From IMG/VR virus record IMGVR_UViG_3300021478_000018: a stretch of 57,818 nucleotides of DNA; one strand, written 5' to 3'. The translations under genes were made by a program, and so were the position numbers. This DNA comes from an uncultured virus (IMG/VR IMGVR_UViG_3300021478_000018). Lineage: Duplodnaviria; Heunggongvirae; Uroviricota; Caudoviricetes. The notes below the pieces were generated by a model. That model searched no databases and was not told where the DNA came from. It saw nothing but the letters and a program-made list of their open reading frames with translations. Below, one piece after another: positions 1 through 57,818 of the stretch. The number at the start of each line of letters is the position of its first letter. Position 1 is the first letter of the stretch.

Positions 1-1284
1 GGAACCGTCGTTCCGGCGGGTAAAATGGTTAGCCCGGGCGGCGGTCAGGGACCGACCGGCGGGACCGGCGCGCAAGGGGCAACCGGTAGTACCGGAGCGA
101 CCGGGAATACCGGAGCGACCGGGACTCCGGCCTGGACGACGGTTTCCGGCTCGTCTTTTATCGTTCCGCCCTACGGGGCGACGGTAACGGTAAACCTCCT
201 CGATACGAGCTGGATCGCGCTAAACGAGTGGGTTTACGTCGACGACGCGAACGGCGTCGGGACCGCCGGGCAGCTCGTCGTACAGAGTAAAACGCCGACT
301 TCGGTAACTTTCCTTAACCCGAGTCCGACCGCCGCCTCCGGCCCCGCTAATACCGCCCAGGACGGCCTCCTCCGGAAGGTTAGCGGTTTAACGAGCGACT
401 TCGTCGACGGGACGAATAATTGCCGGGATTTACAATCGAGCGTCGCCGGGGTTACCGCCCAGGTTCCGACCGGGGCGGTAATCGATTTCGCCGGAAGTAT
501 TTCGCCGTCGGGCTGGTTACTATGCGACGGGACCTCTTACGCAACCGCGACTTACCCGGCCCTCTTTACGGCGCTCGGTTATACCTGGGGCGGGTCGGGG
601 TCGAACTTTAACGTTCCCGATCTCCGGAGCCGGGTAAGCGTCGGAGCCGGGGCCGGTCCCGGTTTAACGAACCGGGTCCTCGCGGCGAAGGGAGGGGAAG
701 AGAACCACGTCCTTTTAATCGCCGAATTGGCTTCGCATACGCATACCCTGGGTAATCATACCCACTTAGGGGTCGATCATCTCCACTCGATGCAGGGCCA
801 TACCCACTACTACGACCATTACCACTCTTTAAGCGGTCATACTCATCTCGGGGTCGATCATACTCACGCGGTTACCGGGGTAAACCATCTCCACGATTTA
901 AACGGCCACGTCCACTCCTATGTTTGGCCGGTCGCTTCGGGTAGTCAGTGGGCGGCGGGCGGCGGCTGGGGGCAGGGCTCCAGTAATACCGGCGGTCCGA
1001 ATACGACCTCGGGCGCGGCGGATCGAAGTTTAGCGACCGGTACCGGCGCTATGGATCGAGGGGCGACGACCAGCGGTCCGAGCGCGGATAATACGAATTG
1101 GGCCTCTCAGGAAGGTGGCGGTTGGGGGACTTCCGGGGGTCCGAGCGTCGGGACGACGGGGGCCGCCGACCGAGGCTTAACTACCGGGGGGCCGAGTACG
1201 AATACGAGCGACGCTAACGGGAGCGGTACCGGCCATAATACGATGTCTCCGTTTGCCGTCTTAAACAAAATCATTAAGACTTAA
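1..1284 (+). CDS. Tail fibre protein with collagen repeats, tail-collar domain and HxH needle repeats (5'-truncated)
   Basis: Frame is open from base 1 (GTVVPAGKMVSPGG, matching paralogue N-termini). Collar motif PTGAVIDFAG..PSGWLLCDG..FNVPDLRSR, repeated HTH/HSH, ends NKIIKT. Confidence 0.85.
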   Translation, partial: GTVVPAGKMVSPGGGQGPTGGTGAQGATGSTGATGNTGATGTPAWTTVSGSSFIVPPYGATVTVNLLDTSWIALNEWVYVDDANGVGTAGQLVVQSKTPTSVTFLNPSPTAASGPANTAQDGLLRKVSGLTSDFVDGTNNCRDLQSSVAGVTAQVPTGAVIDFAGSISPSGWLLCDGTSYATATYPALFTALGYTWGGSGSNFNVPDLRSRVSVGAGAGPGLTNRVLAAKGGEENHVLLIAELASHTHTLGNHTHLGVDHLHSMQGHTHYYDHYHSLSGHTHLGVDHTHAVTGVNHLHDLNGHVHSYVWPVASGSQWAAGGGWGQGSSNTGGPNTTSGAADRSLATGTGAMDRGATTSGPSADNTNWASQEGGGWGTSGGPSVGTTGAADRGLTTGGPSTNTSDANGSGTGHNTMSPFAVLNKIIKT

Positions 1285-1297
1285 GGAAAAAACTAAA

Positions 1298-1555
1298 ATG
1301 AACTTTGATACCGTTATTAAGTGTCCGATTTGCTCCGAGGAGGGCGAGAAGAGTCGTTTAACCGCCGTAGGCGGACGATCAACTAATTTGGAATGGGAGA
1401 AGTTTTTCGACGAAGAAGGGAAATACCATCAACACGATCCCAATACGGTAATCCATCTCTTCAAATGCAGTAACGGGCACGAGATCGAGGTACTCAGTAA
1501 AACCGGCTGTGGAGCTTGCGGGAAAGAGGACGAAGTAATAATAAAGGCTTCATAA
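1298..1555 (+). CDS. Small Cys/His-rich (putative Zn-binding) protein, possibly a fibre assembly factor
   Basis: 85 aa with CPIC, HQHD, CSNGH, CGAC; A-rich leader; lies between fibre genes. Confidence 0.6.
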   Translation: MNFDTVIKCPICSEEGEKSRLTAVGGRSTNLEWEKFFDEEGKYHQHDPNTVIHLFKCSNGHEIEVLSKTGCGACGKEDEVIIKAS

Positions 1556-1580
1556 AGAGCCCGTAGTTACGGGCTCGAAA

Positions 1581-3083
1581 ATGGCGATTCCCGGTTCAAC
1601 GGTCAACGTCGGTAGACTCGTAACCCCGAGCGGAGCCCAGGGTCCCCAAGGGGTCATCGGCTCGACCGGCGGGACCGGCCCGACCGGGCCGACCGGAGCG
1701 ACCGGACCGCCTTCCGTTACGACGACGACGAGCGTCTTTACCGTTCCTCCGATCGGGGCGACGACGACGGTTAACGTCGCGAATCCGAGTTGGATCGTCA
1801 TCGGGGAACTGCTTTACGTATCGACGGCGGGCGGAACGACTTCGGCGGGCGCTTTACAGGTTACGGCGATTAACGGGAATACGATTACCCTCCTTAATCC
1901 GAATCCTCCTTCGGTTATCCCCCCGGCGGATTCTACCCAGGCGGGCCTCCTTAATCAGGTCTCCGGGAATACGACGGACTTCGTCGACGGAACTAACCAT
2001 AGTCAGGCGTTATCTCCGGTTATTTGGTACGCTCGGCAACGGAGTTTCAACGCCATCGGTAACCCCAACTTCGAGATCGACCAGAGGAACGTCGGAACGG
2101 GGATAGTTAATATTGCTGCCAGTGCTTTTGCAATCGATCGTTGGCAAATAGCTAAAGTCGGGACCCATACCGTTAATACGCAGCAGGAAGCGGGATCGGT
2201 ATTTGGCTATAATTTTTGCTACGGTCAGAACCGGCTTTTATTACAATTAATTACGACGGAGGCCTCGCTAGGCGCGGGCGATTATATACAGCTCGTTCAG
2301 ACGATTGAGGGGCCGGTCTGGCGGGAAATTTCTAACTATCCTTTTTCGATCTCGCTCTACGTCTATAGCGACGTCGCCTTAAAATTCGCTCTAGCGATAC
2401 GCGGCGGAAGTCTTTCCCTAGTTAAACTTTGTACGGTTCCCGCCGCGACCTGGACCTTAGTTACCTTACCTAATATTCCGGCTCCGACGACGGCGTTCCC
2501 GCTTACTCCCGGAACGTCGGCGAGTTCGATTTCTATTACCTTATCTTGCGGAACAACTTATATAGCTCCGACGGCGGATACTTGGGTCTCCGGAAATTAT
2601 ATCGGGGCTCCGGGGATGGATAACTGGTCGAGTAAGGCGACCGGTAGCGGGTTCCGGATCGGCTTCGTCCAATTAGAACCGGGCCCGCTCTGCTCGATCC
2701 CGATCGATAAGCCGTTCACGGCGAATTATGACGAATGTCTCCGCTACTTCCAGAAATCGTACGCTTATAGCGCTCGGCCCGGTGCGACTGGAATAGGTGG
2801 AGGGATGGTAGGAGGGTTTCCATTGGTTTCCGGTTGGAATATGGGTACCGTTCGATTTGTAAAACCGATGGCAAAAGCTCCAACGGTAACTTATTATAAT
2901 CCGCAAAACGGGGCCGCGAACGGAATATACGGCTGGCCTTCCGCTACTAATTATTCAGTGGGACAACAAACTCCTTGGGGGGTCTCAACGACCGGATGGG
3001 AAGGTTGGAATATTGGAGCCAGTCCCGCCTATGTCGCGGGGGATGTAACCTTTCTTCATTATACCGCCGATACCGGCTGGTAA
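1581..3083 (+). CDS. Tail fibre / receptor-binding paralogue 1
   Basis: Gly-X-Y collagen stretch, NPNFEIDQR..DRW beta-sandwich-like domain, ECLRYFQKSY, C-terminal ADTGW. Confidence 0.8.
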   Translation: MAIPGSTVNVGRLVTPSGAQGPQGVIGSTGGTGPTGPTGATGPPSVTTTTSVFTVPPIGATTTVNVANPSWIVIGELLYVSTAGGTTSAGALQVTAINGNTITLLNPNPPSVIPPADSTQAGLLNQVSGNTTDFVDGTNHSQALSPVIWYARQRSFNAIGNPNFEIDQRNVGTGIVNIAASAFAIDRWQIAKVGTHTVNTQQEAGSVFGYNFCYGQNRLLLQLITTEASLGAGDYIQLVQTIEGPVWREISNYPFSISLYVYSDVALKFALAIRGGSLSLVKLCTVPAATWTLVTLPNIPAPTTAFPLTPGTSASSISITLSCGTTYIAPTADTWVSGNYIGAPGMDNWSSKATGSGFRIGFVQLEPGPLCSIPIDKPFTANYDECLRYFQKSYAYSARPGATGIGGGMVGGFPLVSGWNMGTVRFVKPMAKAPTVTYYNPQNGAANGIYGWPSATNYSVGQQTPWGVSTTGWEGWNIGASPAYVAGDVTFLHYTADTGW

Positions 3084-3092
3084 AACTTTTTT

Positions 3093-4523
3093 ATGGCAGT
3101 AGCCCCAGGTACAGCGGTTCCGGGAACGATCGTCGCGGTCGGGGCGACCGCTACGACCGGCGGAGCCCAGGGAGTCCAGGGCATAAAAGGGGCGGACGGG
3201 ACGAGCGTCGCGATTAAAGGGACCGTCCCGACCTATACGAACCTTCCGGCGAGCGGGAATACCTACGGCGATTTATGGATAACGGCGGATACCGGACACG
3301 GGTGGGTATGGTCCGCGCCCGGGACCTGGGTCGACGTCGGCCCCCTCCAGGGTCCGGTCGGCCCCGCCGGTCCCGTAGGTCCGGTAGGCGCGACCGGCCC
3401 GACCGGATCGGTAGGGCCGCCCGGTAGTACCGGTCCGCAAGGCTCCTCCGCCTTTACGACGGTCTCTAGTTTTACCGTCCCTAACGTCGGATCGACGGTG
3501 CAGGTTACCTTTACCGACGCGAGCTGGATAGCGGTCGGGGAGATGATTTATATTGCGACGGCGGGCGGGGCGACCTTAGCGGGCGCTCTCCAGGTAACCG
3601 GGAAGACGGGGAACCTCGTTACTCTTCTTAATCCGGCGACGATCTCGGCGATCCCTCCGGCGAGTACGACGGCGTCCGGTCTCCTTAATTCGGTTTCCGG
3701 TACTCCGACCGATTACGTCGGAGGAGATAACGCTACCCATCCGCTCCCGATGCAGCCTTTTCACTGCGGACGGTTAGTCGTTCCGGGAACTTCTCCTTCT
3801 ACTACCGTCCAGTTCGTCCCTTATAAGGGGGACCTTATTAAGATTAACGGGGTCCTTTATAATATTCCGGCGGCTGGAGTTAGCGCGACGGGGACTAACC
3901 TTTATTTAGAGGGGGTAGCGGGTAGTTCGTTAGTTGGGAGCACGGTTTATGCCGTTTATATTTTTAATAACGCCGGGACTTTAACCTTAGATTTTTCGGC
4001 GACGACGACTCACGTTACCTCCTCTACGCCGGGTAACGTCGGGGTCGAGATTAAGACCGGCGACGATACCCGGAGTTTTATCGGGCTCGTCTATACCGCC
4101 TCGTCGGCTCCCTTCTTTAACGACCAGATTCAGTATCGGTACACCCGATCCTGGTTTAACCGGGTGGGCTGCGCCTATAGTTTTTACGGGGCGGTTAATA
4201 TTGGTGCTAACGCTAATAAAGCCGCTTTTATCGTAGTCTTATTTAAGGGGGAATCGCTCGTCTCGGTAGGAACCTGGTACGGGACCGGGAGCGTCGCCGA
4301 TAATCTATTTCTCCGGATGTACGACGGAATTAGCGGCTCTTTTGCGGGTACCGGGGTTACGACGTTTAATACGACTTCGGCCTACGTAGGTATGTCGGTT
4401 ACGGCGAGCGGAACCGCGACTACCGATTGCGCGGTAACCGCTACTTATAACGCTTATTCACAAAGCGGAAACGCGGTCGGGACCGGTACCGGATCTATGA
4501 TTTCTACGGTTATCCTCGCTTAA
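3093..4523 (+). CDS. Tail fibre / receptor-binding protein with a distinct C-terminal domain
   Basis: AVPGT N-terminus, collagen repeats and SWIAVGEMIY..LLNP domain shared with neighbours; C-terminal half unrelated. Confidence 0.8.
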   Translation: MAVAPGTAVPGTIVAVGATATTGGAQGVQGIKGADGTSVAIKGTVPTYTNLPASGNTYGDLWITADTGHGWVWSAPGTWVDVGPLQGPVGPAGPVGPVGATGPTGSVGPPGSTGPQGSSAFTTVSSFTVPNVGSTVQVTFTDASWIAVGEMIYIATAGGATLAGALQVTGKTGNLVTLLNPATISAIPPASTTASGLLNSVSGTPTDYVGGDNATHPLPMQPFHCGRLVVPGTSPSTTVQFVPYKGDLIKINGVLYNIPAAGVSATGTNLYLEGVAGSSLVGSTVYAVYIFNNAGTLTLDFSATTTHVTSSTPGNVGVEIKTGDDTRSFIGLVYTASSAPFFNDQIQYRYTRSWFNRVGCAYSFYGAVNIGANANKAAFIVVLFKGESLVSVGTWYGTGSVADNLFLRMYDGISGSFAGTGVTTFNTTSAYVGMSVTASGTATTDCAVTATYNAYSQSGNAVGTGTGSMISTVILA

Positions 4524-4533
4524 AAGAAAATTT

Positions 4534-6048
4534 ATGGCAAACGCTCCAGGTCAAGCGGTTCCCGGTACGGTTGTCGTCGGCGGCTCGCTCGCTTCCCCAG
4601 GCGGCCCTCAAGGCACTACCGGCTCGATCGGTCCGATCGGGAATACCGGGCCGGTCGGCCCTCCCGGCCCCGCCGCCGCGACGACGACGGTTAGTAGCTT
4701 AACCGTTCCGAATACCGGAGCGACGACGACGGTTACGGTCGGCGACGCGAGCTGGGTAACGGTCGGGCAGATGATCTATATAGCGAACGCCGGGGGTAGC
4801 TCCTTAGCCGGGGCGCTCCAGGTAACGGCGAAGAACGGTAATATCCTTACCCTCCTTAACCCGGGAACCGTCTCGGCGATTCCCCCGGCGGATAATACCC
4901 AATCCGGGCTCCTTAACCAGGTTTCGGGGAATACCACCGACTTTGTCGACGGAACGAACCATTGCCAACCGTTAGCGCCGGTTATTTGGAGCGTACGGTC
5001 GCGCTCTTATAGCTCGATCGGGAACCCCAATTTCGAGGTCAACCAGAGGGTCTGGGCGATCGGGGCCCCCGTTCTTCCGGCGGTTAGCGGGGCTTTTTTA
5101 GTCGATCGCTGGTCGGTAGTCCGGAGCGCCGGGATCTCCGCTACTTTTACGATCGGACCGAGTAGCGGGACGATCGTCGCTCCCGGGAGTAAGTTTATGC
5201 TTGGGGGTCAGGTCCTCGTTATTCAGCTAGCTACCCAGCAAACGACTCTCGCCGCTAGCGATTATTTCCAAGTTCTACAATTCGTCGAAGGGTCGGCTTT
5301 CCGGGAGTTGCAACAAGACGTCCATTCGATCTCTCTTTTAGTTAATACTAATGCCGCGCTTAACTTTAGCGTTGCCATAAGAGACGCCGGACTTTCCCAA
5401 AGTCTAGTTATCCCGGTGAGCGTTCCGAGCGGGGTTAGTTTAATCGCGCTTCCGAACTTACCGGTCTGGCCTTCGGCGTTTTCTAATATTACCTCCGGCG
5501 CGGTCGGTTATTCTTTAGCTATTTGCCTAGCGGCGGGGAGCACCTTTACCGCTCCCGCGACCGGCTCCTGGACGAGCGGAAATTTCCTCGGCGCTCCCGG
5601 TATGGATAATTTCCTCGCCAAGCCGGTCGGAACGAATATCGCGCTCGCTTTCGTCCAGCACGAATCTGGACCGCAATGTACTTCGCTTATCGATAAGCCG
5701 TTCGCGTCGAATCTGAATGAATGCCTCCGCTATTACGCTAAGAGTTACGCTTACGTGACGGCGGCGGGGACGGGAGTCGCCGCCGGGGAGGCTTGGTTTA
5801 ATGCTAGTGGTACTACTACCTTTGCTTTCGGCTACGCGCCTTTTCCTTTGCCTATGGCAAAGAGCCCGACCGTTACGGCCTACAATTCTCAGACCGGCGC
5901 GATTAACGGCGCGCAGTCTTTTCCTAACGGAACTAATGTAACCGGGATTACCGTTTCGAATAATGAGAGATCGATCGGCTATATCTCCGGGACTTTAGTC
6001 TCCGGACAGATGTATCGCTTCCATTTTACCGCCGATACCGGCTGGTAG
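4534..6048 (+). CDS. Tail fibre / receptor-binding paralogue 2
   Basis: Same architecture as 1581..3083; ends ADTGW. Confidence 0.8.
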   Translation: MANAPGQAVPGTVVVGGSLASPGGPQGTTGSIGPIGNTGPVGPPGPAAATTTVSSLTVPNTGATTTVTVGDASWVTVGQMIYIANAGGSSLAGALQVTAKNGNILTLLNPGTVSAIPPADNTQSGLLNQVSGNTTDFVDGTNHCQPLAPVIWSVRSRSYSSIGNPNFEVNQRVWAIGAPVLPAVSGAFLVDRWSVVRSAGISATFTIGPSSGTIVAPGSKFMLGGQVLVIQLATQQTTLAASDYFQVLQFVEGSAFRELQQDVHSISLLVNTNAALNFSVAIRDAGLSQSLVIPVSVPSGVSLIALPNLPVWPSAFSNITSGAVGYSLAICLAAGSTFTAPATGSWTSGNFLGAPGMDNFLAKPVGTNIALAFVQHESGPQCTSLIDKPFASNLNECLRYYAKSYAYVTAAGTGVAAGEAWFNASGTTTFAFGYAPFPLPMAKSPTVTAYNSQTGAINGAQSFPNGTNVTGITVSNNERSIGYISGTLVSGQMYRFHFTADTGW

Positions 6049-6061
6049 GTAAATAATTTTT

Positions 6062-7576
6062 ATGCCCGCTCCAGGTCAAGCAGTTCCCGGTACGGTGGTC
6101 GCTCCCGGAGCCCTTACGTCTCCCGGCGGAGCTTCCGGTACGACGGGAGTCGTCGGTCCGTTAGGGCCGGTCGGTCCGGTCGGCCCGACCGGCCCTCCGG
6201 CGGTTACGACGACCTCTGCCGATTTTACCGTTCCGAATATCGGGGCGACGACGACGGTTACCGTTCTCGACGCGAGCTGGGTCGTCCTAGGGCAAATGGT
6301 CTACGTCGCTAACGCGGGCGGGGGGACCTCCGCCGGAGCGCTCCAGGTTACCGCTAAAGCGGGCAACCTTCTTACCCTTTTAAATCCGGCGACGATCTCG
6401 GCGATTCCTCCGGCGAGTAGTACCACGCCCGGGTTAATGAACGTACTAAGCGGTCTTTCGACCGATTACGTTGGAGGGGATAATGCTTGCCACGTTTTGT
6501 CGGTTGGGCCGGTACGCTCCTATAACGCGATCGGTAACCCCACCTTCGAGGTCGATCAGCGCCGGGTAGGTAGCGCGATTTCCCTCGGGCCGGGCGTTAA
6601 CCAGTCCAATTATATGGATCGTTGGAACGCCTCTTCGGGCGGCACCATGACCTACACCGTTCAACAGATCCCGGCTAACGTCCTACTTCCCGGGACTAAT
6701 TTCTTTATTACTTCGAAAATCTGCCGCTTTACCTTGACGACCGCCCAAGCGTCTTTAGGTGCAAGCGACTTTGCGTCGTTTCAGTCCATCGTTGAAGGAC
6801 AAGCCTTGCGGGAGCTTTTAGGCGACGTAACTTCGGTTTCGCTCCTAGTTCGATCGAGCGTCGCTAATGTAAAATTCGGTCTTTCTTTCTGGGATAGCCC
6901 AGGCAATTACGGGTTAGTAAAATTATGCACTTGCGGGGCGGCTAATACTTGGACTCTTATTCAATTCCCTAACCTTCCGATTTGGACGCCTAGCGGCACT
7001 TTTCCCGTAACCCCCGGCTCTTACGGGTATTCTTTGCAAATTGTCTTAGCGGCGGGCTCTAACCAGATGTTTCCCGCTAACGATGTTTGGGTAGCTACCC
7101 CTAAATATGGCGCGGTCGGTCAATCGAATTTCTCCGCCAATGCAGTCAATTCGACCTTCGATATTGCCTTCGTCCAGCACGAACCCGGGCCGGTTTGTAA
7201 TCCCTTAATCGATAAGCCGTTCAACCAGAATTATGATGAATGTCTCCGCTACTATCAGAAAAGTTATGAGTACAGTACGGCAATAGGAAATACTACCGGT
7301 GGAAATATGATTTTTGGGGTTATTTCGGCAAGTAACCTCAGTTACATTATCGGTCTTCCGAATTTCCTTAAACCCCTAGCTAAAACCGTAACCCCGACGG
7401 TTTATAACGCTAATACTGGGGCGGTTAATTCGGTTTACAATAGTTCGAGCGGGGCCTCGGCAACCACCGGTACGGTTTACGCCGGACAAAAAGGTCTTTC
7501 GTTAATCAATCTCGCTACGAATCAAGTAGCCGGGAATCTAATGTCCTTCGGATACACCGCCGATACCGGCTGGTAA
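6062..7576 (+). CDS. Tail fibre / receptor-binding paralogue 3
   Basis: Same architecture; ends ADTGW. Confidence 0.8.
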   Translation: MPAPGQAVPGTVVAPGALTSPGGASGTTGVVGPLGPVGPVGPTGPPAVTTTSADFTVPNIGATTTVTVLDASWVVLGQMVYVANAGGGTSAGALQVTAKAGNLLTLLNPATISAIPPASSTTPGLMNVLSGLSTDYVGGDNACHVLSVGPVRSYNAIGNPTFEVDQRRVGSAISLGPGVNQSNYMDRWNASSGGTMTYTVQQIPANVLLPGTNFFITSKICRFTLTTAQASLGASDFASFQSIVEGQALRELLGDVTSVSLLVRSSVANVKFGLSFWDSPGNYGLVKLCTCGAANTWTLIQFPNLPIWTPSGTFPVTPGSYGYSLQIVLAAGSNQMFPANDVWVATPKYGAVGQSNFSANAVNSTFDIAFVQHEPGPVCNPLIDKPFNQNYDECLRYYQKSYEYSTAIGNTTGGNMIFGVISASNLSYIIGLPNFLKPLAKTVTPTVYNANTGAVNSVYNSSSGASATTGTVYAGQKGLSLINLATNQVAGNLMSFGYTADTGW

Positions 7577-7588
7577 TTAAAAAATTTT

Positions 7589-9210
<1,622 letters not shown>

Positions 9211-9224
9211 GGTTAAAAAACGAA

Positions 9225-10634
9225 ATGCCGAATACTAAGATAGCGACGATTAAAGGTCCGGTTGGGCCGAAAGGGGATACCGGGGATACTGGGTCGACCG
9301 GAAATACTGGGCCGATTGGGGTTACCGGCGGGAAGGGTTTAACCGGGCCCGTCGGGCCGGTCGCGGTAAGCGCGGATACGAATAACGCCGCGACTTTAGG
9401 GAGCGATTCGAAGCTCCTCGTTCCGGCGGTTCCTTTTCCGATCGCCGACGCGACGAAAAACGGCCTCCTCCGGAAGGTTAGCGGGAATACGACCGATCTC
9501 GTCGACGGAACGAATCATACCCAGGATTTTACCGCCGCCCTTAAGCCGACGATCTGGAACGTCCGGCTTAATTCCTACAACGCGATCGGGAACCCGAATT
9601 TCGAGGTCGATCAGGCGAATATCGGCGCGCAGGTTACCGGCGGTCGGGTCGCCGATCGCTGGATCCTCGGGGTTAACGGGACGGCGGTCGTTACCGGGTA
9701 TCAGACTCCGTACGGTAGCGGGGGAGTCGTTATTCCGGGGACGAATTACGTTATTAGTTCCCAGACGGTCCGGCTTTTTATCTCGACGACGCAAGCCAGC
9801 TTTACCGGAAGTAACTACATCCAGTTTTATACCTGGTTAGAGGGGCCGTTCTGGCGGGAGCTTTCGCAAGGGGTTCATTCCCTTTCGATCCTCTGCCAAT
9901 GCTCGGTTTCCCCTTTTACCTTCGCGGTCGCTTTACGCGATATGGGAGCCAGTAGCCAGACGACCCGGAGCCTCGTCCTTCCCTTTACCTATAACGCCGG
10001 AGGAGGGGTTTTACAGCTTCTTACCGCCCCTAATTTACCCGCTTTCCCTTCCGGAAATTTTACGACCGCTCCCGGAGTAGCGAGTCTACAGCTTTCGATT
10101 ACCCCCGCGTGCGGGCCGACTTATAGCGCCCCGACTTCCGGCCCGACCTGGCAGAACGGGAATTTTATCGGCTTTACCGGGCAAGGGAATCTCGCCGCAA
10201 CCAGCGCGGCCTCTCTTTATATCGCTTTCGTCCAGCACGAACCGGGTCCCTATTGTACTCCGCTTATCGATCTTCCTTTCCCGAAAAATTTGCGATCCTG
10301 TCAGCGCTACTTCGCGAAGGGGGCGAGTTATAATGTTAAACTTCCGACGAGCGGTAATAATTATCGTTGGATCGGGAGCCATATCCAGGGTACCACCGCC
10401 GTCCGGTGCAATGTCCATTATCCGGTCGATATGGCGACGAGTCCGGTTGTTACTATGTACGATTACCTCGCGAATCTTAATCAGGTCTACCTAGAGACGA
10501 TCGGGAACGTCGCGATCGCTTCGGCGGGAGGCGACTCCGCTGGGATACTTTCGGTTGCCTTATCCGCCGCCCAGACGACTACCTATCAAGGGTCGGCGGT
10601 TCTAGGCCAGTGGAAGGCGGATACCGGCTGGTAG
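9225..10634 (+). CDS. Tail fibre / receptor-binding paralogue 5
   Basis: Start moved to ATG 9225 (MPNTKIATIKG) by comparison with paralogues; ends ADTGW. Confidence 0.8.
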   Translation: MPNTKIATIKGPVGPKGDTGDTGSTGNTGPIGVTGGKGLTGPVGPVAVSADTNNAATLGSDSKLLVPAVPFPIADATKNGLLRKVSGNTTDLVDGTNHTQDFTAALKPTIWNVRLNSYNAIGNPNFEVDQANIGAQVTGGRVADRWILGVNGTAVVTGYQTPYGSGGVVIPGTNYVISSQTVRLFISTTQASFTGSNYIQFYTWLEGPFWRELSQGVHSLSILCQCSVSPFTFAVALRDMGASSQTTRSLVLPFTYNAGGGVLQLLTAPNLPAFPSGNFTTAPGVASLQLSITPACGPTYSAPTSGPTWQNGNFIGFTGQGNLAATSAASLYIAFVQHEPGPYCTPLIDLPFPKNLRSCQRYFAKGASYNVKLPTSGNNYRWIGSHIQGTTAVRCNVHYPVDMATSPVVTMYDYLANLNQVYLETIGNVAIASAGGDSAGILSVALSAAQTTTYQGSAVLGQWKADTGW

Positions 10635-10651
10635 TAGTAGTAAAAATTTTT

Positions 10652-12055
10652 ATGCCGAATACGAAGATCGGGAACGTTCGGGGAGCGAAGGGGACGAAAG
10701 GGGCGACCGGCGGGACCGGGAATACCGGCTCGCAGGGGCCCCCGGGGAATACCGGCTTAACCGGAGCGACGGGGCTTCCCGGCCCCCGGGCGGTTAGCGC
10801 GGACGCGAATAATAAGGCGGTCCCCGGCTCGGATAGCCTCGTTTACGTCGCTACGCCGTCCGTCGCTTTAGCTAATCCTTCGGCGAACGGCCTTCTTCGG
10901 ACGGTTAGTGGGAATACGATCGACTATATCGACGGGACTAATAATAGTCAATCGAGCGCCGGGACCGTTTTACCGGTTATTTGGAACGTCCGGACGCGGA
11001 GTTATAACGCCCTTCACAACCCCAATTTCGAGATCGACCAAGGGAATACTACGACTAACTTTATTACGGCGGTACAACCCCGACAGTCGGCGGACCGCTG
11101 GATTCGGGGAAGCGGGGGAAGCGCCGTCGTCGGGACCCGGATCGTCCCGGTAAACTACGTTACCGCTCCGGGTTCCTCCGCCGTTATTACCCGGAGCTAC
11201 CTCGAAATTAACGTCTCGACCGCCCAGGCTAGCCTCGCCGCTACGGACCTTTACATTTTAAATCAAGTTATCGAAGGCGGTAACGCCCGGGCGATGATTG
11301 GGGACGTAACCTCTCTTTCGATCTTAGCGAATAGTAACGTACTCAACGCGAAATTTTCGCTCGCCATTCGCGACTCGACGAATAAAGTCTCCTACGTCGT
11401 TCCGGTAACTTTAACCGGGAATGTCTGGCAACTAATTACCTTTCCGAATATCCCGGTCTTTTCGAGCGCTAATAGCGCCTCTTATCCGCTTACCCCCGGA
11501 ACGATCGGTTATCAGGTCGCGATCGTCCTCGGGGCCGGATCGACCTATACGACTCCGGCGATAAATTCCTGGCAGAACGGGAACTTCCTCGCCGCTCCGG
11601 GGCAAAGCTTTCTCGGAGCGACCGGTTCTCTTCTAATCGCCTTTATCCAGCACGAGCCCGGCCCTTATTGTACTAGTCTAATCGATTGCCCCTTTCAAGA
11701 AAACCTTCTTAATTGCCAACGCTATTTCGCGAAATCGAACGGCTATACCCGGGCGACTCCGACGAATAATGATTGGCAGAATCTAGGCCAGTTTCTCGGG
11801 GCGACGAGCGCCCAGACGACGATCCGCCTAAGTATCGCTTTTCCGGTCGATATGGCGAAAGTTCCGACGATGACTCTTATCGATAACGCGACCAATCTCG
11901 GGACTCTCTACGTCGACGGGGTAGGGGGAAATTTAGCGGCTTCTCCCGGGCTCGTTACGACGAGCCATTGCGGACAGGCCAGCCTAGCGACCGGGGTAGC
12001 TTACCCCGCGAATGCGGCGGTCTTAGGACAATGGCGGGCGGATACCGGATGGTAG
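10652..12055 (+). CDS. Tail fibre / receptor-binding paralogue 6
   Basis: Start moved to ATG 10652 (MPNTKIGNVRG); ends ADTGW. Confidence 0.8.
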   Translation: MPNTKIGNVRGAKGTKGATGGTGNTGSQGPPGNTGLTGATGLPGPRAVSADANNKAVPGSDSLVYVATPSVALANPSANGLLRTVSGNTIDYIDGTNNSQSSAGTVLPVIWNVRTRSYNALHNPNFEIDQGNTTTNFITAVQPRQSADRWIRGSGGSAVVGTRIVPVNYVTAPGSSAVITRSYLEINVSTAQASLAATDLYILNQVIEGGNARAMIGDVTSLSILANSNVLNAKFSLAIRDSTNKVSYVVPVTLTGNVWQLITFPNIPVFSSANSASYPLTPGTIGYQVAIVLGAGSTYTTPAINSWQNGNFLAAPGQSFLGATGSLLIAFIQHEPGPYCTSLIDCPFQENLLNCQRYFAKSNGYTRATPTNNDWQNLGQFLGATSAQTTIRLSIAFPVDMAKVPTMTLIDNATNLGTLYVDGVGGNLAASPGLVTTSHCGQASLATGVAYPANAAVLGQWRADTGW

Positions 12056-12063
12056 TAGATTCT

Positions 12064-12399
12064 TTAAGCGTCGTAATCGCGGATCTGGTGCATGTGCTCT
12101 AAATCGAAGGTCCGGCTAAAACCGACCCGGTTCCGGGGAGCGAAAGACGGGAGCGGCGCTTTCCCGGATTTCCGGTAACGGTTCGCGATTACTTCGACTT
12201 TTTCTTCGGGCGCGATCGCGTAGACGATCCCTTCGATCGCGTTCCAGCGGCGCGGGTTCCGGGTTACTTTCCGGAAGAGAGCGCGGAAAACCGGCGGCTC
12301 GACGGTCGGATCGTAGATGTAGACGTCCGCTCCGGGCTTTAGCGCTTCGAGGGAATCGAAAGATTCTAACGGTTTCCAATCGTTAAAGGAAAGATCCAT
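12064..12399 (-). CDS. Hypothetical protein ending in a divergent tag (LEHMHQIRDYDA*)
   Basis: Start placed at MDLSFNDW, 9 nt downstream of CGAAATGTA (12409-12417, minus strand). Confidence 0.6.
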   Translation of the reverse strand: MDLSFNDWKPLESFDSLEALKPGADVYIYDPTVEPPVFRALFRKVTRNPRRWNAIEGIVYAIAPEEKVEVIANRYRKSGKAPLPSFAPRNRVGFSRTFDLEHMHQIRDYDA

Positions 12400-12443
12400 C
12401 GTTTTCGATACATTTCGCCTTTCCCTTTTATAGAACCGCTCTC

Positions 12444-13451
12444 TTACTTTTTCGCCCCCTCGTCCCATCCGCTAATCGTATGCATATCCTCGATATTTAA
12501 GGTTTTAAACGCTTCGATTATTTTCTGGTACGAGAGGTCGAAAACCGCGACCCATTCCGGGAAGTTCGGCGCTAATTCCGCCGGGAAGGAGGCCGGGACC
12601 GTTTCGAACGGGTAGGCCTTCTTCGCTAACTCGTGCCATCCGCTCGCCTTATTAAAGAAGCCCGCCTTCATTAAGACGCCCCGCTTCTTACCGTAAAATT
12701 TCGAACTCGCGGCGAAGATAAATTCGAGTTCAAGCGTAAGCCGGATATTGCGCTGGTTGTATAAGGAGTCGCTCTTCCAGGCCAGTAGGATACAGTCGGC
12801 TCCCGGAACCGCGTTTACCATTATTTTCTCCCGTTCCCATTCCGGGATCTTTTTCTCGACCCGGTCGAAGGTAAGATCCGAAAGATCTAAGGTCGCGGTG
12901 GGCCGGGCGACCGCTTCGTCCCATCCCGAGATCGTATGCATCGTCTCTACGTCCGGAGTTGTATAAAATAGGCGGTGAAAGATCTGGCGATAGACTTCTT
13001 CCATTACCGGATAAGCTCCCTCCTTCGGTAAATTCCGGAGTGCCATCTTATCGATCGGTCGGGAGGCGTAGGCGAGGAGGTTTTTTATCGCCTCCGGAAG
13101 CGACGATTCCCGGTCGGTTAGTTCCCGGAGTTCGCCGTAGCTCTTTAGTCCTTTTCCCCGGGGAATATCGATTACAAACGCGATATCGTTTTCCCGGGTC
13201 GTATAATTTCCCATCCATCTCATTACGATCCCCGGGACCGCCTCCCCCGGCTTTAACGGGTAATAGTCGCTATCGAAACTAACGAGGAGCCGGTCGTAGT
13301 CCGGGTTGTTATCGCAGTAGAGATCCTTCTTCCCGGCGAGATAGTTTAAGGCGTTATAGAACCCGGCCTTATCGAATTTAAGGGGTTCTTTCCCGTGCCC
13401 GTAGGCGCGGATCGTTAGACTCTCAGTTATTCCGGACGAGGAGCTTTTCAT
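12444..13451 (-). CDS. Two-module protein with two MHTISGWDE tags
   Basis: DVETMHTISGWDE internally and IEDMHTISGWDEGAKK* at the end; overlaps the polyprotein stop by 29 nt. Confidence 0.75.
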   Translation of the reverse strand: MKSSSSGITESLTIRAYGHGKEPLKFDKAGFYNALNYLAGKKDLYCDNNPDYDRLLVSFDSDYYPLKPGEAVPGIVMRWMGNYTTRENDIAFVIDIPRGKGLKSYGELRELTDRESSLPEAIKNLLAYASRPIDKMALRNLPKEGAYPVMEEVYRQIFHRLFYTTPDVETMHTISGWDEAVARPTATLDLSDLTFDRVEKKIPEWEREKIMVNAVPGADCILLAWKSDSLYNQRNIRLTLELEFIFAASSKFYGKKRGVLMKAGFFNKASGWHELAKKAYPFETVPASFPAELAPNFPEWVAVFDLSYQKIIEAFKTLNIEDMHTISGWDEGAKK

Positions 13452-16400
13452 CGGCGTCGATAATCGTTTTACTTTCGTCCCATCCCGAGATCGTATGCAT
13501 CGTTTCGATATCCGGGGTCGGAGTAAAGAAACCGATTACCTCCCGGTAAAGAGCGTCGAGTTTTTGGAAGTGGAAGTTGTCGGTATCCTTAACCGCTTTG
13601 TAGGCGACGTGACTGTAGAAGTAGAGCTTACTCTTGCGAGCGGCCCCCGACGGGGAATAGAGAATAAGGTCTTTTCGAATATCGTCTAAAGTCGGGAAAA
13701 ATTTTTCCTTACTAGAGCCGAAAGACATGCCTATGGTGAAGGTTCCGTGCTTAATACCGACGATATAGTTCGCGTTAAATTTCCCCTCCCTAATCTCCAC
13801 TTCCACGGTTAGCATTAAATGGAAGACGTACTTCCGTCCGCCCTTTCCGGGAACGGTAATCTTCGCTCCGACCTCCCCTCCCGTATTCAACCAGACGGAA
13901 TACTTATACCCCCACGGCCACTCGTCGTAATCCATCTGGACCGCGTCGCCTTTCGTTTCCGCCCATTTCTTTAATTTTTCGAAATCCGCCGGAGTAAAAG
14001 TCGAGCGGGAATTTACGCTCTCGTCCCAACCGCTCATCGTATGCATCGTCTCGACGTCCGGGACGGAATGGAAAAGACGGCGGACGATCTCCGAGTAAAA
14101 GGCCGAGAGCGGCGGAAGAGCGAATTTAAATTTCCGGGCCCGATTCCGGTTAAGGAGAGCTTGTTGATCGATTAAGGTAGGGAGCGAATTAAGCGGCTCT
14201 TTCGCGGTTTTTCCGTAAAGCCGGAGCGACATCGTAAAGCCGTGAAAGAAGAAGTAGCCGGTTGTAAATTTATTATCGTAGAAGATGAGTTGTAGTTTCG
14301 CTTCCCCGGTATCGCGGGTTATCTCGACGAGATCTCCTTCGAAAGCGGAGACGGTAACGCCGTCGGCGGTCTTCGCCCAGGCGACGACGTCTTTAAGCGT
14401 TTCCGGATCGACCGGATAGCCTTCTTCCGGGACCGGGAGATATCTTAGGACCCGCCCTTTCGCCTCTTCGTAAGGGCCGGTACTCTCGGTATCGATAACG
14501 ACTAAGGCGGGGAAGGATCGCGCCCCGAGGATCCGTAAAGCGTCGAAACGATGGCCCCCTTCGAGAATGTAGGGGCCTTCCTTATCGATAATAACGATTA
14601 AAGGATCGATCTCTCCGGAGGCTTTAATCCGTTCGGCGAGATCCCGCGTCCGCTTTTCTTCCGAGACGGAATAAAAGGAGAGTTTCCCCATCGAGTCGAA
14701 GGAGGAAAAGGAGACTTCGCGGATCCCTTTTAAGATTTCGTACTCGTTTAGGGAGGAGCTAATCGATCCCGTATTCGCGATCTTCTCCCCGACGGTCCGT
14801 CCGTCGACTTCCGGCCCGGCTAACGGATATTCCGAATCGTAGTTTCCGGTCCTCTCGGTCATCCGCCGGATTATCGCCTCGTCCCAGCCCGAGATCGTAT
14901 GCATCGTCTCGATCTCCGGGACGTCCGAGGCTCCGACGTTCGCCGCCCGGACGTCGTCGACCGCGACCTCGCCGTCGTAACGCCGGATCGGAGTGAAATA
15001 TTTAACCTTCGCGAAGAGGGCCGTTCCCATATTCGTTTTCTTCCGGACCCGACCGAGAAAGAGAGCCGGGTTTAGCGTCCCGTCGTCCCCGTTCCTTACG
15101 ACGACGTTCGTCCCTCGTTTTAAGGCGTCGAAAGCTTTAAGACTTAGCGGCTTCCACTCCTCCTCCCGGGCTTCGTCCCAGCCCGAGATCGTATGCATCG
15201 TTTCGATCTCCGGAGCCTTAACCTTCCGCATATTCTCGGCTTCCGTCCAAACGAACGTCGTCTCCGCCCCGTCGCTTTTCCGGCTCGCGTGGACGACCGT
15301 AAGACCGCGCTCGGTTTGCTCGACCTTATCGACGATCCAGATATGCTTATTATCCCAGACGAGATACTGGAACTCGTCGCCCGGCGCTAGCCGGTTAAAC
15401 TCCTCCATCGTCATATCCCCTTCCGGAAAATCCTCGTCGTAATCGCGACCTTCGTCCCATCCGGAGATCGTATGCATCGTTTCGATTTCCGGAGGAGCTT
15501 TGACCTCCTTAAAAATTTTTAAGATCTCCCGGTACATCGTCTGGAATTGTTCGAATAGTAAATCCATTCCCGCCGGTAACCCGTAGATATGAGGGAGCTT
15601 CGCCGGTAAACGGGGCGCGGGTACGGTCGCCGTCTTCCATTCTCCTTCGATAAAAGTTCCGAGAAGGATAAACTTTTCCCCGACGTAAAAATGTAATTCT
15701 AACGTTTGTTGCTTATTGCGGCCCGGCGTTAACGACGGCTCTTTAAAAATTACCCAAGACCAACCCCCCGGAAACGACCTCGAATTGGTATTCGAGACGG
15801 GATTAAAGGAAGCTTCCCGCCCTTTCCGGCTTCCTTTCCAACGAGCGATTACCGCTTCTAACTCGGGTAACGCCGCTTCCCAGAGATCCTCGGAGCCTTT
15901 CGTAACGGCCTCGTCCCAGTTTGAAACCGTATGCATCGACGCGATCTCGGGCGTCGGCGGGAAGAGGCGGCGATGGATCTCGGCGTAGAGCCCGGAAAGT
16001 TTACCGAGACTCGGCTCTTTCTTCCGGAATTTACGGAGCGAGTTAATCGTTACCGGACGGATTACCCCGCGTTCTAGCTCGACGAGCGCGGCGTCGAAAT
16101 CGTACTGCTCCGGATGGATAATAAAAGAGACGACCGTTTCGACGAATTGCGGCGGAAGAGCCCCTAATCTTCCCGAAAAGGAACGGGAACTCGCCCCGGA
16201 TTTCGACCGGGGAATCGCTAGCTCGAACCGGCAATAGGTTTTTAACCGTACCCACGACATCGAAATCCAAGCTCCCGGAAAGAGGGTACTCGGGATTTTT
16301 ACCCGGAACGATTCGCCGCTTCGCCCGGCGACCCGGATCGTTTCGCTTTCGAGCGACTTCTCCGCCCATTCCAACGTCGTCTTAAAATCCCGCTCCTCCG

Positions 16401-18450
16401 CCGTTAACGGTTCGCCGGATCTTTCGAAGAGAAGGACGTCGTTCGCGATTATTCCTTCGACGCCGCTCTCGTCCCACCCCGATATCGTATGCATCGACCC
16501 GACCTCGGGCGTCTTAACCTCCTTAAAGAGGCGGACGACTTCGACCCAGAGTTCTTTCCCTTCCGCGAACCGCTCGTCGCCGGTTATCCCTTCGTAGGTT
16601 AACGGGAACCGGTCGGGAAGGATTATCGTCTCCTCGGTTAGGTATTCGGGCGGTTTATCGATCTCTAGCTCGACCCGGATTTCGGCGATCTTCGGGGAAT
16701 TAACCGGGAGCGGGGTTAAGGCGATATTAAAGCCCGGGTCGCCTTCGGCCCGGTAAAGGGTAATACGAGCCGACTGTTCATGGAAAACGATCCGGGGGTC
16801 AATAGCGGAAGCCCGGTGACCAATGCGGCGCCAGTCCCGGTTCGTCATCTCCGAGAAATCCTCGGTCGGGTAACGCCGCGTCCCTTCGTCCCAGTTACTA
16901 ACGGTATGCATAGATCCGATCTCGGGCGGAGGCCGTAAAATAGCGAGGAAACCTTCGTAAGCCACCTTCATCCGCCGGTAAACGCTTCCGGGGATATTCT
17001 CGATCTCCGAAGCGGCCCCGACGTTCGTAATGTAGTCCTCGAAATGATCCGGGGCGGAGGCGTAATCGGGGCCGGGATGACCTTTTTCGAAGATGAGGTG
17101 GATTTCCTCCTGCCCGAAATAGAGTTCCGCCCGGGCGGCGGTATCGGTCGCCCGCCCCCAGTCGAAGGTAAACTCGTACCAGGCGCTCTCCGTCTCCCCT
17201 TTCCGGAAAAGAGCTTCCGCGCTAAATTCTTTCGGGAAATTCCTCCGGGCCCAGTCCGCCGCTCTCTTCCGGTTTTCGAGCGGTACGGTCCAGGTTTCCG
17301 TTAACCTCCGGCGGCTCTCGTCCCAGCCCGAGATCGTATGCATCGTTTCGATCTCGGGGACCGAGGGTCCGGCTACTAGGAATTCGAACATCTTCTTTAG
17401 AAGCGGCGCATAAGGGATAAGATGTTTCGCGGTACGGGAAATCTGTCGTAATTCCCGCCGTAGTTTTCCTTTTTCGCTCGCGCTCGCGAAATAGGTTGGA
17501 TCTCCGGCGGCGGCTTTTAGTAAACTCGGAGCGATAGTTAGGAGATCCTCGAAATCGGGGTCCTTTATCGAATCGAGAATTTCGCTTCGCGAATCGAGTG
17601 GGCTGATCATCCAGCGTTCCCTATTCACATTCAGAGAGGCATAAAAATCGTACTGGAATTCTTTCGGTTGACCGTCGAATTGCTGTACGGAGACCGTTAG
17701 AATCCGGAGCCCGTCTAAGGAGAATAGGTTTTTATCGCTTAGATGTAGAAGGATCTCTAAAAGGACCGGATTCGTCCGGGAAGGGATAGAAATAGAGGTC
17801 TCGACCCCTAACCAAAGACCTCCGCCCCCGCCTTTTATTTTCCACTTCTTCGCTTCGGCGGCGGACTTTAATTCGGCGATATTCCTGGGTGTTATCTCCC
17901 AGTCCACGCTTTCCGTTAACGTCCGGCTCTCGTCCCATCCGCTAATCGTATGCATCGTCTCGACCTCGGGCGCGTTTCCGCCGATTATCGCGACGGTCGA
18001 ATTATAGGCCTCCCGCATCTTCGGATAATCGGGCTCGGTTTTCGGGATCCGGGCGAGGGCGTAGCTCTGGGTCTTATTTAACATATGTCCGAAAAGGAAA
18101 CCGTAGAAGTTCGGGACCGAGATCCTCTTAATTAAGGCGTCGAAATCGGTATCGCCCCGGGTTAAATGAATTTGGGCGTCGATCCGGGTAACGTTTCTCT
18201 TTACGCCTAAAGGGACGGAGGGGAGGGAGAGATGAAACTCGGTATGATCGTCGCCGAAACTAAACGTCATCCATACTTCCCGGTCGGGAAAGCGGCTCGC
18301 GAAGGTAAGTTCGACCGCTCCGGTTTTTCCTTCGAAGACCGGATTGAAGGTGTAGACCTTAAACCCTTTCCGGTTTAAAAGGTCGACCGCCCGGACGAGA
18401 TCTTCGGTACTCGCGACGACTAAGGGTTCCGACGGTTTAAATAAGGGCAT
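13423..18450 (-). CDS. 1675-aa modular polyprotein with ten MHT(I/V/M)S(G/N)WDE tags; includes a ParB/Srx-like domain
   Basis: Ten tags counted in the translation, separating dissimilar segments; IDPLIV..YILEGGHRFDAL ParB-like motif. Confidence 0.85.
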   Translation of the reverse strand: MPLFKPSEPLVVASTEDLVRAVDLLNRKGFKVYTFNPVFEGKTGAVELTFASRFPDREVWMTFSFGDDHTEFHLSLPSVPLGVKRNVTRIDAQIHLTRGDTDFDALIKRISVPNFYGFLFGHMLNKTQSYALARIPKTEPDYPKMREAYNSTVAIIGGNAPEVETMHTISGWDESRTLTESVDWEITPRNIAELKSAAEAKKWKIKGGGGGLWLGVETSISIPSRTNPVLLEILLHLSDKNLFSLDGLRILTVSVQQFDGQPKEFQYDFYASLNVNRERWMISPLDSRSEILDSIKDPDFEDLLTIAPSLLKAAAGDPTYFASASEKGKLRRELRQISRTAKHLIPYAPLLKKMFEFLVAGPSVPEIETMHTISGWDESRRRLTETWTVPLENRKRAADWARRNFPKEFSAEALFRKGETESAWYEFTFDWGRATDTAARAELYFGQEEIHLIFEKGHPGPDYASAPDHFEDYITNVGAASEIENIPGSVYRRMKVAYEGFLAILRPPPEIGSMHTVSNWDEGTRRYPTEDFSEMTNRDWRRIGHRASAIDPRIVFHEQSARITLYRAEGDPGFNIALTPLPVNSPKIAEIRVELEIDKPPEYLTEETIILPDRFPLTYEGITGDERFAEGKELWVEVVRLFKEVKTPEVGSMHTISGWDESGVEGIIANDVLLFERSGEPLTAEERDFKTTLEWAEKSLESETIRVAGRSGESFRVKIPSTLFPGAWISMSWVRLKTYCRFELAIPRSKSGASSRSFSGRLGALPPQFVETVVSFIIHPEQYDFDAALVELERGVIRPVTINSLRKFRKKEPSLGKLSGLYAEIHRRLFPPTPEIASMHTVSNWDEAVTKGSEDLWEAALPELEAVIARWKGSRKGREASFNPVSNTNSRSFPGGWSWVIFKEPSLTPGRNKQQTLELHFYVGEKFILLGTFIEGEWKTATVPAPRLPAKLPHIYGLPAGMDLLFEQFQTMYREILKIFKEVKAPPEIETMHTISGWDEGRDYDEDFPEGDMTMEEFNRLAPGDEFQYLVWDNKHIWIVDKVEQTERGLTVVHASRKSDGAETTFVWTEAENMRKVKAPEIETMHTISGWDEAREEEWKPLSLKAFDALKRGTNVVVRNGDDGTLNPALFLGRVRKKTNMGTALFAKVKYFTPIRRYDGEVAVDDVRAANVGASDVPEIETMHTISGWDEAIIRRMTERTGNYDSEYPLAGPEVDGRTVGEKIANTGSISSSLNEYEILKGIREVSFSSFDSMGKLSFYSVSEEKRTRDLAERIKASGEIDPLIVIIDKEGPYILEGGHRFDALRILGARSFPALVVIDTESTGPYEEAKGRVLRYLPVPEEGYPVDPETLKDVVAWAKTADGVTVSAFEGDLVEITRDTGEAKLQLIFYDNKFTTGYFFFHGFTMSLRLYGKTAKEPLNSLPTLIDQQALLNRNRARKFKFALPPLSAFYSEIVRRLFHSVPDVETMHTMSGWDESVNSRSTFTPADFEKLKKWAETKGDAVQMDYDEWPWGYKYSVWLNTGGEVGAKITVPGKGGRKYVFHLMLTVEVEIREGKFNANYIVGIKHGTFTIGMSFGSSKEKFFPTLDDIRKDLILYSPSGAARKSKLYFYSHVAYKAVKDTDNFHFQKLDALYREVIGFFTPTPDIETMHTISGWDESKTIIDADEKLLVRNN

Positions 18451-18452
18451 TT

Positions 18453-18692
18453 TTAGGCGAACCCCGGTTGGTCGCGGTTAAAGTAAAAATCGCGGTTACT
18501 GTATTTGGTCGTACAGGGGTCGATATGAAAGAAGTAGAGCCAGTATTCGGCGACGGCGAAATGGCCCGCGCACTCGTTACAGAGGGTGAGCGCGGTATCG
18601 GTATCGAGAAATTCGAGCGGGACCGTCTTCCGGCAGACCGGACAGTTCCCTACTCCGGGCTTTCTTAATTTTTTAAGGGCGGTTACTTTCAC
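18453..18692 (-). CDS. Small Zn-finger protein
   Basis: CPVC..CNEC; co-directional and directly upstream of the polyprotein. Confidence 0.5.
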   Translation of the reverse strand: MKVTALKKLRKPGVGNCPVCRKTVPLEFLDTDTALTLCNECAGHFAVAEYWLYFFHIDPCTTKYSNRDFYFNRDQPGFA

Positions 18693-18744
18693 TCACTCCT
18701 CTTTTTCTTCCTCTAGCTACCCGAGGAGAATAAATACGAAAAAT

Positions 18745-19053
18745 ATGCCGAAGAAGATCCCGCCGAAAACGAACCATATTATCGTCGGATTTAGTTTCCC
18801 GTCCGAACGCGATCCCTCGGAAATGGTTACCGGAACGACCCGGTACAGTATCTGGTTGTCGATGTCGAGCCAGCTTTACGCCCGGTTCCTTACGGCGGCG
18901 GGCGTTAATCCCTCGAAATCGGAAGCCGAACGGTTCGCGACCGTGGCTTTTGAGTTGACCGATATTTATCTTAAAAAGCTCGATAGCGAGGTCGCGAAAG
19001 ATATCGAATCCTTTCCTCCTCCGCCGCCGGTCGCTTCGAAGAATTCCGCGTAG
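18745..19053 (+). CDS. Hypothetical protein
   Basis: Start placed at MPKKIPP (ATG 18745) after GAGGAG and an A-rich leader. Confidence 0.5.
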   Translation: MPKKIPPKTNHIIVGFSFPSERDPSEMVTGTTRYSIWLSMSSQLYARFLTAAGVNPSKSEAERFATVAFELTDIYLKKLDSEVAKDIESFPPPPPVASKNSA

Positions 19054-19079
19054 AGAAAGAAAGAAAGAAAGAGAGATGA

Positions 19080-19334
19080 ATGGCGAGGTATTACGTATTA
19101 CTCTCCGAAGTAGCTCGGAAAGCGCGTAAGACTTATGTTTGCTGTCATTGCGCGGAGCCGATCGTTAAAAATGAAAAATACATCTTTACCTCGATCGCGA
19201 TCGCGGGCACGGTCCAGGCGGACCGTTGGCATGAAGATTGCCGGGGCGCGGTCGAGCGCTGGGAAGAGAAAAATTGGCCCGGCTGGACGCCGGGAAAATA
19301 CCGGCGGGGGACGGTAAGGAGGCGGTGGGGGTAA
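19080..19334 (+). CDS. Small Zn-ribbon-like phage protein
   Basis: RKARKTYVCCHCAEPI..RWHEDC. Confidence 0.6.
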   Translation: MARYYVLLSEVARKARKTYVCCHCAEPIVKNEKYIFTSIAIAGTVQADRWHEDCRGAVERWEEKNWPGWTPGKYRRGTVRRRWG

Positions 19335-19356
19335 GGAAGCGGTTCTTATAGGAAGT

Positions 19357-20508
19357 ATGCGCATCGCAGCGATCTACTTTCCGACGTCGAGCGTCGGTGG
19401 GATTAATAGCGTTCTCGTCGCCCTCCGGAAGGCCGCCCTCGACGAGGGGGATACCTTCGAGGTTATCGAGTCCGGGATCCAGGCGACCGTCTCGGCGGGA
19501 AAATTCGCCGAACCGGTCTTAATCCGGGGCGGGGATACCTTTATTACGGTCCACGGTCGCGCCTCGCATCATCCCTCCCAGATCGCCGATACCCGCCGAT
19601 TTTTAGAGGAGAATTACGACGCTCTTTATTTCGCCTATCTCGTCCCCCATCCGACAAAGGACTACCTCGAACCTTTCTTCCTAGAGCTTTATACCGCGAC
19701 CCGGCTACCGAAGGTCGCCTTTATTACCGATGCGTACTGGGATACGTATGCGGAGTGGGGCGTCGAGGCGCTCCCCTGGGTAGCGAAAACGTTCGTTACG
19801 AACCCGGCTTACGCGGAGCCGATTATCGCCGCCGGGCATGCGGTCGAAGCGACGAATACCCCGTTCTACCCGTTACCGGTCGACCCGGAGATCGGGCGTT
19901 CGGAGGAGCCGTATGCCGTCTGGACGTCCCAGTGGAAGCAGATTAAGTCGGTAAATCAGCTCGTCCCGGTTATCCCGGCGATAAGCGAAGCGGTTAAGTT
20001 CGACCTTTTTAGTAACGGGATCCGTTACTATCAGTTCCGCTGTAAGAACCCCGAGAAACGGGATCCGCTCTATGAAGATTGGTACCGGGCGGTCGGGACC
20101 GATTACTTCGGCGGGCCGGAGTTTAACGGTTCGGGCCGGGCCGACTTCTACGGGTATCAGCCGCTGGAGATGATCCCGAATATTTTATCGGTCGCGTGGT
20201 GGATGCTCGACTGGCAGGGCCTCCATAAGCCCCGGCATAAGGCCTATGTTAACGGGAGCTATAATTGTACGGCGATCGAGGCTCTTTACTACGGGGCGTG
20301 CCCTCTACTGGCCGAACAGGCCCGTAAATCTTCCCTCCCGAAGGATACCTTCTTAACGATCGCGAAAGCGGAGGAAGCTGCGCCTTTACTCCGGGAGTCC
20401 GCCGAATTCGCGCTCGATCCCGATCGCCGGGCGCACGCCCGCGAATACGTTAACGACGTCCACCACGCCCGGATCCTTTACGGAAAAATTAAGAATGCTT
20501 TCGGCTAA
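19357..20508 (+). CDS. Glycosyltransferase (GT-B-like, divergent)
   Basis: N-terminal MRIAAIY..GGI and C-terminal CTAIEALYYGACP (ExxxxG motif of GT-B enzymes). Confidence 0.65.
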   Translation: MRIAAIYFPTSSVGGINSVLVALRKAALDEGDTFEVIESGIQATVSAGKFAEPVLIRGGDTFITVHGRASHHPSQIADTRRFLEENYDALYFAYLVPHPTKDYLEPFFLELYTATRLPKVAFITDAYWDTYAEWGVEALPWVAKTFVTNPAYAEPIIAAGHAVEATNTPFYPLPVDPEIGRSEEPYAVWTSQWKQIKSVNQLVPVIPAISEAVKFDLFSNGIRYYQFRCKNPEKRDPLYEDWYRAVGTDYFGGPEFNGSGRADFYGYQPLEMIPNILSVAWWMLDWQGLHKPRHKAYVNGSYNCTAIEALYYGACPLLAEQARKSSLPKDTFLTIAKAEEAAPLLRESAEFALDPDRRAHAREYVNDVHHARILYGKIKNAFG

Positions 20509-21076
20509 CGGCGATGACGGAGAAGGGACGCATCTTATCGTCGTCGAGCCCCACGCCGACGACGCTTATCTCTCGCTCCACGATCATCTTGTCCGGTGGA
20601 AGAAACGGGGTTTTACGATTACGATCTTAACGGTGCAGAGCGCCGTTAAAAACCGGGCCGCCGAAGCCCGGACCTACGCCGATACGCTCGGGGTAAAGTG
20701 GCTCGGACTCGGGTTCGATTACGGGGAGCTACCGGAAAAGATCGATTTCTCCCTCGTTCCCGGCGATTACTCGGAGACCCGCCGGATTATCTCCCCGCTC
20801 GGCCTCCAGCATCCCGACCATATCCATATCCGCCGGATCCTCCGGCCCGACCTCGTTTACTTCGATATCCCGTACGCTTTTAAGCAGAAGAACCAAGACA
20901 CCCTTAACGCCGCTTTAACGAACCGGCTCTTCGACTCTTTCTACGTCCCCCACCATTCTAAACGGGAGAAAAAATATTGGGGCGTCTTTAAGTCCCAGTC
21001 CGGCTTCTTTTTCTATAACGATCCGGTAACGCTTAGTAAGATGCCGGAGATAACGCTCGTTCCGGAGAGTACTTAA
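20495..21076 (+). CDS. PIG-L/LmbE family de-N-acetylase
   Basis: VVEPHADD and HPDH metal-binding motifs; overlaps the glycosyltransferase stop. Confidence 0.8.
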   Translation: MLSANGDDGEGTHLIVVEPHADDAYLSLHDHLVRWKKRGFTITILTVQSAVKNRAAEARTYADTLGVKWLGLGFDYGELPEKIDFSLVPGDYSETRRIISPLGLQHPDHIHIRRILRPDLVYFDIPYAFKQKNQDTLNAALTNRLFDSFYVPHHSKREKKYWGVFKSQSGFFFYNDPVTLSKMPEITLVPEST

Positions 21077-21088
21077 AAAGCAAGCGGT

Positions 21089-21268
21089 ATGCCCGAGCAG
21101 CGACAAGTACAGCGACGTCCTCCTTCGACGGTTCCTAGATCGCCGCTAGAGGGCGGCGGTCCGTCCGCGCCGGACGTCCGGAAACCGGATACCGAAGAGA
21201 TCCTTAGACGGTTACGGCGGGTCGCGCCGAACGCCGCGAAACGTTTCCGTCAACGCTCCGGCGAATAG
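21089..21268 (+). CDS. ubact: UBact-like prokaryotic ubiquitin-like protein (Pup-like)
   Basis: 59 aa, not in the ORF track; hand translation MPEQRQVQRRPPSTVPRSPLEGGGPSAPDVRKPDTEEILRRLRRVAPNAAKRFRQRSGE*; ends with the R[ST]G[EQ] UBact signature. Confidence 0.85.
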   Translation: MPEQRQVQRRPPSTVPRSPLEGGGPSAPDVRKPDTEEILRRLRRVAPNAAKRFRQRSGE

Positions 21269-21272
21269 GGCT

Positions 21273-21941
21273 TTAGTCGTCCCAGGCCGAGATCTCGTGC
21301 ATCGTCTCGACGCCGTAAATCCGGCTTCTTAGCTTCGGTTTCGGCGACCGCTTCCCGGTCTCTTTAAGAAAGACGGCGGCGAGGGCGATCTCTTCTTCGA
21401 GCGACGGTTTTGCGGAGAGTTTCCTTCGTCTCTCGTCCCAGCCGCTTATCGTATGCATCGTTTCGACGCTCGCCGGAGGGTTAAGCGCGTCGACGAACCC
21501 GTTAAAGACCCGTTCCGCCTCCGGGTAGACCGGGCTCTTTAGGAAAGCTTCCCCGATCTTCGCTTCGGCGTCCCGAGAACTCCGGCCCCGTTTCGCGATC
21601 CCTTCGGCGAGGATTTTAAAGTAATCCGGGACGTTCGGGCGTAAGACCCGACCGTTAACCGGCGGCGCGGTCCGAGTCCCGGTAAAGAGCTTAATTTCGG
21701 CGTAAACCCCGGGCGGATCCTCTTGTTCCTCGAAGCTAATCGCGACGACCTTATTTTTAAACCGGGCCGTCCCCGTCGGGGCCGGTCCGCCCCGGGTAAA
21801 GGTCGCCTCGGCGAACTCGTAACCGCCGGTCTTCTTCGAGATCGTAAAAACGTCGAGGCCGGGCCGCTTCTGCCCCAAGAGCCACTTACAAGCCTCCGAA
21901 AAGAATTCCAGAGGAATAACGTTCCGTTCCAGCCCGGCCAT
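21273..21941 (-). CDS. Hypothetical protein with two tags
   Basis: SVETMHTISGWDE internally, GVETMHEISAWDD* at the C-terminus. Confidence 0.75.
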   Translation of the reverse strand: MAGLERNVIPLEFFSEACKWLLGQKRPGLDVFTISKKTGGYEFAEATFTRGGPAPTGTARFKNKVVAISFEEQEDPPGVYAEIKLFTGTRTAPPVNGRVLRPNVPDYFKILAEGIAKRGRSSRDAEAKIGEAFLKSPVYPEAERVFNGFVDALNPPASVETMHTISGWDERRRKLSAKPSLEEEIALAAVFLKETGKRSPKPKLRSRIYGVETMHEISAWDD

Positions 21942-21945
21942 AAGT

Positions 21946-22137
21946 TTAACGAGCGGCTCCGGCTCCTCCGATTAGCGGAAGTAAGACGAGAATAACCGCG
22001 ACGATTAGGGCGATAAAGAGGAAGACCCAGAATCCCCGTCCTATCGCTACTCCGAAGCTCGGCCCAATCGTCAGACAGATTAGGGTAATGAGCATGATTA
22101 AGAGAATAACAACGTTCATAAGAATTCCCGTATGCAC
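21946..22137 (-). CDS. Small two-TM membrane protein
   Basis: Two long hydrophobic stretches in 63 aa. Confidence 0.55.
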   Translation of the reverse strand: MHTGILMNVVILLIMLITLICLTIGPSFGVAIGRGFWVFLFIALIVAVILVLLPLIGGAGAAR

Positions 22138-22146
22138 GGCGGATAA

Positions 22147-22446
22147 TTACTTCTCCGCGATGTATTTCGGGCGGGGAGGAACTTGGGCTAAGAAAGGGGT
22201 CGGGCTCGGTTTAACCTCGGCGACGGATAAATCTCGCGGGACGAGAAGGCTAATCCCAAAGCCCATTAAAAGGGGGATCGAGAAAACGACGATCGCTCCG
22301 GCGAAAAGCGCTACCCCCTCCCACCAAGGAGGTCTCTTTTTCGGAACCGGAACGACGGGGGGCGGGGGAGGAGACCGGTCTTCGCTCTCCGGACAAACTA
22401 GCCGCCACCGGCAACTACTACAGGGCGCTCGGGTAACGCCAGCCAC
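22147..22446 (-). CDS. Small membrane protein
   Basis: One hydrophobic helix, Pro-rich flanks; tightly packed with neighbours. Confidence 0.45.
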   Translation of the reverse strand: MAGVTRAPCSSCRWRLVCPESEDRSPPPPPVVPVPKKRPPWWEGVALFAGAIVVFSIPLLMGFGISLLVPRDLSVAEVKPSPTPFLAQVPPRPKYIAEK

Positions 22447-22461
22447 GTTAATAAACTACCC

Positions 22462-23892
22462 TTAGAAACTTCCGGTTAACGCGGCGTACGCCCACGAATT
22501 TTGGGCGGTGCAATAGATCCAGAAGTTATTACGGCCCGCGTCTTGGGAGATCGTTTCCATTCCCGGAAGCCCCGGATAATAGCCGCCGGTCGGCGGAGCG
22601 CCGAAGACGCCTTGGCCGAAGCTGGTAAGGGCGAAGCGCATCCAGGTATTAAGGGCGACGGAGACGTAAAAATAGGAGCCGTCGGTGTAGGTGTATCCCG
22701 GAGGGACGGCGGCGGTCGCGGCGAAGGGCGTTCCTCCGGCCCAGGTCGCGAGGGCGATCCGGTACCAATGGTTAGCGCCGACTAATCCGGTACAGCAGAC
22801 ATAAAAATAGTTCGCGTCGTAGGAAGTTTGCCCGATGTTGCCCGCCGCCGAGGAGTTCGCCGGAACGGCTACCCAAGGCCGGAAAGGAACGGAAAGAACC
22901 CGCCGCCAATTGGAAACGCCGTAGAAGTAGTAATGGTCGTAGCCGGAGGCCTCGGTTTGCGCCGGGTTCGTATCGGTCGTATTCGGGAGCGGGATAAAGA
23001 CGCCGCGTTGAGGAGGGACGTTAATAATCGAGGACCATTGCGGCGGCGGGATACTCGCGATCGCCGAATCGATATAACCTTTCGTCGCGCCGTCGGTCGC
23101 GAGCCCGGGCGAGCCGAGAAGGGTAATTCGATTCCCATTGGCGGAGATCGGGCCGTTCGGGAGGGCGAGGGTATTAAGGGGGACGGCTTGGATCGCGCTC
23201 GTTAGATCGGAGATCGTCGAGGAGAGCTGGGTTCCGGAATGATTCGTCCGGTTTAGGTAATAGGAAGGGGAAACCCCGGCGAGGAGGGTCGCCGTAACCG
23301 CGTAATTTACGATCCCGGTCGCTCCGGGATCGTAGACCGCGAGGGTAAGGAATTTCGAACTCGTCGCCGCGACGTTATTATCGACGTAGCGTTTCGTTAC
23401 GGCGTCGTTCGGGTTCGCCGGATCGGCGAGGTTAATAATCGGGAAGGCGTTTAGATCGATCGAGTTCGCCGGTTTCGCGAAAACGTCGAGCGAGTTCGAG
23501 CGGATATTCGCCGTAAGATCGCTAATCGTACTCGAAAGCTGGGTTCCGGTCGCGTTTACCCGGTTTAAATAGTAGGGCCCGGAGTTACCTCCGAGAAGGA
23601 TCGCGTTCGCGGCGACCGAGGCCGTCGCGGCGTTCCCGGCGAGCGGCCCGTTAAAAGCGGAGGCCGTTAACGCTCCGGCTCCGTCCCGGAGGGCGAGCGT
23701 ATTCGGGTTCGCTAACGTACTCATCGGCGCTCCCATAACCAGGGTCGCCGCCCCGTTCCAGCATTCCACAAACCCCGTCGCGACGTTTAGATAGAGCCGC
23801 CCCGCCGGGCCGGAAGTAACCGCCGGGACCGTCTCTAAACGGAAATTTAGAGAAGGAATATTGTTAAAGTTAACGGGGTAAACGACTAACAT
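22462..23892 (-). CDS. Virion structural / fibre-like protein
   Basis: Duplicated YYLNR..GTQLSSTISDLT, ADP..DAVTKRYVD and YDANYFYVC..W.R.AL repeats typical of fibres. Confidence 0.7.
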   Translation of the reverse strand: MLVVYPVNFNNIPSLNFRLETVPAVTSGPAGRLYLNVATGFVECWNGAATLVMGAPMSTLANPNTLALRDGAGALTASAFNGPLAGNAATASVAANAILLGGNSGPYYLNRVNATGTQLSSTISDLTANIRSNSLDVFAKPANSIDLNAFPIINLADPANPNDAVTKRYVDNNVAATSSKFLTLAVYDPGATGIVNYAVTATLLAGVSPSYYLNRTNHSGTQLSSTISDLTSAIQAVPLNTLALPNGPISANGNRITLLGSPGLATDGATKGYIDSAIASIPPPQWSSIINVPPQRGVFIPLPNTTDTNPAQTEASGYDHYYFYGVSNWRRVLSVPFRPWVAVPANSSAAGNIGQTSYDANYFYVCCTGLVGANHWYRIALATWAGGTPFAATAAVPPGYTYTDGSYFYVSVALNTWMRFALTSFGQGVFGAPPTGGYYPGLPGMETISQDAGRNNFWIYCTAQNSWAYAALTGSF

Positions 23893-23895
23893 ATT

Positions 23896-24126
23896 TTACG
23901 AAGAAGAAGGTCGTAATAGCGCCGAGCACCGGTAATTCGCTTCTTCCGTCGCGGGATGGAAAGTGGGGTGGGTATCGACGGTAACCGAAATGACCGTGTA
24001 GACGACATCCTCGCCCGTCTTAAGATCGGGGAAAGTGACGGTCCCGCCGACCGGATAAGACGCTTTCCAAGCGGGGATCGTCCCTAGGGTACAAAGATCA
24101 CTACGTTGAATATCTATGGAGGCCAT
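23896..24126 (-). CDS. Hypothetical protein
   Basis: 76-aa ORF tightly packed in a minus-strand structural operon. Confidence 0.5.
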   Translation of the reverse strand: MASIDIQRSDLCTLGTIPAWKASYPVGGTVTFPDLKTGEDVVYTVISVTVDTHPTFHPATEEANYRCSALLRPSSS

Positions 24127-24140
24127 TACTTTTTTTAGGA

Positions 24141-24953
24141 TTAGGTTAGGTAGGCGTAGCCGCTCGTTGGAGCGTAGAAAGAGACGGTAATATGGTCGGT
24201 ATCGGGGTAGACGACTTTCGCGAGCGCGAGTTCGCCCGAGACCGAGACGTTAACGGTCGGGTAACGACCGAGGCCGTGCGTAACGTTCCATTGCAGCGCC
24301 GGAATCGCGGCGGTAAAGACGTAAAGGCCGTCGCCGAGTCCGGCGAGGAAAGCGTTAATCTGGTCCTGATTGTAGTAGAGCTGGGAGGCGGCGTACGGGG
24401 TTAGGTAAGGGGCGGTCGCGATCGCCGAGTCGACCTCCGGCTTCGTATAGTAGCGGGCGTCGTTAACCAGGTTAAAATCCGAGGAATTAAAGAGGTTATC
24501 GATGTAGGTTTTCCCGTAGTAGCGGTCGTCGTGGCCGTGGGCTAGGGGGGTCGCGGTCCCGTAAAGGGCGAGCGAAGAGTCGATTCCGGAGGGCGAGGTA
24601 ACCGCGTCGACGTAGGCCTTTAGGTAGTAACGGTCGTCGTGAAAGTGGATGACCGCCGCCTTCGTCGCGAGAAGGGCGTCGGTTTCGGCGCTCGTATAAT
24701 AGGTTCCGGCGAGGGCTTCGGGAAGGGTCTCGGTCGTAACGAAGGTCGCGAGGATCGCGGAAAGGCCGGTAATCTCGTTAATCTGGTGGGAGACCGGGTG
24801 CGGCATAATCGGCGGGAAAACCGTCGGTTTCGAGGTAATATCGGCCCAGTTGAAGGCCTGAACGGTATCGACGACGTTATTCGCGTCCGCGTCGTAGATC
24901 CCCCTCGCCATTAGGACCGAAGCCGCGACTGGAGTTACGATGGGCACGCGCAA
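24141..24953 (-). CDS. Virion structural / fibre-associated protein
   Basis: Repeated HDDRYY/YYTKxExD; C-terminal WNVTHGLGRYPTV..F.APTSGYAYL domain. Confidence 0.65.
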   Translation of the reverse strand: MRVPIVTPVAASVLMARGIYDADANNVVDTVQAFNWADITSKPTVFPPIMPHPVSHQINEITGLSAILATFVTTETLPEALAGTYYTSAETDALLATKAAVIHFHDDRYYLKAYVDAVTSPSGIDSSLALYGTATPLAHGHDDRYYGKTYIDNLFNSSDFNLVNDARYYTKPEVDSAIATAPYLTPYAASQLYYNQDQINAFLAGLGDGLYVFTAAIPALQWNVTHGLGRYPTVNVSVSGELALAKVVYPDTDHITVSFYAPTSGYAYLT

Positions 24954-25007
24954 AAATACTCGTTAGGAGACCCCGAGGAATAAGCGCGGTATTTTCCGGA
25001 TAGCGTT

Positions 25008-25319
25008 ATGGACTACTACACCGTCACTCAGAAAAAGCGGGCTCGTCTCGCCGGAACCGCCCGGGACCGGACGACCGCTCGAACCTCTATGCTCATGTAC
25101 CGGGCCTCCCGGGGGAAGGCGTTTGAGGAAATGAAGGCCGTCGTTAAGCGAGGGCGGTTAAAACGGAAAGCCGAGAAGGAAGGCCGGGAAGTCGACGAGG
25201 ACGAGAAGGATACGACCGGCCCGACCGAACTCGAAATCCGGGGAATTGGGGTCCCCGGAAATCGGTCGGCGGAAGTAGCGGAAGCTCCGAAAGAAGGAAC
25301 GAGCGGAAGCCCGATTTAG
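25008..25319 (+). CDS. Hypothetical protein
   Basis: 103-aa ORF preceded by GGTATTTT. Confidence 0.45.
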   Translation: MDYYTVTQKKRARLAGTARDRTTARTSMLMYRASRGKAFEEMKAVVKRGRLKRKAEKEGREVDEDEKDTTGPTELEIRGIGVPGNRSAEVAEAPKEGTSGSPI

Positions 25320-25652
25320 TTAAGCGACGACGCAGCCGAGTAGTTCGGCGGCTCCGAGGATCGGGGCGACGACCGGGCGAAGATCCGGGACGATCGCCGC
25401 GTAGGCGTCGCGCATCTCGGCGTCGGCCATTTTCGAAGGGAGTTTCGCGGGGATTTTCGAGAGGTCGTATTTCGCTTTACCGGTATAGCGGCGGTTGCTA
25501 ACCTCGATATAGAGGTAACCGTCCGCGATGCATCGCGGGTTCGCGGGCGAGGCGACGGTCGGGACGAGGGCTAAACGGAGGGTTTGGTTCGCGCCGGAAT
25601 AGTAAAAGAAAACGGTTCCGGTCGAGTCTTTACGAGATTCTATTTTATTCAT
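25320..25652 (-). CDS. Hypothetical protein
   Basis: ATG 6 nt after CGAAATGTA. Confidence 0.6.
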   Translation of the reverse strand: MNKIESRKDSTGTVFFYYSGANQTLRLALVPTVASPANPRCIADGYLYIEVSNRRYTGKAKYDLSKIPAKLPSKMADAEMRDAYAAIVPDLRPVVAPILGAAELLGCVVA

Positions 25653-25713
25653 ACCCTCTACATTTCGTGAGTGGAATTCAATTTTTAGGTTAGGCGGTAA
25701 TTAACGTTTCAAT

Positions 25714-26118
25714 ATGGGAAATTTCAACAAATACAACGATCGTAGCCTCTCCCAGCTCTTAAAAGAGTCGGCGGAAATCTTGGATGAGGAATTTCCCCCG
25801 GCTGCTGGCGGAGGCGCGGGGAGCGCGGTCGCCGATGCTCCGCCTCCCGGAGCCGAAGATGATATGCCCCCGGAGGGCGAAGAAGGCCCTCCTCCCGAAG
25901 AAGAGGGAGCCGAGAGTACGCCGGAAGGAATCGTTAACCAGATGCGCGATCTCCTCGACCAGCTCAGCGCTAAACTAGGAATTGGAGGGGACGAGGAGAT
26001 GGGCGGCGAAGAAGGCGCTCCTCCGGAAGCGTCCGCTCCTCCGCCGCCGCCTTCGGACGCGGGCGGGCCGCCGCCGCCGATGGAAAGCCGGAGACGAAAG
26101 CTCGCGGCGAAGAGATAA
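25714..26118 (+). CDS. Acidic Pro/Gly-rich protein, putative prohead core or internal protein
   Basis: LLKES, ILDEE and MESRRRK resemble Glu-specific prohead-protease sites; low-complexity acidic body. Confidence 0.5.
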   Translation: MGNFNKYNDRSLSQLLKESAEILDEEFPPAAGGGAGSAVADAPPPGAEDDMPPEGEEGPPPEEEGAESTPEGIVNQMRDLLDQLSAKLGIGGDEEMGGEEGAPPEASAPPPPPSDAGGPPPPMESRRRKLAAKR

Positions 26119-26149
26119 TTTTTAATTTTGTCGAATGATCTTGATTTAT

Positions 26150-26177
26150 GGCCGGTCGAAAGCGACCGGCCTTTTTT
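26150..26177 (+). terminator. Intrinsic terminator
   Basis: GGCCGGTCG-AAAG-CGACCGGCC followed by TTTTTT. Confidence 0.8.
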
Positions 26178-26183
26178 AAGTTT

Positions 26184-26714
26184 ATGGCCGAGGATCCCGA
26201 AAGCGATTCCGAAAGGGAGTTTAGGGAGTTTAAAGAGTTTCAGGCTCGGCAAGCTCAGCCCGCCCCGAGGACTCCGGAGCCGACCGCTGTTAAACATTCG
26301 ACCGATTGGGGTAAGATTCTTACCGGTTGCGTCGGGGCGCTTATTTTAGGTTTGCAGGGCGTTAATTTAAGCGAACTCGGAAACGTCGGCGAGCAGGGCC
26401 GGGAACGGGCCGAATCGCTGAAAGCGATCGAACTAGAAGGTCAGCAACGGGCGGAGGCGTTGAAAAATATTGGGACTAGTCTGGATAACCAAACGAAAAT
26501 CTTAGAGGGCTTAGAGGCTGCTTTGACTAACCAATCGAAAATTTTAGATAATATCGATACCTCGATTACCCAGAATGCTAAAATTTTAGAGAACGGGACC
26601 GAGATGATCCGGAAGGATAACGATCAACTGGAAAATCAGAAAAAGATTCTCGACCTCCTCCAGAGAAACTTAGAGGCCCGTTTAAAGACGCCGGGACCGG
26701 CGGCTACCCCTTAG
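26184..26714 (+). CDS. Membrane-anchored coiled-coil protein (possible lysis gene)
   Basis: Start placed after the terminator (MAEDPES); one hydrophobic segment, then NQxKIL heptad repeats. Confidence 0.55.
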   Translation: MAEDPESDSEREFREFKEFQARQAQPAPRTPEPTAVKHSTDWGKILTGCVGALILGLQGVNLSELGNVGEQGRERAESLKAIELEGQQRAEALKNIGTSLDNQTKILEGLEAALTNQSKILDNIDTSITQNAKILENGTEMIRKDNDQLENQKKILDLLQRNLEARLKTPGPAATP

Positions 26715-26721
26715 GGGGGTT

Positions 26722-26940
26722 ATGGACCGATGGAAGCTAGTACTCGCTTGGGGATGCCTAATTATGTTCTTCGGTATCCCGCTCCTCATTCTTTCGCTCC
26801 ATCTCTACAATTTACAAAATCCGAGCGCCTTTATCCAACATCTCCCGGAGTTTAAGTATTTCGGCGATTACCTCCGGACGATAACGGCGATTATTATCTC
26901 CCTCGCTGGTTTGCATACGGTCGAAACCTTTAAAAAGTAG
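26722..26940 (+). CDS. Putative holin
   Basis: 72 aa, two hydrophobic helices, basic C-terminus; endolysin about 1.2 kb downstream. Confidence 0.45.
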   Translation: MDRWKLVLAWGCLIMFFGIPLLILSLHLYNLQNPSAFIQHLPEFKYFGDYLRTITAIIISLAGLHTVETFKK

Positions 26941-26943
26941 TGA

Positions 26944-26968
26944 CCTCCGGTTACGACGTAACCGGAGG
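26944..26968. terminator. Hairpin between convergent genes
   Basis: CCTCCGGTTAC-GAC-GTAACCGGAGG, perfect 11-bp stem. Confidence 0.6.
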
Positions 26969-27010
26969 ATTTATAAGGAAGTTATCCCGGTTTAGCTTTT
27001 TTTCCTAAGG

Positions 27011-27475
27011 TTAGGCGTCCCAGCCGGAGACTTCGTGCATCTCCTCTAGTTGTATAACGGGAGCGACTTGAACTCGTCGTGCACATTCTGGGCCGATCCC
27101 TTTCGTAATCGAGTCGGGGTGGGTTAGGCGGCGGCCGCAGCATCCGCAAGCGCCTTCGTGCTGGACCTGGAGGTCGTAAGGAAGGGTCTTTAACTTTACG
27201 AAATAGTTAAAGGCCTTCGCGCAGGTCGATTCGGCGGTAAAGGAGCTTTTCTTCGTTACCCGGAAACCCTCTTTCGTAAGGATCCCGAGGTAGTTGAAGC
27301 TCTGGTCCTCGCCGCCGAGGACGGAGACGAAGTAAAGTTCGTCGTTATCCTTAGCGCGTTTTACTTTGTAGGTGTAGTGCTTATCGGTTTTCCGAGAAGT
27401 AAGAGTTAAGACGGCCTTACCCGATTGCGCGTAGGCGAGGGCGTCGGCGATATTCGTGAAGCGGTGTTCGTTCAT
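27011..27475 (-). CDS. DUF6011-like Zn-binding protein with C-terminal tag (EEMHEVSGWDA*)
   Basis: CGCCGRRLTHPDSITKGIGPECA; start MNEHRF lies 6 nt after CGAAATGTA. Confidence 0.75.
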   Translation of the reverse strand: MNEHRFTNIADALAYAQSGKAVLTLTSRKTDKHYTYKVKRAKDNDELYFVSVLGGEDQSFNYLGILTKEGFRVTKKSSFTAESTCAKAFNYFVKLKTLPYDLQVQHEGACGCCGRRLTHPDSITKGIGPECARRVQVAPVIQLEEMHEVSGWDA

Positions 27476-27570
27476 ACCCCTTACATTTCGTGAGGGTTTC
27501 ATGGATTATTCTATCCATGTATGAATCGTCGGAACGAAAACGAAAAAGTTTAGCTGGACGATTGGAATCT

Positions 27571-27795
27571 CTAGACGAAGTGTTCCTCTTCGTAGGGAGT
27601 AAGCCCCCGTAACTCTAACCAGCCCTGAAAGGCGGGGAGCGCTCTCGGAGGGAGGGTAACGCTTAGTCCGTTCGACGTTTCTCGGACCGTCCACTTTTCG
27701 AGCCGGACGACCGATCTTACGTATTCGAGAAACCCCTTCGGCCACTTCGTCTCGTCTCGAAGCTTTAACTCGAACGCAATTTGTTCAGTGTCCAA
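27571..27795 (-). CDS. Hypothetical protein
   Basis: 74-aa ORF, TTG start. Confidence 0.4.
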   Translation of the reverse strand: MDTEQIAFELKLRDETKWPKGFLEYVRSVVRLEKWTVRETSNGLSVTLPPRALPAFQGWLELRGLTPYEEEHFV

Positions 27796-27869
27796 AAAGT
27801 TAAATCCGTTCGCCCGTATAACCGGGGTACGGATGTAAAACGGACCGTTTTAGAGCGTTTTAGAGGATT

Positions 27870-28046
27870 TTAGCCGCGACGGCGTTGGGATCGGGGATTC
27901 CGTTTCGGCGGTTTTATTACGGAAACGTTTATCCGGCTACCCTTGCCGGTACCCGGTTTCTCGACGACCGTAACGGGCGAAGCCGATTTAGGGGACGCCG
28001 GTCCGGGAGGGGGCGTAGAAGAAGGCTGTTTCTTGGGATCGGTCAT
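27870..28046 (-). CDS. Small basic Pro-rich protein
   Basis: Hand-translated 58 aa MTDPKKQPSSTPPPG..RSQRRRG*, preceded by AAGGA; below the ORF-track cutoff. Confidence 0.35.
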   Translation of the reverse strand: MTDPKKQPSSTPPPGPASPKSASPVTVVEKPGTGKGSRINVSVIKPPKRNPRSQRRRG

Positions 28047-28126
28047 ATTATCCTTAGAACGACCTCAGGGGCCGTTCGAAGTTTAAAATAAAATGTTCGG
28101 GGAGCCGCTTAGTACGTACTTGGAGT

Positions 28127-28573
28127 ATGGCTATAGATGAAAGATCGGCTAAAAACATCGCTACCTTAGCGCCTACAGTGAGACCTCTCGCGGAAAAATT
28201 AATCGAGACGGCTAAAGCGGCGGGAATCAACGTTAAAATTATTAGCGGAACCCGGACCTACGCTCAGCAAAACGCAATCTACGCCCAAGGTCGTACGACG
28301 CCCGGAAAGATCGTTACGAAAGCCCGGGCCGGGCAATCCTGGCATAACTTCGGGATCGCCTTCGATATCGGGATCTTTTCGGCGGACGGTAAAACCTACT
28401 ACGGCGAGCACAAAGATTATAAAACCGTCGGGAAGATGGGGGAAGAATTAGGACTGGAGTGGGGCGGGGACTGGAAGTTCGTCGACGAGCCCCACTTTCA
28501 GTATAACCCGAAGAAATACGTCCTTTCGGAGATGAAAAGACGTAAAGACGCCGGGGAGGATTTATTCGCCTAA
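28127..28573 (+). CDS. Endolysin, M15 family L-Ala-D-Glu peptidase
   Basis: SGTRT..Q..YAQGR, SWHNFGIAFD, EWGGDW..DEPHFQ. Confidence 0.9.
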   Translation: MAIDERSAKNIATLAPTVRPLAEKLIETAKAAGINVKIISGTRTYAQQNAIYAQGRTTPGKIVTKARAGQSWHNFGIAFDIGIFSADGKTYYGEHKDYKTVGKMGEELGLEWGGDWKFVDEPHFQYNPKKYVLSEMKRRKDAGEDLFA

Positions 28574-28758
28574 TCGAACGAGCCGGTTAGGTCCTCGTCC
28601 TTAAAATCGCCCCGATAAATCCGGAGAATCCGATTCGATAAAACGTCGAACTTAGCGATTAAAGCTCCGGCTTGAGCTTGGAGCGCCTTCGCTTCCGCTT
28701 GCATCTCGGCGACATCTTTCCGGACGTTCCGGAGCGCTTCGATTTCGTCGTTTTTCAT
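28570..28758 (-). CDS. Small coiled-coil protein
   Basis: 62 aa, preceded by GGAGGAG. Confidence 0.5.
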   Translation of the reverse strand: MKNDEIEALRNVRKDVAEMQAEAKALQAQAGALIAKFDVLSNRILRIYRGDFKDEDLTGSFD

Positions 28759-28761
28759 ATA

Positions 28762-29139
28762 TTAGACTCCTCCTTCGAAGTAGCGGTAAGGGAGCCCGTG
28801 CTCGAAGGCGTAGGCGCTCATTCCACAGACTTGCACGTCGTCGGTAAGGCCGACGGCCTCGATATCCCAGCGGATCGCGGTAGCGCGGTCGATATTAAAA
28901 TCGGCTATTAGCTTCGCGATATGGGCTTCGAAGGCGACCGTCGCGAAGGCTTCGTTTTCTTCCTCTTCGGCGATTGCGGCTCCGATCGCTTTCGCGAGGT
29001 CGGCCTCCTCGGCGTCGAGCTGGGCGTTATTCATCGTATTCCACCGCGCCCATTGCTCGGGCGAGGGGCGGAATCCGTAGGCGTCTTTATGCATATCCGA
29101 GAGGTCTCGGACGTTAGGGGCGATAAGTATGTCGTTCAT
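28762..29139 (-). CDS. Hypothetical phage protein
   Basis: SDMHKDAYGFRP..DRATAIRW..GLPY; ATG 6 nt after CGAAATGTA. Confidence 0.7.
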   Translation of the reverse strand: MNDILIAPNVRDLSDMHKDAYGFRPSPEQWARWNTMNNAQLDAEEADLAKAIGAAIAEEEENEAFATVAFEAHIAKLIADFNIDRATAIRWDIEAVGLTDDVQVCGMSAYAFEHGLPYRYFEGGV

Positions 29140-29162
29140 ACCCTATACATTTCGTGAGCGGT

Positions 29163-29363
29163 TTAGCGGTCCCGGTACCAGTCCGCGAGCGTTCGTTCGC
29201 CCGCTTTCGAGCCTTTCCCGAAGTAGGAGTCGATAAGCGCCCGGGCTTGGGCGGCGATGATCCGTTTCTGGGAGGTAATCCGGAACTCGATCCGGAGCCT
29301 CTCTAAGGCGGCCTCGAAGACGCACTGGGCGTCGTGCGGCGAGTTTAAGTCGTTTATATCCAC
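29163..29363 (-). CDS. Hypothetical protein
   Basis: 66-aa ORF, GTG start. Confidence 0.4.
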   Translation of the reverse strand: MDINDLNSPHDAQCVFEAALERLRIEFRITSQKRIIAAQARALIDSYFGKGSKAGERTLADWYRDR

Positions 29364-29394
29364 GACCGGTCCATTTCGTTCTATTTTAGTAAAG

Positions 29395-29799
29395 ATGAGA
29401 CCGTTAATGATCGACGACGAGGCGAAGAAACGGGTCGCCGAGGTATTAGAATTCGCGAGAGGTAACCTTTACCGGCCCGGGAAGAGCGAGAACGTTCCCG
29501 GAGACGACTCCCGGCACGTCGTCTATTTCTTCCTCGGTTTCCGGGCGGTCTTCTCCTTTACCGAGGGGCCGGACGGCCTCTACCGGCATTTAACCGTCTC
29601 GGTCGATAACGGGAAGTATCCGAGCCCGCTCGCGGCGTTTATGATCGCCGACGCCTTCGGTTTTACCGGCTGGAAATTGGAGATGGGAGAAAATCCGCCT
29701 CCGGGGTGGATGGGGAACGTCGACGAGGAGGATAGCTGCGTTACTCTTTTTCAGAGGGTTTCTCCGTCTCCGTCTCCGTCTCCTTCGGGGTCACCGTAA
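29395..29799 (+). CDS. Hypothetical protein
   Basis: Start placed at MRPLMIDD, 12 nt after CGTTCT. Confidence 0.6.
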   Translation: MRPLMIDDEAKKRVAEVLEFARGNLYRPGKSENVPGDDSRHVVYFFLGFRAVFSFTEGPDGLYRHLTVSVDNGKYPSPLAAFMIADAFGFTGWKLEMGENPPPGWMGNVDEEDSCVTLFQRVSPSPSPSPSGSP

Positions 29800-29905
29800 A
29801 GTGGATTACGATAATCCCTTCGGGAGAGACCGTCTCGGTTCTAGTAACGGTATAATCCCGAGAGTTATCGTTCGAAGAGGTTCCGTCGGCGGCGATTTTA
29901 GTCAT
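29741..29905 (-). CDS. Small hypothetical protein (54 aa)
   Basis: Hand-translated MTKIAADG..KPSEKE*; ATG 6 nt after CGAAATGTA; overlaps the 3' end of the convergent gene. Confidence 0.45.
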   Translation of the reverse strand: MTKIAADGTSSNDNSRDYTVTRTETVSPEGIIVIHFTVTPKETETETEKPSEKE

Positions 29906-29911
29906 ACCCTC

Positions 29912-29931
29912 TACATTTCGTCCGAAATGTA
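29912..29931. promoter_or_regulatory. Back-to-back pair of CGAAATGTA motifs
   Basis: TACATTTCG-TC-CGAAATGTA, each 6 nt from an outward-facing ATG (29905 and 29938). Confidence 0.75.
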
Positions 29932-29937
29932 CCGCCT

Positions 29938-30453
29938 ATGAAACGAAAATACACGCGCCGTTCGAAAGCGCTCGTTAATCTAAGTTGGATCGACGAGACG
30001 GCTCAGACGGAGATTTTTAACCTTTGGGACCGGGAAGAGAAAGAAACTCGTCCGCCCGGCCCGATCCTTACTAAGGGCTACGATAATTATCCGGAGTTAA
30101 AACGGTATTCTTTCGGGCGCGAAACCCAACGCTACCACGGAACCGGCCTTTCCTATAACTATGTAAGCCTTACCGTCGATCTTCATTCGAAATATCTCCG
30201 GGTCCGGGCTACCAACTACGCGAGCGGATTGCGGAACGAAATAGCGCTTCCGTTAAACGCGCTTCCGCGAGACCTGGTCGCTTTTTACGATCTTCTTAAG
30301 GAACGGGCTTCCGCCGCTTCCGCCGATACCCGCGTCTTCTCGTTTAACCGGAAGGCAATCGAGGAGACCTGGGAATCGCTACTCGGAGCGATCGCGCTTC
30401 TTCCCCGGTACGAGATCGACCGGATGCACGAAATTTCGGGATGGGACGCGTAA
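29938..30453 (+). CDS. Hypothetical protein with C-terminal tag (IDRMHEISGWDA*)
   Basis: Tag immediately before the stop codon. Confidence 0.75.
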   Translation: MKRKYTRRSKALVNLSWIDETAQTEIFNLWDREEKETRPPGPILTKGYDNYPELKRYSFGRETQRYHGTGLSYNYVSLTVDLHSKYLRVRATNYASGLRNEIALPLNALPRDLVAFYDLLKERASAASADTRVFSFNRKAIEETWESLLGAIALLPRYEIDRMHEISGWDA

Positions 30454-30454
30454 T

Positions 30455-30733
30455 ATGGGCTTCCGATTTCATAAACGCATTAAAATCGTCCCCGGGCTCT
30501 GGTATAACGTCGGTAAGCGGGGCGGGTCTCTCTCGGTCGGAGGGAAAGGGGTAACCTGGAACTCGAAACGGGGGACGACCTTTTCGGTCCGGGGAACCGG
30601 GGTTAGCTATAACGTTCCGAATTCCCGAAAGGGAAAAGCGGCTCCTCCGGCGGCTCCTCTGGCGATGGGCTGTATGATCTGGATCTTTATCGGGATAGCG
30701 GTTCTCGCTTCTTGCCATCCGGGAGTCCACTGA
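30455..30733 (+). CDS. DUF4236-like protein
   Basis: MGFRFHKRIKIVPGLWYNVGKRGGSLSVGG..GTGVSY followed by a TM helix. Confidence 0.75.
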   Translation: MGFRFHKRIKIVPGLWYNVGKRGGSLSVGGKGVTWNSKRGTTFSVRGTGVSYNVPNSRKGKAAPPAAPLAMGCMIWIFIGIAVLASCHPGVH

Positions 30734-30735
30734 AG

Positions 30736-31443
30736 ATGAAACTTTCTAAACGAGAGGAAGATCTTCTTCGCCGGGGGCTCGATAAAGCGACGACCGCCGA
30801 TGAAGCCGAAACCGCCGCGAAGAATTTCTTTAAGGAACTCCGGCGGCGCGGCGTCGACGGCTACCAGTTCGTTCCGACCGAGCCGGTCGTCGCTCCGGCT
30901 CCGCCGCCGGAGTGGACTCCTCCGCCGCCGACCTATACCCGGTCCGCGCCGACCGCTTCGCCGACCGCGACGAAGACTAATCCGGGGAATGGGGTGGGGT
31001 GTTTAATCTTTCTGGTAATTATCGTATTCTGCCATAATTTTTGGCTTGCCCTGTTTTTGATGTGGTTGGTACCGCGTCTAATTTTTTCGAAAAGCTTCCG
31101 GGTGAGCGGGGCGATCCTCAGCGGCCTCGTCGCTTTAAGCCTCTTCGTCTGGATAATTTCGGCCTTACCGAAAGCTCCGAGCGTCCCTTTCGATTCGTCT
31201 TACCCGACGGCGACTCCGACTCCGTATACTCCGGCTCCGACGCCGACCCCGTACCCGACCCCGTACCCGACCCCGACTCCGTATCCTATGGAAATGCCGG
31301 AGAGTACGCCGATCCCGACGTCTATTCCCTCGTCGACCGGGTCTCACGAGCCGCTTTACGATTCCCGTACCGGGCACTATCGCGATCCGCTCGACGTCTT
31401 TCCGACGCCGAGCGCGGTACATCGGCATCGTCGGACGCACTAA
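30736..31443 (+). CDS. Membrane protein with PT-rich linker
   Basis: Start MKLSKREE; hydrophobic helices; PTPTPYPTP repeats. Confidence 0.6.
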   Translation: MKLSKREEDLLRRGLDKATTADEAETAAKNFFKELRRRGVDGYQFVPTEPVVAPAPPPEWTPPPPTYTRSAPTASPTATKTNPGNGVGCLIFLVIIVFCHNFWLALFLMWLVPRLIFSKSFRVSGAILSGLVALSLFVWIISALPKAPSVPFDSSYPTATPTPYTPAPTPTPYPTPYPTPTPYPMEMPESTPIPTSIPSSTGSHEPLYDSRTGHYRDPLDVFPTPSAVHRHRRTH

Positions 31444-31460
31444 TCCGTTCTTAAGAAGAA

Positions 31461-32915
31461 ATGAAATGGTATAAAGACGACGCATATGACGCGAAAACGG
31501 GAGAAGGGCTAGTCGGTTTTACGAAGGAAGAAAGATGGTTACTAAAGCCGGGCGACGAAATTCTCTTAAACGACGAGGTTACCGGGCTCTGGGCTCCGGC
31601 GACGATTATCCGGAGCGAGAACGGGGAAATTAAGGCCGATTGGCTCGGGGCCGCGTCGACGGACGCTGAGGTAAACCCGGCGGATTTTCTCGCCCGGACG
31701 GCGATCCTTCCGCCGGGATTTCTTATCGGGGCGACTTTCCTCCCCGAAGGCGGATACGCGCTCGATAAGCCGCCGTTTAAATTTAGCCTTATCCGGTATA
31801 CGGAAGATCTCTGGGAGCGGGAAAAGGATAATCCCGATCGTCCGGCGGAGATGGACCCCGATTTAGGGGAGCTTCTCGTGCTCGTCCGGATGATCGAGTT
31901 ATTGCGGTATGAATTTCTCGGGATGTCGATTCCGTATCCCCCTCTTAAGCATCGGATCGTTAACGACATGCTCCCGTTCTTCGCGAAATCGGCCCTCCGG
32001 CCCCACTTCGCTTCCGACCGGTCGACGAAACACGGGATGTGGGTGAAATATTTCGAATGGAGTATCCGGGATTTAAAGGGCTTTATCGGGCCCGTAAGGA
32101 AGTACGGCTGGGACGTTTACGGGCCGCTCGTCGAGGTCGTTACGGGTAAGGCGGTCCGGTGGATCGGTTCCGAGGACGCTCTTAAAGCGATCCTCGCTTA
32201 CCGGGTTTTAACTCCGACGCCGACGATCGTCGTTCCGGCTCCTCCGGAAAGCGTTCCCGACGCTCCCCTTATTCTTCCTAACCCTCCGAATTATCAATCG
32301 TCCGTTACGCCCCAACTCTCTCTAACCGAAACCGAAACCGAAACCGAGCTACCTATGACTCCTACCGAATTGAAGTTTACTCCCGAAGAATTTAAGCAGC
32401 TTATGAAAGAAGCCGCTAAAGAAGGAGGTAAAGAAGCCGCGAAAGAAGTTCTCGCCCAATACGCGCAGATTTCCGCGCCCGCTCCGCCTTCCGCGCCCGC
32501 TCCCGAAGACCCTCTTACGAATCGTTTAAAAGAGGAGTTCTCTCCGGAGAAAAAGTTTTTTCCGCCGCCGTTACTAGATAGGACCGAGGAACTTACCGAC
32601 GAGATAAAAAAGTATTTTGACGAGCATCTCGATTTCATTCGTTCGGTTTATCAAGTCCGAGACATATTTAAAGATAAGTGGGAGCCGGAATTAGAAAATT
32701 TGCGGAAGTACCGTCTCGACGGGGCGAAAAATCGTCGCGATTTTATCGGGATAATCCGGACGATCTTAACGAAGCTAGCCCAAGAGGGCTATATTCAGGT
32801 CGTTCAACTCCCGCACCCTCATAACCGTAACGGGAAAGAAAAAGTAAACGATTGGCGCTATGCGAAGATTTCGACGGCGGTAAATTGTAAAGTCAAGGAG
32901 GAGGAAGTACTGTAA
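31461..32915 (+). CDS. Hypothetical protein
   Basis: 484-aa ORF, 9 nt after CGTTCT. Confidence 0.6.
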   Translation: MKWYKDDAYDAKTGEGLVGFTKEERWLLKPGDEILLNDEVTGLWAPATIIRSENGEIKADWLGAASTDAEVNPADFLARTAILPPGFLIGATFLPEGGYALDKPPFKFSLIRYTEDLWEREKDNPDRPAEMDPDLGELLVLVRMIELLRYEFLGMSIPYPPLKHRIVNDMLPFFAKSALRPHFASDRSTKHGMWVKYFEWSIRDLKGFIGPVRKYGWDVYGPLVEVVTGKAVRWIGSEDALKAILAYRVLTPTPTIVVPAPPESVPDAPLILPNPPNYQSSVTPQLSLTETETETELPMTPTELKFTPEEFKQLMKEAAKEGGKEAAKEVLAQYAQISAPAPPSAPAPEDPLTNRLKEEFSPEKKFFPPPLLDRTEELTDEIKKYFDEHLDFIRSVYQVRDIFKDKWEPELENLRKYRLDGAKNRRDFIGIIRTILTKLAQEGYIQVVQLPHPHNRNGKEKVNDWRYAKISTAVNCKVKEEEVL

Positions 32916-32994
32916 GCTGGACGTTCCGAATTTACCGCTTAAGCCGAATGTTTGTTGCGGGTACCCGGTCGACGCCGGGGAAAGCTTCGCTACC

Positions 32995-33237
32995 ATGCTC
33001 GGGGAGATCGAACTCGATCCCGACCCGCACGCCGGAGACGTCGCGCTCTGCCTAAACTGCGGGACTCTTCTCGTCTATCTCGACGAAGAAAATAACGCCC
33101 GGCTCGCCGAATTAATCGATCTAATTCCGCTCAGCGATAAGCGCCGGAAACAGCTTAAGAAGGCCCAGAGGCACGTCCGGCGGCGGGGCCGGATCTGGCC
33201 GAAGAAAAGGGGTGGGGAACGGTTTTCGCCGAACTAA
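32995..33237 (+). CDS. Small hypothetical protein
   Basis: CLNC motif; start uncertain. Confidence 0.4.
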   Translation: MLGEIELDPDPHAGDVALCLNCGTLLVYLDEENNARLAELIDLIPLSDKRRKQLKKAQRHVRRRGRIWPKKRGGERFSPN

Positions 33238-33262
33238 GGTTTCCGCGTTCTTTTAGAAGTAG

Positions 33263-36200
33263 ATGAGAGCCCTAATTAGCGCTGACTGGCAACTACAGAA
33301 TTATCCGGAATTTAGTAGCTTAGTCGGGGAAGGGTATAACCGGAGACTCGTCGATTTCCTCGCCGGGATTACGGCGATTCTAGAGGAGGAACGGCCCGAC
33401 GTTTTAATCGTCGCGGGGGATCTCTGGAATAATAAGAGCGTAACCGAGAACGACCTCGGCGACTACGTCCATAGGACCTTTCTCGGCTGGAAGGAGAACC
33501 TCCTCGGCGAGATTATTCTTCTCCTCGGGAATCACGACGTCGCCCTCCTAAGCGCGAAGATCCACTCTCTTAGTCAGTTCCAGAGCTACTGCACCGTTAT
33601 AACCGAGGCCCGGGTTTACCGCGATCTCGCCTTTTCCCCTTGGAGGCCGACCCTTTCGGCGATCGAGGAAGATCTTAATTTCCTCGCCGGATCGGGCGCG
33701 GAGACCCTCGTCGGGCACTGGACGGTTAAAGGGGCGGCTTCGGGTTCTACTTTAATGCCGACCGGGGTCGACCCGGAGTTTCCGGCGCTCGGGAAATTTA
33801 AACGGGTCCTTCTCGGCGATATCCATCTCTCCCAGAAGATTGGCGATAACATCCTTTATCTCGGGAGCCCGAGTCAGATCAATTTCGGGGAAGAGAATAA
33901 CGTAAATTTCGTCTGGCTCCTGGATACCAAGACGGATTTTCTCCGGGCGATCCCGACCTCTTTCCCCCAGTTTAAGACCGTCTCGACGATCGAGGAGGCG
34001 GAACGTTACCGGGCGGAAGGTTACTTCGTCCGGATTAAGGCCGGGTCGCGGGAGGATATGGCGAAAGGGAACGCCGAAGGGTTCCGGGTCGAGCAGGACT
34101 TTACCGAAAGCGTCGCTTCCGAGGCCCGGGGGATCGTTAATAACGTTACCGAAGCGGTCGTCGCCTACGCGGTAACGAATAACCGGGAAGATCTCGCCGA
34201 GCCGGGGTTAAAGTTTCTCGAAGGGGCGTTAGCGGCCCGGACGGTCCCGGCGGTCGAGGTCGCTCTCGAACGCCTCCACGCCGAGAATTTTCTTAGTTAC
34301 GCCGATCTCGATCTCGATTTCCGCGATCCCGCGACCGGCCTCGTCGTTATCCACGGCGAGGTCGTCGCCGACGTCGCCTACGATTCGAACGGGGCCGGGA
34401 AGACGGCTCTTTACGAGGCGATCTATTACGGGCTCTTTGGGACGACGCTTCGGTATGGGATCCGGAAGGACGCGACGATCCGGAACGGGGAAAAGAAGAA
34501 CGCCGTCCGGCTCGAACTAACCGTCCGGCGGGCTACCGGCGCTTCCGACCGGCTTTTAATCGACCGGCCCCGGCCCGGGGCCGTCCGGCTTACCTTAAAC
34601 GGGATCGAGATTACTAGTTCCGACGCTCTTTTAACCCAGAAGAAAATTCTAGAGCTAGTCGGCGAACCGGCTTTTTTCCTCCGGATCTCTTTCCTCGGGC
34701 TCCACTACCACCCTTCCTTCCTCCGGTTAAGCGATCCGGAAAAGAAGAAGTTTATCGATCAGTTTTCCGGTCTCGACGTCTTTACCTCGGCCCGGGAACT
34801 CGTAAACGACGAGCTTAAGCGGTTAGAGCTAGAAGCCCGGCGGCTCGAAGTCGAGGAGAACCGGTACGACGAGCGGAGAACCCTCCTAGAAGCGTCTTTA
34901 GCCGAGGCGGAAGGCTCTTTAGCTCTTTTCCGGGAACGCGAGCGTAAACTCACGGAGGAACGCGAGAACGAGGTTCGGGAACTTAAGGCCGAACTCGCCC
35001 GGCTCGCCGAGCCGGTCGTTCTTCCTTATCCCGACTTTAAAGCGCCCGAGTTACCGGAACCGGTTAAGCCGGATACCGAGGATCCGGAGCCGATCCGGAG
35101 CCGGATCGCCGAGAACGAGACGGTTTTAGAGGAGGTCCGGCCCGCGCTCGCCGAACTCCGCGAATCCCATCACGCCCAACTCCAGCCCCTCTTCCGGAAA
35201 GAGGAAGGAATCTTAAACGAGATCGCGACCCTTCAGAACTCGACCCAGCGGGAAGTCTGCCCGATGTGCAACCGGAAGTTCGACGACGCCGAGAAATACA
35301 ACCGTCACGTCGCGAAGAAGGTCGGCGAATTAACCGGGGTTTCGGCTTTAGCTCACGCCGAGGTCGAGGCCCTTAAGAACCGTTTAGACGCGGAACTCGC
35401 GAGTTTTAAAGAGGAGATTAGCGCCGTCGAAAGAATGATTAAATCCGACCGGATAACCCTCGCCGAGATTGAGGCGCTCTACGCTCGATTCGACCGGGAG
35501 ACCAACGCTTACCTTAACGCGAGTAAGCGGGCCGCTTTAGAGCATAAGGAAGCGTGCAACGCGGTCGACCGGCGGAACGACGCCGCCCGGCAGGCTTACG
35601 ACCTTCAGGTCCAACGGATCAACGACCATCTCCGCTCTTACGAGAAGATCCGTCCGGCGGAACCGACCGATCTTCTCGCCCATATCGAGACGTTAAGAGC
35701 TAGTTTTTCCGACGTTACGGAGAAGATTAGCGATCTCGCGAGCCGGAAAGAAGAGCTAATCCGGGGCCGGGCGGATCTAGAGTTTTGGGTCGCCGGGTTC
35801 GGTAACTCGGGTTGTAAGAGTCTCCTCTATACCAACCTCATAGATAGTTTAAACCGGGAGCTAGCGGATATCTGTAACGTCATCTCGGGAGGAGCTTTAG
35901 CTCTTCGGCTTCTTCCTTACGCCGAGACGGCCCGGGGCGACGTCGTCGAGAAGATAAGCCTCGAAGCGGTTAACTATCTTGGGGCCGATATTTTCGACGG
36001 CGATAGCTTAGGAGAGCAGAACCGGATCGATATCGCGGTCGCTTTCGCGCTCCGCCGGGTCCTCCAGACCTTCTCCGGTTACTCGTCGAACTTCCTCTTT
36101 ATCGACGAACCGTTTACCGGTCTCGACCGGAGCGGGAAGACGGCGGTTTACGCCCTCCTTAAGACGGAAGCGGAACGGGCTCTCGTTCTCGTTACCGACC

Positions 36201-36298
36201 AGGAGAAGGCGACGAAAGGGGAAACCGATTGTCGGGTTTGGACGGTTACGAAAGCGAACCGGATCTCGGTCTTATCGGCCCCGGATCGCGACCGCTAG
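33263..36298 (+). CDS. Fused SbcD/Mre11 nuclease and SbcC/Rad50 ATPase
   Basis: Phosphoesterase motifs ADWQ, AGD, GNHD, GH, GDIH; Walker A SNGAGKT; coiled coil with CPMC hook; SLGE signature; LFIDE Walker B. Confidence 0.9.
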   Translation: MRALISADWQLQNYPEFSSLVGEGYNRRLVDFLAGITAILEEERPDVLIVAGDLWNNKSVTENDLGDYVHRTFLGWKENLLGEIILLLGNHDVALLSAKIHSLSQFQSYCTVITEARVYRDLAFSPWRPTLSAIEEDLNFLAGSGAETLVGHWTVKGAASGSTLMPTGVDPEFPALGKFKRVLLGDIHLSQKIGDNILYLGSPSQINFGEENNVNFVWLLDTKTDFLRAIPTSFPQFKTVSTIEEAERYRAEGYFVRIKAGSREDMAKGNAEGFRVEQDFTESVASEARGIVNNVTEAVVAYAVTNNREDLAEPGLKFLEGALAARTVPAVEVALERLHAENFLSYADLDLDFRDPATGLVVIHGEVVADVAYDSNGAGKTALYEAIYYGLFGTTLRYGIRKDATIRNGEKKNAVRLELTVRRATGASDRLLIDRPRPGAVRLTLNGIEITSSDALLTQKKILELVGEPAFFLRISFLGLHYHPSFLRLSDPEKKKFIDQFSGLDVFTSARELVNDELKRLELEARRLEVEENRYDERRTLLEASLAEAEGSLALFRERERKLTEERENEVRELKAELARLAEPVVLPYPDFKAPELPEPVKPDTEDPEPIRSRIAENETVLEEVRPALAELRESHHAQLQPLFRKEEGILNEIATLQNSTQREVCPMCNRKFDDAEKYNRHVAKKVGELTGVSALAHAEVEALKNRLDAELASFKEEISAVERMIKSDRITLAEIEALYARFDRETNAYLNASKRAALEHKEACNAVDRRNDAARQAYDLQVQRINDHLRSYEKIRPAEPTDLLAHIETLRASFSDVTEKISDLASRKEELIRGRADLEFWVAGFGNSGCKSLLYTNLIDSLNRELADICNVISGGALALRLLPYAETARGDVVEKISLEAVNYLGADIFDGDSLGEQNRIDIAVAFALRRVLQTFSGYSSNFLFIDEPFTGLDRSGKTAVYALLKTEAERALVLVTDQEKATKGETDCRVWTVTKANRISVLSAPDRDR

Positions 36299-36613
36299 GA
36301 AAGCTTCTTCGTCGGCTTCTAAGAGGAGCTTCTGGGTTAAGGCGACGTCGTCTTCCGGAAGCCACTCTCCCTTTTCCGAAGCGGGCGTTACGCAAAGCGT
36401 AACGAGCGGAAACCCGCTCGGATCGAGCCGCTGGACAGTATTACCGGGCCGGATCCGGTAGAGATGGTTATTAACCGTAACGTCGAAACCGAGCCCCTGC
36501 TCTAACTGTTCGCGCTGCCTCGCGTTTAAGAGCGAAAGGAGCGTTAAACGAGCCCGGGCGCGGGCGGCGTTATGTTCGGCGAGGCGTTCGAAGTAATCGA
36601 CCCAAGCTTGCAC
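36272..36613 (-). CDS. Hypothetical partner of the GG-ending protein
   Basis: 113 aa; YRIR..LCVTP..LPEDDVALTQKLLLEADE. Confidence 0.6.
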   Translation of the reverse strand: MQAWVDYFERLAEHNAARARARLTLLSLLNARQREQLEQGLGFDVTVNNHLYRIRPGNTVQRLDPSGFPLVTLCVTPASEKGEWLPEDDVALTQKLLLEADEEAFLAVAIRGR

Positions 36614-36636
36614 GAGAAGGCGAGAGAGTAGGGAGT

Positions 36637-36864
36637 TTATCCGCCGACGGCGCGGGGAGTAAGAAAGATTCGTTCGGCGTTCGGGTTAAACTCCCGGATT
36701 ACGGCTCCGGGTTTATCGTTCTCGTTTAGCTCGTAAGCGGCGTAGCCCTTATGGAGGACCAACTGGTCGAACTTTTCTTTCGCGACTTCGACTTCGGTTT
36801 TAACCTTCGGGTCCCACTCTAAGGTAGTATCCCCGGATTTATCAAGTACGGAAAGCGTTGACAT
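36637..36864 (-). CDS. Small protein ending in diglycine (possible ubiquitin-like modifier)
   Basis: 75 aa ending IFLTPRAVGG*. Confidence 0.6.
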   Translation of the reverse strand: MSTLSVLDKSGDTTLEWDPKVKTEVEVAKEKFDQLVLHKGYAAYELNENDKPGAVIREFNPNAERIFLTPRAVGG

Positions 36865-36916
36865 ATAGATAGATAGGAATAATATCCCTCTATCCTAGGA
36901 AAATTAAACCTCTTTT

Positions 36917-37225
36917 TTAAACGGTTACGGCTTCCTTCGGGACGGCGGGCTCGGCGGCTCGCTTACTCCGGACGGGAGATTTATAACGGCGTTTTCGGAG
37001 CCCTAGGCGTTCTTGCTTCCGGAGTTCTATCCAGCGCTGCTTCTCGACCCGGGCCCGGCGGGCCCGTTGGAGGAGATCCTCTTTAATCCGGATCTCGTAA
37101 AAGAATTGAGAATTAAGACGATCGGGATGAACGTCGGGGTGGATAACGTGCCGGAGACGGTCTCCCGCTTCCCGTAATAGGGCACGCCGTTCGGCATTGG
37201 ATAAAGCCTGTAAATCGACTATCAC
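36917..37225 (-). CDS. Hypothetical basic protein
   Basis: GTG start 12 nt after CGTTCT on the minus strand. Confidence 0.5.
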   Translation of the reverse strand: MIVDLQALSNAERRALLREAGDRLRHVIHPDVHPDRLNSQFFYEIRIKEDLLQRARRARVEKQRWIELRKQERLGLRKRRYKSPVRSKRAAEPAVPKEAVTV

Positions 37226-37252
37226 TTCTTCCCTTTTAGAACGGCGACCGGC

Positions 37253-38383
37253 TTAGGCGTTCATTTTCCGTTCCAACTCAGCATATTCGGCCCGGAGGGC
37301 TAACTCTTCTTCGTAGAGACCGGTATTAGTATGGTGGCCGGAGGCGGCGGCGGTCCCTAAGCGTTGGAAAACGGTATTGCCTTCGTTGGAACCCGACGAC
37401 GTCCCCATTTCATGCAAATCCTCGGTCGTACTCCCGTTTAACCCTTTTTCCATGATATGCCGTTCCGTTTTCAGCCTTAAAATATCCTTCGGCGTCGGAA
37501 AAGTAAGGGTAATTCCTCCGAAAACGTGAGAAAGTTTTAAAAATAGATCTCCTCCAATCATTTCCGCCAGTTCCGGGAGTAAGCTCCAGCGCTTCGAGAG
37601 GCGGAGGATTTCGAGGTCGGTATAGTGGGGCGTGTAGAAGTCGAAAAGGACGCTCCGCATCTTTATGAGTGTGTAGTCGTAGAGAAGGTAGGCGTGGTCC
37701 TGGGTTAGGTCGTACATCGTTACGAGCGTATGACAGAGCTTCGTTTTCGAGGTCCCGAACCCTTCTAAAAGGAAGTAATTTACGAGGTACTTTAGAGCGT
37801 CGGAATGGCTCGCTTCGAGAAAGCGGGTCTCGGTCTCGTAAAGCCGGTCCTTAAAGTCCTGGGAGATGTCTTCCGGAATGTAGGCCTTCGCTTCGGCCTG
37901 TTCTAAGATTTCGTTCTCGACGCAGGTTACCCGCTTCGTCTTATTTCTAACTTTTTGGGCGTAGCTAATGAGGAAATGCTTGAAGCTGACGGAGAAATGC
38001 GAGAAACAGCGGCCCCGGGCCGGATCGAATTTTAAGAGAACCTTCGAGAGTTTTATCGCGCATTCGGCCCGGAGCGCGTCGACTTCGTCGTATTGTTGGA
38101 AGTGGTAGTTACGGATAATCGTATCGATTAAGGGAATCGTTTCGACGACGATCCTTTGCCAGACCTTTATATCGCGGGTTTTCTGATATTCTAAGACGAG
38201 ATTAAAGACCGTCTCCTCGTTAAAGAAGAGTTCCGATTCGTCGATCCCGCCGGGATTGTGCTGGGTTATAACGCGGCCTTCGGCGTTTCGTTCTAGGGGG
38301 CGGGCTTTGGGGCGTTCGGACTCGGGGACTAGGTTCTCATCGGTTAAGGAAAGATCGCTAGAAAGGCGCGGCGAGGAGTTCAT
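37253..38383 (-). CDS. Sigma-70-like transcription factor
   Basis: Region-2-like PLIDTII..DALRAECAIKLSKVLLKFDPARGRCFSHF. Confidence 0.55.
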   Translation of the reverse strand: MNSSPRLSSDLSLTDENLVPESERPKARPLERNAEGRVITQHNPGGIDESELFFNEETVFNLVLEYQKTRDIKVWQRIVVETIPLIDTIIRNYHFQQYDEVDALRAECAIKLSKVLLKFDPARGRCFSHFSVSFKHFLISYAQKVRNKTKRVTCVENEILEQAEAKAYIPEDISQDFKDRLYETETRFLEASHSDALKYLVNYFLLEGFGTSKTKLCHTLVTMYDLTQDHAYLLYDYTLIKMRSVLFDFYTPHYTDLEILRLSKRWSLLPELAEMIGGDLFLKLSHVFGGITLTFPTPKDILRLKTERHIMEKGLNGSTTEDLHEMGTSSGSNEGNTVFQRLGTAAASGHHTNTGLYEEELALRAEYAELERKMNA

Positions 38384-38587
38384 CGGGGTGGTGATTTTTA
38401 ACTACCTTAAATCCCTCGAAAAGTCGTCTTATTACGTTGGGGATAACCCACCCCTTTTCGTCAAAGTTCTCTACTTTGAGGGGGCGTAACTTCGAAAGAT
38501 ATTTTAGGGGTTCGCCCCGAGTTTCCGATTAGGGCAATCTTTTTCGGGATAAACGCGAGAAGACGACGCCGGTAAATACTCCGCGAG

Positions 38588-39574
38588 ATGCCCGTAAATT
38601 TCGTCGATGAGCTGATTCCGCTGACGCTTCTTTATACGAACGTCTACCAGAACGTCAGTAACCAAGTCCTCGAAATCGATAAAGCCTTAATCCCTCCGGG
38701 GCATCTCTGGTCGCGGTTATTCGCGACCCGTTATCTAACGGGATCGGACTACGACGACCGGGGCTACATTACCCAGAAGCTGATCGATCTCGGCTACATC
38801 GCCAAGTCGGTTTATTCGCCGGTTATCCCGCCCGCCTTCCTTTTTATGCAATCGTCCGAGTCGGAGCTTTGGTTCCAAGTCGACGCGATCGAGGTCGATC
38901 CCCTTAATAGCGATGTCGCTACGCAAGAAGACGCTTCCTTTGCGGCGACGGTCGTCGAGGGGCCGCCGGACGGGTCGGAGATAAACTTTAACGTCGAGGT
39001 CTCGGCGGGAACCTGGTTTATTCTCGGGCTCGATACGCTGTCCTGCGTCGGGATGCAACTCGATACGGTCGATAATCCGGGCGATGTATCGAGTCTCTAC
39101 GCGAAACGCCGTATCCAGCAGTTCCCTTCGCTTGAAGTCCCGATCGCCTTCCCGAATACGATTAATTTAATCTTTGACGATCAGGACAATAACCAGTACG
39201 TCCTCCGGATTACCGACGGCGGGGAGTTATTCTGGACGCCGTACGGGAACCGGACGCCGGTAACCCTTTTCGCGCCGGAATCGCTCTTCTGGAAGGTAAC
39301 GGAGCCGGTCTTAAACGAAATCCCGACCTCGCAAGAGGTCGTCTCGATCCTTAACCCGCCCGACTTAGCTACGGCGACTTACGCCGGAACCTATCGCGGG
39401 GGGAGCGGGAGCGGATATTCGGGGACGATTAGTTTCGAATGGCGGGCGGAAGACGTAGCGGAATGTCCCGCCGGAATTTTCCCGGTTAGCGGGACGAGCG
39501 GCCTCTGGACGACGGAGGGAACCCTTACGGTCGCCGGAATCCGGGAAGAGGCCGGATGGGGAGCGGGAAAGTAA
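38588..39574 (+). CDS. Hypothetical, probably virion structural protein
   Basis: 328 aa, acidic and beta-rich; directly upstream of a fibre gene. Confidence 0.5.
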   Translation: MPVNFVDELIPLTLLYTNVYQNVSNQVLEIDKALIPPGHLWSRLFATRYLTGSDYDDRGYITQKLIDLGYIAKSVYSPVIPPAFLFMQSSESELWFQVDAIEVDPLNSDVATQEDASFAATVVEGPPDGSEINFNVEVSAGTWFILGLDTLSCVGMQLDTVDNPGDVSSLYAKRRIQQFPSLEVPIAFPNTINLIFDDQDNNQYVLRITDGGELFWTPYGNRTPVTLFAPESLFWKVTEPVLNEIPTSQEVVSILNPPDLATATYAGTYRGGSGSGYSGTISFEWRAEDVAECPAGIFPVSGTSGLWTTEGTLTVAGIREEAGWGAGK

Positions 39575-39593
39575 TTTAGCTACGGTCCCCGAA

Positions 39594-40979
39594 ATGTCCT
39601 CCGATTTTTCCTATAACGTCGAAGTTACCCCGTTAAGTACGATCGCGATTCCCGGCCCGGTCGGGCCGAGCGGGCCGAGCGCTTACGCGGTCGCCGTCGA
39701 GGGCGGTTACTCCGGGAGCGAGGCGGAATGGATCGCGTCGTTAACCGGCCCGAGCGCTTACGCGGTCTGGCTCGGGGAGGGGAATAGCGGAACGGAAGCC
39801 GATTTTATCGCCGCGATCGAAGGGACCTCGGCGTATGAAGAGTGGTTGAACGCGGGAAATTCCGGAACGGAGTCGGATTTCCTCGCTTCGCTCGTCGGTC
39901 CGCCGGGACTCTCGGCCTACGGCGTCTGGATCCAGGCTGGTAACTCCGGGACCCCGGACGATTTCTTAGCCTTTATTACCGGCCCCCGGGGACCGAGCGG
40001 TTATTCCGCCTATACGATCGCCGTTATGCACGGGTTCGTCGGGACCGAGGCGGCTTGGTTAGCGTCCCTAAAAGGGGCGAGCGGAACGTCGAGCTGGTCC
40101 TCGTTAACCGGGGTTCCGGCGACCTTCCCGCCTTCTCCCCATACCCACGCCCAGATCGACGTTACCGGGCTCGTCGCCGCCTTAAATAGTAAGACGGCGC
40201 TCTCGACGGTCGTTCCGACGAGTATGTCGGTTACCGGCGGAGGGGCGATGAGCGGGCTAGCCTCGATTTCCTTCGTTAACGACCGGGCGAATCCCGGCCC
40301 TTTCGCGTTTTACGGGACGAATAACCTCGGGGGACGGGGATGGTGGGCGTACGGGTCGGTTATCGCCTATAACGTTCCAGCGGCGGGCGACGCCTCTACG
40401 TCTCAGGTCGTCCTCGGTTCCGATAGTCGTTTAACGAACGCCCGTTCCCCGCTCGGCCACTCCCTCTCCCATAGTTTCGGCGCTTCCGACCCGATCCAGA
40501 TTACGAAAGCGCAGATTTCCGATCTTCCCGGCGTCGTTAGCCCGACCGCGATCGGCTTCGTTCCGAAGCTGCCGACGACGAATCCGACCGGGGTTTTCTT
40601 CCGGGGCGACGGGAACTACGCCGCGCCGCCCTCCGGCGGGTCCGCCGGGATAAATTTTAGCCTCTCGGAGGCGTGGACGGGACTGTTCTGGGTGGACGGG
40701 AAAAACGTCTACCAGAAGACCGTCAATATCGGCGCTCTTCCGAATACGACTTCTCGCGCTACCGCGCACGGGATCGTCAATATTTCGACGATCCTTAGCC
40801 AGTCCGGTTTCGCGGCGACGAGTACCGCTTTTATCCCCCTTCCTTACCCGGCGACCGTCGCCGCCTCGGCGATCTCGGTTTCCGCCGATACGACGAACGT
40901 TACCGTTACGACGGGAAGCGCGACCTGGACGAGCTATAGCGCCTACGTTACCCTCCGGTATACCTGTACCGACCGGTAA
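39594..40979 (+). CDS. Tail fibre protein
   Basis: Five SAYxxWxxxGxxGTExxFL-type repeats, FPPSPHTH, C-terminal TGLFWVDGKNVYQKT..YVTLRYT domain. Confidence 0.8.
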   Translation: MSSDFSYNVEVTPLSTIAIPGPVGPSGPSAYAVAVEGGYSGSEAEWIASLTGPSAYAVWLGEGNSGTEADFIAAIEGTSAYEEWLNAGNSGTESDFLASLVGPPGLSAYGVWIQAGNSGTPDDFLAFITGPRGPSGYSAYTIAVMHGFVGTEAAWLASLKGASGTSSWSSLTGVPATFPPSPHTHAQIDVTGLVAALNSKTALSTVVPTSMSVTGGGAMSGLASISFVNDRANPGPFAFYGTNNLGGRGWWAYGSVIAYNVPAAGDASTSQVVLGSDSRLTNARSPLGHSLSHSFGASDPIQITKAQISDLPGVVSPTAIGFVPKLPTTNPTGVFFRGDGNYAAPPSGGSAGINFSLSEAWTGLFWVDGKNVYQKTVNIGALPNTTSRATAHGIVNISTILSQSGFAATSTAFIPLPYPATVAASAISVSADTTNVTVTTGSATWTSYSAYVTLRYTCTDR

Positions 40980-41086
40980 GTTTTCCGGTTCCCCGTTCTA
41001 TAAATTTAGCGGCGGATCGCCTTTCCCTTTACCTCGGTCCCTCCGGTTTACTACCCTTCTCTCTCCCTCGTATTTTCTTCCTAAAA

Positions 41087-42136
41087 ATGGTCGATAATCC
41101 CTACGCGGAAACGCTCCTCGGCGCGGTAAAGGTTTATAATCTAGACCGGGGGACGAATTACCGGTATCTAAGGATCGACTGTCCGTGGTGCGACGAGAAT
41201 TTCGGGAAGCGCGATACCGCCGGGCACCTCCACTTTTACCTCGACTCCTCGATCGCCCGGTGTATGAGATGCGGGGCGTGGGGGACGGTTCCCGTTCTAT
41301 TCTCTAAACTCGGTCTCGTTCTTCCGGTCGCTTACGAAACCGGGATAACTTTTCCGGGCCTTTTACGCGAAAAATTCGATCTTTTATTTAACCTCGACCC
41401 GAATAATCCGAATAGTAACCGAAACGCGAAAACGACGAACTTACCTGAACCACCTGAAATTGAATTACCCTATGGAACGCTTGAATTTACCTACCTTAAC
41501 TCCCGAATCCCCTTCCACCGCCGCCCCCTTAAGATCGTAGAAAGCTGGAAACTCGATTTCGATATCCTTTTAAGTTTAAGATGGGGATGGAACGGGGACC
41601 TCGATTCTTTTATCTTTCCCGTTTATAACGAGAGGGGAGGACTGGTCTTCTGGTCGTCGAGAGCCGCGACGGGAAGCTTCCGCCGGTCCGCCGAGACGGA
41701 GTTCGCTCCGTACGGGATTCTCGGGGAGTTTTTTAACCCGCTTCGGAAATCGACCGAAGCCGTCTACCTCGTCGAAGGTCCGAAGGACGCCGCCGCGTTG
41801 TCCCAGGAGGGCTTTTGGGGCGTTTACCTTTTCGGGCATAACCCGAACGCCGCCCAGATCGCCCGCCTAAACTCGATCCCTCATACCAAAGTTCTCCTTC
41901 TCGACGCCGACGTTAGCGTCCGGGCGACGGAGATCGCCGAACGGGAGGGGGAACGATGGAAGGTAGTTTATCTACCGTCCGGGGATCCGGCGGACTACGC
42001 CGGGCGGCTTACCGGGACGCTCGCGGACTTATGGGAAACCCAGACCTCTTCTCGACGCGATTCGAAGATAGCCGAAATGAAGCAACGACTACACAATACT
42101 CAAATCCACCGAACAGCTCGAAGAAAAGCTCGTTAA
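41087..42136 (+). CDS. DNA primase (Zn-binding + TOPRIM)
   Basis: CPWC..CMRC; VYLVEGPKDA; LDAD; DPAD. Confidence 0.85.
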   Translation: MVDNPYAETLLGAVKVYNLDRGTNYRYLRIDCPWCDENFGKRDTAGHLHFYLDSSIARCMRCGAWGTVPVLFSKLGLVLPVAYETGITFPGLLREKFDLLFNLDPNNPNSNRNAKTTNLPEPPEIELPYGTLEFTYLNSRIPFHRRPLKIVESWKLDFDILLSLRWGWNGDLDSFIFPVYNERGGLVFWSSRAATGSFRRSAETEFAPYGILGEFFNPLRKSTEAVYLVEGPKDAAALSQEGFWGVYLFGHNPNAAQIARLNSIPHTKVLLLDADVSVRATEIAEREGERWKVVYLPSGDPADYAGRLTGTLADLWETQTSSRRDSKIAEMKQRLHNTQIHRTARRKAR

Positions 42137-42163
42137 AAAGTAAGCGAAATGTAGAAGAAGTTA

Positions 42164-43441
42164 ATGAACGTTCAATTTATCGTCGAATACGGGATTCCGA
42201 TCCCGTCGGGCCCCCGGATTATCCGGTCCCAAGGCGCTAACCGTAAAGCGCTCGAAGCGACGTTCCGCTCGATGAAAGTCGGAGGATCGTTTACGATCTC
42301 TTCCCCCCATCTTACCGGCGAGGCCCGGTGCGTCGCCGCGAACCTCGGCTACGATATTTTAATCGTCTTAGAGGGGAAAGCGTGGAGATGCTGGCTGACC
42401 GGGAAAGACGGCGAAACCGAAAGCTCCCCGCCCCCAAAATCCTTCCCCCCGGAACCGGTTAGTCCCGCCTCCGGCGAGACCGCCGAAGTTACCGGGGGCC
42501 GATCCGAAGAGGAGATTACCTCCTATCTAGAGAAGAAGGGTCTTACGATCGAGTACGCCTCGGAGAAGATCCGCTTCCGCCATCCCCATAAACTTTCTCG
42601 GATTTTAACCCTTTCCGCCCTTAAAGACGGGAAGGTCCGGCTTTCTTTCGCGCACGCCTTACCGGAGTTCGTAGAAATGTGGAATATCGCGCCGACCGGG
42701 GAGCTTCCGCTTAATCTCGGTCTCGCCGAAGTTTACGAGGCGCTCGACGACTTTTTCGAGGTCGTCTTCGAAGATCCGCCGCCCGGTTCCCCGCCTTTCG
42801 AGGAAAGGATGAAGGAATTGGACGAGCTGATTAACCGGATCTCCCGTAAACGCCAGTTGTACGATAATCCGGAGCACTACGAGCTAAATTATGACGATCT
42901 CGTCGCGATGGCGACCGAGAAAGCATACGAGGTTTATATCCGTTTTGGGGATAAGCCGACTTTCGAGTTCCAGTGTCTCGTCGCCCGTTCTATCGAGAGA
43001 AAATTCGATTCCTTATTCAATAAGCACTTTAAGTCGAAGTGCCGGTTCGGGGCCGGGTTACCGGTCGCTTTAACGGACGAGATGTTAGAAGTTCGCCGGA
43101 GCGCGAAGCTCGAAGAGGACGAAGAAGACGAAGAAATAGTAACGAAGGAAGAATTTAACGAGTACCTCGATACGTTACCGCCGGTCGAACGATTACTAAT
43201 GAAAAGCGTTTACTATCCGACGGATAGTCTTCGGGAGGAGGAAGCTTTAAACCGGCTTCGCTACGAGCGGATTAAAGCCCAGTCGCCGAAATCTCGGATT
43301 ACGATCGCGAAATATCGGTTACGAAAGCTCGCTTTAAGTACCGATAAGAGCGAAAATGAATTAAAAATAGCGCTCGCGAACCTAGTTAAGACGAACCCTT
43401 CTGCCGCCTGGGACGAGCTGGTAGAAAGTTTAAATGGATAA
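42164..43441 (+). CDS. Protein with C-terminal sigma-70/ECF-like domains
   Basis: YDDLVAMATEKAYEVY..FQCLVARSIERKFDSL (region 2-like) and LDTLPPVERLLM..LRKLALSTDKSENELK (region 4-like); CGAAATGTA upstream. Confidence 0.5.
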   Translation: MNVQFIVEYGIPIPSGPRIIRSQGANRKALEATFRSMKVGGSFTISSPHLTGEARCVAANLGYDILIVLEGKAWRCWLTGKDGETESSPPPKSFPPEPVSPASGETAEVTGGRSEEEITSYLEKKGLTIEYASEKIRFRHPHKLSRILTLSALKDGKVRLSFAHALPEFVEMWNIAPTGELPLNLGLAEVYEALDDFFEVVFEDPPPGSPPFEERMKELDELINRISRKRQLYDNPEHYELNYDDLVAMATEKAYEVYIRFGDKPTFEFQCLVARSIERKFDSLFNKHFKSKCRFGAGLPVALTDEMLEVRRSAKLEEDEEDEEIVTKEEFNEYLDTLPPVERLLMKSVYYPTDSLREEEALNRLRYERIKAQSPKSRITIAKYRLRKLALSTDKSENELKIALANLVKTNPSAAWDELVESLNG

Positions 43442-44720
43442 AGACGCCGAAACTAACCGCTGGGTCGCTCGGGCGCTCAAACGGTGCGGATGGATCGAGC
43501 CGACGGATTCGCTTATTAAGGAGGCGCTCGGCTTTTTAAAGAAAAACGGGACCGCCCTAACGAAATATAAGACGATCTACGGCGGGCTCGAAAAATTTAA
43601 TCCCGAAGCGCCGCCGCTCGTCCCGTCGCCCGACCGGAAATACGTCGACCTTTTAATCCTCGCCTCGGCGTGCGGTCTGGCGATCCCGGTTAATCTCGGA
43701 GCCGAGCCGGTCGAGAATAAGATCCGCGAGGTCGAGCTTATCCTCCGGAAGGCGGCGAAGAAATTTAAGCTTCCCTCGGACGCCTACGCCCGGGACGTCG
43801 CGCTCCGTTACGATATCGTCTTCGAAGGGAAGATCCTCGATTGCTTCGGGTACTGGGAACCGGATAATAAGTTATGCATGGGCTGTACGGACCAGGAGCG
43901 TTGCTACGCCGTCGTTAAGAACGCCGGGATGGAGGCGCTCGTTAACCCGGCGATTAAAGAGTTCGGGGTTCCCGAGCCGCTCCGGGAAAGCGCCCCGTTA
44001 AGGGTCTGCCGGATCGAGAGGAGTACGAACGAAGGAGCCCTCGCGGCGGCGAACGACCGGAAGTCGCTTATAATCTGGATCGGGTCGGAGTTCCCGGCCT
44101 TAGCCCGGTTCGATTATACCGAGAGCGTTAACTTCCAGATTACCCACCCCTACCGGAAGCGGCTCGTCCTTTTAAAGGTCGAGAAATTTTCGCCGAAAGC
44201 GTACCTCGTCGTCTTTAACGTAATCTCCGACGAACAGGCCGCTGAGTTCGGCTTTACGAAGATCCGGAATAACTGGACCCATACCGCGCCCGACGTTTTA
44301 AAGCTCCAGGACGAGATCCGGAAATATCTCGTCGTGGCGATGGATATTCCGGCGATCTCGGTCGTCCTCTCGAAGGAAGAGGAGATTAAGCAGCAGATCC
44401 AGCGCTACCTAACCGAGAATTGGACCGGGATTTTAGAGCATCGTGCCGATCACGACGTCTTTATCGACTCCCGTCGGCAGAAGATCCTCCGTTTCTCCCG
44501 GCTTTCGACGAAAGGGTTCCGGCTCGATTTTTCGCGATGGGGACGGGAGAAGGCGAACGAGTTCGGCCTTCGCTATACGTCGAGCGGGGCCCGCTACGAG
44601 GGCTCGGACCGGACGGAACTCGAACGTCTTCTCCGGATCTACCTACACTCGATTCGATCGGATTATTTCGGACCCCGGAACGGCTACGTCCCGGGAAGCT
44701 CTTTTCTCGCGACGAATTGA
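43434..44720 (+). CDS. Hypothetical protein
   Basis: 428 aa; CFG..CxxC..C cluster; overlaps the preceding stop. Confidence 0.6.
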   Translation: MDKDAETNRWVARALKRCGWIEPTDSLIKEALGFLKKNGTALTKYKTIYGGLEKFNPEAPPLVPSPDRKYVDLLILASACGLAIPVNLGAEPVENKIREVELILRKAAKKFKLPSDAYARDVALRYDIVFEGKILDCFGYWEPDNKLCMGCTDQERCYAVVKNAGMEALVNPAIKEFGVPEPLRESAPLRVCRIERSTNEGALAAANDRKSLIIWIGSEFPALARFDYTESVNFQITHPYRKRLVLLKVEKFSPKAYLVVFNVISDEQAAEFGFTKIRNNWTHTAPDVLKLQDEIRKYLVVAMDIPAISVVLSKEEEIKQQIQRYLTENWTGILEHRADHDVFIDSRRQKILRFSRLSTKGFRLDFSRWGREKANEFGLRYTSSGARYEGSDRTELERLLRIYLHSIRSDYFGPRNGYVPGSSFLATN

Positions 44721-44728
44721 TCCTCGGG

Positions 44729-45514
44729 ATGATACCGATCTACATCCCGTCGAAGGGCGACCCGGATAATAAAACGAGTCGCCTCTTTAAAGGCCGCCGG
44801 GATTATACCGTCTTCGTCGAGCCTTCGGAATTAGACCTTTACCGCGAGGCGAACGCCGACGTCGTCTCGATCGAGGAAAATAATCTCGGGAACGGGTACG
44901 TTATGCGCTATATCCAGCGGTACGCCGACCGGAACGAGGTCGCGATAAGCTGGATCCTCGACGACGACTTCCGGGAGTTCTACCGGTTACCGGTGGACCC
45001 GGGCGCGAGGCCGGAAGCGGGCGGGGCGGCGATCCTCGCGGAGGCGGAGGAAGCCGTCTTAACGGAGGACTTCCTTAATTTAACCCCGCCGGTCGCGGCG
45101 GCCCACTTCGAATTTATGGAGCCCCGGACGCGGAACCCGCGTCCCTTTACCTTCCATAAGGTCCCGGTTATGGGCTTACTCGTAATCTGGGACCGGGTCC
45201 GGGCGGCGGGAGCGGAATACGACGCCGACCCGGCGACCCATTGGGACGTCGACTTCGCTTTCCAGCTTTTCCGGGCCGGGTTTACGACCGCCCAGTTTAA
45301 CCGCTTCGCTCAGAAGGTCGCTCCGAGCCTTAGTAACTACACTCACCCCGATTATCTCCGGCGGTGCGAGCGGATGATTGGACGGTGGGGGGATTGGGTT
45401 AAGATCGTTCCGAACCCGAAGATTTATTCGGGGACCGACCGGGTTCCGGTCGAGAAGCGGGTCCAGTTACAGCGGAACCATCGGGCTTGGAAAAAATACC
45501 TCGGCGTCGTATGA
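44729..45514 (+). CDS. GT-A fold glycosyltransferase (resembles DNA-modification-associated GTs)
   Basis: Start MIPIYIPSKG; WILDDD (DxD) and WDVDF motifs. Confidence 0.65.
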   Translation: MIPIYIPSKGDPDNKTSRLFKGRRDYTVFVEPSELDLYREANADVVSIEENNLGNGYVMRYIQRYADRNEVAISWILDDDFREFYRLPVDPGARPEAGGAAILAEAEEAVLTEDFLNLTPPVAAAHFEFMEPRTRNPRPFTFHKVPVMGLLVIWDRVRAAGAEYDADPATHWDVDFAFQLFRAGFTTAQFNRFAQKVAPSLSNYTHPDYLRRCERMIGRWGDWVKIVPNPKIYSGTDRVPVEKRVQLQRNHRAWKKYLGVV

Positions 45515-45529
45515 CGAAACGTAGGAGGT

Positions 45530-46255
45530 ATGAATGAAACTTTCGCACAGAAATTGGCGCCTCTTATCGAGCCCCACGTCGCGTGGGTAAACGCCCAGAT
45601 CGCCGAAAAACCTTCGCGGAACGGTTATACGCTGGTTAAAATCGTCGCCGCCTGGGAAGCTTATAAAAAGGGTACGATCTCGGAAGACGACCTAAAATTT
45701 AAGGTCGAGCAGCTACATAAGGCTCTTCAAAGCCAAATCGATCGAAAGACTTATAAAAATTACTTTAATTCGACCGGAAAATGGTGGTCTACCGAAGCTG
45801 GGATTTTTTCGGCTCTCGGAATGCCCTTTACTCCCGCTTCTACCTCCGAAGAGGAAGAGAATGAAGACGATCTTATCGCGAGCCTAAACGGAGGCGATTC
45901 GGATAAATATAAACCGCTCCGGACCCTCGGCGATAAGACCCTCGGTACGGGCGTTTATTTATGGACGTTCCCTTGCATTACCGACGGGCGGGTAAAGATC
46001 GGAAAGTTTACCGGAACGGCGTCCGAACGGGTCGACGCTCAAATTAACGCTAGCAAAACGGCGATCCCCCAAAAGCCGACGATTTTACTCGAAATCTACC
46101 ATAAGGATTTTGAAAATATGGAGCGCTTAGTGCATCGCGTTTTACGCGCTCGCGCTAAAAAGTGCCCGGATAGCGTCGGGGACGAGTGGTTCTTTACGAC
46201 CCCGGAGGAAGTAACCCCGATCATCGAATTCGTTTACGAATCTCCTCTTAGCTAA
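45530..46255 (+). CDS. T5orf172 / GIY-YIG-like domain protein
   Basis: VYLW..VKIG..ERV..E..VH..DEWF; CGAAACGTA 6 nt upstream. Confidence 0.75.
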   Translation: MNETFAQKLAPLIEPHVAWVNAQIAEKPSRNGYTLVKIVAAWEAYKKGTISEDDLKFKVEQLHKALQSQIDRKTYKNYFNSTGKWWSTEAGIFSALGMPFTPASTSEEEENEDDLIASLNGGDSDKYKPLRTLGDKTLGTGVYLWTFPCITDGRVKIGKFTGTASERVDAQINASKTAIPQKPTILLEIYHKDFENMERLVHRVLRARAKKCPDSVGDEWFFTTPEEVTPIIEFVYESPLS

Positions 46256-46355
46256 AAATTCCGATTTAGAAATTTAGTATCCGTTCTCTATAGGAAGAGA
46301 TCGAAAAATTTAGAAATTCGGTCCGAAATGTAGGTTAGGAAGAAAGGAAATATCT

Positions 46356-46517
46356 ATGCAAAAAACTTATAAAACGAAGCTGTCCCGCATGAAGGTCGAA
46401 ACCTTCAAGGAGCGCCTCGCGAACGGTAATCTCGGATTTCGCGTCCGAAAATTCCTGAACGGGGAGTTGAGCGCGGTCGTCGGCGCGGACGGATGGATTC
46501 ATTTCTCTCCCGTCTAA
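46356..46517 (+). CDS. Small protein (53 aa)
   Basis: Hand-translated MQKTYKTKLS..WIHFSPV*; own CGAAATGTA (46324), AAGGA and downstream terminator. Confidence 0.55.
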   Translation: MQKTYKTKLSRMKVETFKERLANGNLGFRVRKFLNGELSAVVGADGWIHFSPV

Positions 46518-46531
46518 GCGGTCGAACCTCT

Positions 46532-46562
46532 AAAGGTCCGGGTTAATAGCCCGGGCCTTTTT
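46532..46562 (+). terminator. Intrinsic terminator
   Basis: AAAGGTCCGGG-TTAATAG-CCCGGGCCTTTTT. Confidence 0.75.
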
Positions 46563-46583
46563 CGTTTCCGAAATGTACTAGCT

Positions 46584-47360
46584 ATGAATACTTTTTGCGA
46601 AGTCGTCGTTTGGATCTGGATTATTATCGGGATCCTCCTTCTCCCCGTTAACTCCTTCGTCGGGACGTTTCTTATCTCGATTTGGTTAAAGATCGATACC
46701 GATACTTGGCTTCACCGGGTAATGATCCCGTCTTGGATCCTACAGATCGTCTGGAATCTCGTCGTTTTCTCGATCCTCCTTCTCGGCTCGACCGCCTTAG
46801 AGAGCGAGAAAGGAAAGATTACCTACACCCTTACCCGGGGTACCTGGGAAAATTGGAATGTAGATAAAACTCTCCCTCCCAACCATTTTAACCCCGACGT
46901 CTGGGACTTCCACTTTTATAAAGAGACGGCGAAAGGGAAGACCGAAATCGACCCCTTTTCCGAAGAGGCGACTCCCTTCCAAAAGGCCTATAGCGAATCC
47001 GGTATAGAGAAAGGGCTCGACCCGGAGGGTCTAAAAGACGTCGTCTTTTCGGACGGGTCCGTCGCGCATAGCGACGGGGGAATAATCGATAAAATAATCG
47101 CCTTCGATAATCTTTCCGAAGACGAAGCCCGGGCCTATATCGACCGCTACAATACCCCTCACCCCGTCGGTTTCTTTTTTAGCGGGATCTTCCCGATGAT
47201 TATCGTCTCGGTTCTTGCCCCGTTCGTTTGGATGATCGGAGAGGCGTTCGTAATCGCTTTTATCGTCTTCGTTTTCTCGAACCCTCTCTTAGCCGCCGCC
47301 GTCTACGGACCGATCGTTTACAAACTCGGGAAAGCCGGAGCCTTTAAGGGGGCTCTTTAA
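46584..47360 (+). CDS. Multi-pass membrane protein
   Basis: Hydrophobic helices at both termini; ATG 6 nt after CGAAATGTA. Confidence 0.65.
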   Translation: MNTFCEVVVWIWIIIGILLLPVNSFVGTFLISIWLKIDTDTWLHRVMIPSWILQIVWNLVVFSILLLGSTALESEKGKITYTLTRGTWENWNVDKTLPPNHFNPDVWDFHFYKETAKGKTEIDPFSEEATPFQKAYSESGIEKGLDPEGLKDVVFSDGSVAHSDGGIIDKIIAFDNLSEDEARAYIDRYNTPHPVGFFFSGIFPMIIVSVLAPFVWMIGEAFVIAFIVFVFSNPLLAAAVYGPIVYKLGKAGAFKGAL

Positions 47361-47383
47361 GGTAGGCCGGGTATTTAGGGGGT

Positions 47384-48781
47384 ATGCCGCCGTCGCCTCG
47401 CCGCTACCATCTCGTCCTCGACGCCGATCTTAAGGCTCTCTACGAAAGCCGTCTCCCGAACGGACCGGCTTTCGCGACTCTCGACGAATCCCAACGGGCC
47501 GAGTTCCGGCTCTTCGTCGAGACGAAGGGAGTTCTCTTTAATCCGAGATGGGGGCTTACGGGGCGGCTTAACGCGTACGACGCCCTACGGACGTTTACGT
47601 TAGCCGAAAACGAGGTAGCGCTCGAAGATCCGGAGACCGAAGACCCGGATATCGAAGACGAAATTCGCGCCCGGACCGCCGCGAAAATCCACGGAACTAA
47701 GGCGACGAGCGCGGGCGGCGTTACGACCGATCCCTCTGAAATGGAAGCGAAAACGAAGATCCGGGAGCTACAACGGCTTTGGGCGTCGTTACCGTTAACC
47801 GAAGCGGAGGAAGATCGGCCGCAACCGGTCCGCGAAATTTTTCCGAGCGAACCGGGCGATCCGCCCGGCTCGTGGCGGATTAAAACGATGAAGTTCAATC
47901 CAGAAACCGGTAAAAAGGAAGAAGTCCGAACGCTCATCCGGCCCTTGACGAAGAAAAAAGAAGCAATCATCGATCAGCTTCAAGCGATCCTTCTCCCCTT
48001 CGTTAAAAAGAGCGTCGCTCGGACTCTCAATAATCCGAAATACCGGGGATTGCAGGACCAAACGGATGAGATCGCGGATAAGGTACTCGTCAACTGGGCT
48101 TATAAGGTCCGCCAAGTTGAAAACGAAATCGAGGACGGTTCCGCGCCCGCGCACGCTAGTGAAATTGCAGGTTCTTATAAGACGCCCCGAGGGCGCGAGA
48201 CCCAACATCCCGACGAATTTTTTAAGAGTTACCGGGACGCTAATCTCGACCGTACAACCTATCCTGATATTATCCGGGACGTTATGAATCGGATCGGGAA
48301 GGTCATCGGTAACGAAATTAACAAAAGCAAACGGGCAGGTCAATTTACCTCCGACCAACCCGTTAGTACCTCCGGCGAACTTTCCGACGAAGGGGAAGAG
48401 GCCGAGGTTATCGCGAAGACTCCTCCGGAACAAATTACTCATCCGTCGGAACTCGACGATAAATTCAGCGCCTTTAAAGAGATCGAAAACGCTCTCCGGA
48501 CCTACCCGAAGGAATACAAACTTTTTAAAGCGATTATTAGTAGTCCGGGGGATTTAGTAGCCGCCGGGGTAAGTCTCGGCTGGACGAAGGAGAAAACGAT
48601 CGACGTTTTAAAAAGTTTGCGAACGGCGATTCATAAGGAGGTCCCGGAACACGCCGATATTTTCGCCCGGCTTCGGGAAAGTAAGAAATACGCGCCCTTA
48701 GCGCGGCTCCTTTTTCCCGGTCTTTGCATCCAAGAGGTGCGGCCAACTTACTCTACTTACCGGAAGTTTGATCTAATTTAA
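47384..48781 (+). CDS. Hypothetical protein with weak sigma-like C-terminal half
   Basis: LLPFVKKSVAR..DEIADKVL and IENALRTYPKEYKLF..AAGVSLGWTKEKT HTH-like segment; GGTATTTA 6 nt upstream. Confidence 0.45.
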   Translation: MPPSPRRYHLVLDADLKALYESRLPNGPAFATLDESQRAEFRLFVETKGVLFNPRWGLTGRLNAYDALRTFTLAENEVALEDPETEDPDIEDEIRARTAAKIHGTKATSAGGVTTDPSEMEAKTKIRELQRLWASLPLTEAEEDRPQPVREIFPSEPGDPPGSWRIKTMKFNPETGKKEEVRTLIRPLTKKKEAIIDQLQAILLPFVKKSVARTLNNPKYRGLQDQTDEIADKVLVNWAYKVRQVENEIEDGSAPAHASEIAGSYKTPRGRETQHPDEFFKSYRDANLDRTTYPDIIRDVMNRIGKVIGNEINKSKRAGQFTSDQPVSTSGELSDEGEEAEVIAKTPPEQITHPSELDDKFSAFKEIENALRTYPKEYKLFKAIISSPGDLVAAGVSLGWTKEKTIDVLKSLRTAIHKEVPEHADIFARLRESKKYAPLARLLFPGLCIQEVRPTYSTYRKFDLI

Positions 48782-48806
48782 TTCTCGTCCGTTCTAAAGT
48801 AGGTTA

Positions 48807-50447
48807 GTGGACTTGGATTGGCGCGACTTCTTCCCCGAGGCGAATCCCCGGGAAATACAGACTCAGATACTCGACTTCGTTACGGGAAATCTCGACGATG
48901 CCGACGCCTTCTTTATCGAGGCTCCGGCGGGAGTCGGGAAGTCGGCGATCGCCGTTACCCTAGCGCGATGGTTTGCGGCGAGAACCCTTCTCGAAAATAA
49001 GTATACGGCGGCGAACGAGGCTCGTTCGTACCTTAGTACGACGACGGTTGCCCTAGAGGATCAGTATATGCGAAGTTACCGGTCGCGAGGGCTCGTACAG
49101 CTCCATTCCGCTTCCCATTATAACTGTTCCCGGCGGCGGCGCGGGAACGACCCGCGCCCGATGACCTGCGAGGAGGGGAAAGCGGTCGCGAAGATCGTCG
49201 GGAAACGCTGTCCCGGGGAAAGGCCCTGCCCGTATACGGCGGCGAAAGAATACTTCGCGGAAAGCTCTTACGGGATCGTTAACGCCGCCTATCTCCTTAC
49301 CGAAGCGACTTACGTCCGGAAGCTCGGGACCCGGGGCCTTCTAATCTCCGACGAGGGGCATACCCTCGCCGAGTCGATCTGCAATTTCCTCGAATTTAAT
49401 TTAACGGCGAAAAAGATCGCCTCGGTCGGGCTCCTCTACCCGAAGATCCCGGAGGACGAGAAAGAGATCCCGACGCTTCTCGAATGGTTACGGGAGACCT
49501 ATAAACCGGCGCTCTCGGCCCGGTACGCGGCGCTTACGGGAGAGATCGAATCCCGCCCGGAAGACGATCCCTTAACCGTTTCTTATTCCCGCGAGCTACA
49601 GGCCGTCGAAGGCGAAATCGGGAAAGTCGGGGCTCTCCTCGCGAACGTAAGCGAGGCGAAGTGGGTAATTGAGCGGGGGAGCTTCGGGAACGGCGAATTC
49701 TTATCCTTAACCCCGCTTTCGGCGAAGACCTTCTCCCGCCGGATCCTCGATAAGATCTCCCCGAAGCTTATCCTCCTTTCGGCGACCCTTATCGACTTCG
49801 ACTACCACGCCTCCGAACTCGGGATTAACCCGGACCGGCTCGGTATTTTTCAGGCCCCTTCCCCTTTCCCGGTCGCGAACCGGCCTATTTTCGTCTCGCC
49901 CCGGGTTAAGCTCGATCACCGCGACCTCGTCCGGACCTGCGAGGCGGCGGCGGCTTTTATCGCCCCGATCCTCGACGGTCATCCCGGGGAGCGCGGGATT
50001 ATCTTTACCTCCTCCTACCCCCAGGCCCGGGGAATCGTCGAAGCGGTCAACCGCTTAACCGGCGAAAACCGGCTCGCGACGCACGCTAACTCGGAAGGGA
50101 AAACCTTCCTCCTTAAGATGCACGCCGCCCGGGCCGATTCGGTTCTCGTTAGCCCTTCGATGCACGAGGGGCTCGACCTTAAGGACGATCTTTCCCGCTT
50201 CCAAATCATTACCAAGCTCCCTTTCCCGAGTCTCGGCTCGAAAGTCGTCCAGGGGCGTATGGCGACGTCCCCGTCCTGGTACGGGTATACGACGGTCCTT
50301 AAACTTATCCAGGCTACCGGTCGCTCGATCCGGACCGAGACCGATACGGCGGCGACCTACATTCTCGACGAGGCGTTTAACTGGTTTTACGATCGGAACC
50401 GTAAATTATTTCCACCCTACTGGCAGGAAGCCGTTCAGTTTATATGA
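48807..50447 (+). CDS. DinG/XPD-like SF2 helicase
   Basis: REIQ, APAGVGKS, Cys cluster, DEGH, LSAT, EGLDL, QATGRSIR. Confidence 0.9.
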   Translation: MDLDWRDFFPEANPREIQTQILDFVTGNLDDADAFFIEAPAGVGKSAIAVTLARWFAARTLLENKYTAANEARSYLSTTTVALEDQYMRSYRSRGLVQLHSASHYNCSRRRRGNDPRPMTCEEGKAVAKIVGKRCPGERPCPYTAAKEYFAESSYGIVNAAYLLTEATYVRKLGTRGLLISDEGHTLAESICNFLEFNLTAKKIASVGLLYPKIPEDEKEIPTLLEWLRETYKPALSARYAALTGEIESRPEDDPLTVSYSRELQAVEGEIGKVGALLANVSEAKWVIERGSFGNGEFLSLTPLSAKTFSRRILDKISPKLILLSATLIDFDYHASELGINPDRLGIFQAPSPFPVANRPIFVSPRVKLDHRDLVRTCEAAAAFIAPILDGHPGERGIIFTSSYPQARGIVEAVNRLTGENRLATHANSEGKTFLLKMHAARADSVLVSPSMHEGLDLKDDLSRFQIITKLPFPSLGSKVVQGRMATSPSWYGYTTVLKLIQATGRSIRTETDTAATYILDEAFNWFYDRNRKLFPPYWQEAVQFI

Positions 50448-50857
50448 CGACTACGACGCGGAAAACCGAACCCGTTCTCGGGAAACCGGAAATAGTCGCG
50501 AGCTTAATTCGGGAAGGTTTTCCTCCGGACGAAGCGGGACGGGCGTTCGAGTTAATAATGGAAACGATCGGGCGCGGGCTCCGGAAAGGCCGGACGGTTT
50601 ATTTTCGGCGGATTTGTAAGATTTGGGTCTTGACCCGACCGCCGAGGAAATGGTGGGATAATTGGAACCAGCGTTATATCTATTTCGGGGAGCGTAAGGT
50701 TCTTAAGATTAAACCCTTCCTTCTAAAAGAGCGTAACATCCTAGTCGAACGACCCTTCCCCCCGAAGAAAATCCCTTCCCGTCCCCATGCATCAAAGTCA
50801 AGCCCAAGCGCAAGCGCTATTAAAGTGGTATCCGAACCTAAGGAAAACCCTCGTTAA
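50444..50857 (+). CDS. HU/IHF-like DNA-binding protein
   Basis: KPEIVASL..IMETIGRGLRKGRTVYFRRICKI..RPPR..RKVLKIKP pattern. Confidence 0.7.
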   Translation: MTTTTRKTEPVLGKPEIVASLIREGFPPDEAGRAFELIMETIGRGLRKGRTVYFRRICKIWVLTRPPRKWWDNWNQRYIYFGERKVLKIKPFLLKERNILVERPFPPKKIPSRPHASKSSPSASAIKVVSEPKENPR

Positions 50858-52022
50858 AGAGATCCGGAAAAGAACGGGTTACGACCGGCTTACCGAAGGC
50901 CGGGATCTAAGCGAGGTAACGCATAAGGTCTTACGGAAGCTAGACGATCTCCCGGATTCGATTACTTCCCGGGCCGGGAATACGAAAGAGCTTTCTCCCC
51001 ACTTATTCCATATCCCTTCCGACGCTTACGGCGAGCCGAACGCGACGACGATCCTCCCGGGCCGGGGGAATAACGTTTTCGCGACGATCGCCGAGACCTT
51101 ATGGGTCTACGCCGGGCGGAACGATATTATAACGCTTAAACGGTGGCTTCCCCGGGCGGTCGAGTTCTCGGACGACGGGAAGGTCTGGTCCTCGGGGTAC
51201 GGGCCCCGGATCCGGTCCTGGATAAATCATAATCTAAAGTCCTTCGATCAGATCGAGGCCGTTCTTCGCCGTCTTAAGGCGAAAGCCGACTCGCGCCAGG
51301 CGGTCATCGTAATCTGGGATCCGGCGGCGGACGGGGTTAAGGAGAATTCGAAGGATTACGCCTGTAATATTTTTCTCCACTTCCTTATCCGGGACGGCGG
51401 GCTAAATATGTACGTTACGACCCGCTCGAACGATATAATCTTCGGGGTCGCGATTAACGTTTTTGAGTGGTGCTTTCTCGGGCGGTATCTCGCGACCGAG
51501 TTACGGATCCCTTTCCGCAATTACTATCAGACCGGCTCCTCCCTCCACCTTTACGATTGGAAAGGGACGACCGCGAAACGGGTCCTCGAAACTCCATACT
51601 TCCCGATCCCGGTCGTTAAGACGGCGGCGTCGCTCGTCGCGAGGGAAGAACCCCGGCTAGCGCCGAAAGAGATGCAAGCGGTTTGCGGCGAAATCTATCA
51701 CGCCGCTTTTACCGATAAATTAGTCGATCTTGACGCCGACTATTTCGCCCGGCTTCCGTCCCGGATCGCCGACTGCGTCTATGCGCTCTGGGCGGAGACG
51801 AAGCTCGATACTTCCGGGCCGGACTATCTCGCCGAGCTACAAGCGGTCCGTTATCCGCCGCTTCTTTTTTCGCTTCTCGACGTGGGAATGCGGCGAAGGA
51901 AAGAGGCGCTCTGGCTCTGTAAAGGCTTTAACGAGCTATTTGCCGATACCGCGAACGAGATCGCGGCGGCCCGTTACTTAAAGCGGCTCTATAAGGCGAC
52001 GGTCGGCGAAAAAGTCCTGTAG
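50787..52022 (+). CDS. Thymidylate-synthase-fold enzyme (possible dUMP hydroxymethylase)
   Basis: YGPR, DSRQAV, KDYACN, RSNDIIFG..N, SLHLY. Confidence 0.85.
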   Translation: MHQSQAQAQALLKWYPNLRKTLVKEIRKRTGYDRLTEGRDLSEVTHKVLRKLDDLPDSITSRAGNTKELSPHLFHIPSDAYGEPNATTILPGRGNNVFATIAETLWVYAGRNDIITLKRWLPRAVEFSDDGKVWSSGYGPRIRSWINHNLKSFDQIEAVLRRLKAKADSRQAVIVIWDPAADGVKENSKDYACNIFLHFLIRDGGLNMYVTTRSNDIIFGVAINVFEWCFLGRYLATELRIPFRNYYQTGSSLHLYDWKGTTAKRVLETPYFPIPVVKTAASLVAREEPRLAPKEMQAVCGEIYHAAFTDKLVDLDADYFARLPSRIADCVYALWAETKLDTSGPDYLAELQAVRYPPLLFSLLDVGMRRRKEALWLCKGFNELFADTANEIAAARYLKRLYKATVGEKVL

Positions 52023-52029
52023 TCTCGAA

Positions 52030-52058
52030 GGGGGTATTTCTGGTCTGGAAATACCCCC
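52030..52058. promoter_or_regulatory. Perfect inverted repeat upstream of the GT9 start
   Basis: GGGGGTATTTC-TGGTCTG-GAAATACCCCC, 2 nt before ATG 52061. Confidence 0.55.
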
Positions 52059-52060
52059 TA

Positions 52061-53242
52061 ATGAAAGTCATTACTTTTAGTCGGAAGGTTACCGTCATTA
52101 CGAAGTGCGGTAAACACCAGGCCGAGGTCCCCTGTAACCCGGGGGAACGGTTAATCTTCGATAATGATAACGCCCTTAGTATCCAGCAGGATCCCGGCTC
52201 CGCCCGCTACATCTTCGAGGTAACCGATCTAGAGCCGCTAATTAAGGAGATGCCCCGACCGGCCCGGTGGGCGAAAAGGCGGGTCCTTTTTTACCGGAAT
52301 CGGGGGATCGGCGATCAACTCATTATTTCCTCCGCCTCCCGCTTCTTCGCCGAGATCCTCGGGGCGGAATGCTTCCAGCTTTCCGACCGGATCCACGAGG
52401 CCCTATGGGCGTTTAACCCGTTTATCGGCGGGGCGGCGCTCCACATGCCGATGCATCTCGATACCGTCTGGCGGTCGAACGGGAAACCTTTCTTCCCGGG
52501 AGCCTTCTTTTTCGAGTCGCTTACCGAATGGGATTCCGACGGCGAGCAGCCCAACGTCTACGACCGGGTCTATGGAATGCTCGGATTCGAGCCGGACCGG
52601 ATCCCGGCGAAATTTAAACGTCCGGTTATCGCCCTTCAGAAGCAGGACATAGATAAAAGGAACCAATGGTTAAAGCAGGTCGGCAGCGCGGTTAATAAGC
52701 CGACCGATAACGGCTACATCTTTTTCCAGCCCCGCTCGACGAATAAAGGCCGGAGCTTACCGAATTTCCTAATCGAGAAGGTTCTCTATTCGGTTAACGA
52801 GTTCGCGGAGAAGCTGCAGATACCGATCCTGGTCGCCGACGATAACCCGCTCGACCCGGAGGTTAACGCCATGGTGCAGCGTACTCCGAGAGCGATTAAC
52901 GTCGCGACGGCGCTTAATAACGTCCGGCTTTTCGTCTCGGTTATCGGGGCGGCGAACGTCGTCGTCGGGCCGGACTCCTCTGCGCTCCATATCGCCGCCG
53001 CGTTCGAAACTCCGGCGGTTGGACTCTGGGGGCCGTTCGAACCGAAGAGCCGGACGCAGTACTACCCGAGGCAGGTCCACTTACATCACCCCAACCTTTG
53101 CCCCGAAGCGCCCTGCTTTAACTATCTCCCGGAACTCCCGGCGATGAAGTGCCCGAACGGGGCGGCGCAACGGCATTGCGAGTGCTACGAAGGGATCGAG
53201 ACGGAGGAGATTTTCGAAGCGCTAAAAGCGGTTACGAGTTAG
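52061..53242 (+). CDS. Glycosyltransferase family 9 (heptosyltransferase-like)
   Basis: RGIGDQL; VVGPDSSALHIAAAFETPAVGLWGP; C-terminal Cys cluster. Confidence 0.85.
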   Translation: MKVITFSRKVTVITKCGKHQAEVPCNPGERLIFDNDNALSIQQDPGSARYIFEVTDLEPLIKEMPRPARWAKRRVLFYRNRGIGDQLIISSASRFFAEILGAECFQLSDRIHEALWAFNPFIGGAALHMPMHLDTVWRSNGKPFFPGAFFFESLTEWDSDGEQPNVYDRVYGMLGFEPDRIPAKFKRPVIALQKQDIDKRNQWLKQVGSAVNKPTDNGYIFFQPRSTNKGRSLPNFLIEKVLYSVNEFAEKLQIPILVADDNPLDPEVNAMVQRTPRAINVATALNNVRLFVSVIGAANVVVGPDSSALHIAAAFETPAVGLWGPFEPKSRTQYYPRQVHLHHPNLCPEAPCFNYLPELPAMKCPNGAAQRHCECYEGIETEEIFEALKAVTS

Positions 53243-53260
53243 CGGTATTTAATTTTTAAG

Positions 53261-53791
53261 ATGGCGACGTCCGTACCTAATTCGTTTTCCGCGTTTCAAC
53301 GGCTCTTCGAGGATATCGGCGATCCGGCGCTTCTCGGCCCGGCGGACGCGGCGGAGACGGAAGAAGACGATTCCGAAGGGGAAAACCGGCTAGAGAAGAT
53401 TCTCTCGATCGCGTGCGACGCGATTCTCGCCGACCTCCACGATAACGAGAACCTCCGGGACGCGGTTATCTCCTCGATCCCGAGCCCGGCCTCGAAGACG
53501 CTCCTCTTTATAATTAATCCGTCGCTCGATCTAACCGAGGACCTTTTCGATTTCCTCGACGATCATCCCCGGATTAAGAAGTGGGCTCCCGGGGCCCGGA
53601 AATTAGCGAACGGGGAACGGATCCGGGCGGTCAAGATTCTTCCGGTCCCGGTCGACGACGAGTGTACGTCGCCCGATAGCGATCTAGAGGCCCAGAAGGA
53701 CCAGGAACAGACCGCCCTCCAAAACGCCTCCGAGGAGGGAGACCGGATCGGGATTAGCGGTACCTTCTCCGGGAGTAATCCCGGAATGTAG
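53261..53791 (+). CDS. Acidic hypothetical protein
   Basis: 176 aa; GGTATTTA upstream; RLFE near the N-terminus. Confidence 0.55.
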   Translation: MATSVPNSFSAFQRLFEDIGDPALLGPADAAETEEDDSEGENRLEKILSIACDAILADLHDNENLRDAVISSIPSPASKTLLFIINPSLDLTEDLFDFLDDHPRIKKWAPGARKLANGERIRAVKILPVPVDDECTSPDSDLEAQKDQEQTALQNASEEGDRIGISGTFSGSNPGM

Positions 53792-53817
53792 AGAGACGGC
53801 GAGTATTTAAGCTCGCA

Positions 53818-54216
53818 ATGGCTAGCATCCTTTCGGTCGACACCATTACCGGAGTCACTAACACCAATTACTCGAAGCTTCCGAGCGGGGTCGTCGACGG
53901 CGTTACGATTACTTTCGTAACCGTAGCTAGTAACGCGGTCCTCGCGCTCGCGAACGGCGGAATCCAGCTCTCCCACCTCTCTCCCGCCGTTCTCCAGCAG
54001 GTTACCGCCCAATCTTCCGTCTCCCTTCCGGGAACGATTATCCAGTGTTACGGTATTAATCAGCCGCCCGGGACCCTCCTCTGTACGGGCCAGGCGGTTA
54101 GCCGGACGACCTATTCCGCTCTTTTCGCCGCGATCGGTACCACCTTCGGAACCGGGGACGGGTCGACGACTTTCAATGTCCCGAATCTCGGAGGCTCTTT
54201 CTACATAAAATACTGA
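53818..54216 (+). CDS. Tail-collar domain protein
   Basis: PGTLLCTGQAVSRTTYSALFAAIGTTFGTGDGSTTFNVPNL. Confidence 0.85.
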   Translation: MASILSVDTITGVTNTNYSKLPSGVVDGVTITFVTVASNAVLALANGGIQLSHLSPAVLQQVTAQSSVSLPGTIIQCYGINQPPGTLLCTGQAVSRTTYSALFAAIGTTFGTGDGSTTFNVPNLGGSFYIKY

Positions 54217-54223
54217 TCTCCCT

Positions 54224-55435
54224 ATGTCCCTTTTAATCACCGACGCCGTCCAGGGCCTAGCCGACGCTACGTACATCCAACTCCCGACGGGGATCGTCGA
54301 TCCGGCTTGCCTCCAGGTCGTTACGATTAACGGCGCTCTTCGGATAACGATTAAAAAGAACTCGCTCGACGGGTCCTATTTTACCGGGGACTTTATCCCG
54401 AACGGGTCGATTACTAGTTCGCAGCTGGCGAATAACTGCGTCGGGACGGGTCAGCTCCAGGACGGCGCGGTAACGACGTCGAAGCTCGCCGACCATAGCG
54501 TTACCCAGATTAAGCTCGCTTTCGGGGCGGTAACCAATACCGAGATCGCCGCCGGAACGATCCATTCCAGTAATATCGCCCCGAATGCGATCGTAACGAA
54601 CCTTATTAATCCCGGCTCGGTAACCGGCCCCTGTATCGCCAGCGCGGCGATTACCTCGGTTAACTTCTCGCCCGGCGCGGTTAATAATTCCGCGCTTCAG
54701 TCGGCGTGCGTCGCGATCCCGAACCTCGGCTCGGACGTCCTTTCGCTAATTCAGGGAACGGGCCTTCCGTCGGGGATTATCCTACCGACGGCCCGGATCT
54801 CGCCGCCGACCGGTTACCTCTTCTGCGATGGGGCGCAAATTTCCCGGTCGGTTTACGCTACGCTCTACGCGGCGCTCGGCGGGGCGAACTCCCCTTGGGG
54901 TCAGGGCGACGGGAGCACCACTTTCCAAGTTCCCGATCTTCGCGGGCGGAATATCGTCGGGGCCGGAGCCGGTCCCGGCTTAACGAACCGGGCGCTCGGG
55001 AGTACCGGCGGAGCCGAATACCACTACATCTCGACGAACGAGATGCCCGCCCATAGCCATCCGGTCGTCGATAACGGGCACTCCCACGCCGTTAACGAGC
55101 CCTTCCACTCCCACTCGATCTCCCAGACCCCCCACGCCCACGGGGTTACCGACCCCGGGCATACGCATACTTACGTCGGGGTCTATCCGCAGCTTAATAC
55201 CGCGCCGAACGTCGGGAACTCCTATACGACGCCGGTAACCCCCCTTACGACGACGTCTTCGACGACTGGGATTAGTATCCAAGCGGCGAACGCTAACGTC
55301 TCGATCGTCCAGACCAAGATCGGGATTACGATCGCGGGCGCGAGTACCTCGATCTACAATACCAATACCGGAGGCGGAGCGCCGATAAGCTTAATGGCGC
55401 CGTTCGCCTCCTGTAACTACATAATTAAGACGTAA
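54224..55435 (+). CDS. Tail fibre with collar domain and HxH needle
   Basis: 10-residue xxAVTxxKL repeats, collar YLFCDG..GDGSTTFQVPDLRGR, DPGHTH repeats, ends YIIKT. Confidence 0.85.
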   Translation: MSLLITDAVQGLADATYIQLPTGIVDPACLQVVTINGALRITIKKNSLDGSYFTGDFIPNGSITSSQLANNCVGTGQLQDGAVTTSKLADHSVTQIKLAFGAVTNTEIAAGTIHSSNIAPNAIVTNLINPGSVTGPCIASAAITSVNFSPGAVNNSALQSACVAIPNLGSDVLSLIQGTGLPSGIILPTARISPPTGYLFCDGAQISRSVYATLYAALGGANSPWGQGDGSTTFQVPDLRGRNIVGAGAGPGLTNRALGSTGGAEYHYISTNEMPAHSHPVVDNGHSHAVNEPFHSHSISQTPHAHGVTDPGHTHTYVGVYPQLNTAPNVGNSYTTPVTPLTTTSSTTGISIQAANANVSIVQTKIGITIAGASTSIYNTNTGGGAPISLMAPFASCNYIIKT

Positions 55436-55538
55436 GAACTTGGTGAAGATCCTCTGAAGGTAGAGGGATTTAGATTTTCTTCCGGGAGCGTCGCGTATAT
55501 CTCGATTAACCTAAATCAACGCTCATTTTAAATAGTCT

Positions 55539-55949
55539 ATGGCCTCTTCCACTTATGGCATCTATGCAGTAAAAGGCGTCTCGACGCCGTTCGTAACCTA
55601 CCGGACCGATTTCCGAGTCGGTCGGATCGACTTCCAGATTCGCAACTACGGCGATAGTCCGGTTAAGGTGCAAATCCGCGAATCCGAAGTAAACGGGACG
55701 TCTTCGAGCGTCGTTGTAAACGATACCCTTATTAGCGTCGGCGGCGGCGTCGTCGATCTTCCGATAAACGTCGCGAAGGGGCAGGTCCAGCTCCTTTCCG
55801 GCTCCGGGAATCTCGCCGCGTCGAGCGTCCACGTTCAGGCGACCTTTTTTGGGCTCTCCTTCTATGGCGGCTCGATCGCCGATATGGAAAGTTTGAATCG
55901 GTCCGGCTGGACTGCTGGGACAGATTTGCCCACGGGGGTTAGAGATTAG
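55539..55949 (+). CDS. Hypothetical beta-rich protein (possibly structural)
   Basis: 136-aa ORF followed by a terminator. Confidence 0.5.
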   Translation: MASSTYGIYAVKGVSTPFVTYRTDFRVGRIDFQIRNYGDSPVKVQIRESEVNGTSSSVVVNDTLISVGGGVVDLPINVAKGQVQLLSGSGNLAASSVHVQATFFGLSFYGGSIADMESLNRSGWTAGTDLPTGVRD

Positions 55950-55970
55950 CACTGACCATTATTTCTCTCG

Positions 55971-56004
55971 AAAGCCCCGGCGCTCGTATAGGCCGGGGCT
56001 TTTT
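55971..56004 (+). terminator. Intrinsic terminator
   Basis: AAAGCCCCGGC..GCCGGGGCTTTTT. Confidence 0.8.
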
Positions 56005-56029
56005 ATTTCCCGAAATGTAGGGAGGACTT

Positions 56030-56224
56030 ATGAGAAAAATAATCCTCTCCTTCTTCACCGTCTTTACCCTTCTCGGTAACCTACAGGCCGGTACCTGCTA
56101 TGGGGACGCCGATTGCACCGCCTGTACGACTTGCAACTATTGTAAGCATTGCAACGAAGGCGGCGGTACCTGCGGCGTAAAGAACGGAACCTCCGCCGGA
56201 CGCGGTTCTCGCCGGGGCCATTAA
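56030..56224 (+). CDS. Small secreted Cys-rich protein
   Basis: Signal-peptide-like N-terminus, then CYGDADCTACTTCNYCKHCNEGGGTCG; CGAAATGTA and GGAGG upstream. Confidence 0.65.
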   Translation: MRKIILSFFTVFTLLGNLQAGTCYGDADCTACTTCNYCKHCNEGGGTCGVKNGTSAGRGSRRGH

Positions 56225-56289
56225 TGTTTTAAGTTCGAAATGTAGGGCTAGATCGGGATATCCCCGTTCTAGACTAACGAATAATTACA

Positions 56290-56967
56290 ATGCCAACGAC
56301 AGAAGAAATAGAAGTAACGGAAACGGAAGCGGTAGAGCCTAAACCTCTTGTTCAATTAGCCGTCCGGTTAGAGAGTACCCGTCCTCTAATAATGCACCGG
56401 GGAAACCTAGCGGATTCTTTCGACCCTTGGGCTCGGAGGATTAAAGAAATTTCCTCGAAAAGGAAGAAGACCGACGAGGACGCCGCTGAACTACAAAAGC
56501 GGGAATTTCTCGGTTCAATGTATTACGATCCCGAAATTGGGATCTATATCCCGTCGGAAAATGTTCGAGCTTGTATCGTCGAAGGAGCGCGAGTCTCGAA
56601 GCTCGGAGTGCAAGCGGAGACCGGGATCGAGGTAATCGCCTACGGTAAAAACGAGGCCGCTATTCCTTTCGAATATGAAGGTCCGAAAGACCCGGAAAAA
56701 TTATGGAACTCGCGGAAAAAGGACGGTAGTTCCGATTTCATCTTTACCCGGGGCGTCCGCGTCTCCCAAGCTCGTATTATGCGGACTCGGCCTCGGTTTA
56801 GTAAGTGGGCGGTCGATTTTATCTTAGAAATCGATACCGAACTTCTTAACCCGGATCAGGCGATTCAAGCCATGGTTCACGCCGGTTCGCGTAAAGGACT
56901 CGGGGATTGGCGTCCCCGTTACGGACGTTTTACCGTTACTAAAGCCGATCTTATAAAAGAAATTTAA
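56290..56967 (+). CDS. Cas7/RAMP-like protein (candidate guide-RNA-binding effector)
   Basis: N-terminal strand VRLESTRPLIMH, YIPSENVRACI helix, RTRPRF..W, C-terminal Gly-rich loop AGSRKGLGDWRPRYGRFTV; next to the GGY-NN array. Confidence 0.7.
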   Translation: MPTTEEIEVTETEAVEPKPLVQLAVRLESTRPLIMHRGNLADSFDPWARRIKEISSKRKKTDEDAAELQKREFLGSMYYDPEIGIYIPSENVRACIVEGARVSKLGVQAETGIEVIAYGKNEAAIPFEYEGPKDPEKLWNSRKKDGSSDFIFTRGVRVSQARIMRTRPRFSKWAVDFILEIDTELLNPDQAIQAMVHAGSRKGLGDWRPRYGRFTVTKADLIKEI

Positions 56968-56971
56968 ACTT

Positions 56972-57460
56972 ATGGGTATTACAACTCCTCCGGAAGATGG
57001 GCGGGCCTATCCTTTAGGCCCGCAAGCAATCGTCGACGATTTAGAAAAAGAAGGACTACTTCGGTACGGAGTACAGATTCCGACCGACTTTTTCGAAAAG
57101 CGTCTTTTAAAGAATCGCAACGACAATTTTTTCTCTATCGCGATTAGCGCGGTCCGCGACCTCCTTATCCCTAGAGGCCTTTATCTCAACGGATACGGCG
57201 GTAAAGGAGATCTCTATCAGATAGACGATCCTAAGCGGAACGCGCATCATGCGCGATCTAGAGCGCGGAATGCTCGTAAGGAGATCTGGCGGTCGTCGAC
57301 CTTAGCGGCCCAGACCGACCGGAGCGGGCTAACCGAGGCGCAAATCGCCGAACTCGATCAGGTTCATCGCCGGGCGTCGACGATCGGTATGCTAATGGAT
57401 AAGTCGAGAACGATCGAAAAACTAGTTCGTAAGTATCAGCCCAAACTACTCGGGCGATAA
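56972..57460 (+). CDS. Accessory protein between the RAMP-like gene and the array
   Basis: 162 aa, starts 4 nt after the RAMP-like stop; its stop is 7 nt before the first pentamer. Confidence 0.7.
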   Translation: MGITTPPEDGRAYPLGPQAIVDDLEKEGLLRYGVQIPTDFFEKRLLKNRNDNFFSIAISAVRDLLIPRGLYLNGYGGKGDLYQIDDPKRNAHHARSRARNARKEIWRSSTLAAQTDRSGLTEAQIAELDQVHRRASTIGMLMDKSRTIEKLVRKYQPKLLGR

Positions 57461-57467
57461 TTTTCGA

Positions 57468-57818
57468 GGCGGGGCCAGGCGGAGCATGGTCCGGCGGGGC
57501 TAGGCGGGGCGGTGGCATGGTACGGCGGGGTATGGTGAGGCGAGGCAAGGCTTGGATCCCGTTCTTTCGGAAGAGGGGACGGGTTCGGGGCTTGGCCGGG
57601 TGCGGCTGGGTTGGGCTCGGTACGGTTGGGCATGGCTGGGCGTGGTACGGCGAGGCTTGGATCCCGCTTCTTCTAACGAGGAAGCGGGCTCTGGGCAAGG
57701 TGGGGCGAGGCCCGGCGCGGCTTGGTCTGGCTGGGCTAGGCTGGGTAAGGCGTGGCTTGGTGTGGCGGGGCACGGCGGGGCACGGCGGGGCGTGGATCCC
57801 GAATCTTCGAAAGAGGGT
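57468..57818 (+). ncRNA. GGY-NN pentamer array with periodic hairpins (candidate guide-RNA array, truncated by window end)
   Basis: Tracts of 17, 14 and 20 GG(C/T)NN units, each followed by a GGATCCCG..CGGG stem-loop with G-U pairs and 4-nt loops (GGAA, TAAC, GAAA). Confidence 0.75.

What the first reader, a model, noticed from the sequence alone, without database searches (positions are those of the whole stretch)
12444..18450. Polyprotein of unrelated modules, each closed by a conserved ETMHTISGWDE tag
Seen: the 1675-aa ORF has ten copies of P(E/D)(I/V)(ET/GS/AS)MHT(I/V/M)S(G/N)WDE and the next ORF has two more. The segments between tags (about 90-280 aa) are mostly dissimilar, though many end in a helix like LYxEIxRxLF just before the tag. 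DNA copies differ at synonymous sites, so selection acts on the peptide. Inference: a cargo polyprotein cut into separate effectors that each keep a C-terminal tag used for capsid loading, ejection, localisation or binding a host factor. I do not recognise the motif from any described family.
Basis: partly seen in the sequence, partly recalled or inferred. Interest (0 to 1): 0.9.

Follow-up and report, generated by a model that had tools for sequence, protein, structure and literature searches.

The report
Cut-and-address tag on phage proteins
An uncultured giant soil phage strings many unrelated small proteins into long chains separated by one conserved 14-residue peptide that also ends several single proteins, and the sequence pattern suggests the chains are cut after each peptide so that every piece keeps the same address label.

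Summary
The tag (consensus P-E/D-I/V-E-T-M-H-T/E-I/V-S-G-W-D-x) occurs 16 times in the window against 0.00 expected, plus one degenerate copy. Ten copies are in the 1675-aa ORF, two in the next ORF, two in a 222-aa ORF, and single copies sit at the exact C-terminus of three or four single-domain proteins.

Profile searches of 1.8 and 5.8 billion proteins find it only in a small clade of soil phage sequences. Two flavours were scanned for in 185,579 cellular genomes, with no hit.

The key new result is a positional rule. Of 89 tags followed by more protein, 88 end in Glu, mostly followed by Ala or Ser. All 25 tags at a protein end stop exactly one residue after W/Y-D, and that residue is usually Ala or Ser. 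This reads as cleavage after Glu that exposes a defined C-terminus.

A probable second piece of the same 254.6-kb genome encodes a T4 gp21-type prohead protease (cuts after Glu), with a tag polyprotein between it and the capsid gene. Best reading: a C-terminal, CTS-like cut-and-load signal for head cargo. Cutting and packaging are unmeasured.

Earlier notes of this scan describe analogous systems with other tags on other phage DNA.

The parts
13423..18450 (-). 1675-aa polyprotein of 10 modules (174, 204, 144, 139, 186, 153, 93, 98, 286, 182 aa), each ending in the tag, plus a 16-aa tail
17929..17955 (-). tag core 1 (MHTISGWDE, followed by S)
17317..17343 (-). tag core 2 (MHTISGWDE, followed by S)
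16885..16911 (-). tag core 3 (MHTVSNWDE, followed by G)
16468..16494 (-). tag core 4 (MHTISGWDE, followed by S)
15910..15936 (-). tag core 5 (MHTVSNWDE, followed by A)
15451..15477 (-). tag core 6 (MHTISGWDE, followed by G)
15172..15198 (-). tag core 7 (MHTISGWDE, followed by A)
14878..14904 (-). tag core 8 (MHTISGWDE, followed by A)
14020..14046 (-). tag core 9 (MHTMSGWDE, followed by S)
13474..13500 (-). tag core 10 (MHTISGWDE, followed by S and a 16-aa tail)
14485..14661 (-). weak ParB N-terminal-like region inside module 9 (aa 1264-1322)
   Evidence: Pfam ParB_N E 0.019, below the family cut-off; phrog_1033 E 4e-4; PDB ParB family chains E 1e-3
12444..13451 (-). 335-aa two-module ORF. Tag cores at 12915-12941 (followed by A) and 12459-12485 (followed by GAKK-stop). 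It overlaps the 1675-aa ORF by 29 nt in the +1 frame
12064..12399 (-). 111-aa small beta (SH3-like, by eye) protein ending in a degenerate terminal tag MHQIRDYDA-stop (12067-12093)
   Evidence: hhalign to module 8, 78% probability
21273..21941 (-). 222-aa ORF: a 170-aa module with an internal tag (21432-21458, followed by R), then a 52-aa mini-module with a terminal tag MHEISAWDD-stop (21276-21302)
27011..27475 (-). DUF6011 protein (about 154 aa from the likely start) with a terminal tag MHEVSGWDA-stop (27014-27040). The family models end before the tag
   Evidence: PF19474 E 3.4e-13, residues 113-144; phrog_20259 E 2e-36, residues 14-144 of 163; orthologues keep the tag
29938..30453 (+). 171-aa protein of no known family with a terminal tag MHEISGWDA-stop (30424-30450)

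Best explanation
The tag is a portable C-terminal cut-and-address peptide of one clade of giant T4-like soil phages.

Shown:
- The tag is a linear peptide of about 14 residues. It follows a Pro-rich linker and is attached to many unrelated domains.
- When protein continues behind it, it ends in Glu followed by a small residue.
- When it ends a protein, the stop codon comes exactly one residue after W/Y-D, and that residue is free to be Ala, Ser, Gly or Asp.

Inferred:
- Polyproteins are cut after the Glu of every internal tag. This releases modules that all carry the same C-terminus, ...M-H-x-I-S-G-W-D-x-COOH, as the single-domain tagged proteins do.
- The cutter is most likely the phage's own T4 gp21-type (Peptidase_S77) prohead protease, which is Glu-specific.
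- Cutting would therefore happen inside the prohead.
- The tag would double as the signal that brings these fast-evolving accessory modules into the head core, to be delivered with the DNA.

Functionally this would be a mirror image of the T4 capsid targeting sequence, combined with the polyvalent-protein idea.
For: 1. Positional rule. The set is 47 non-redundant tagged proteins from the window, its probable sister fragment G001, a related phage and database hits. Among internal tags, 88 of 89 end in Glu, after dropping one obvious chance match of 90; the exception ends in Ala. The next residue is Ala 35, Ser 34, Gly 7, Thr 6, Arg 4, Asn 2, Glu 1. Terminal tags stop exactly one residue after [WY]D in 25 of 25 cases, with last residue Ala 14, Ser 7, Glu 2, Asp 1, Gly 1. 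The 25 fall into about 12 orthologous families by my reading. Even tails of 2-7 residues (GAKK, SK, STK, AKEKRK, SLLAKYN) follow a Glu.

2. A matching protease. G001 encodes a Peptidase_S77 prohead protease fused to an acidic scaffold-like region (PF03420 E 2.6e-15; phrog_207 E 1.4e-30). T4 gp21 cuts after Glu at L/I-X-E, first seen at a Glu-Ala bond. The phiKZ, 201phi2-1 and SPN3US homologues also cut only after Glu (passages read in PMC9026906, and PMC5694885).

3. Gene position. A tag polyprotein lies between the major capsid gene and the protease-scaffold gene in G001 (59603-60985) and in the related contig L020 (3155-4963).

4. A canonical [LI]-x-E site lies within 9 residues behind the tag at 24 of 82 junctions. 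The rate in other 9-residue windows of the same proteins is 6.5%.

5. Fast turnover typical of host-conflict cargo. Capsid protein is 94.7% identical and protease-scaffold 75.9% identical between G001 and L020. The polyprotein between them is only 23.6% identical over 259 aa. Modules are re-sorted between polyproteins of related phages.

6. Precedent. The T4 CTS is a short portable signal that ends in the gp21 Glu site. It loads unrelated and foreign proteins, and Asp in place of that Glu blocks cutting but not targeting (PMC9026906 passages).

7. The tag is not part of the module fold.
Against: - No cleavage or packaging has been measured.
- The window itself holds no head, portal or protease gene. 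The link to G001 rests on a shared longest-contig length of 254,649 bp, like composition and a shared upstream motif.
- Known S77 sites need only 3 residues, with L/I or S/A at P3. Here P3 is Trp or Tyr, and 9-14 residues are conserved, so something other than the protease may read the tag.
- Terminal tags lack Glu, so a Glu pocket is not what reads them.
- If a free C-terminus is required for reading, cutting must come before loading, which is awkward for a protease that is active only inside proheads.
- Tag genes lie on the strand opposite to the neighbouring structural genes.
- Three tagged single genes carry the CGAAATGTA-N6-ATG element. That element also precedes about 20 small genes, and none of the genes with a recognised structural function. 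This could mark a non-late expression class.
- The [LI]-x-E enrichment and the tallies include orthologues, so they are not independent counts. The database hits were found with a profile whose last column favours Glu.
Confidence: 0.45

Rival explanations
1. Cytoplasmic processing and a non-capsid destination. The chains are cut after Glu by another enzyme, such as the phage zincin-like protein or a host protease. The exposed C-terminal tag then docks all tagged proteins onto one hub that is not the head: a host machine, or a phage-built complex or compartment.
For: - Terminal tags need an exact C-terminal register but no Glu, which fits a reader of free C-termini distinct from the protease.
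- G001 encodes a single HExxH protein (30404-31966, AHEAMH; weak DUF2201_N hit, E 9.5e-5) next to a MoxR-like AAA ATPase.
- A relative's polyprotein, P0055, ends in an untagged module with AHELNH.
- Tagged proteins include a bL12 C-terminal-domain protein (PF00542 E 2.7e-10) and a DUF6011 protein. These have no obvious role in a capsid.
- Three tagged single genes share the CGAAATGTA element with small genes of no recognised structural function.
Against: - Glu-specific cytoplasmic endopeptidases are uncommon, and metallopeptidases are usually defined by the residue after the cut (from general knowledge, not from a call).
- The zincin hit is below Pfam's cut-off.
- A tag polyprotein keeps its place between the capsid and prohead-protease genes in two phages.
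- Two tag flavours scanned as DNA patterns gave 0 hits in 185,579 cellular species genomes. So no host protein with those exact forms of the tag was seen.
Confidence: 0.25
2. No cleavage. The 1675-aa protein stays whole as beads on a string, and the tag is a repeated docking or self-association motif between domains. The Glu and small residue are simply part of the linker.
For: - No direct evidence of cutting exists.
- Some polyvalent proteins and the N4 virion RNA polymerase are delivered unprocessed (PMC5512222 passages).
- One internal tag, in P0057, ends in Ala and is followed by Ser.
Against: - This does not explain why Glu is near-invariant only when residues follow (88 of 89 against 2 of 25).
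- It does not explain why terminal tags always stop at the same register (25 of 25), nor why even 2-7-residue tails follow Glu.
- Modules move singly between polyproteins and single genes.
Confidence: 0.12
3. The tag is mainly a DNA-level recombination joint. A conserved stretch of about 30-40 nt lets modules be shuffled, duplicated and lost, and the peptide is a passenger.
For: - Stretches of tag DNA are identical between unlinked loci: 35 nt at 100% between window 21432-21466 and G001 60231-60265.
- Modules are re-sorted between related phages.
- Contigs of soil runs break or cross-map at tags.
Against: - Synonymous differences are frequent and Ser uses both codon families. Pairwise DNA identity of 12 tag copies falls as low as 60% while the peptide is kept.
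- The tag peptide is kept in distant flavours, MHTMRGYDE and MHTMWGYNE, with different DNA.
- The terminal-register and Glu rules are peptide-level rules.
- This is most likely a side benefit, not the main function.
Confidence: 0.05
4. The tag is a structural strand or helix of a repeated fold.
For: Several modules look by eye like helix, sheet, helix. The one confident model has that layout.
Against: - The tag follows complete, unrelated known domains. The DUF6011 models end at residue 144 of 163. The bL12 C-terminal-domain match ends at residue 116 of 133, at model position 66 of 67.
- In the model the tag comes after a Pro-rich linker, and pLDDT falls to 67 and then 53, against 84-91 in the three preceding 10-residue blocks, which hold the last helix.
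- Modules are not detectably related to each other.
Confidence: 0.03

Closest known systems
T4 capsid targeting sequence (CTS) of internal proteins IPI-III and Alt
   Same: Both are short portable peptides on otherwise unrelated, fast-evolving accessory proteins. Both end in the Glu after which a gp21-type prohead protease cuts. In T4, targeting and cutting are separable (PMC9026906 passages). The phage here (G001 fragment) has a gp21-family protease.
   Different: The CTS is N-terminal, 10-20 residues long, is removed from the cargo, and uses L/I-X-E. This tag is C-terminal and would stay on the cargo.
Polyvalent proteins of phages and conjugative elements (Iyer et al. 2017, PMC5512222; abstract and passages read)
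   Same: One polypeptide carries 2-15 disparate domains in a phage. It is predicted to be delivered with the DNA and processed into units, and ParB-like domains occur in it. Here there are 10 modules, one weakly ParB-like. A relative carries a weak methyltransferase match (Methyltransf_23, 25.0 bits, below the 27 cut-off) and an HExxH module.
   Different: In the passages shown by my term search no conserved inter-module peptide is described. 'Linker' occurs 0 times in that paper's main text. Processing there is ascribed to embedded zincin-like or assemblin-like peptidase domains. The window protein has no HExxH and no recognised peptidase. Most modules here match no family.
Head and ejection proteins of giant phages (phiKZ, 201phi2-1, SPN3US) processed at S/A-X-E
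   Same: Giant myophages in which many internal head proteins are cut after Glu by a gp21 homologue. Their propeptides are thought to target them to the prohead (PMC5694885 passages).
   Different: Those are separate genes with long N-terminal propeptides and a 3-residue motif. There are no polyproteins and no shared C-terminal tag.
Encapsulin cargo-loading peptides (recalled from general knowledge; no call)
   Same: A short conserved C-terminal peptide behind a flexible linker directs unrelated cargo to the inside of an HK97-fold shell.
   Different: Encapsulin peptides are not cut sites, have other sequences, and are not used inside polyproteins. Binding of this tag to the capsid protein was not tested.
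Polyproteins of RNA viruses with 3C-like proteases (Glu/Gln then a small residue; specificity recalled; the analogy is drawn in PMC5512222)
   Same: Unrelated units lie in one chain, separated by a conserved site with Glu before and a small residue after the cut. Each product keeps the upstream half of the site.
   Different: Those polyproteins carry their own protease, and the conserved site is not reused as the C-terminus of separately encoded proteins.

Membership tests
Polyvalent proteins (Iyer et al. 2017) | 2-15 distinct domains in one polypeptide of a phage or conjugative element | tested here: met
   10 mutually dissimilar modules in 1675 aa. Phage context: tail fibres, endolysin and replication genes.
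Polyvalent proteins (Iyer et al. 2017) | Domains drawn from the conflict repertoire (DdrB-like ParB, MPTase, ART, methylase and others) | tested here: inconclusive
   Only a weak ParB_N-like region (Pfam E 0.019, below cut-off; phrog_1033 E 4e-4; PDB ParB E 1e-3). The other 9 modules match nothing. One related module modelled at pLDDT 81 has no clear structural relative: best Foldseek E 1.2e-3 with TM 0.34, best VIA Z 6.0.
Polyvalent proteins (Iyer et al. 2017) | Embedded processing peptidase (common in the family, not universal) | tested here: not met
   No HExxH in any window ORF and no peptidase family hit in the polyprotein. A relative, P0055, has an AHELNH module.
T4-type capsid targeting sequence | N-terminal propeptide of 10-20 residues that is removed from the cargo | tested here: not met
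   The tag is at the C-terminus of every module and of 25 of 25 tag-terminated proteins.
T4-type capsid targeting sequence | Ends in a Glu that is the cut site of a gp21-family protease encoded by the same phage | tested here: inconclusive
   88 of 89 internal tags end in Glu. An S77 protease is present in G001, which is only inferred to be the same genome. Cleavage itself is not testable with these tools.
T4-type capsid targeting sequence | Directs attached proteins into the prohead | not testable with these tools
   Only gene position supports it: a tag polyprotein lies between the capsid and protease genes in two phages.
Repeated fold with the tag as a structural element | The tag is an integral secondary-structure element of a homologous repeat unit | tested here: not met
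   Modules are unrelated. The tag lies outside complete DUF6011 and bL12 C-terminal-domain matches. In the model the tag is a lower-confidence appendage.
Encapsulin-type cargo-loading peptide | C-terminal conserved peptide behind a flexible linker that binds the shell protein interior | not tested
   The layout fits: a Pro-rich linker then the tag. No tag-to-capsid-protein test was run.

The most novel reading that the evidence does not exclude
The tag is a virus-encoded protein-sorting code. A Glu-specific cut exposes a defined C-terminus (...M-H-x-I-S-G-W-D-x-COOH). One receptor reads that C-terminus and gathers more than 30 different protein modules at one destination, most likely the head interior for injection. 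The modules include a ribosomal bL12-like domain, a ParB-like domain and many orphan folds. The set of delivered proteins could then be read directly from the genome sequence, and new cargo could be plugged in by recombination at the tag.
Probability: 0.35. Interest if true: 0.85.

Novelty: new variant of a known kind. Interest (0 to 1): 0.72.

Why it matters
If the rule holds, the packaged or co-localised accessory proteome of an uncultured 250-kb phage can be predicted from sequence alone. That would be at least 17 tags in this window, at least 8 in G001 and 5 in P0003.

It would add a C-terminal, cargo-retained counterpart to the N-terminal T4 CTS.

It would show how polyvalent proteins can be processed without an embedded peptidase.

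It would offer a compact tag for loading foreign proteins into phage heads.

The Glu-only-when-followed rule gives a sharp test that needs no culture: search for peptides ending in ...GWDE, or co-express the protease with a two-module substrate.

The very fast turnover of modules beside 95%-conserved capsid genes marks them as candidates for host-conflict functions.

Tried and rejected
- Complex prediction of the S77 protease domain (32-row alignment A3, residues 1-215) with window polyprotein residues 955-1012: no verdict, score 0.00 in both runs. The partner's own fold was uncertain and controls were not run. This says nothing either way.
- AlphaFold of the 335-aa ORF without an alignment: mean pLDDT 34, unusable.
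- Fold searches with the good module model (Foldseek PDB, Foldseek BFVD, VIA-align wide): no clear relative. Best results were E 1.2e-3 with TM 0.34, and Z 6.0.
- ESM Atlas look-up of module 10: no usable hit.
- tblastn of the 1675-aa protein against 50,697 phage records: no match.
- PDB sequence search with P0055: nothing.
- PHROGs on polyproteins, on the conserved 71-aa tail and on tagged singles: only one match with E under 0.01, phrog_14016 of unknown function on P0055 residues 760-874 (E 4.6e-7); two weaker rows (E 0.014, 0.041) and nothing for the tail or the tagged singles.
- Search for stand-alone homologues of the 71-aa tail, 39-125 aa only: no candidate.
- T4 late-promoter consensus TATAAATA: 0 in the window, 1 in G001. 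It is not used here.
- The window's whole genome is not held, and metagenome contigs could not be fetched whole. The remaining part of the 254.6-kb genome (about 107 kb if window and G001 do not overlap) was therefore not seen.
- Sequencing runs: 6 soil DNA runs hold part of the stretch and no RNA holder is listed. The contigs laid show no insertion or deletion at the 13423-13451 ORF overlap. One joint, 14889 to 15194 between two tags, has only 24 letters on its shorter side and is probably a repeat artefact.
- A 2A-like ribosome-skipping reading was considered because D-[VI]-E precedes the tag. It was rejected because there is no N-P-G-P, and terminal tags would have no purpose.
- Internal translation starts at the invariant Met were considered. 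They were rejected because the tag ends single-domain proteins whose known domains lie upstream of it.
- Lineage-specific tag flavours as evidence of co-evolution with one reader: dropped. W and Y forms, and S and R forms, coexist in one genome, and the genomes of the database proteins are unknown.
- Literal tag strings in 8.4 million papers and preprints: 0. A search for polyprotein, prohead protease and ejection proteins found no paper describing such a tag (listing only).

Full report
**What is in the window.** ORF 13423-18450(-) encodes 1675 aa, and the next ORF downstream, 12444-13451(-), encodes 335 aa. It also finds four further copies: two in ORF 21273-21941(-), one at the end of ORF 27011-27502(-) and one at the end of ORF 29938-30453(+). 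The DNA pattern for the tag core matches 16 times. No match appeared in any of 100 dinucleotide-preserving shuffles. ORF 12064-12399(-) ends in MHQIRDYDA-stop. Its database orthologues end in MHE[IVL][ST]G[WY]D[AGS]-stop, so this is a 17th, decayed copy.

**The modules.** They are 93-286 aa long. With tags removed, none of the 12 modules of the two ORFs hits another at phmmer E<1e-3. In 120 single-sequence hhalign pairs among 16 window modules, only module 8 against the 111-aa protein passes 50% probability, at 78%. Codon use in the tag varies at synonymous sites, including both Ser codon families.

**The tag is portable, not part of a fold.**
- In ORF 27011-27502 the DUF6011 match (E 3.4e-13) and phrog_20259 (E 2e-36) end at residue 144 of 163, and the tag follows.
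- In G001 a 133-aa protein matches the ribosomal L7/L12 C-terminal domain over residues 61-116, model positions 12-66 of 67 (E 2.7e-10). It then carries the tag at residues 125-133.
- Module 9 has a weak ParB-like stretch.
- A seven-sequence alignment of a module type from the head-locus polyprotein gave a confident AlphaFold model, pLDDT 81.3 and pTM 0.75. The layout is helix 13-31, a sheet over residues 37-109, a long helix 129-150, a Pro-rich linker, then the tag. pLDDT falls over the tag to 67 and then 53.
The model has no clear structural relative.

**Where the window comes from.**
- The window carries collagen-like tail-fibre paralogues, an M15 endolysin, a fused SbcCD, a primase-like gene, a helicase and a thymidylate-synthase homologue. 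It has no capsid, portal, terminase or protease gene.
- Scanning IMG/VR for the tag found one 89-kb contig, G001, with eight tagged ORFs bearing nine tags.
- G001 has tail sheath and tube, UvsX-like recombinase, family-B polymerase, a T4-type major head protein (phrog_138) and a Peptidase_S77 prohead protease fused to a long acidic region.
- The window's own polyprotein and proteins encoded by G001 are all recorded with a longest contig of 254,649 bp.
- The two pieces share no DNA except tag-length matches. They have 55.7% and 56.6% G+C, a tetranucleotide correlation of 0.96, and the same upstream element.
- I therefore treat them as parts of one genome of about 255 kb from a T4-like giant phage. 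This is an inference, not a demonstration.

**How widespread the tag is.**
- A profile of 42 tag segments found 21 proteins (E<=10) among the 8000 candidates scored from 5.8 billion. It found 27 proteins (E<=1e-3) among 1.84 billion representatives that HMMER read in full.
- The hits include further polyproteins of 1578 aa (10 tags by pattern; 11 matched stretches), 1460 aa (7), 1016 aa (7), 910 aa (4) and 846 aa (5).
- Their tag flavours include MHTMRGYDE, MH.[MFI]SGYDE and MHTMW.YNE.
- A metagenome scan found a close relative on three contigs, L020, L022 and L028.
- Two tag flavours scanned as DNA patterns gave no hit in 185,579 cellular species genomes.
- No paper in the library contains the tag strings.

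**The positional rule.** This is the main new result. I tallied 47 non-redundant tagged proteins.
- There are 89 real internal tags; one chance match was dropped.
- Of these, 88 end in Glu. The exception, the first tag of P0057, ends in Ala.
- The next residue is Ala 35, Ser 34, Gly 7, Thr 6, Arg 4, Asn 2, Glu 1.
- All 25 tags at a protein end stop exactly one residue after [WY]D. That residue is Ala 14, Ser 7, Glu 2, Asp 1, Gly 1.
- One more terminal tag, MHEFSGWDA-stop in G001, was seen but was not in the tally.
- Whenever anything follows the tag, even 2-7 residues, the tag ends in Glu.

Glu is therefore required only when a peptide bond follows, and the functional end point is fixed. The simplest reading is cleavage after Glu that leaves every module with the same C-terminus as the single tagged proteins.

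Caveats: orthologues inflate the counts. By my reading there are about 12 independent families of terminal tags. The database hits were also selected with a profile whose last column favours Glu.

**Who cuts.**
- T4 gp21 cuts after Glu at L/I-X-E, first seen at a Glu-Ala bond. Its homologues in phiKZ, 201phi2-1 and SPN3US also cut only after Glu (passages in PMC9026906; PMC5694885).
- G001 encodes such a protease (PF03420, 56.9 bits against a cut-off of 27).
- A two-module tag polyprotein (59603-60985, + strand) sits between the capsid gene (57997-59424, -) and the protease-scaffold gene (61462-63522, -).
- The related contig L020 has the same arrangement. Its capsid protein is 94.7% identical and its protease-scaffold 75.9% identical, but the polyprotein is only 23.6% identical over 259 aa.
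- A canonical [LI]-x-E lies within nine residues behind the tag at 24 of 82 junctions. The background rate in the same proteins is 6.5%.
- The head-locus polyprotein starts with a decayed tag...EDLRLLNGYDE followed by A. It ends in a conserved untagged tail of 60-70 aa, kept in five proteins. That tail may be what ties it to the head core; this is speculative.
- A second candidate protease exists: the only HExxH protein of window plus G001 (G001 30404-31966), next to a MoxR-like ATPase.

**Evolution.** Modules behave as cassettes. The 990-aa polyprotein of L028 combines relatives of P0003 modules 1, 5 and 3, of window module 10 (46% identity) and of the G001 head-locus modules. Tag DNA can be identical over 35 nt between unlinked loci. 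The tag may therefore also serve as a recombination joint. The peptide-level rules show that this is not its main role.

**Mechanism proposed.** Shown: the anatomy, the portability, the positional rule, the gene positions and the restricted distribution. Inferred: polyproteins enter the prohead core, the S77 protease cuts after each tag Glu, and the modules are carried in the head and delivered with the DNA. This is like T4 internal proteins, whose CTS is a portable targeting-plus-cleavage signal on fast-evolving cargo, and like polyvalent proteins.

Open points against this reading:
- P3 is Trp or Tyr, and far more residues are conserved than known S77 enzymes need.
- Terminal tags lack Glu.
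- The tag genes are on the opposite strand from the neighbouring structural genes.
- Three tagged single genes carry the CGAAATGTA-N6-ATG element, which is found before small genes of no recognised structural function.

I put 0.45 on the full head-cargo model. I put about 0.7 on cleavage after Glu by some protease, and above 0.9 on the tag being a functional portable peptide.

**Novelty.** The kind of system is known: cargo signals read by prohead proteases, and polyvalent proteins. This form was not found in print: C-terminal, retained on the cargo, delimiting up to 10-11 modules, and also ending separate proteins with a fixed register (passages of PMC5512222). Earlier notes of this scan describe analogous tag-delimited phage polyproteins with other motifs on other genomes. 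None concerns this tag or this genome.

Noticed in passing
window 29924, 42146, 46325, 46570, 56012, 56237 (+); 12409, 25659, 27482, 29146, 29912 (-); 15 more in G001: The conserved element (C)GAAATGTA, usually followed by a G-rich hexamer and an ATG 14-18 nt downstream, occurs 26 times in window plus G001. It precedes small genes, most of unknown function (an HNH-like and a ligase-like gene among them), including three tagged single genes. It was not seen before capsid, sheath or fibre genes. It may be a phage promoter or translation-control site of one expression class.
   Followed up: partly
window 13423-13451: The 335-aa ORF starts inside the end of the 1675-aa ORF, in the +1 frame. In a relative (P0065) the homologous module follows a tag in the same frame. 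The window phage therefore seems to have split an ancestral chain of about 12 modules. A contig from a soil run spans the site without an insertion or deletion.
   Followed up: partly
window 25-12055 (+): An array of about ten tail-fibre-like genes. At least nine share Gly-X-Y collagen-like N-termini, and seven of them end in ADTGW or ADTAW. The array runs head-on into the polyprotein operon, with 9 nt between the convergent stops.
   Followed up: no
G001 82439-82840 (L017:2439-2840, -): A phage-encoded 133-aa protein with a ribosomal L7/L12 C-terminal domain (PF00542 E 2.7e-10). No bL12 N-terminal domain was detected, and the terminal tag MHEVSAWDA is appended.
   Followed up: partly
G001 59603-60985 and relatives P0056, P0058, P0061, P0064, P0071: The polyprotein beside the capsid gene begins with a decayed tag (EDLRLLNGYDE followed by A). 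It ends in a conserved untagged tail (...SEPFSMWSNTDKYVPVxSEEDRELLYG...) that has no family match and no stand-alone homologue of 39-125 aa.
   Followed up: partly
all tags of window and G001: Within this phage, internal tags read MHT (codons CAT ACG) in all 16 in the window and G001 (17 of 18 counting the five tags of P0003, one of which reads MHE). Terminal tags read MHE (codons CAC GAR) in 9 of 10. In the related AP72 contigs most internal tags read MHE. The cause is unexplained.
   Followed up: no
G001 30404-31966 and 31990-33750 (-): A 520-aa protein with AHEAMH (weak DUF2201_N metallopeptidase hit) lies next to a MoxR-like AAA_5 ATPase. It is a possible second protease system of the phage.
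   Followed up: partly
G001 2140-3216 (+); window 50787-52022 (+): A 5-hmdU DNA kinase domain (PF18723 E 2.4e-84) together with a thymidylate-synthase homologue suggests hypermodified thymidine in the phage DNA.
   Followed up: no
P0056 residues 221-232, P0057 residues 632-646: Pfam DUF3679 gives weak sub-threshold matches (21.1 and 16.8 bits, cut-off 22) that fall exactly on tag sequences. Whether that family holds a similar motif was not examined.
   Followed up: no
window 33263-36298 (+): SbcD-like and SbcC-like parts are fused in one 1011-aa ORF (phrog_100 and phrog_77).
   Followed up: no
P0054 module 2, P0066, P0067 last module: Some relatives' modules consist of repeated helical units with the motif ...YA..V...RWPE.EP....
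   Followed up: no

Follow-up and report, generated by a model that had tools for sequence, protein, structure and literature searches.

The short ORF at positions 21089-21268 (plus strand) of the window, by which we mean the whole 57,818-nucleotide stretch analysed here, is, as judged by curated family models, a true UBact-family protein, and it is borne by a phage. The window contains the tag only, not a UBact/Pup-type system. Our preferred reading, to which we assign a probability of roughly 0.55, is that, by analogy with Pup, the ligase of the host would use the phage UBact as a ligation-ready tag and that the phage would re-programme host tagging. On the sequences searched, the orphan phage-borne copy is a new genomic setting for a known family, one that is rare but recurrent.

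The UBact gene, which is present in the ORF list, begins with ATG and continues in an intact frame for 59 codons to a TAG stop codon, encoding the 59-residue product MPEQRQVQRRPPSTVPRSPLEGGGPSAPDVRKPDTEEILRRLRRVAPNAAKRFRQRSGE. The initial annotation had recognised a UBact protein, and all of the residues that it quoted are present (GGGP..P.V.KPDTEEILRRLRRV.P..AKRFRQRSGE, then TAG). HMM searches place the product in this family well above the cut-offs of both curated models. Pfam PF20513 (UBact), whose gathering score is 27.8, gives 68.1 bits and an E-value of 5.5e-19, with product residues 19-59 aligned to profile positions 3-43 of 43. The NCBIfam equivalog NF033388 (ubiq_like_UBact) scores 63.4 bits against a cut-off of 35 (E 1.7e-17), with residues 7-59 aligned to positions 4-54 of 54. 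Both matches extend to the final residue, directly after which comes the stop codon. A chance ORF is excluded by these E-values, and the only overlapping ORF of at least 30 aa (20915-21106, minus strand) covers just the first 18 bases of the UBact gene. In Pfam and NCBIfam scans with E-values up to 10, the product matched the UBact models only, and neither of the Pup models (PF05639, TIGR03687). A profile of our alignment A1 searched against the PDB found no Pup chain and no UBact relative (best E 0.84, to unrelated proteins).

The gene has a GC3 of 0.62, the other genes of the window ranging from 0.48 to 0.76. Its leader is A-rich and poor in Shine-Dalgarno sequence, like those of most other genes of the window. 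A scan around the gene returned no promoter-like site, and seven terminator-like sites where 6.7 were expected. Most window genes have A/T-rich leaders with no Shine-Dalgarno sequence, which may point to a host with weak Shine-Dalgarno usage.

The product had been described as a disordered 59-aa protein, and this description holds for the N-terminal half. Residues 1-34 (21089-21190, plus strand) are rich in Pro, Gly and Arg, and AlphaFold2 run on alignment A1 predicts neither helix nor strand in this segment (block pLDDT 58-71). Residues 35-57 (21191-21259, plus strand), however, are predicted to form two helices, 35-45 and 47-57, with pLDDT values of 87-93. This two-helix C-terminal region is the most conserved part of the UBact family. 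At 59 aa the phage protein has the size and layout of a UBact (about 55-70 aa, with a disordered N-terminal and a helical C-terminal half). It begins MPEQ, bacterial copies beginning MPER, MPEQ or MPDQ, and it retains the hallmark residues G24, P25, P28, K-P-D, L39, V45, R54-Q55-R56 and G58. In family, size, MPE-type start, the layout G-P...P...KPD...L...V.P...R-Q-R-[ST]-G-[EQ] and the end at the stop codon, it is the same as cellular UBact.

The presumed ligation end of the protein is R-S-G-E (21254-21265, plus strand; stop codon at 21266-21268), so that the sequence closes ...RFRQRSGE and TAG in agreement with the family ending R-[ST]-G-[EQ]. Among the 106 homologues described below, the termini are RTGQ (57), RTGE (14), RSGQ (9) and RSGE (9), together 89 of 106. 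A terminal Glu is found in 25 of 67 distinct bacterial sequences. R-S-G endings occur at 20 of 80 bacterial loci examined, and 12 of these 20 end in Glu.

Two residues of the phage protein depart from the family. Phe53 (codon TTC, 21245-21247, plus strand) occupies site -7 from the end, where all other members examined have Tyr: 67/67 distinct bacterial sequences and 92/92 canonical-ended representatives, with Phe in none. Ala46 (21224-21226, plus strand) occupies site -14, the Asp of a V-D-P kink between the helices in bacterial copies; Asp is found here in 67/67 distinct bacterial sequences, and the 92 representatives have Asp (86) or Glu (6). These 92 are the 106 matches minus 14 with truncated, read-through or non-canonical ends, and one of the 14 set aside (P0076) also has Ala at site -14. 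A Tyr at -7 combined with Asp or Glu at -14 is a signature taken from our own alignments, not a published criterion, and the phage UBact, with Phe and Ala, lies outside it. Because the curated models are passed by a wide margin, we keep the protein in the family as a divergent member. Judging from sequence, the two substitutions could mean that its function is altered or lost.

The initial annotation had noted that no ligase or proteasome gene accompanies the tag in the window, and our searches agree. Pfam scans of 57 ORFs detected no Pup_ligase (Dop-like/PafA-like), no Mpa/ARC-type ATPase (no match to Prot_ATP_ID_OB or AAA, PF00004) and no 20S proteasome alpha or beta subunit (no match to PF00227). 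When nine proteins from two bacterial UBact operons were compared by tblastn with all six frames of the window, the best E-values for these three groups were 0.46, 0.35 and 0.23, respectively. The absence applies to 57.8 kb of a probably larger genome, elsewhere in which a ligase may lie.

The association of UBact with Pup-ligase/Dop-like and proteasome genes, stated in the initial annotation, is seen in annotated bacterial loci. Three of these (L013, L019, L057) share the gene order proteasome ATPase, Dop-like, UBact, proteasome beta; proteasome alpha and a PafA-like ligase come next in L013 and L057, and a PafA-like ligase was found in L019 as well. A further annotated locus (L008) has a looser layout. 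The best models for the neighbours of bacterial UBact are PafA, Dop, pup_AAA and 20S-alpha, but with scores under the equivalog cut-offs. A whole-genome search found exactly two Pup_ligase genes in each of five bacterial genomes (5/5). Bacterial UBact thus sits between Dop-like and proteasome beta genes, with genes for an Mpa-like ATPase and a PafA-like ligase close by, whereas the phage copy stands alone.

Given that the window has no ligase, unfoldase or proteasome, the tag would act only in a UBact-bearing host, equipped with an Mpa-like ATPase, Dop-like and PafA-like enzymes and a 20S proteasome. Our preferred reading is as follows. Full-length UBact would be an accessory gene of a large soil phage, an orphan set among the virion genes. 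The PafA-like ligase of the host would activate the terminal Glu and attach it to lysines of the proteins to be tagged. A supply of ligation-ready tag made by the phage itself during infection would then shift the host pathway, either towards more tagging or towards tagging with a variant tag. Use of the tag by the host ligase is inferred, as are the time at which it would be made, what would follow for tagged proteins, and the hijacking or jamming of the pathway that the initial annotation proposed.

The Pup system of Actinobacteria (PafA, Dop, Mpa/ARC, PrcAB) provides the analogy, in that phage UBact would be expected to work alike. A 2026 review describes pupylation: a PafA-type ligase couples a small, largely disordered tag by its C-terminal Glu to lysines of substrates, and deamidation by Dop is not required when Pup ends in Glu (PMC13696103). 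The claim that the phage tag would not need deamidation, made in the initial annotation, is sound as regards the R-S-G-E terminus and, by analogy with Pup, would follow from it, as the product ends in Glu. The phage protein differs from Pup in lying outside the Pup sequence family and in ending S-G-E, where Pup ends G-G-Q/E.

Viruses of eukaryotes carry ubiquitin genes, such as baculovirus v-ubi, and rely on the conjugation enzymes of their hosts. Phage UBact would be a prokaryotic counterpart of these genes. The likeness, a virus-borne modifier without conjugation enzymes of its own, is an analogy only; v-ubi has another fold, belongs to the chemistry of an E1-E2-E3 cascade and is found in another domain of life.

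UBact was reportedly described by Lehmann et al. in 2017, in Gram-negative phyla. Its biology is almost unstudied, and the role of the proteasome in Gram-negative phyla is an open question. A tag carried by a phage without the corresponding enzymes would imply that the UBact pathway matters during infection. A single 59-residue protein with natural variant residues could serve as a simple handle on the pathway. The gene is also a clue to the host of an otherwise unassignable soil phage, since that host must possess a PafA-like ligase.

The phage UBact is far removed from all bacterial copies. HMMER searches of 1.84 billion representatives yielded 106 matches with E <= 1e-3, the best of them 59% identical and none reaching 1e-10. 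The maximum identity to any bacterial copy is about 60% (60% over 53 tree columns). A word search of a 5.8-billion-cluster collection found no protein with three 5-residue words in common, and there were no close UBact relatives in IMG/VR (single-sequence query) or in metagenome contigs. Bacterial copies are very uniform, the identical sequence occurring in several species. In a phylogenetic tree, the end branch of the phage UBact measures 1.41 changes per column, compared with a bacterial median of 0.066. On these searches the gene is not a recent capture from any sequenced organism, and the long branch, with the hallmark residues still in place, argues that the phage has carried it under selection for a long time and did not acquire it newly.

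Scanning one genome per species with a pattern identified at least 575 bacterial UBact loci. The best 80 of these (44-62% identity) comprise 62 from Verrucomicrobiota (mostly Chthoniobacterales; one carries just the label 'PVC group') and 18 from Armatimonadota (mostly Chthonomonadales). This distribution fits the earlier proposal that the host belongs to one of the UBact-bearing phyla. The tree does not place the phage UBact in either Verrucomicrobiota or Armatimonadota, the phage branches being long. Compared at the DNA level with 401 Verrucomicrobiota genomes, the window showed no host link: 16 genomes match, the best over 95 bases with 75% identity (E 6.5e-9), which is at noise level. A host from a UBact-bearing phylum is plausible on these sequence comparisons.

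Orphan UBact genes are also present on three IMG/VR contigs (L001, L002, L003), which derive from two phages; both of our alignment-based scans of that collection recovered exactly these three. L001 and L002 are one phage in two samples, with genes for a GH25 endolysin, DpdA and a large terminase; L003 contains a Mu-like head module. The UBact proteins of the three contigs pass the Pfam cut-off (58, 46.7 and 46.7 bits), are 41-49% identical to the window copy and retain Tyr at site -7. There are no Pup_ligase genes in the three records. The window and these contigs have no other genes in common at E <= 1e-6 and represent unrelated phage types. In L001, UBact is 54 aa long and stops at 7582, and a 1120-aa fibre-like gene starts at 7583. 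The gene order in L003 is endolysin, Mu portal, small membrane ORF, UBact, 104-aa ORF, head-morphogenesis protein, protease and major head protein, with the 104-aa ORF overlapping the UBact stop codon (ATGA). Near the conserved N-terminus, the L003 UBact frame (2768-3079) lacks ATG, GTG and TTG alike; it is open back to a TTG, giving 103 aa, and this UBact may have an unusual start codon or an N-terminal extension.

In all three phage lineages (window, L001/L002, L003) the protein ends R-S-G-E, but this agreement in a terminal Glu is only suggestive. Three queries against 50,697 deposited phage genomes found no UBact. Conservation, on which the initial annotation had made its reading depend, is partial: the phage has no close relative among the sequences searched and phages that share the genes preceding UBact lack it (see below), but orphan UBact genes are present in two other lineages. 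Our literature search turned up no publication on UBact or Pup encoded by a phage, although a table in a supplement would escape such a search. In the accessible parts of two papers, UBact is only mentioned with a citation of Lehmann et al. 2017 (PMC11354881; PMC5751360, giving BBRC 483:946).

The departures from the bacterial consensus raise the main alternative, which we consider unlikely, that phage UBact is a decoy or 'dud tag'. It would block one of the host components (ligase, Dop-like enzyme or Mpa-like ATPase), or be ligated into conjugates that escape unfolding, degradation or removal, and phage proteins would be shielded from host tagging. Among the copies counted, the window copy is unique in having Phe at -7 and Ala at -14, both at otherwise invariant sites, and Asp at -14 is missing from all three phage lineages (Ala in the window, Asn and Glu in the other two). 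The phage copies also have very long branches and family-profile scores at or under the bottom of the bacterial range (76.0 for the window, 65.7 for L001 and 76.5 for L003; bacterial copies, 76.7-99.6). That phages of Pup-proteasome hosts are under pupylation pressure and adapt to it is put forward, as an untested idea, in the review cited above (PMC13696103). A pure blocker, however, would need neither an N-terminal half of normal length nor a ligation-ready Glu, and both are kept in all three lineages. P0033, a close relative of the copy in L001, does retain Asp at -14. Phage genes generally evolve fast, so that their divergence carries little weight by itself, and the proteins of the window show no avoidance of lysine beyond the fibre proteins. 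We had considered lysine avoidance as a possible mark of tagging pressure and rejected it: the fibre proteins are the only Lys-poor ones and are equally poor in Arg, and the others contain 4-10% Lys.

A more elaborate scenario can be offered only tentatively, as one that we consider unlikely. Phages of UBact-bearing bacteria may repeatedly have taken up the tag as a weapon, a variant (here with Phe for Tyr and Ala for Asp) being made together with the virion proteins, ligated by the host enzyme, and then handled differently by the unfoldase or the detagging enzyme of the host; this would disarm a tagging response directed at the structural proteins of the phage, or mark its particle proteins. 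If true, it would be the first sign of the Pup/UBact-proteasome pathway as a battleground between phages and bacteria.

A block of genes on one strand, spanning 18586-21268, ends with UBact, and the two genes before it are found in other phages. The first (19357-20508, plus strand) encodes a 383-aa protein without a family match or a relative among solved structures; it may contain a glycosyltransferase-like motif. Its homologues in seven other loci (L004, L088-L093) are 48-57% identical over comparable lengths and 67% identical over one 58-residue fragment. The second gene (20495-21076, plus strand) stops 12 bases before UBact and encodes a 193-aa protein with weak PIG-L/LmbE-like similarity (PF02585, E 0.0017 and 19.3 bits, under the cut-off of 28.2; LmbE-like chains in the PDB, E 0.12-0.45). 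Homologues of this protein, 36-38% identical, come after the 383-aa gene in five other loci. The pair is present in L004 (9950-13026 of a 170,684-bp record rated complete) and in the metagenome loci L088-L091, and partially in L092 and L093; in L004 it is followed by a GT4 glycosyltransferase. The cassette is common to otherwise unrelated phages, and its role is probably the modification of sugars. Neither the whole L004 record nor the examined stretches of L088-L093 encode UBact. Since these cassette-bearing phages lack it, UBact is an addition specific to its lineage, placed after a mobile cassette of two genes.

The existence of such phages would suit a passenger gene, captured from a host and kept as a moron without a role in infection, and so would the rarity of phage UBact, which two pattern scans found on just three IMG/VR contigs and which is absent from the deposited phage genomes. 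We nevertheless regard a mere passenger as quite improbable. The low maximum identity to bacterial copies speaks against recent capture, and the frame, the start codon, the helices and the R-Q-R-S-G-E end are all intact. Moreover, UBact has occurred independently in three unrelated phage types.

The surroundings of the UBact gene were characterised by scanning 57 ORFs of the window against Pfam and 58 against PHROGs. Nine tail-fibre/tail-collar genes lie at 25-12055, and the gene at 22462-23892 is fibre/decoration-like. The window also encodes an M15 endolysin (28127-28573) and a fused SbcD-SbcC (33263-36298; SbcD-like Metallophos and SbcC-like AAA_23 in one 1011-aa ORF), as well as a primase, an HU-like protein, further tail-collar proteins and a helicase (phrog_2488, E 1.5e-91). 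The nearest deposited relatives of the helicase are about 30% identical and belong to large phages, namely Ralstonia phage RsoM2USA (343,806 bp), Tunturiibacter phage Tunturi_5 (308,711 bp) and phages of 155-166 kb; a pattern search of IMG/VR with the helicase found no relatives. A scan of the window found no tRNA genes. The Pfam and PHROGs scans detected no capsid or terminase gene in the window, which is therefore probably a fragment of a large tailed phage.

This setting bears on a further possibility, namely that the host ligase attaches phage UBact to structural proteins, where it would act as a decoration, a cross-link or an assembly signal. UBact lies in a virion-gene module in all three phage lineages: between tail-fibre clusters in the window, abutting the fibre-like gene in L001, and between the portal and head-morphogenesis genes in L003. 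However, the late-operon position of accessory genes is often a matter of expression only. We know of no such modification of virion proteins in any phage, and we rate this role as very improbable.

It is least likely of all, to the point of being negligible, that we are dealing with a chromosomal UBact of the host adjoining a prophage, with a chimeric assembly or with an ORF that arose by chance: the window is indeed only part of a genome, lacking capsid and terminase genes, but against this stand the E-values of the two family models, the absence of any housekeeping or operon-partner gene from the 57.8 kb, and single contigs that bridge UBact and its neighbours. UBact is located more than 20 kb inside phage DNA on either side, and the Pfam and PHROGs scans found no bacterial housekeeping genes in the window. 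Seven sequencing runs contain the stretch, none of them listed as an RNA run, and we compared contigs of four soil-metagenome runs (X1-X4, all DNA). The UBact sequence is identical wherever it is covered, including the Phe53 codon, at which there were no differences in the four runs. UBact and both of its neighbours are spanned by single contigs from X1 (20857-21408), X2 (20910-21941) and X4 (21083-21316). One of the four runs may be the source of the window itself, and all four perhaps belong to one campaign; their agreement is therefore not independent support.

Several other features of the window deserve mention. Eight consecutive paralogous tail-fibre genes at 1581-12055 encode proteins of 465-504 aa, several of which have N-terminal collagen-like repeats. 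This unusually large fibre array hints at a broad or switchable receptor range. The genes for a TET-associated glycosyltransferase (PF20691; 44420-45514), a thymidylate-synthase-like enzyme (50787-52022) and a GT9 glycosyltransferase (52061-53242) stand near the helicase and HU genes; the thymidylate-synthase-like enzyme has 411 aa, with N- and C-terminal extensions. The presence of these three genes suggests that the phage DNA contains hypermodified, probably glycosylated, pyrimidines.

The gene on the other side of UBact is convergent with it (21273-21941, minus strand) and stops 4 bases past the UBact stop codon. It encodes a 222-aa protein without a family match, which contains two VETMH(T/E)IS(G/A)WD motifs. 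A search of a protein atlas gave no usable match, and the only match in IMG/VR, through the short motif, was L094, which has no UBact. The 12-residue motif, (I/V)ETMHTISGWDE, mostly follows Pro and Asp/Glu and is present in ten copies in three minus-strand ORFs of the window: two in a 335-aa ORF (12444-13451), six in a 1675-aa ORF (13423-18450) and two in the 222-aa ORF, one of which forms its very C-terminus. L094 has two more copies (10046-10075 and 10550-10579) and is the sole IMG/VR contig that exactly matches the back-translated pattern. The copies vary at synonymous sites, which indicates that it is the peptide that is conserved; the motif might serve for docking or mark a site of cleavage. 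The repeats account for a depth spike at 21427-21468 in the compared contigs. Finally, the window and the X2 contig disagree at 22 positions and in three indels, all of them from 21384 onwards in the 222-aa gene. Over 20910-21383, including the whole of UBact, there are no differences, a pattern that resembles a recombination boundary between strains.

What the first reader, a model, noticed from the sequence alone, without database searches (positions are those of the whole stretch)
57554..57818. Array-punctuating hairpins show RNA-type covariation and a conserved 1x1 pyrimidine mismatch
Seen: GA-T-CCCGTTCTTTC-GGAA-GAGGGGACGGG-T-TC (57555-57586), GA-T-CCCGCTTCTTC-TAAC-GAGGAAGCGGG-C-TC (57660-57691) and a third copy starting GATCCCGAATCTTC-GAAA-GAGGGT, cut by the window. 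Stem sequences differ but pairing is kept in the two complete copies, using G-U wobbles that work only on the + strand. Inference: these are processing or capping handles that define guide boundaries and fix the transcribed strand.
Basis: partly seen in the sequence, partly recalled or inferred. Interest (0 to 1): 0.75.

Follow-up and report, generated by a model that had tools for sequence, protein, structure and literature searches.

The report
RNase III-type hairpins punctuate VIPR guides
These hairpins separate the guide RNAs of a phage VIPR system (a recently described CRISPR-like gene silencer). They are built like cutting sites of the bacterial enzyme RNase III, which suggests how such guide arrays are cut into single guides, though this phage's copies break one of the enzyme's known rules.

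Summary
The hairpins are real (z -4.8 and -6.6). They punctuate the GGY/NN guide array of a phage VIPR locus: vipr matches SUSP1 Vipr at E 9e-36, and guide 2 matches a gene of three other phages under the 1-nt-skip code (26, 25, 25 of 28). Covariation between two copies is not significant (123 of 500 shuffles), but the family is informative. Of 79 hairpin-bearing segments between guides, 47 carry U-A then U·G near the apex, against 239 of 4520 control hairpins. All 63 such hairpins outside this window have A-U/U-A six pairs lower. This is the RNase III distal/proximal-box signature (PMC1540722). It also flanks the SUSP1 guides. My searches found no paper linking VIPR to RNase III. Predicted cuts (57585/6, 57690/1) start each next guide at a YNNGG unit, and the 1x1 mismatch lies at the cut site. 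Against: this window alone has C-G at proximal-box position 2, which inhibits the E. coli and Aquifex enzymes. No RNA data. Verdict: known system, probably an unreported processing route, with an odd local variant.

The parts
56290..56967 (+). vipr gene, 225 aa RAMP-family guide-binding protein
   Evidence: phmmer to SUSP1 Vipr, PDB 36PP, E 9.1e-36 over residues 23-216; PHROG 4652 E 1.6e-52; C-terminal glycine-rich loop aligned
56972..57460 (+). vap-like accessory gene, 162 aa, possibly winged-helix N-domain plus helical C-domain
   Evidence: 106 family representatives; a family member hits 20 of 100 vipr loci; weak profile match to the gene after SUSP1 vipr (probability 25%, E 0.00076); fold match inconclusive (Z 6.3 to PurR N-domain)
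57468..57553 (+). guide tract 1: 17 GGY/NN units, one AGC variant (57483) and a 1-nt register slip (57513)
   Evidence: sequence; 34 matches of a 4-unit pattern in the window, all in the array, 0 in shuffles
57550..57591 (+). hairpin 1: distal-box pairs U57567-A57574 and U57566·G57575; proximal-box positions 57558-57561/57580-57583 (G-C, C-G, C-G, C-G); U×U mismatch 57557/57584; predicted cuts 57557/8 and 57585/6
   Evidence: fold; register; cut positions inferred from PMC1540722 geometry
57589..57658 (+). guide tract 2: 14 GGY/NN units with natural targets in three other phages
   Evidence: 1-nt-skip matches 26, 25 and 25 of 28, skipped base at the codon wobble position
57655..57696 (+). hairpin 2: distal-box pairs U57672-A57679 and U57671·G57680; proximal-box positions 57663-57666/57685-57688; U×C mismatch 57662/57689; predicted cuts 57662/3 and 57690/1
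   Evidence: fold; register
57694..57793 (+). guide tract 3: 20 GGY/NN units; no target found
57794..57818 (+). hairpin 3, cut by the window end: same 5' arm register, distal-box pairs U57807-A57814 and U57806·G57815, six pairs visible
   Evidence: sequence; fold of the fragment not significant

Best explanation
The hairpins are RNase III-type processing sites that cut the precursor of a phage VIPR guide array into single guide RNAs. Shown: the locus is a VIPR system; each hairpin is an 11-bp helix under a tetraloop with U-A and U·G at pairs 2 and 3 (distal box) and G-C at pair 8; related arrays share this design. Inferred: an RNase III (host's, or one encoded elsewhere in the phage) binds the helix and cuts the 3' arm after 57585 and 57690, so that each next guide starts with a whole YNNGG unit. 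The pyrimidine mismatch at pair 12 borders the 5'-arm bond. If it blocks that second cut, the hairpin stays as the 3' cap of the guide before it, standing in for the SUSP1 pseudoknot (guide 2 = 57586-57690, 105 nt; somewhat more likely). If both arms are cut, a 28-nt hairpin is excised and the guide is nearly tail-less (57586-57662, 77 nt). Vipr then coats the tract, one protomer per repeat, and silences DNA by the 1-nt-skip code (published mechanism, not tested here). Guide 2 points at a probable virion gene of smaller soil phages. The C-G pairs at proximal-box positions 2-4 imply slow cutting or an enzyme with another preference.
For: RNase III rules: distal box U-A then U·G, proximal box G-C then A-U/U-A, 11-bp helix, 28-nt product (PMC1540722); the distal box sits one pair below the loop (PMC8708148); mismatches at target sites can limit cutting to one strand and leave a protective 3' hairpin (PMC3867540). 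Family test on the window plus 100 vipr loci: 47 of 79 hairpin-bearing inter-tract segments (of 103 unique) carry the box, against 239 of 4520 control hairpins; strict definition 43 of 69 against 68 of 1594. Pair 9 is A-U/U-A in 63 of 63 non-window box hairpins against 91 of 239 controls; outside the AT-rich SUSP1 clade 30 of 30, against 8, 2, 7, 1 and 1 of 30 at pairs 4-8. Held-out phage phiHSIC: 3 of 3. SUSP1 clade: predicted 3' cut in repeat phase in 27 of 27 segments; 26 of 33 upstream remainders are 42-43 nt, matching the published ~40-nt tail. In SUSP1 itself (L024) a box hairpin precedes all four guides. In the window the cut-to-repeat distance is 3 in 2 of 2, the commonest SUSP1 value. 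Pairs 1-3 are kept in all three copies while pairs 4-7 vary. A C×C mismatch at pair 12 recurs in 4 of 4 box hairpins of another short-tail lineage (L219, L014), against 3 of 59 in lineages with a separate tail.
Against: The window is the only one of 7 lineages with C-G at proximal-box position 2 (0 of 2 A-U/U-A; copy 3 has the same 5' base). This change cuts E. coli RNase III reactivity to 0.06, and C-G at position 4 costs 7-fold; both cost about 10-fold with the Aquifex enzyme. The box occurs in only 6 of 17 lineages with a long inter-tract hairpin, and 27 of the 47 hits are one clade. A review states that the distal box is not conserved in sequence across substrates or species. The mismatch/short-tail link rests on one or two independent lineages; a single origin is not excluded. 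The loose definition also hit 22 of 40 reverse-complement segments, all one clade; the 4 hits shown were a different, weaker stem. No RNase III domain among 36 window proteins scanned or the 9, but the window is about 58 kb of a contig of up to 254,649 nt.
Confidence: 0.62

Rival explanations
1. The hairpins descend from RNase III sites but are no longer cut by it. They act as passive 3' caps or insulators between Vipr filaments; ends are made by another endonuclease plus exonuclease trimming up to the hairpin, or the array works as one long RNA.
For: C-G at proximal-box positions 2, 3 and 4 in both complete copies, inhibitory for both enzymes tested in print. Published vrRNAs end in a structured tail that caps the filament. 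No other tail exists here: 4 nt would remain after a 5'-arm cut.
Against: The box pairs and the exact 11-bp length are kept in all copies while pairs 4-7 drift. The 3-nt phase equals that of the SUSP1 clade. Mapped E. coli sites often depart from the consensus (PMC5371410).
Confidence: 0.22
2. Vipr or the Vap protein cuts at the hairpin, as Cas6 does with CRISPR repeats.
For: Vipr is a RAMP related to Cas5/6/7; the invariant base of the stem could be a protein-specific handle.
Against: The conserved family signature matches RNase III boxes. Vap shows no nuclease family or fold. The paper describes Vipr as lacking the second RRM and I saw no cleavage activity reported in its text.
Confidence: 0.08
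3. The hairpins are intrinsic terminators or pause sites that end separate transcripts.
For: Strong GC-rich stems; one related lineage (L003) does end its tracts in hairpin plus U-run.
Against: No U-run follows; the terminator scan lists none of the three and no promoter-like site in 55400-57818; the next tract begins 3 nt after the predicted cut, leaving no room for a promoter.
Confidence: 0.05
4. The hairpins are DNA-level palindromes or by-products of array duplication without an RNA role.
For: The three copies share ancestry; two-copy covariation is not significant.
Against: G·U pairs at fixed positions, strand asymmetry of folding, and the family-wide pattern.
Confidence: 0.03

Closest known systems
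VIPR system of Escherichia phage SUSP1 and the P. fulva prophage, type II (bioRxiv 10.64898/2026.04.26.720920, .720927; 10.64898/2026.10.15.759431)
   Same: vipr-vap operon followed by GGY/NN tracts, each followed by a structured segment; 1-nt-skip target with the skip at the wobble base, in another phage. SUSP1 carries the same box hairpin next to its guides.
   Different: No pseudoknot or separate tail: the whole 35-nt spacer is the box hairpin. Tracts of 17 and 20 units exceed the published 9-16. Vipr is about 35% identical. The papers describe hammerhead-interspersed and staggered arrays but, in the text I could search, no RNase III step.
RNase III substrates of the T7 R1.1 type (PMC1540722; PMC3867540; PMC8708148)
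   Same: 11-bp helix under a tetraloop; U-A/U·G distal box at pairs 2-3; G-C at proximal-box position 1; an irregularity at the cut site; 28-nt product if both arms are cut.
   Different: C-G at proximal-box positions 2, 3 and 4 instead of A-U/U-A; a 1x1 mismatch instead of a larger internal loop; it would release guide RNAs, not mRNAs.
CRISPR repeat handles cut by Cas6, and type II crRNA maturation by RNase III with tracrRNA (recalled, not from a call)
   Same: A structured element punctuates an array and would set guide ends.
   Different: The stem is variable in its middle, the duplex is intramolecular, and no Cas6, tracrRNA or cas gene was seen.

Membership tests
VIPR system | Vipr (RAMP) gene | tested here: met
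   E 9.1e-36 to SUSP1 Vipr, PDB 36PP; glycine-rich loop conserved; thumb not modelled
VIPR system | adjacent tandem GGY/NN tracts | tested here: met
   17, 14 and 20 units
VIPR system | accessory vap gene next to vipr | tested here: met
   162-aa gene 4 nt after vipr; family hits in 20 of 100 vipr loci; match to the SUSP1 gene weak
VIPR system | targets read by the 1-nt-skip rule at 80% or more | tested here: met
   guide 2: 26, 25, 25 of 28; other skip rules at most 19 of 28 in the same phages; none found for tract 3; tract 1 searched only locally
VIPR system | vrRNA expression, binding to Vipr, silencing | not testable with these tools
   needs RNA-seq and biochemistry
VIPR type II (SUSP1-like) | about 40-nt pseudoknot tail after the tract | tested here: not met
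   35-nt spacer is a single hairpin
VIPR type II (SUSP1-like) | Vipr phylogeny and Vap1-type accessory | tested here: inconclusive
   window Vipr falls in no supported clade; the paper's reference sets were not available
Canonical E. coli RNase III site | helix of at least 11 bp between cut and loop | tested here: met
   11 bp in both complete copies
Canonical E. coli RNase III site | distal box U-A, U·G | tested here: met
   3 of 3 copies
Canonical E. coli RNase III site | proximal box position 1 G-C | tested here: met
   2 of 2
Canonical E. coli RNase III site | proximal box positions 2-4 A-U or U-A | tested here: not met
   C-G at all three in 2 of 2; so filed as 'built like', not as a canonical site
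Canonical E. coli RNase III site | cleavage at the predicted bonds | not testable with these tools
   needs end mapping or in vitro cleavage
Intrinsic terminator | hairpin followed by a U-run | tested here: not met
Hammerhead-interspersed VIPR array or other Rfam RNA | match to an Rfam model | tested here: not met
   0 matches at E up to 1 in 55400-57818

The most novel reading that the evidence does not exclude
RNase III is the maturation enzyme of a large part of VIPR arrays, SUSP1 included. In this jumbo phage the site has been reduced to a single hairpin that is both cut signal and 3' cap, nicked on one arm because of the pyrimidine mismatch. Its conserved C-G proximal box is read by an RNase III (host or phage-encoded) whose preference is the reverse of the E. 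coli, Aquifex and B. subtilis pattern. The first clause alone I put near 0.75; the probability given is for the whole statement.
Probability: 0.17. Interest if true: 0.78.

Novelty: new variant of a known kind. Interest (0 to 1): 0.58.

Why it matters
How VIPR arrays are cut into single guides is not explained in the text of the three VIPR preprints I could search. The RNase III signature gives exact predicted ends for the model phage SUSP1 (products of 105, 121 and 116 nt) and a one-experiment test in an rnc mutant. If right, VIPR function depends on a host enzyme, which bears on host range, on counter-defence, and on building multiplexed guide arrays. The window adds a minimal design (a 35-nt spacer) and a conserved departure from the proximal-box rule. 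It also gives a natural target outside the enterobacterial and Pseudomonas clades: a jumbo soil phage aiming at a gene of smaller phages.

Tried and rejected
No whole genome is held, so the rest of the array and any phage RNase III gene could not be seen. Close relatives exist as proteins (Vipr 86%, Vap 78% and 72%) but their DNA was not reached: Vap-alignment scans of metagenome and viral contigs found nothing. A full hairpin pattern gave 0 in viral contigs and 0 of 241 loci. So no covariance model of true orthologues could be built. Sequencing runs: no RNA holder listed; hairpins 1 and 2 were not covered by identical contigs. Rfam: no match. No target for tract 3 in one exact scan of 10 of its 20 units, none for tracts 1 and 3 in the three target phages, no self-target in the window (guide 2 best 18 of 28, guide 3 22 of 40). 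A first motif-blind register choice undercounted the box (27 of 79) because it picked other registers in the SUSP1 clade; it was replaced by an all-registers count with controls. The Vap fold search was inconclusive. A weak hairpin over the vap stop codon as the source of the first guide's 5' end is not significant (z -1.3). PMC6212792 held only a stub.

Full report
Observation. The two complete copies fold on the + strand as an 11-bp stem with a tetraloop, a 1x1 pyrimidine mismatch and a lower stem that runs into the flanking repeats (-26.5 and -29.4 kcal/mol, z -4.8 and -6.6, 0 of 200 shuffles each; minus strand -9.4 and -18.3). Between them 13 of 17 pairs are invariant, 2 change on both sides and 2 on one side, with none broken. 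That much is reached by 123 of 500 shuffles, so two copies do not prove covariation. In the fold of the whole array the upper stems are firm (0.97-1.0), but the mismatch register of copy 1 has probability about 0.36.

The locus is a VIPR system. The window holds phage tail, thymidylate synthase and nuclease genes, and its proteins are on record on a contig of up to 254,649 nt. ORF 56290-56967 matches SUSP1 Vipr (PDB 36PP, E 9.1e-36). A 162-aa gene follows; members of its family hit 20 of 100 other vipr loci and its profile weakly matches the gene after SUSP1 vipr. Then come GGY/NN tracts of 17, 14 and 20 units, separated by two 35-nt spacers that are the hairpins. The discovery preprint (10.64898/2026.04.26.720920; whole text read, figures not seen) describes this architecture, 9-16 repeats, a structured 3' tail of about 40 nt that is a pseudoknot in SUSP1, and the 1-nt-skip code.

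The code can be read here. An exact scan with 10 of the 14 units of guide 2 found 3 viral loci. Over all 14 units they match at 26, 25 and 25 of 28 positions, with 6, 5 and 5 of the 8 positions outside the pattern, and the skipped base is the third codon position of one homologous gene. Other skip rules reach at most 19 of 28 in the same phages, and 2.16 Mb of other loci at most 19. The gene (503 and 516 aa in L212 and L211; no clear family) lies in a run of large ORFs in a 37-kb phage with portal, major head and primase genes; a virion role is my inference. The three hits are homologues, not independent. No target was found for tracts 1 and 3.

What the hairpins are. I collected 80 viral and 20 genomic vipr loci. 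Numbering pairs from the loop, many spacers share U-A at pair 2 and U·G at pair 3. Among 103 unique inter-tract segments, 79 hold a long hairpin and 47 of these carry the step, against 239 of 4520 hairpins in control tiles of the same loci; with a stricter definition 43 of 69 against 68 of 1594. PMC1540722 (Results, part of Discussion and legends) defines the E. coli RNase III site as an 11-bp helix with a U-A/U·G distal box and a proximal box of G-C, then A-U or U-A. Its numbering (6-nt leader, 28-nt product, position 2 = nt 9:30) puts proximal-box position 2 at pair 9, and PMC8708148 (passages) puts the distal box one pair below the loop. This gave a second, independent test. Pair 9 is A-U/U-A in 63 of 63 box hairpins outside the window (45 inter-tract, 18 terminal), against 91 of 239 controls; outside the AT-rich SUSP1 clade it is 30 of 30, against 8, 2, 7, 1 and 1 of 30 at pairs 4-8. 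Phage phiHSIC, not in the set, gives 3 of 3. Pair 8 has G on the 5' arm in 44 of 63.

The predicted cuts fit known guide anatomy. In the SUSP1 clade the 3'-arm cut is in repeat phase in 27 of 27 segments, and 26 of 33 upstream remainders are 42-43 nt, which is the published tail plus the last GG. L024 is SUSP1: a box hairpin precedes each of its four guides and follows three, predicting products of 105, 121 and 116 nt against the published 'about 100'. I could not compare exact ends. In the window the same geometry gives cuts at 57557/8 and 57585/6, and 57662/3 and 57690/1; the next guide would start at a YNNGG unit in 2 of 2.

The mismatch. It is pair 12, between the two predicted cuts and next to the 5'-arm bond. 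PMC3867540 (passages) states that mismatches at target sites can allow only one strand to be cut, leaving a stabilising 3' hairpin; PMC3074117 (abstract and one section) found that a mismatch beside the site inhibited cleavage of a minimal substrate. Here a double cut would leave only 4 nt of tail, so a one-arm cut would supply the missing cap. Another short-tail lineage has C×C at pair 12 in 4 of 4 box hairpins (L219, L014), against 3 of 59 in lineages with their own tail. The tree does not exclude one origin for the short-tail type and places the window's Vipr in no supported clade, so this link is suggestive only.

Against. The window is the only one of 7 lineages with C-G at pair 9, and it has C-G at pairs 10 and 11 too. 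In print these cost 16-fold and 7-fold with E. coli RNase III and about 10-fold each with the Aquifex enzyme; B. subtilis prefers similar pairs to E. coli (PMC11780869, passages). Mapped E. coli sites often depart from the consensus (PMC5371410, passages). The box is present in 6 of 17 lineages with long inter-tract hairpins, and 27 of 47 hits are one clade, so it is not universal. Reverse-complement segments gave 22 hits of 40 in one clade; the 4 shown were a different, weaker stem. There are no RNA data. I therefore call the hairpins 'built like' RNase III sites, not canonical sites.

Novelty. The system is a new member of a published kind. The RNase III reading I did not find in print: library searches for VIPR or vrRNA with RNase III gave 3 unrelated papers and 0 papers; searches on VIPR terms listed four relevant preprints. 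Term searches found no RNase mention in the discovery text or its supplement PDF, only RNase A in 10.64898/2026.10.15.759431 (passages, abstract, one methods section), and no hairpin or RNA-processing passage among those shown for 10.64898/2026.04.26.720927 (RNase was not a search term there). 10.64898/2026.10.21.760802 (passages) deals with repeat motifs. Figures of all, and supplements of the bioRxiv-only preprints, were not seen and may show the hairpin; subscription journals are not searched. Earlier scan notes call similar hairpins 3' caps; they are leads, not support.

Verdict. Real feature of a genuine VIPR array, most likely an RNase III-type processing hairpin (0.62), with a passive cap as the main rival (0.22). 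The testable gain is family-wide and can be checked in SUSP1 at once. Interest 0.58.

Noticed in passing
L024 (SUSP1) 3818-3845, 3950-3978, 5083-5110, 5231-5258, 5374-5401: The model VIPR phage has an RNase III-box hairpin before each of its four guides and after three; the published pseudoknot tail ends near the predicted 5'-arm cut.
   Followed up: yes
L238 about 1650-1700, 2990-3030, 3115-3155; L240 about 3000-3180; L002; L076: Actinophage-type VIPR arrays are punctuated by tRNA-like stems with a T-loop-like motif, possibly RNase P/Z signals (read by eye); a search for vrRNA with tRNA-like found 0 papers.
   Followed up: partly
L241 (phage phiHSIC) 2395-2640: Array with non-GGY repeats and three box hairpins with A-U/U-A at pair 9.
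   Followed up: partly
L210-L212, L233-L237: Guide 2 targets a Gln/Ala/Gly-rich gene of about 510 aa without a clear family, found in three phage records (5, 37 and 40 kb), probably a virion protein.
   Followed up: partly
window 57513 and 57483: Tract 1 has a 1-nt insertion that shifts the register after 9 units, and one AGC unit; it may be two fused guides or a decayed one.
   Followed up: no
window 57426-57468: Weak irregular hairpin over the vap stop codon with a U×U mismatch near the first repeat (z -1.3); might set the first guide's 5' end.
   Followed up: partly
window 56247-56275: Hairpin just before the vipr start (z -2.8).
   Followed up: no
window 56012, 56237, 46325, 42146 (+); 29919, 25666 (-): A 9-nt motif GAAATGTAG recurs six times, at 56012 and 56237 just upstream of genes; possible phage promoter element (no chance estimate).
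   Followed up: no
window 57638-57695, run X1: A less than 90% alike contig covers the hairpin 2 region with different GGY/NN-like flanks, hinting at another array unit or strain (its hairpin letters were not shown).
   Followed up: no
window 44537-45514 and 52061-53242: TET-associated glycosyltransferase and a GT9 glycosyltransferase near a thymidylate synthase; possible DNA modification pathway.
   Followed up: no
L003: A VIPR lineage whose guides end in hairpin plus U-run, i.e. apparently separate transcripts.
   Followed up: no
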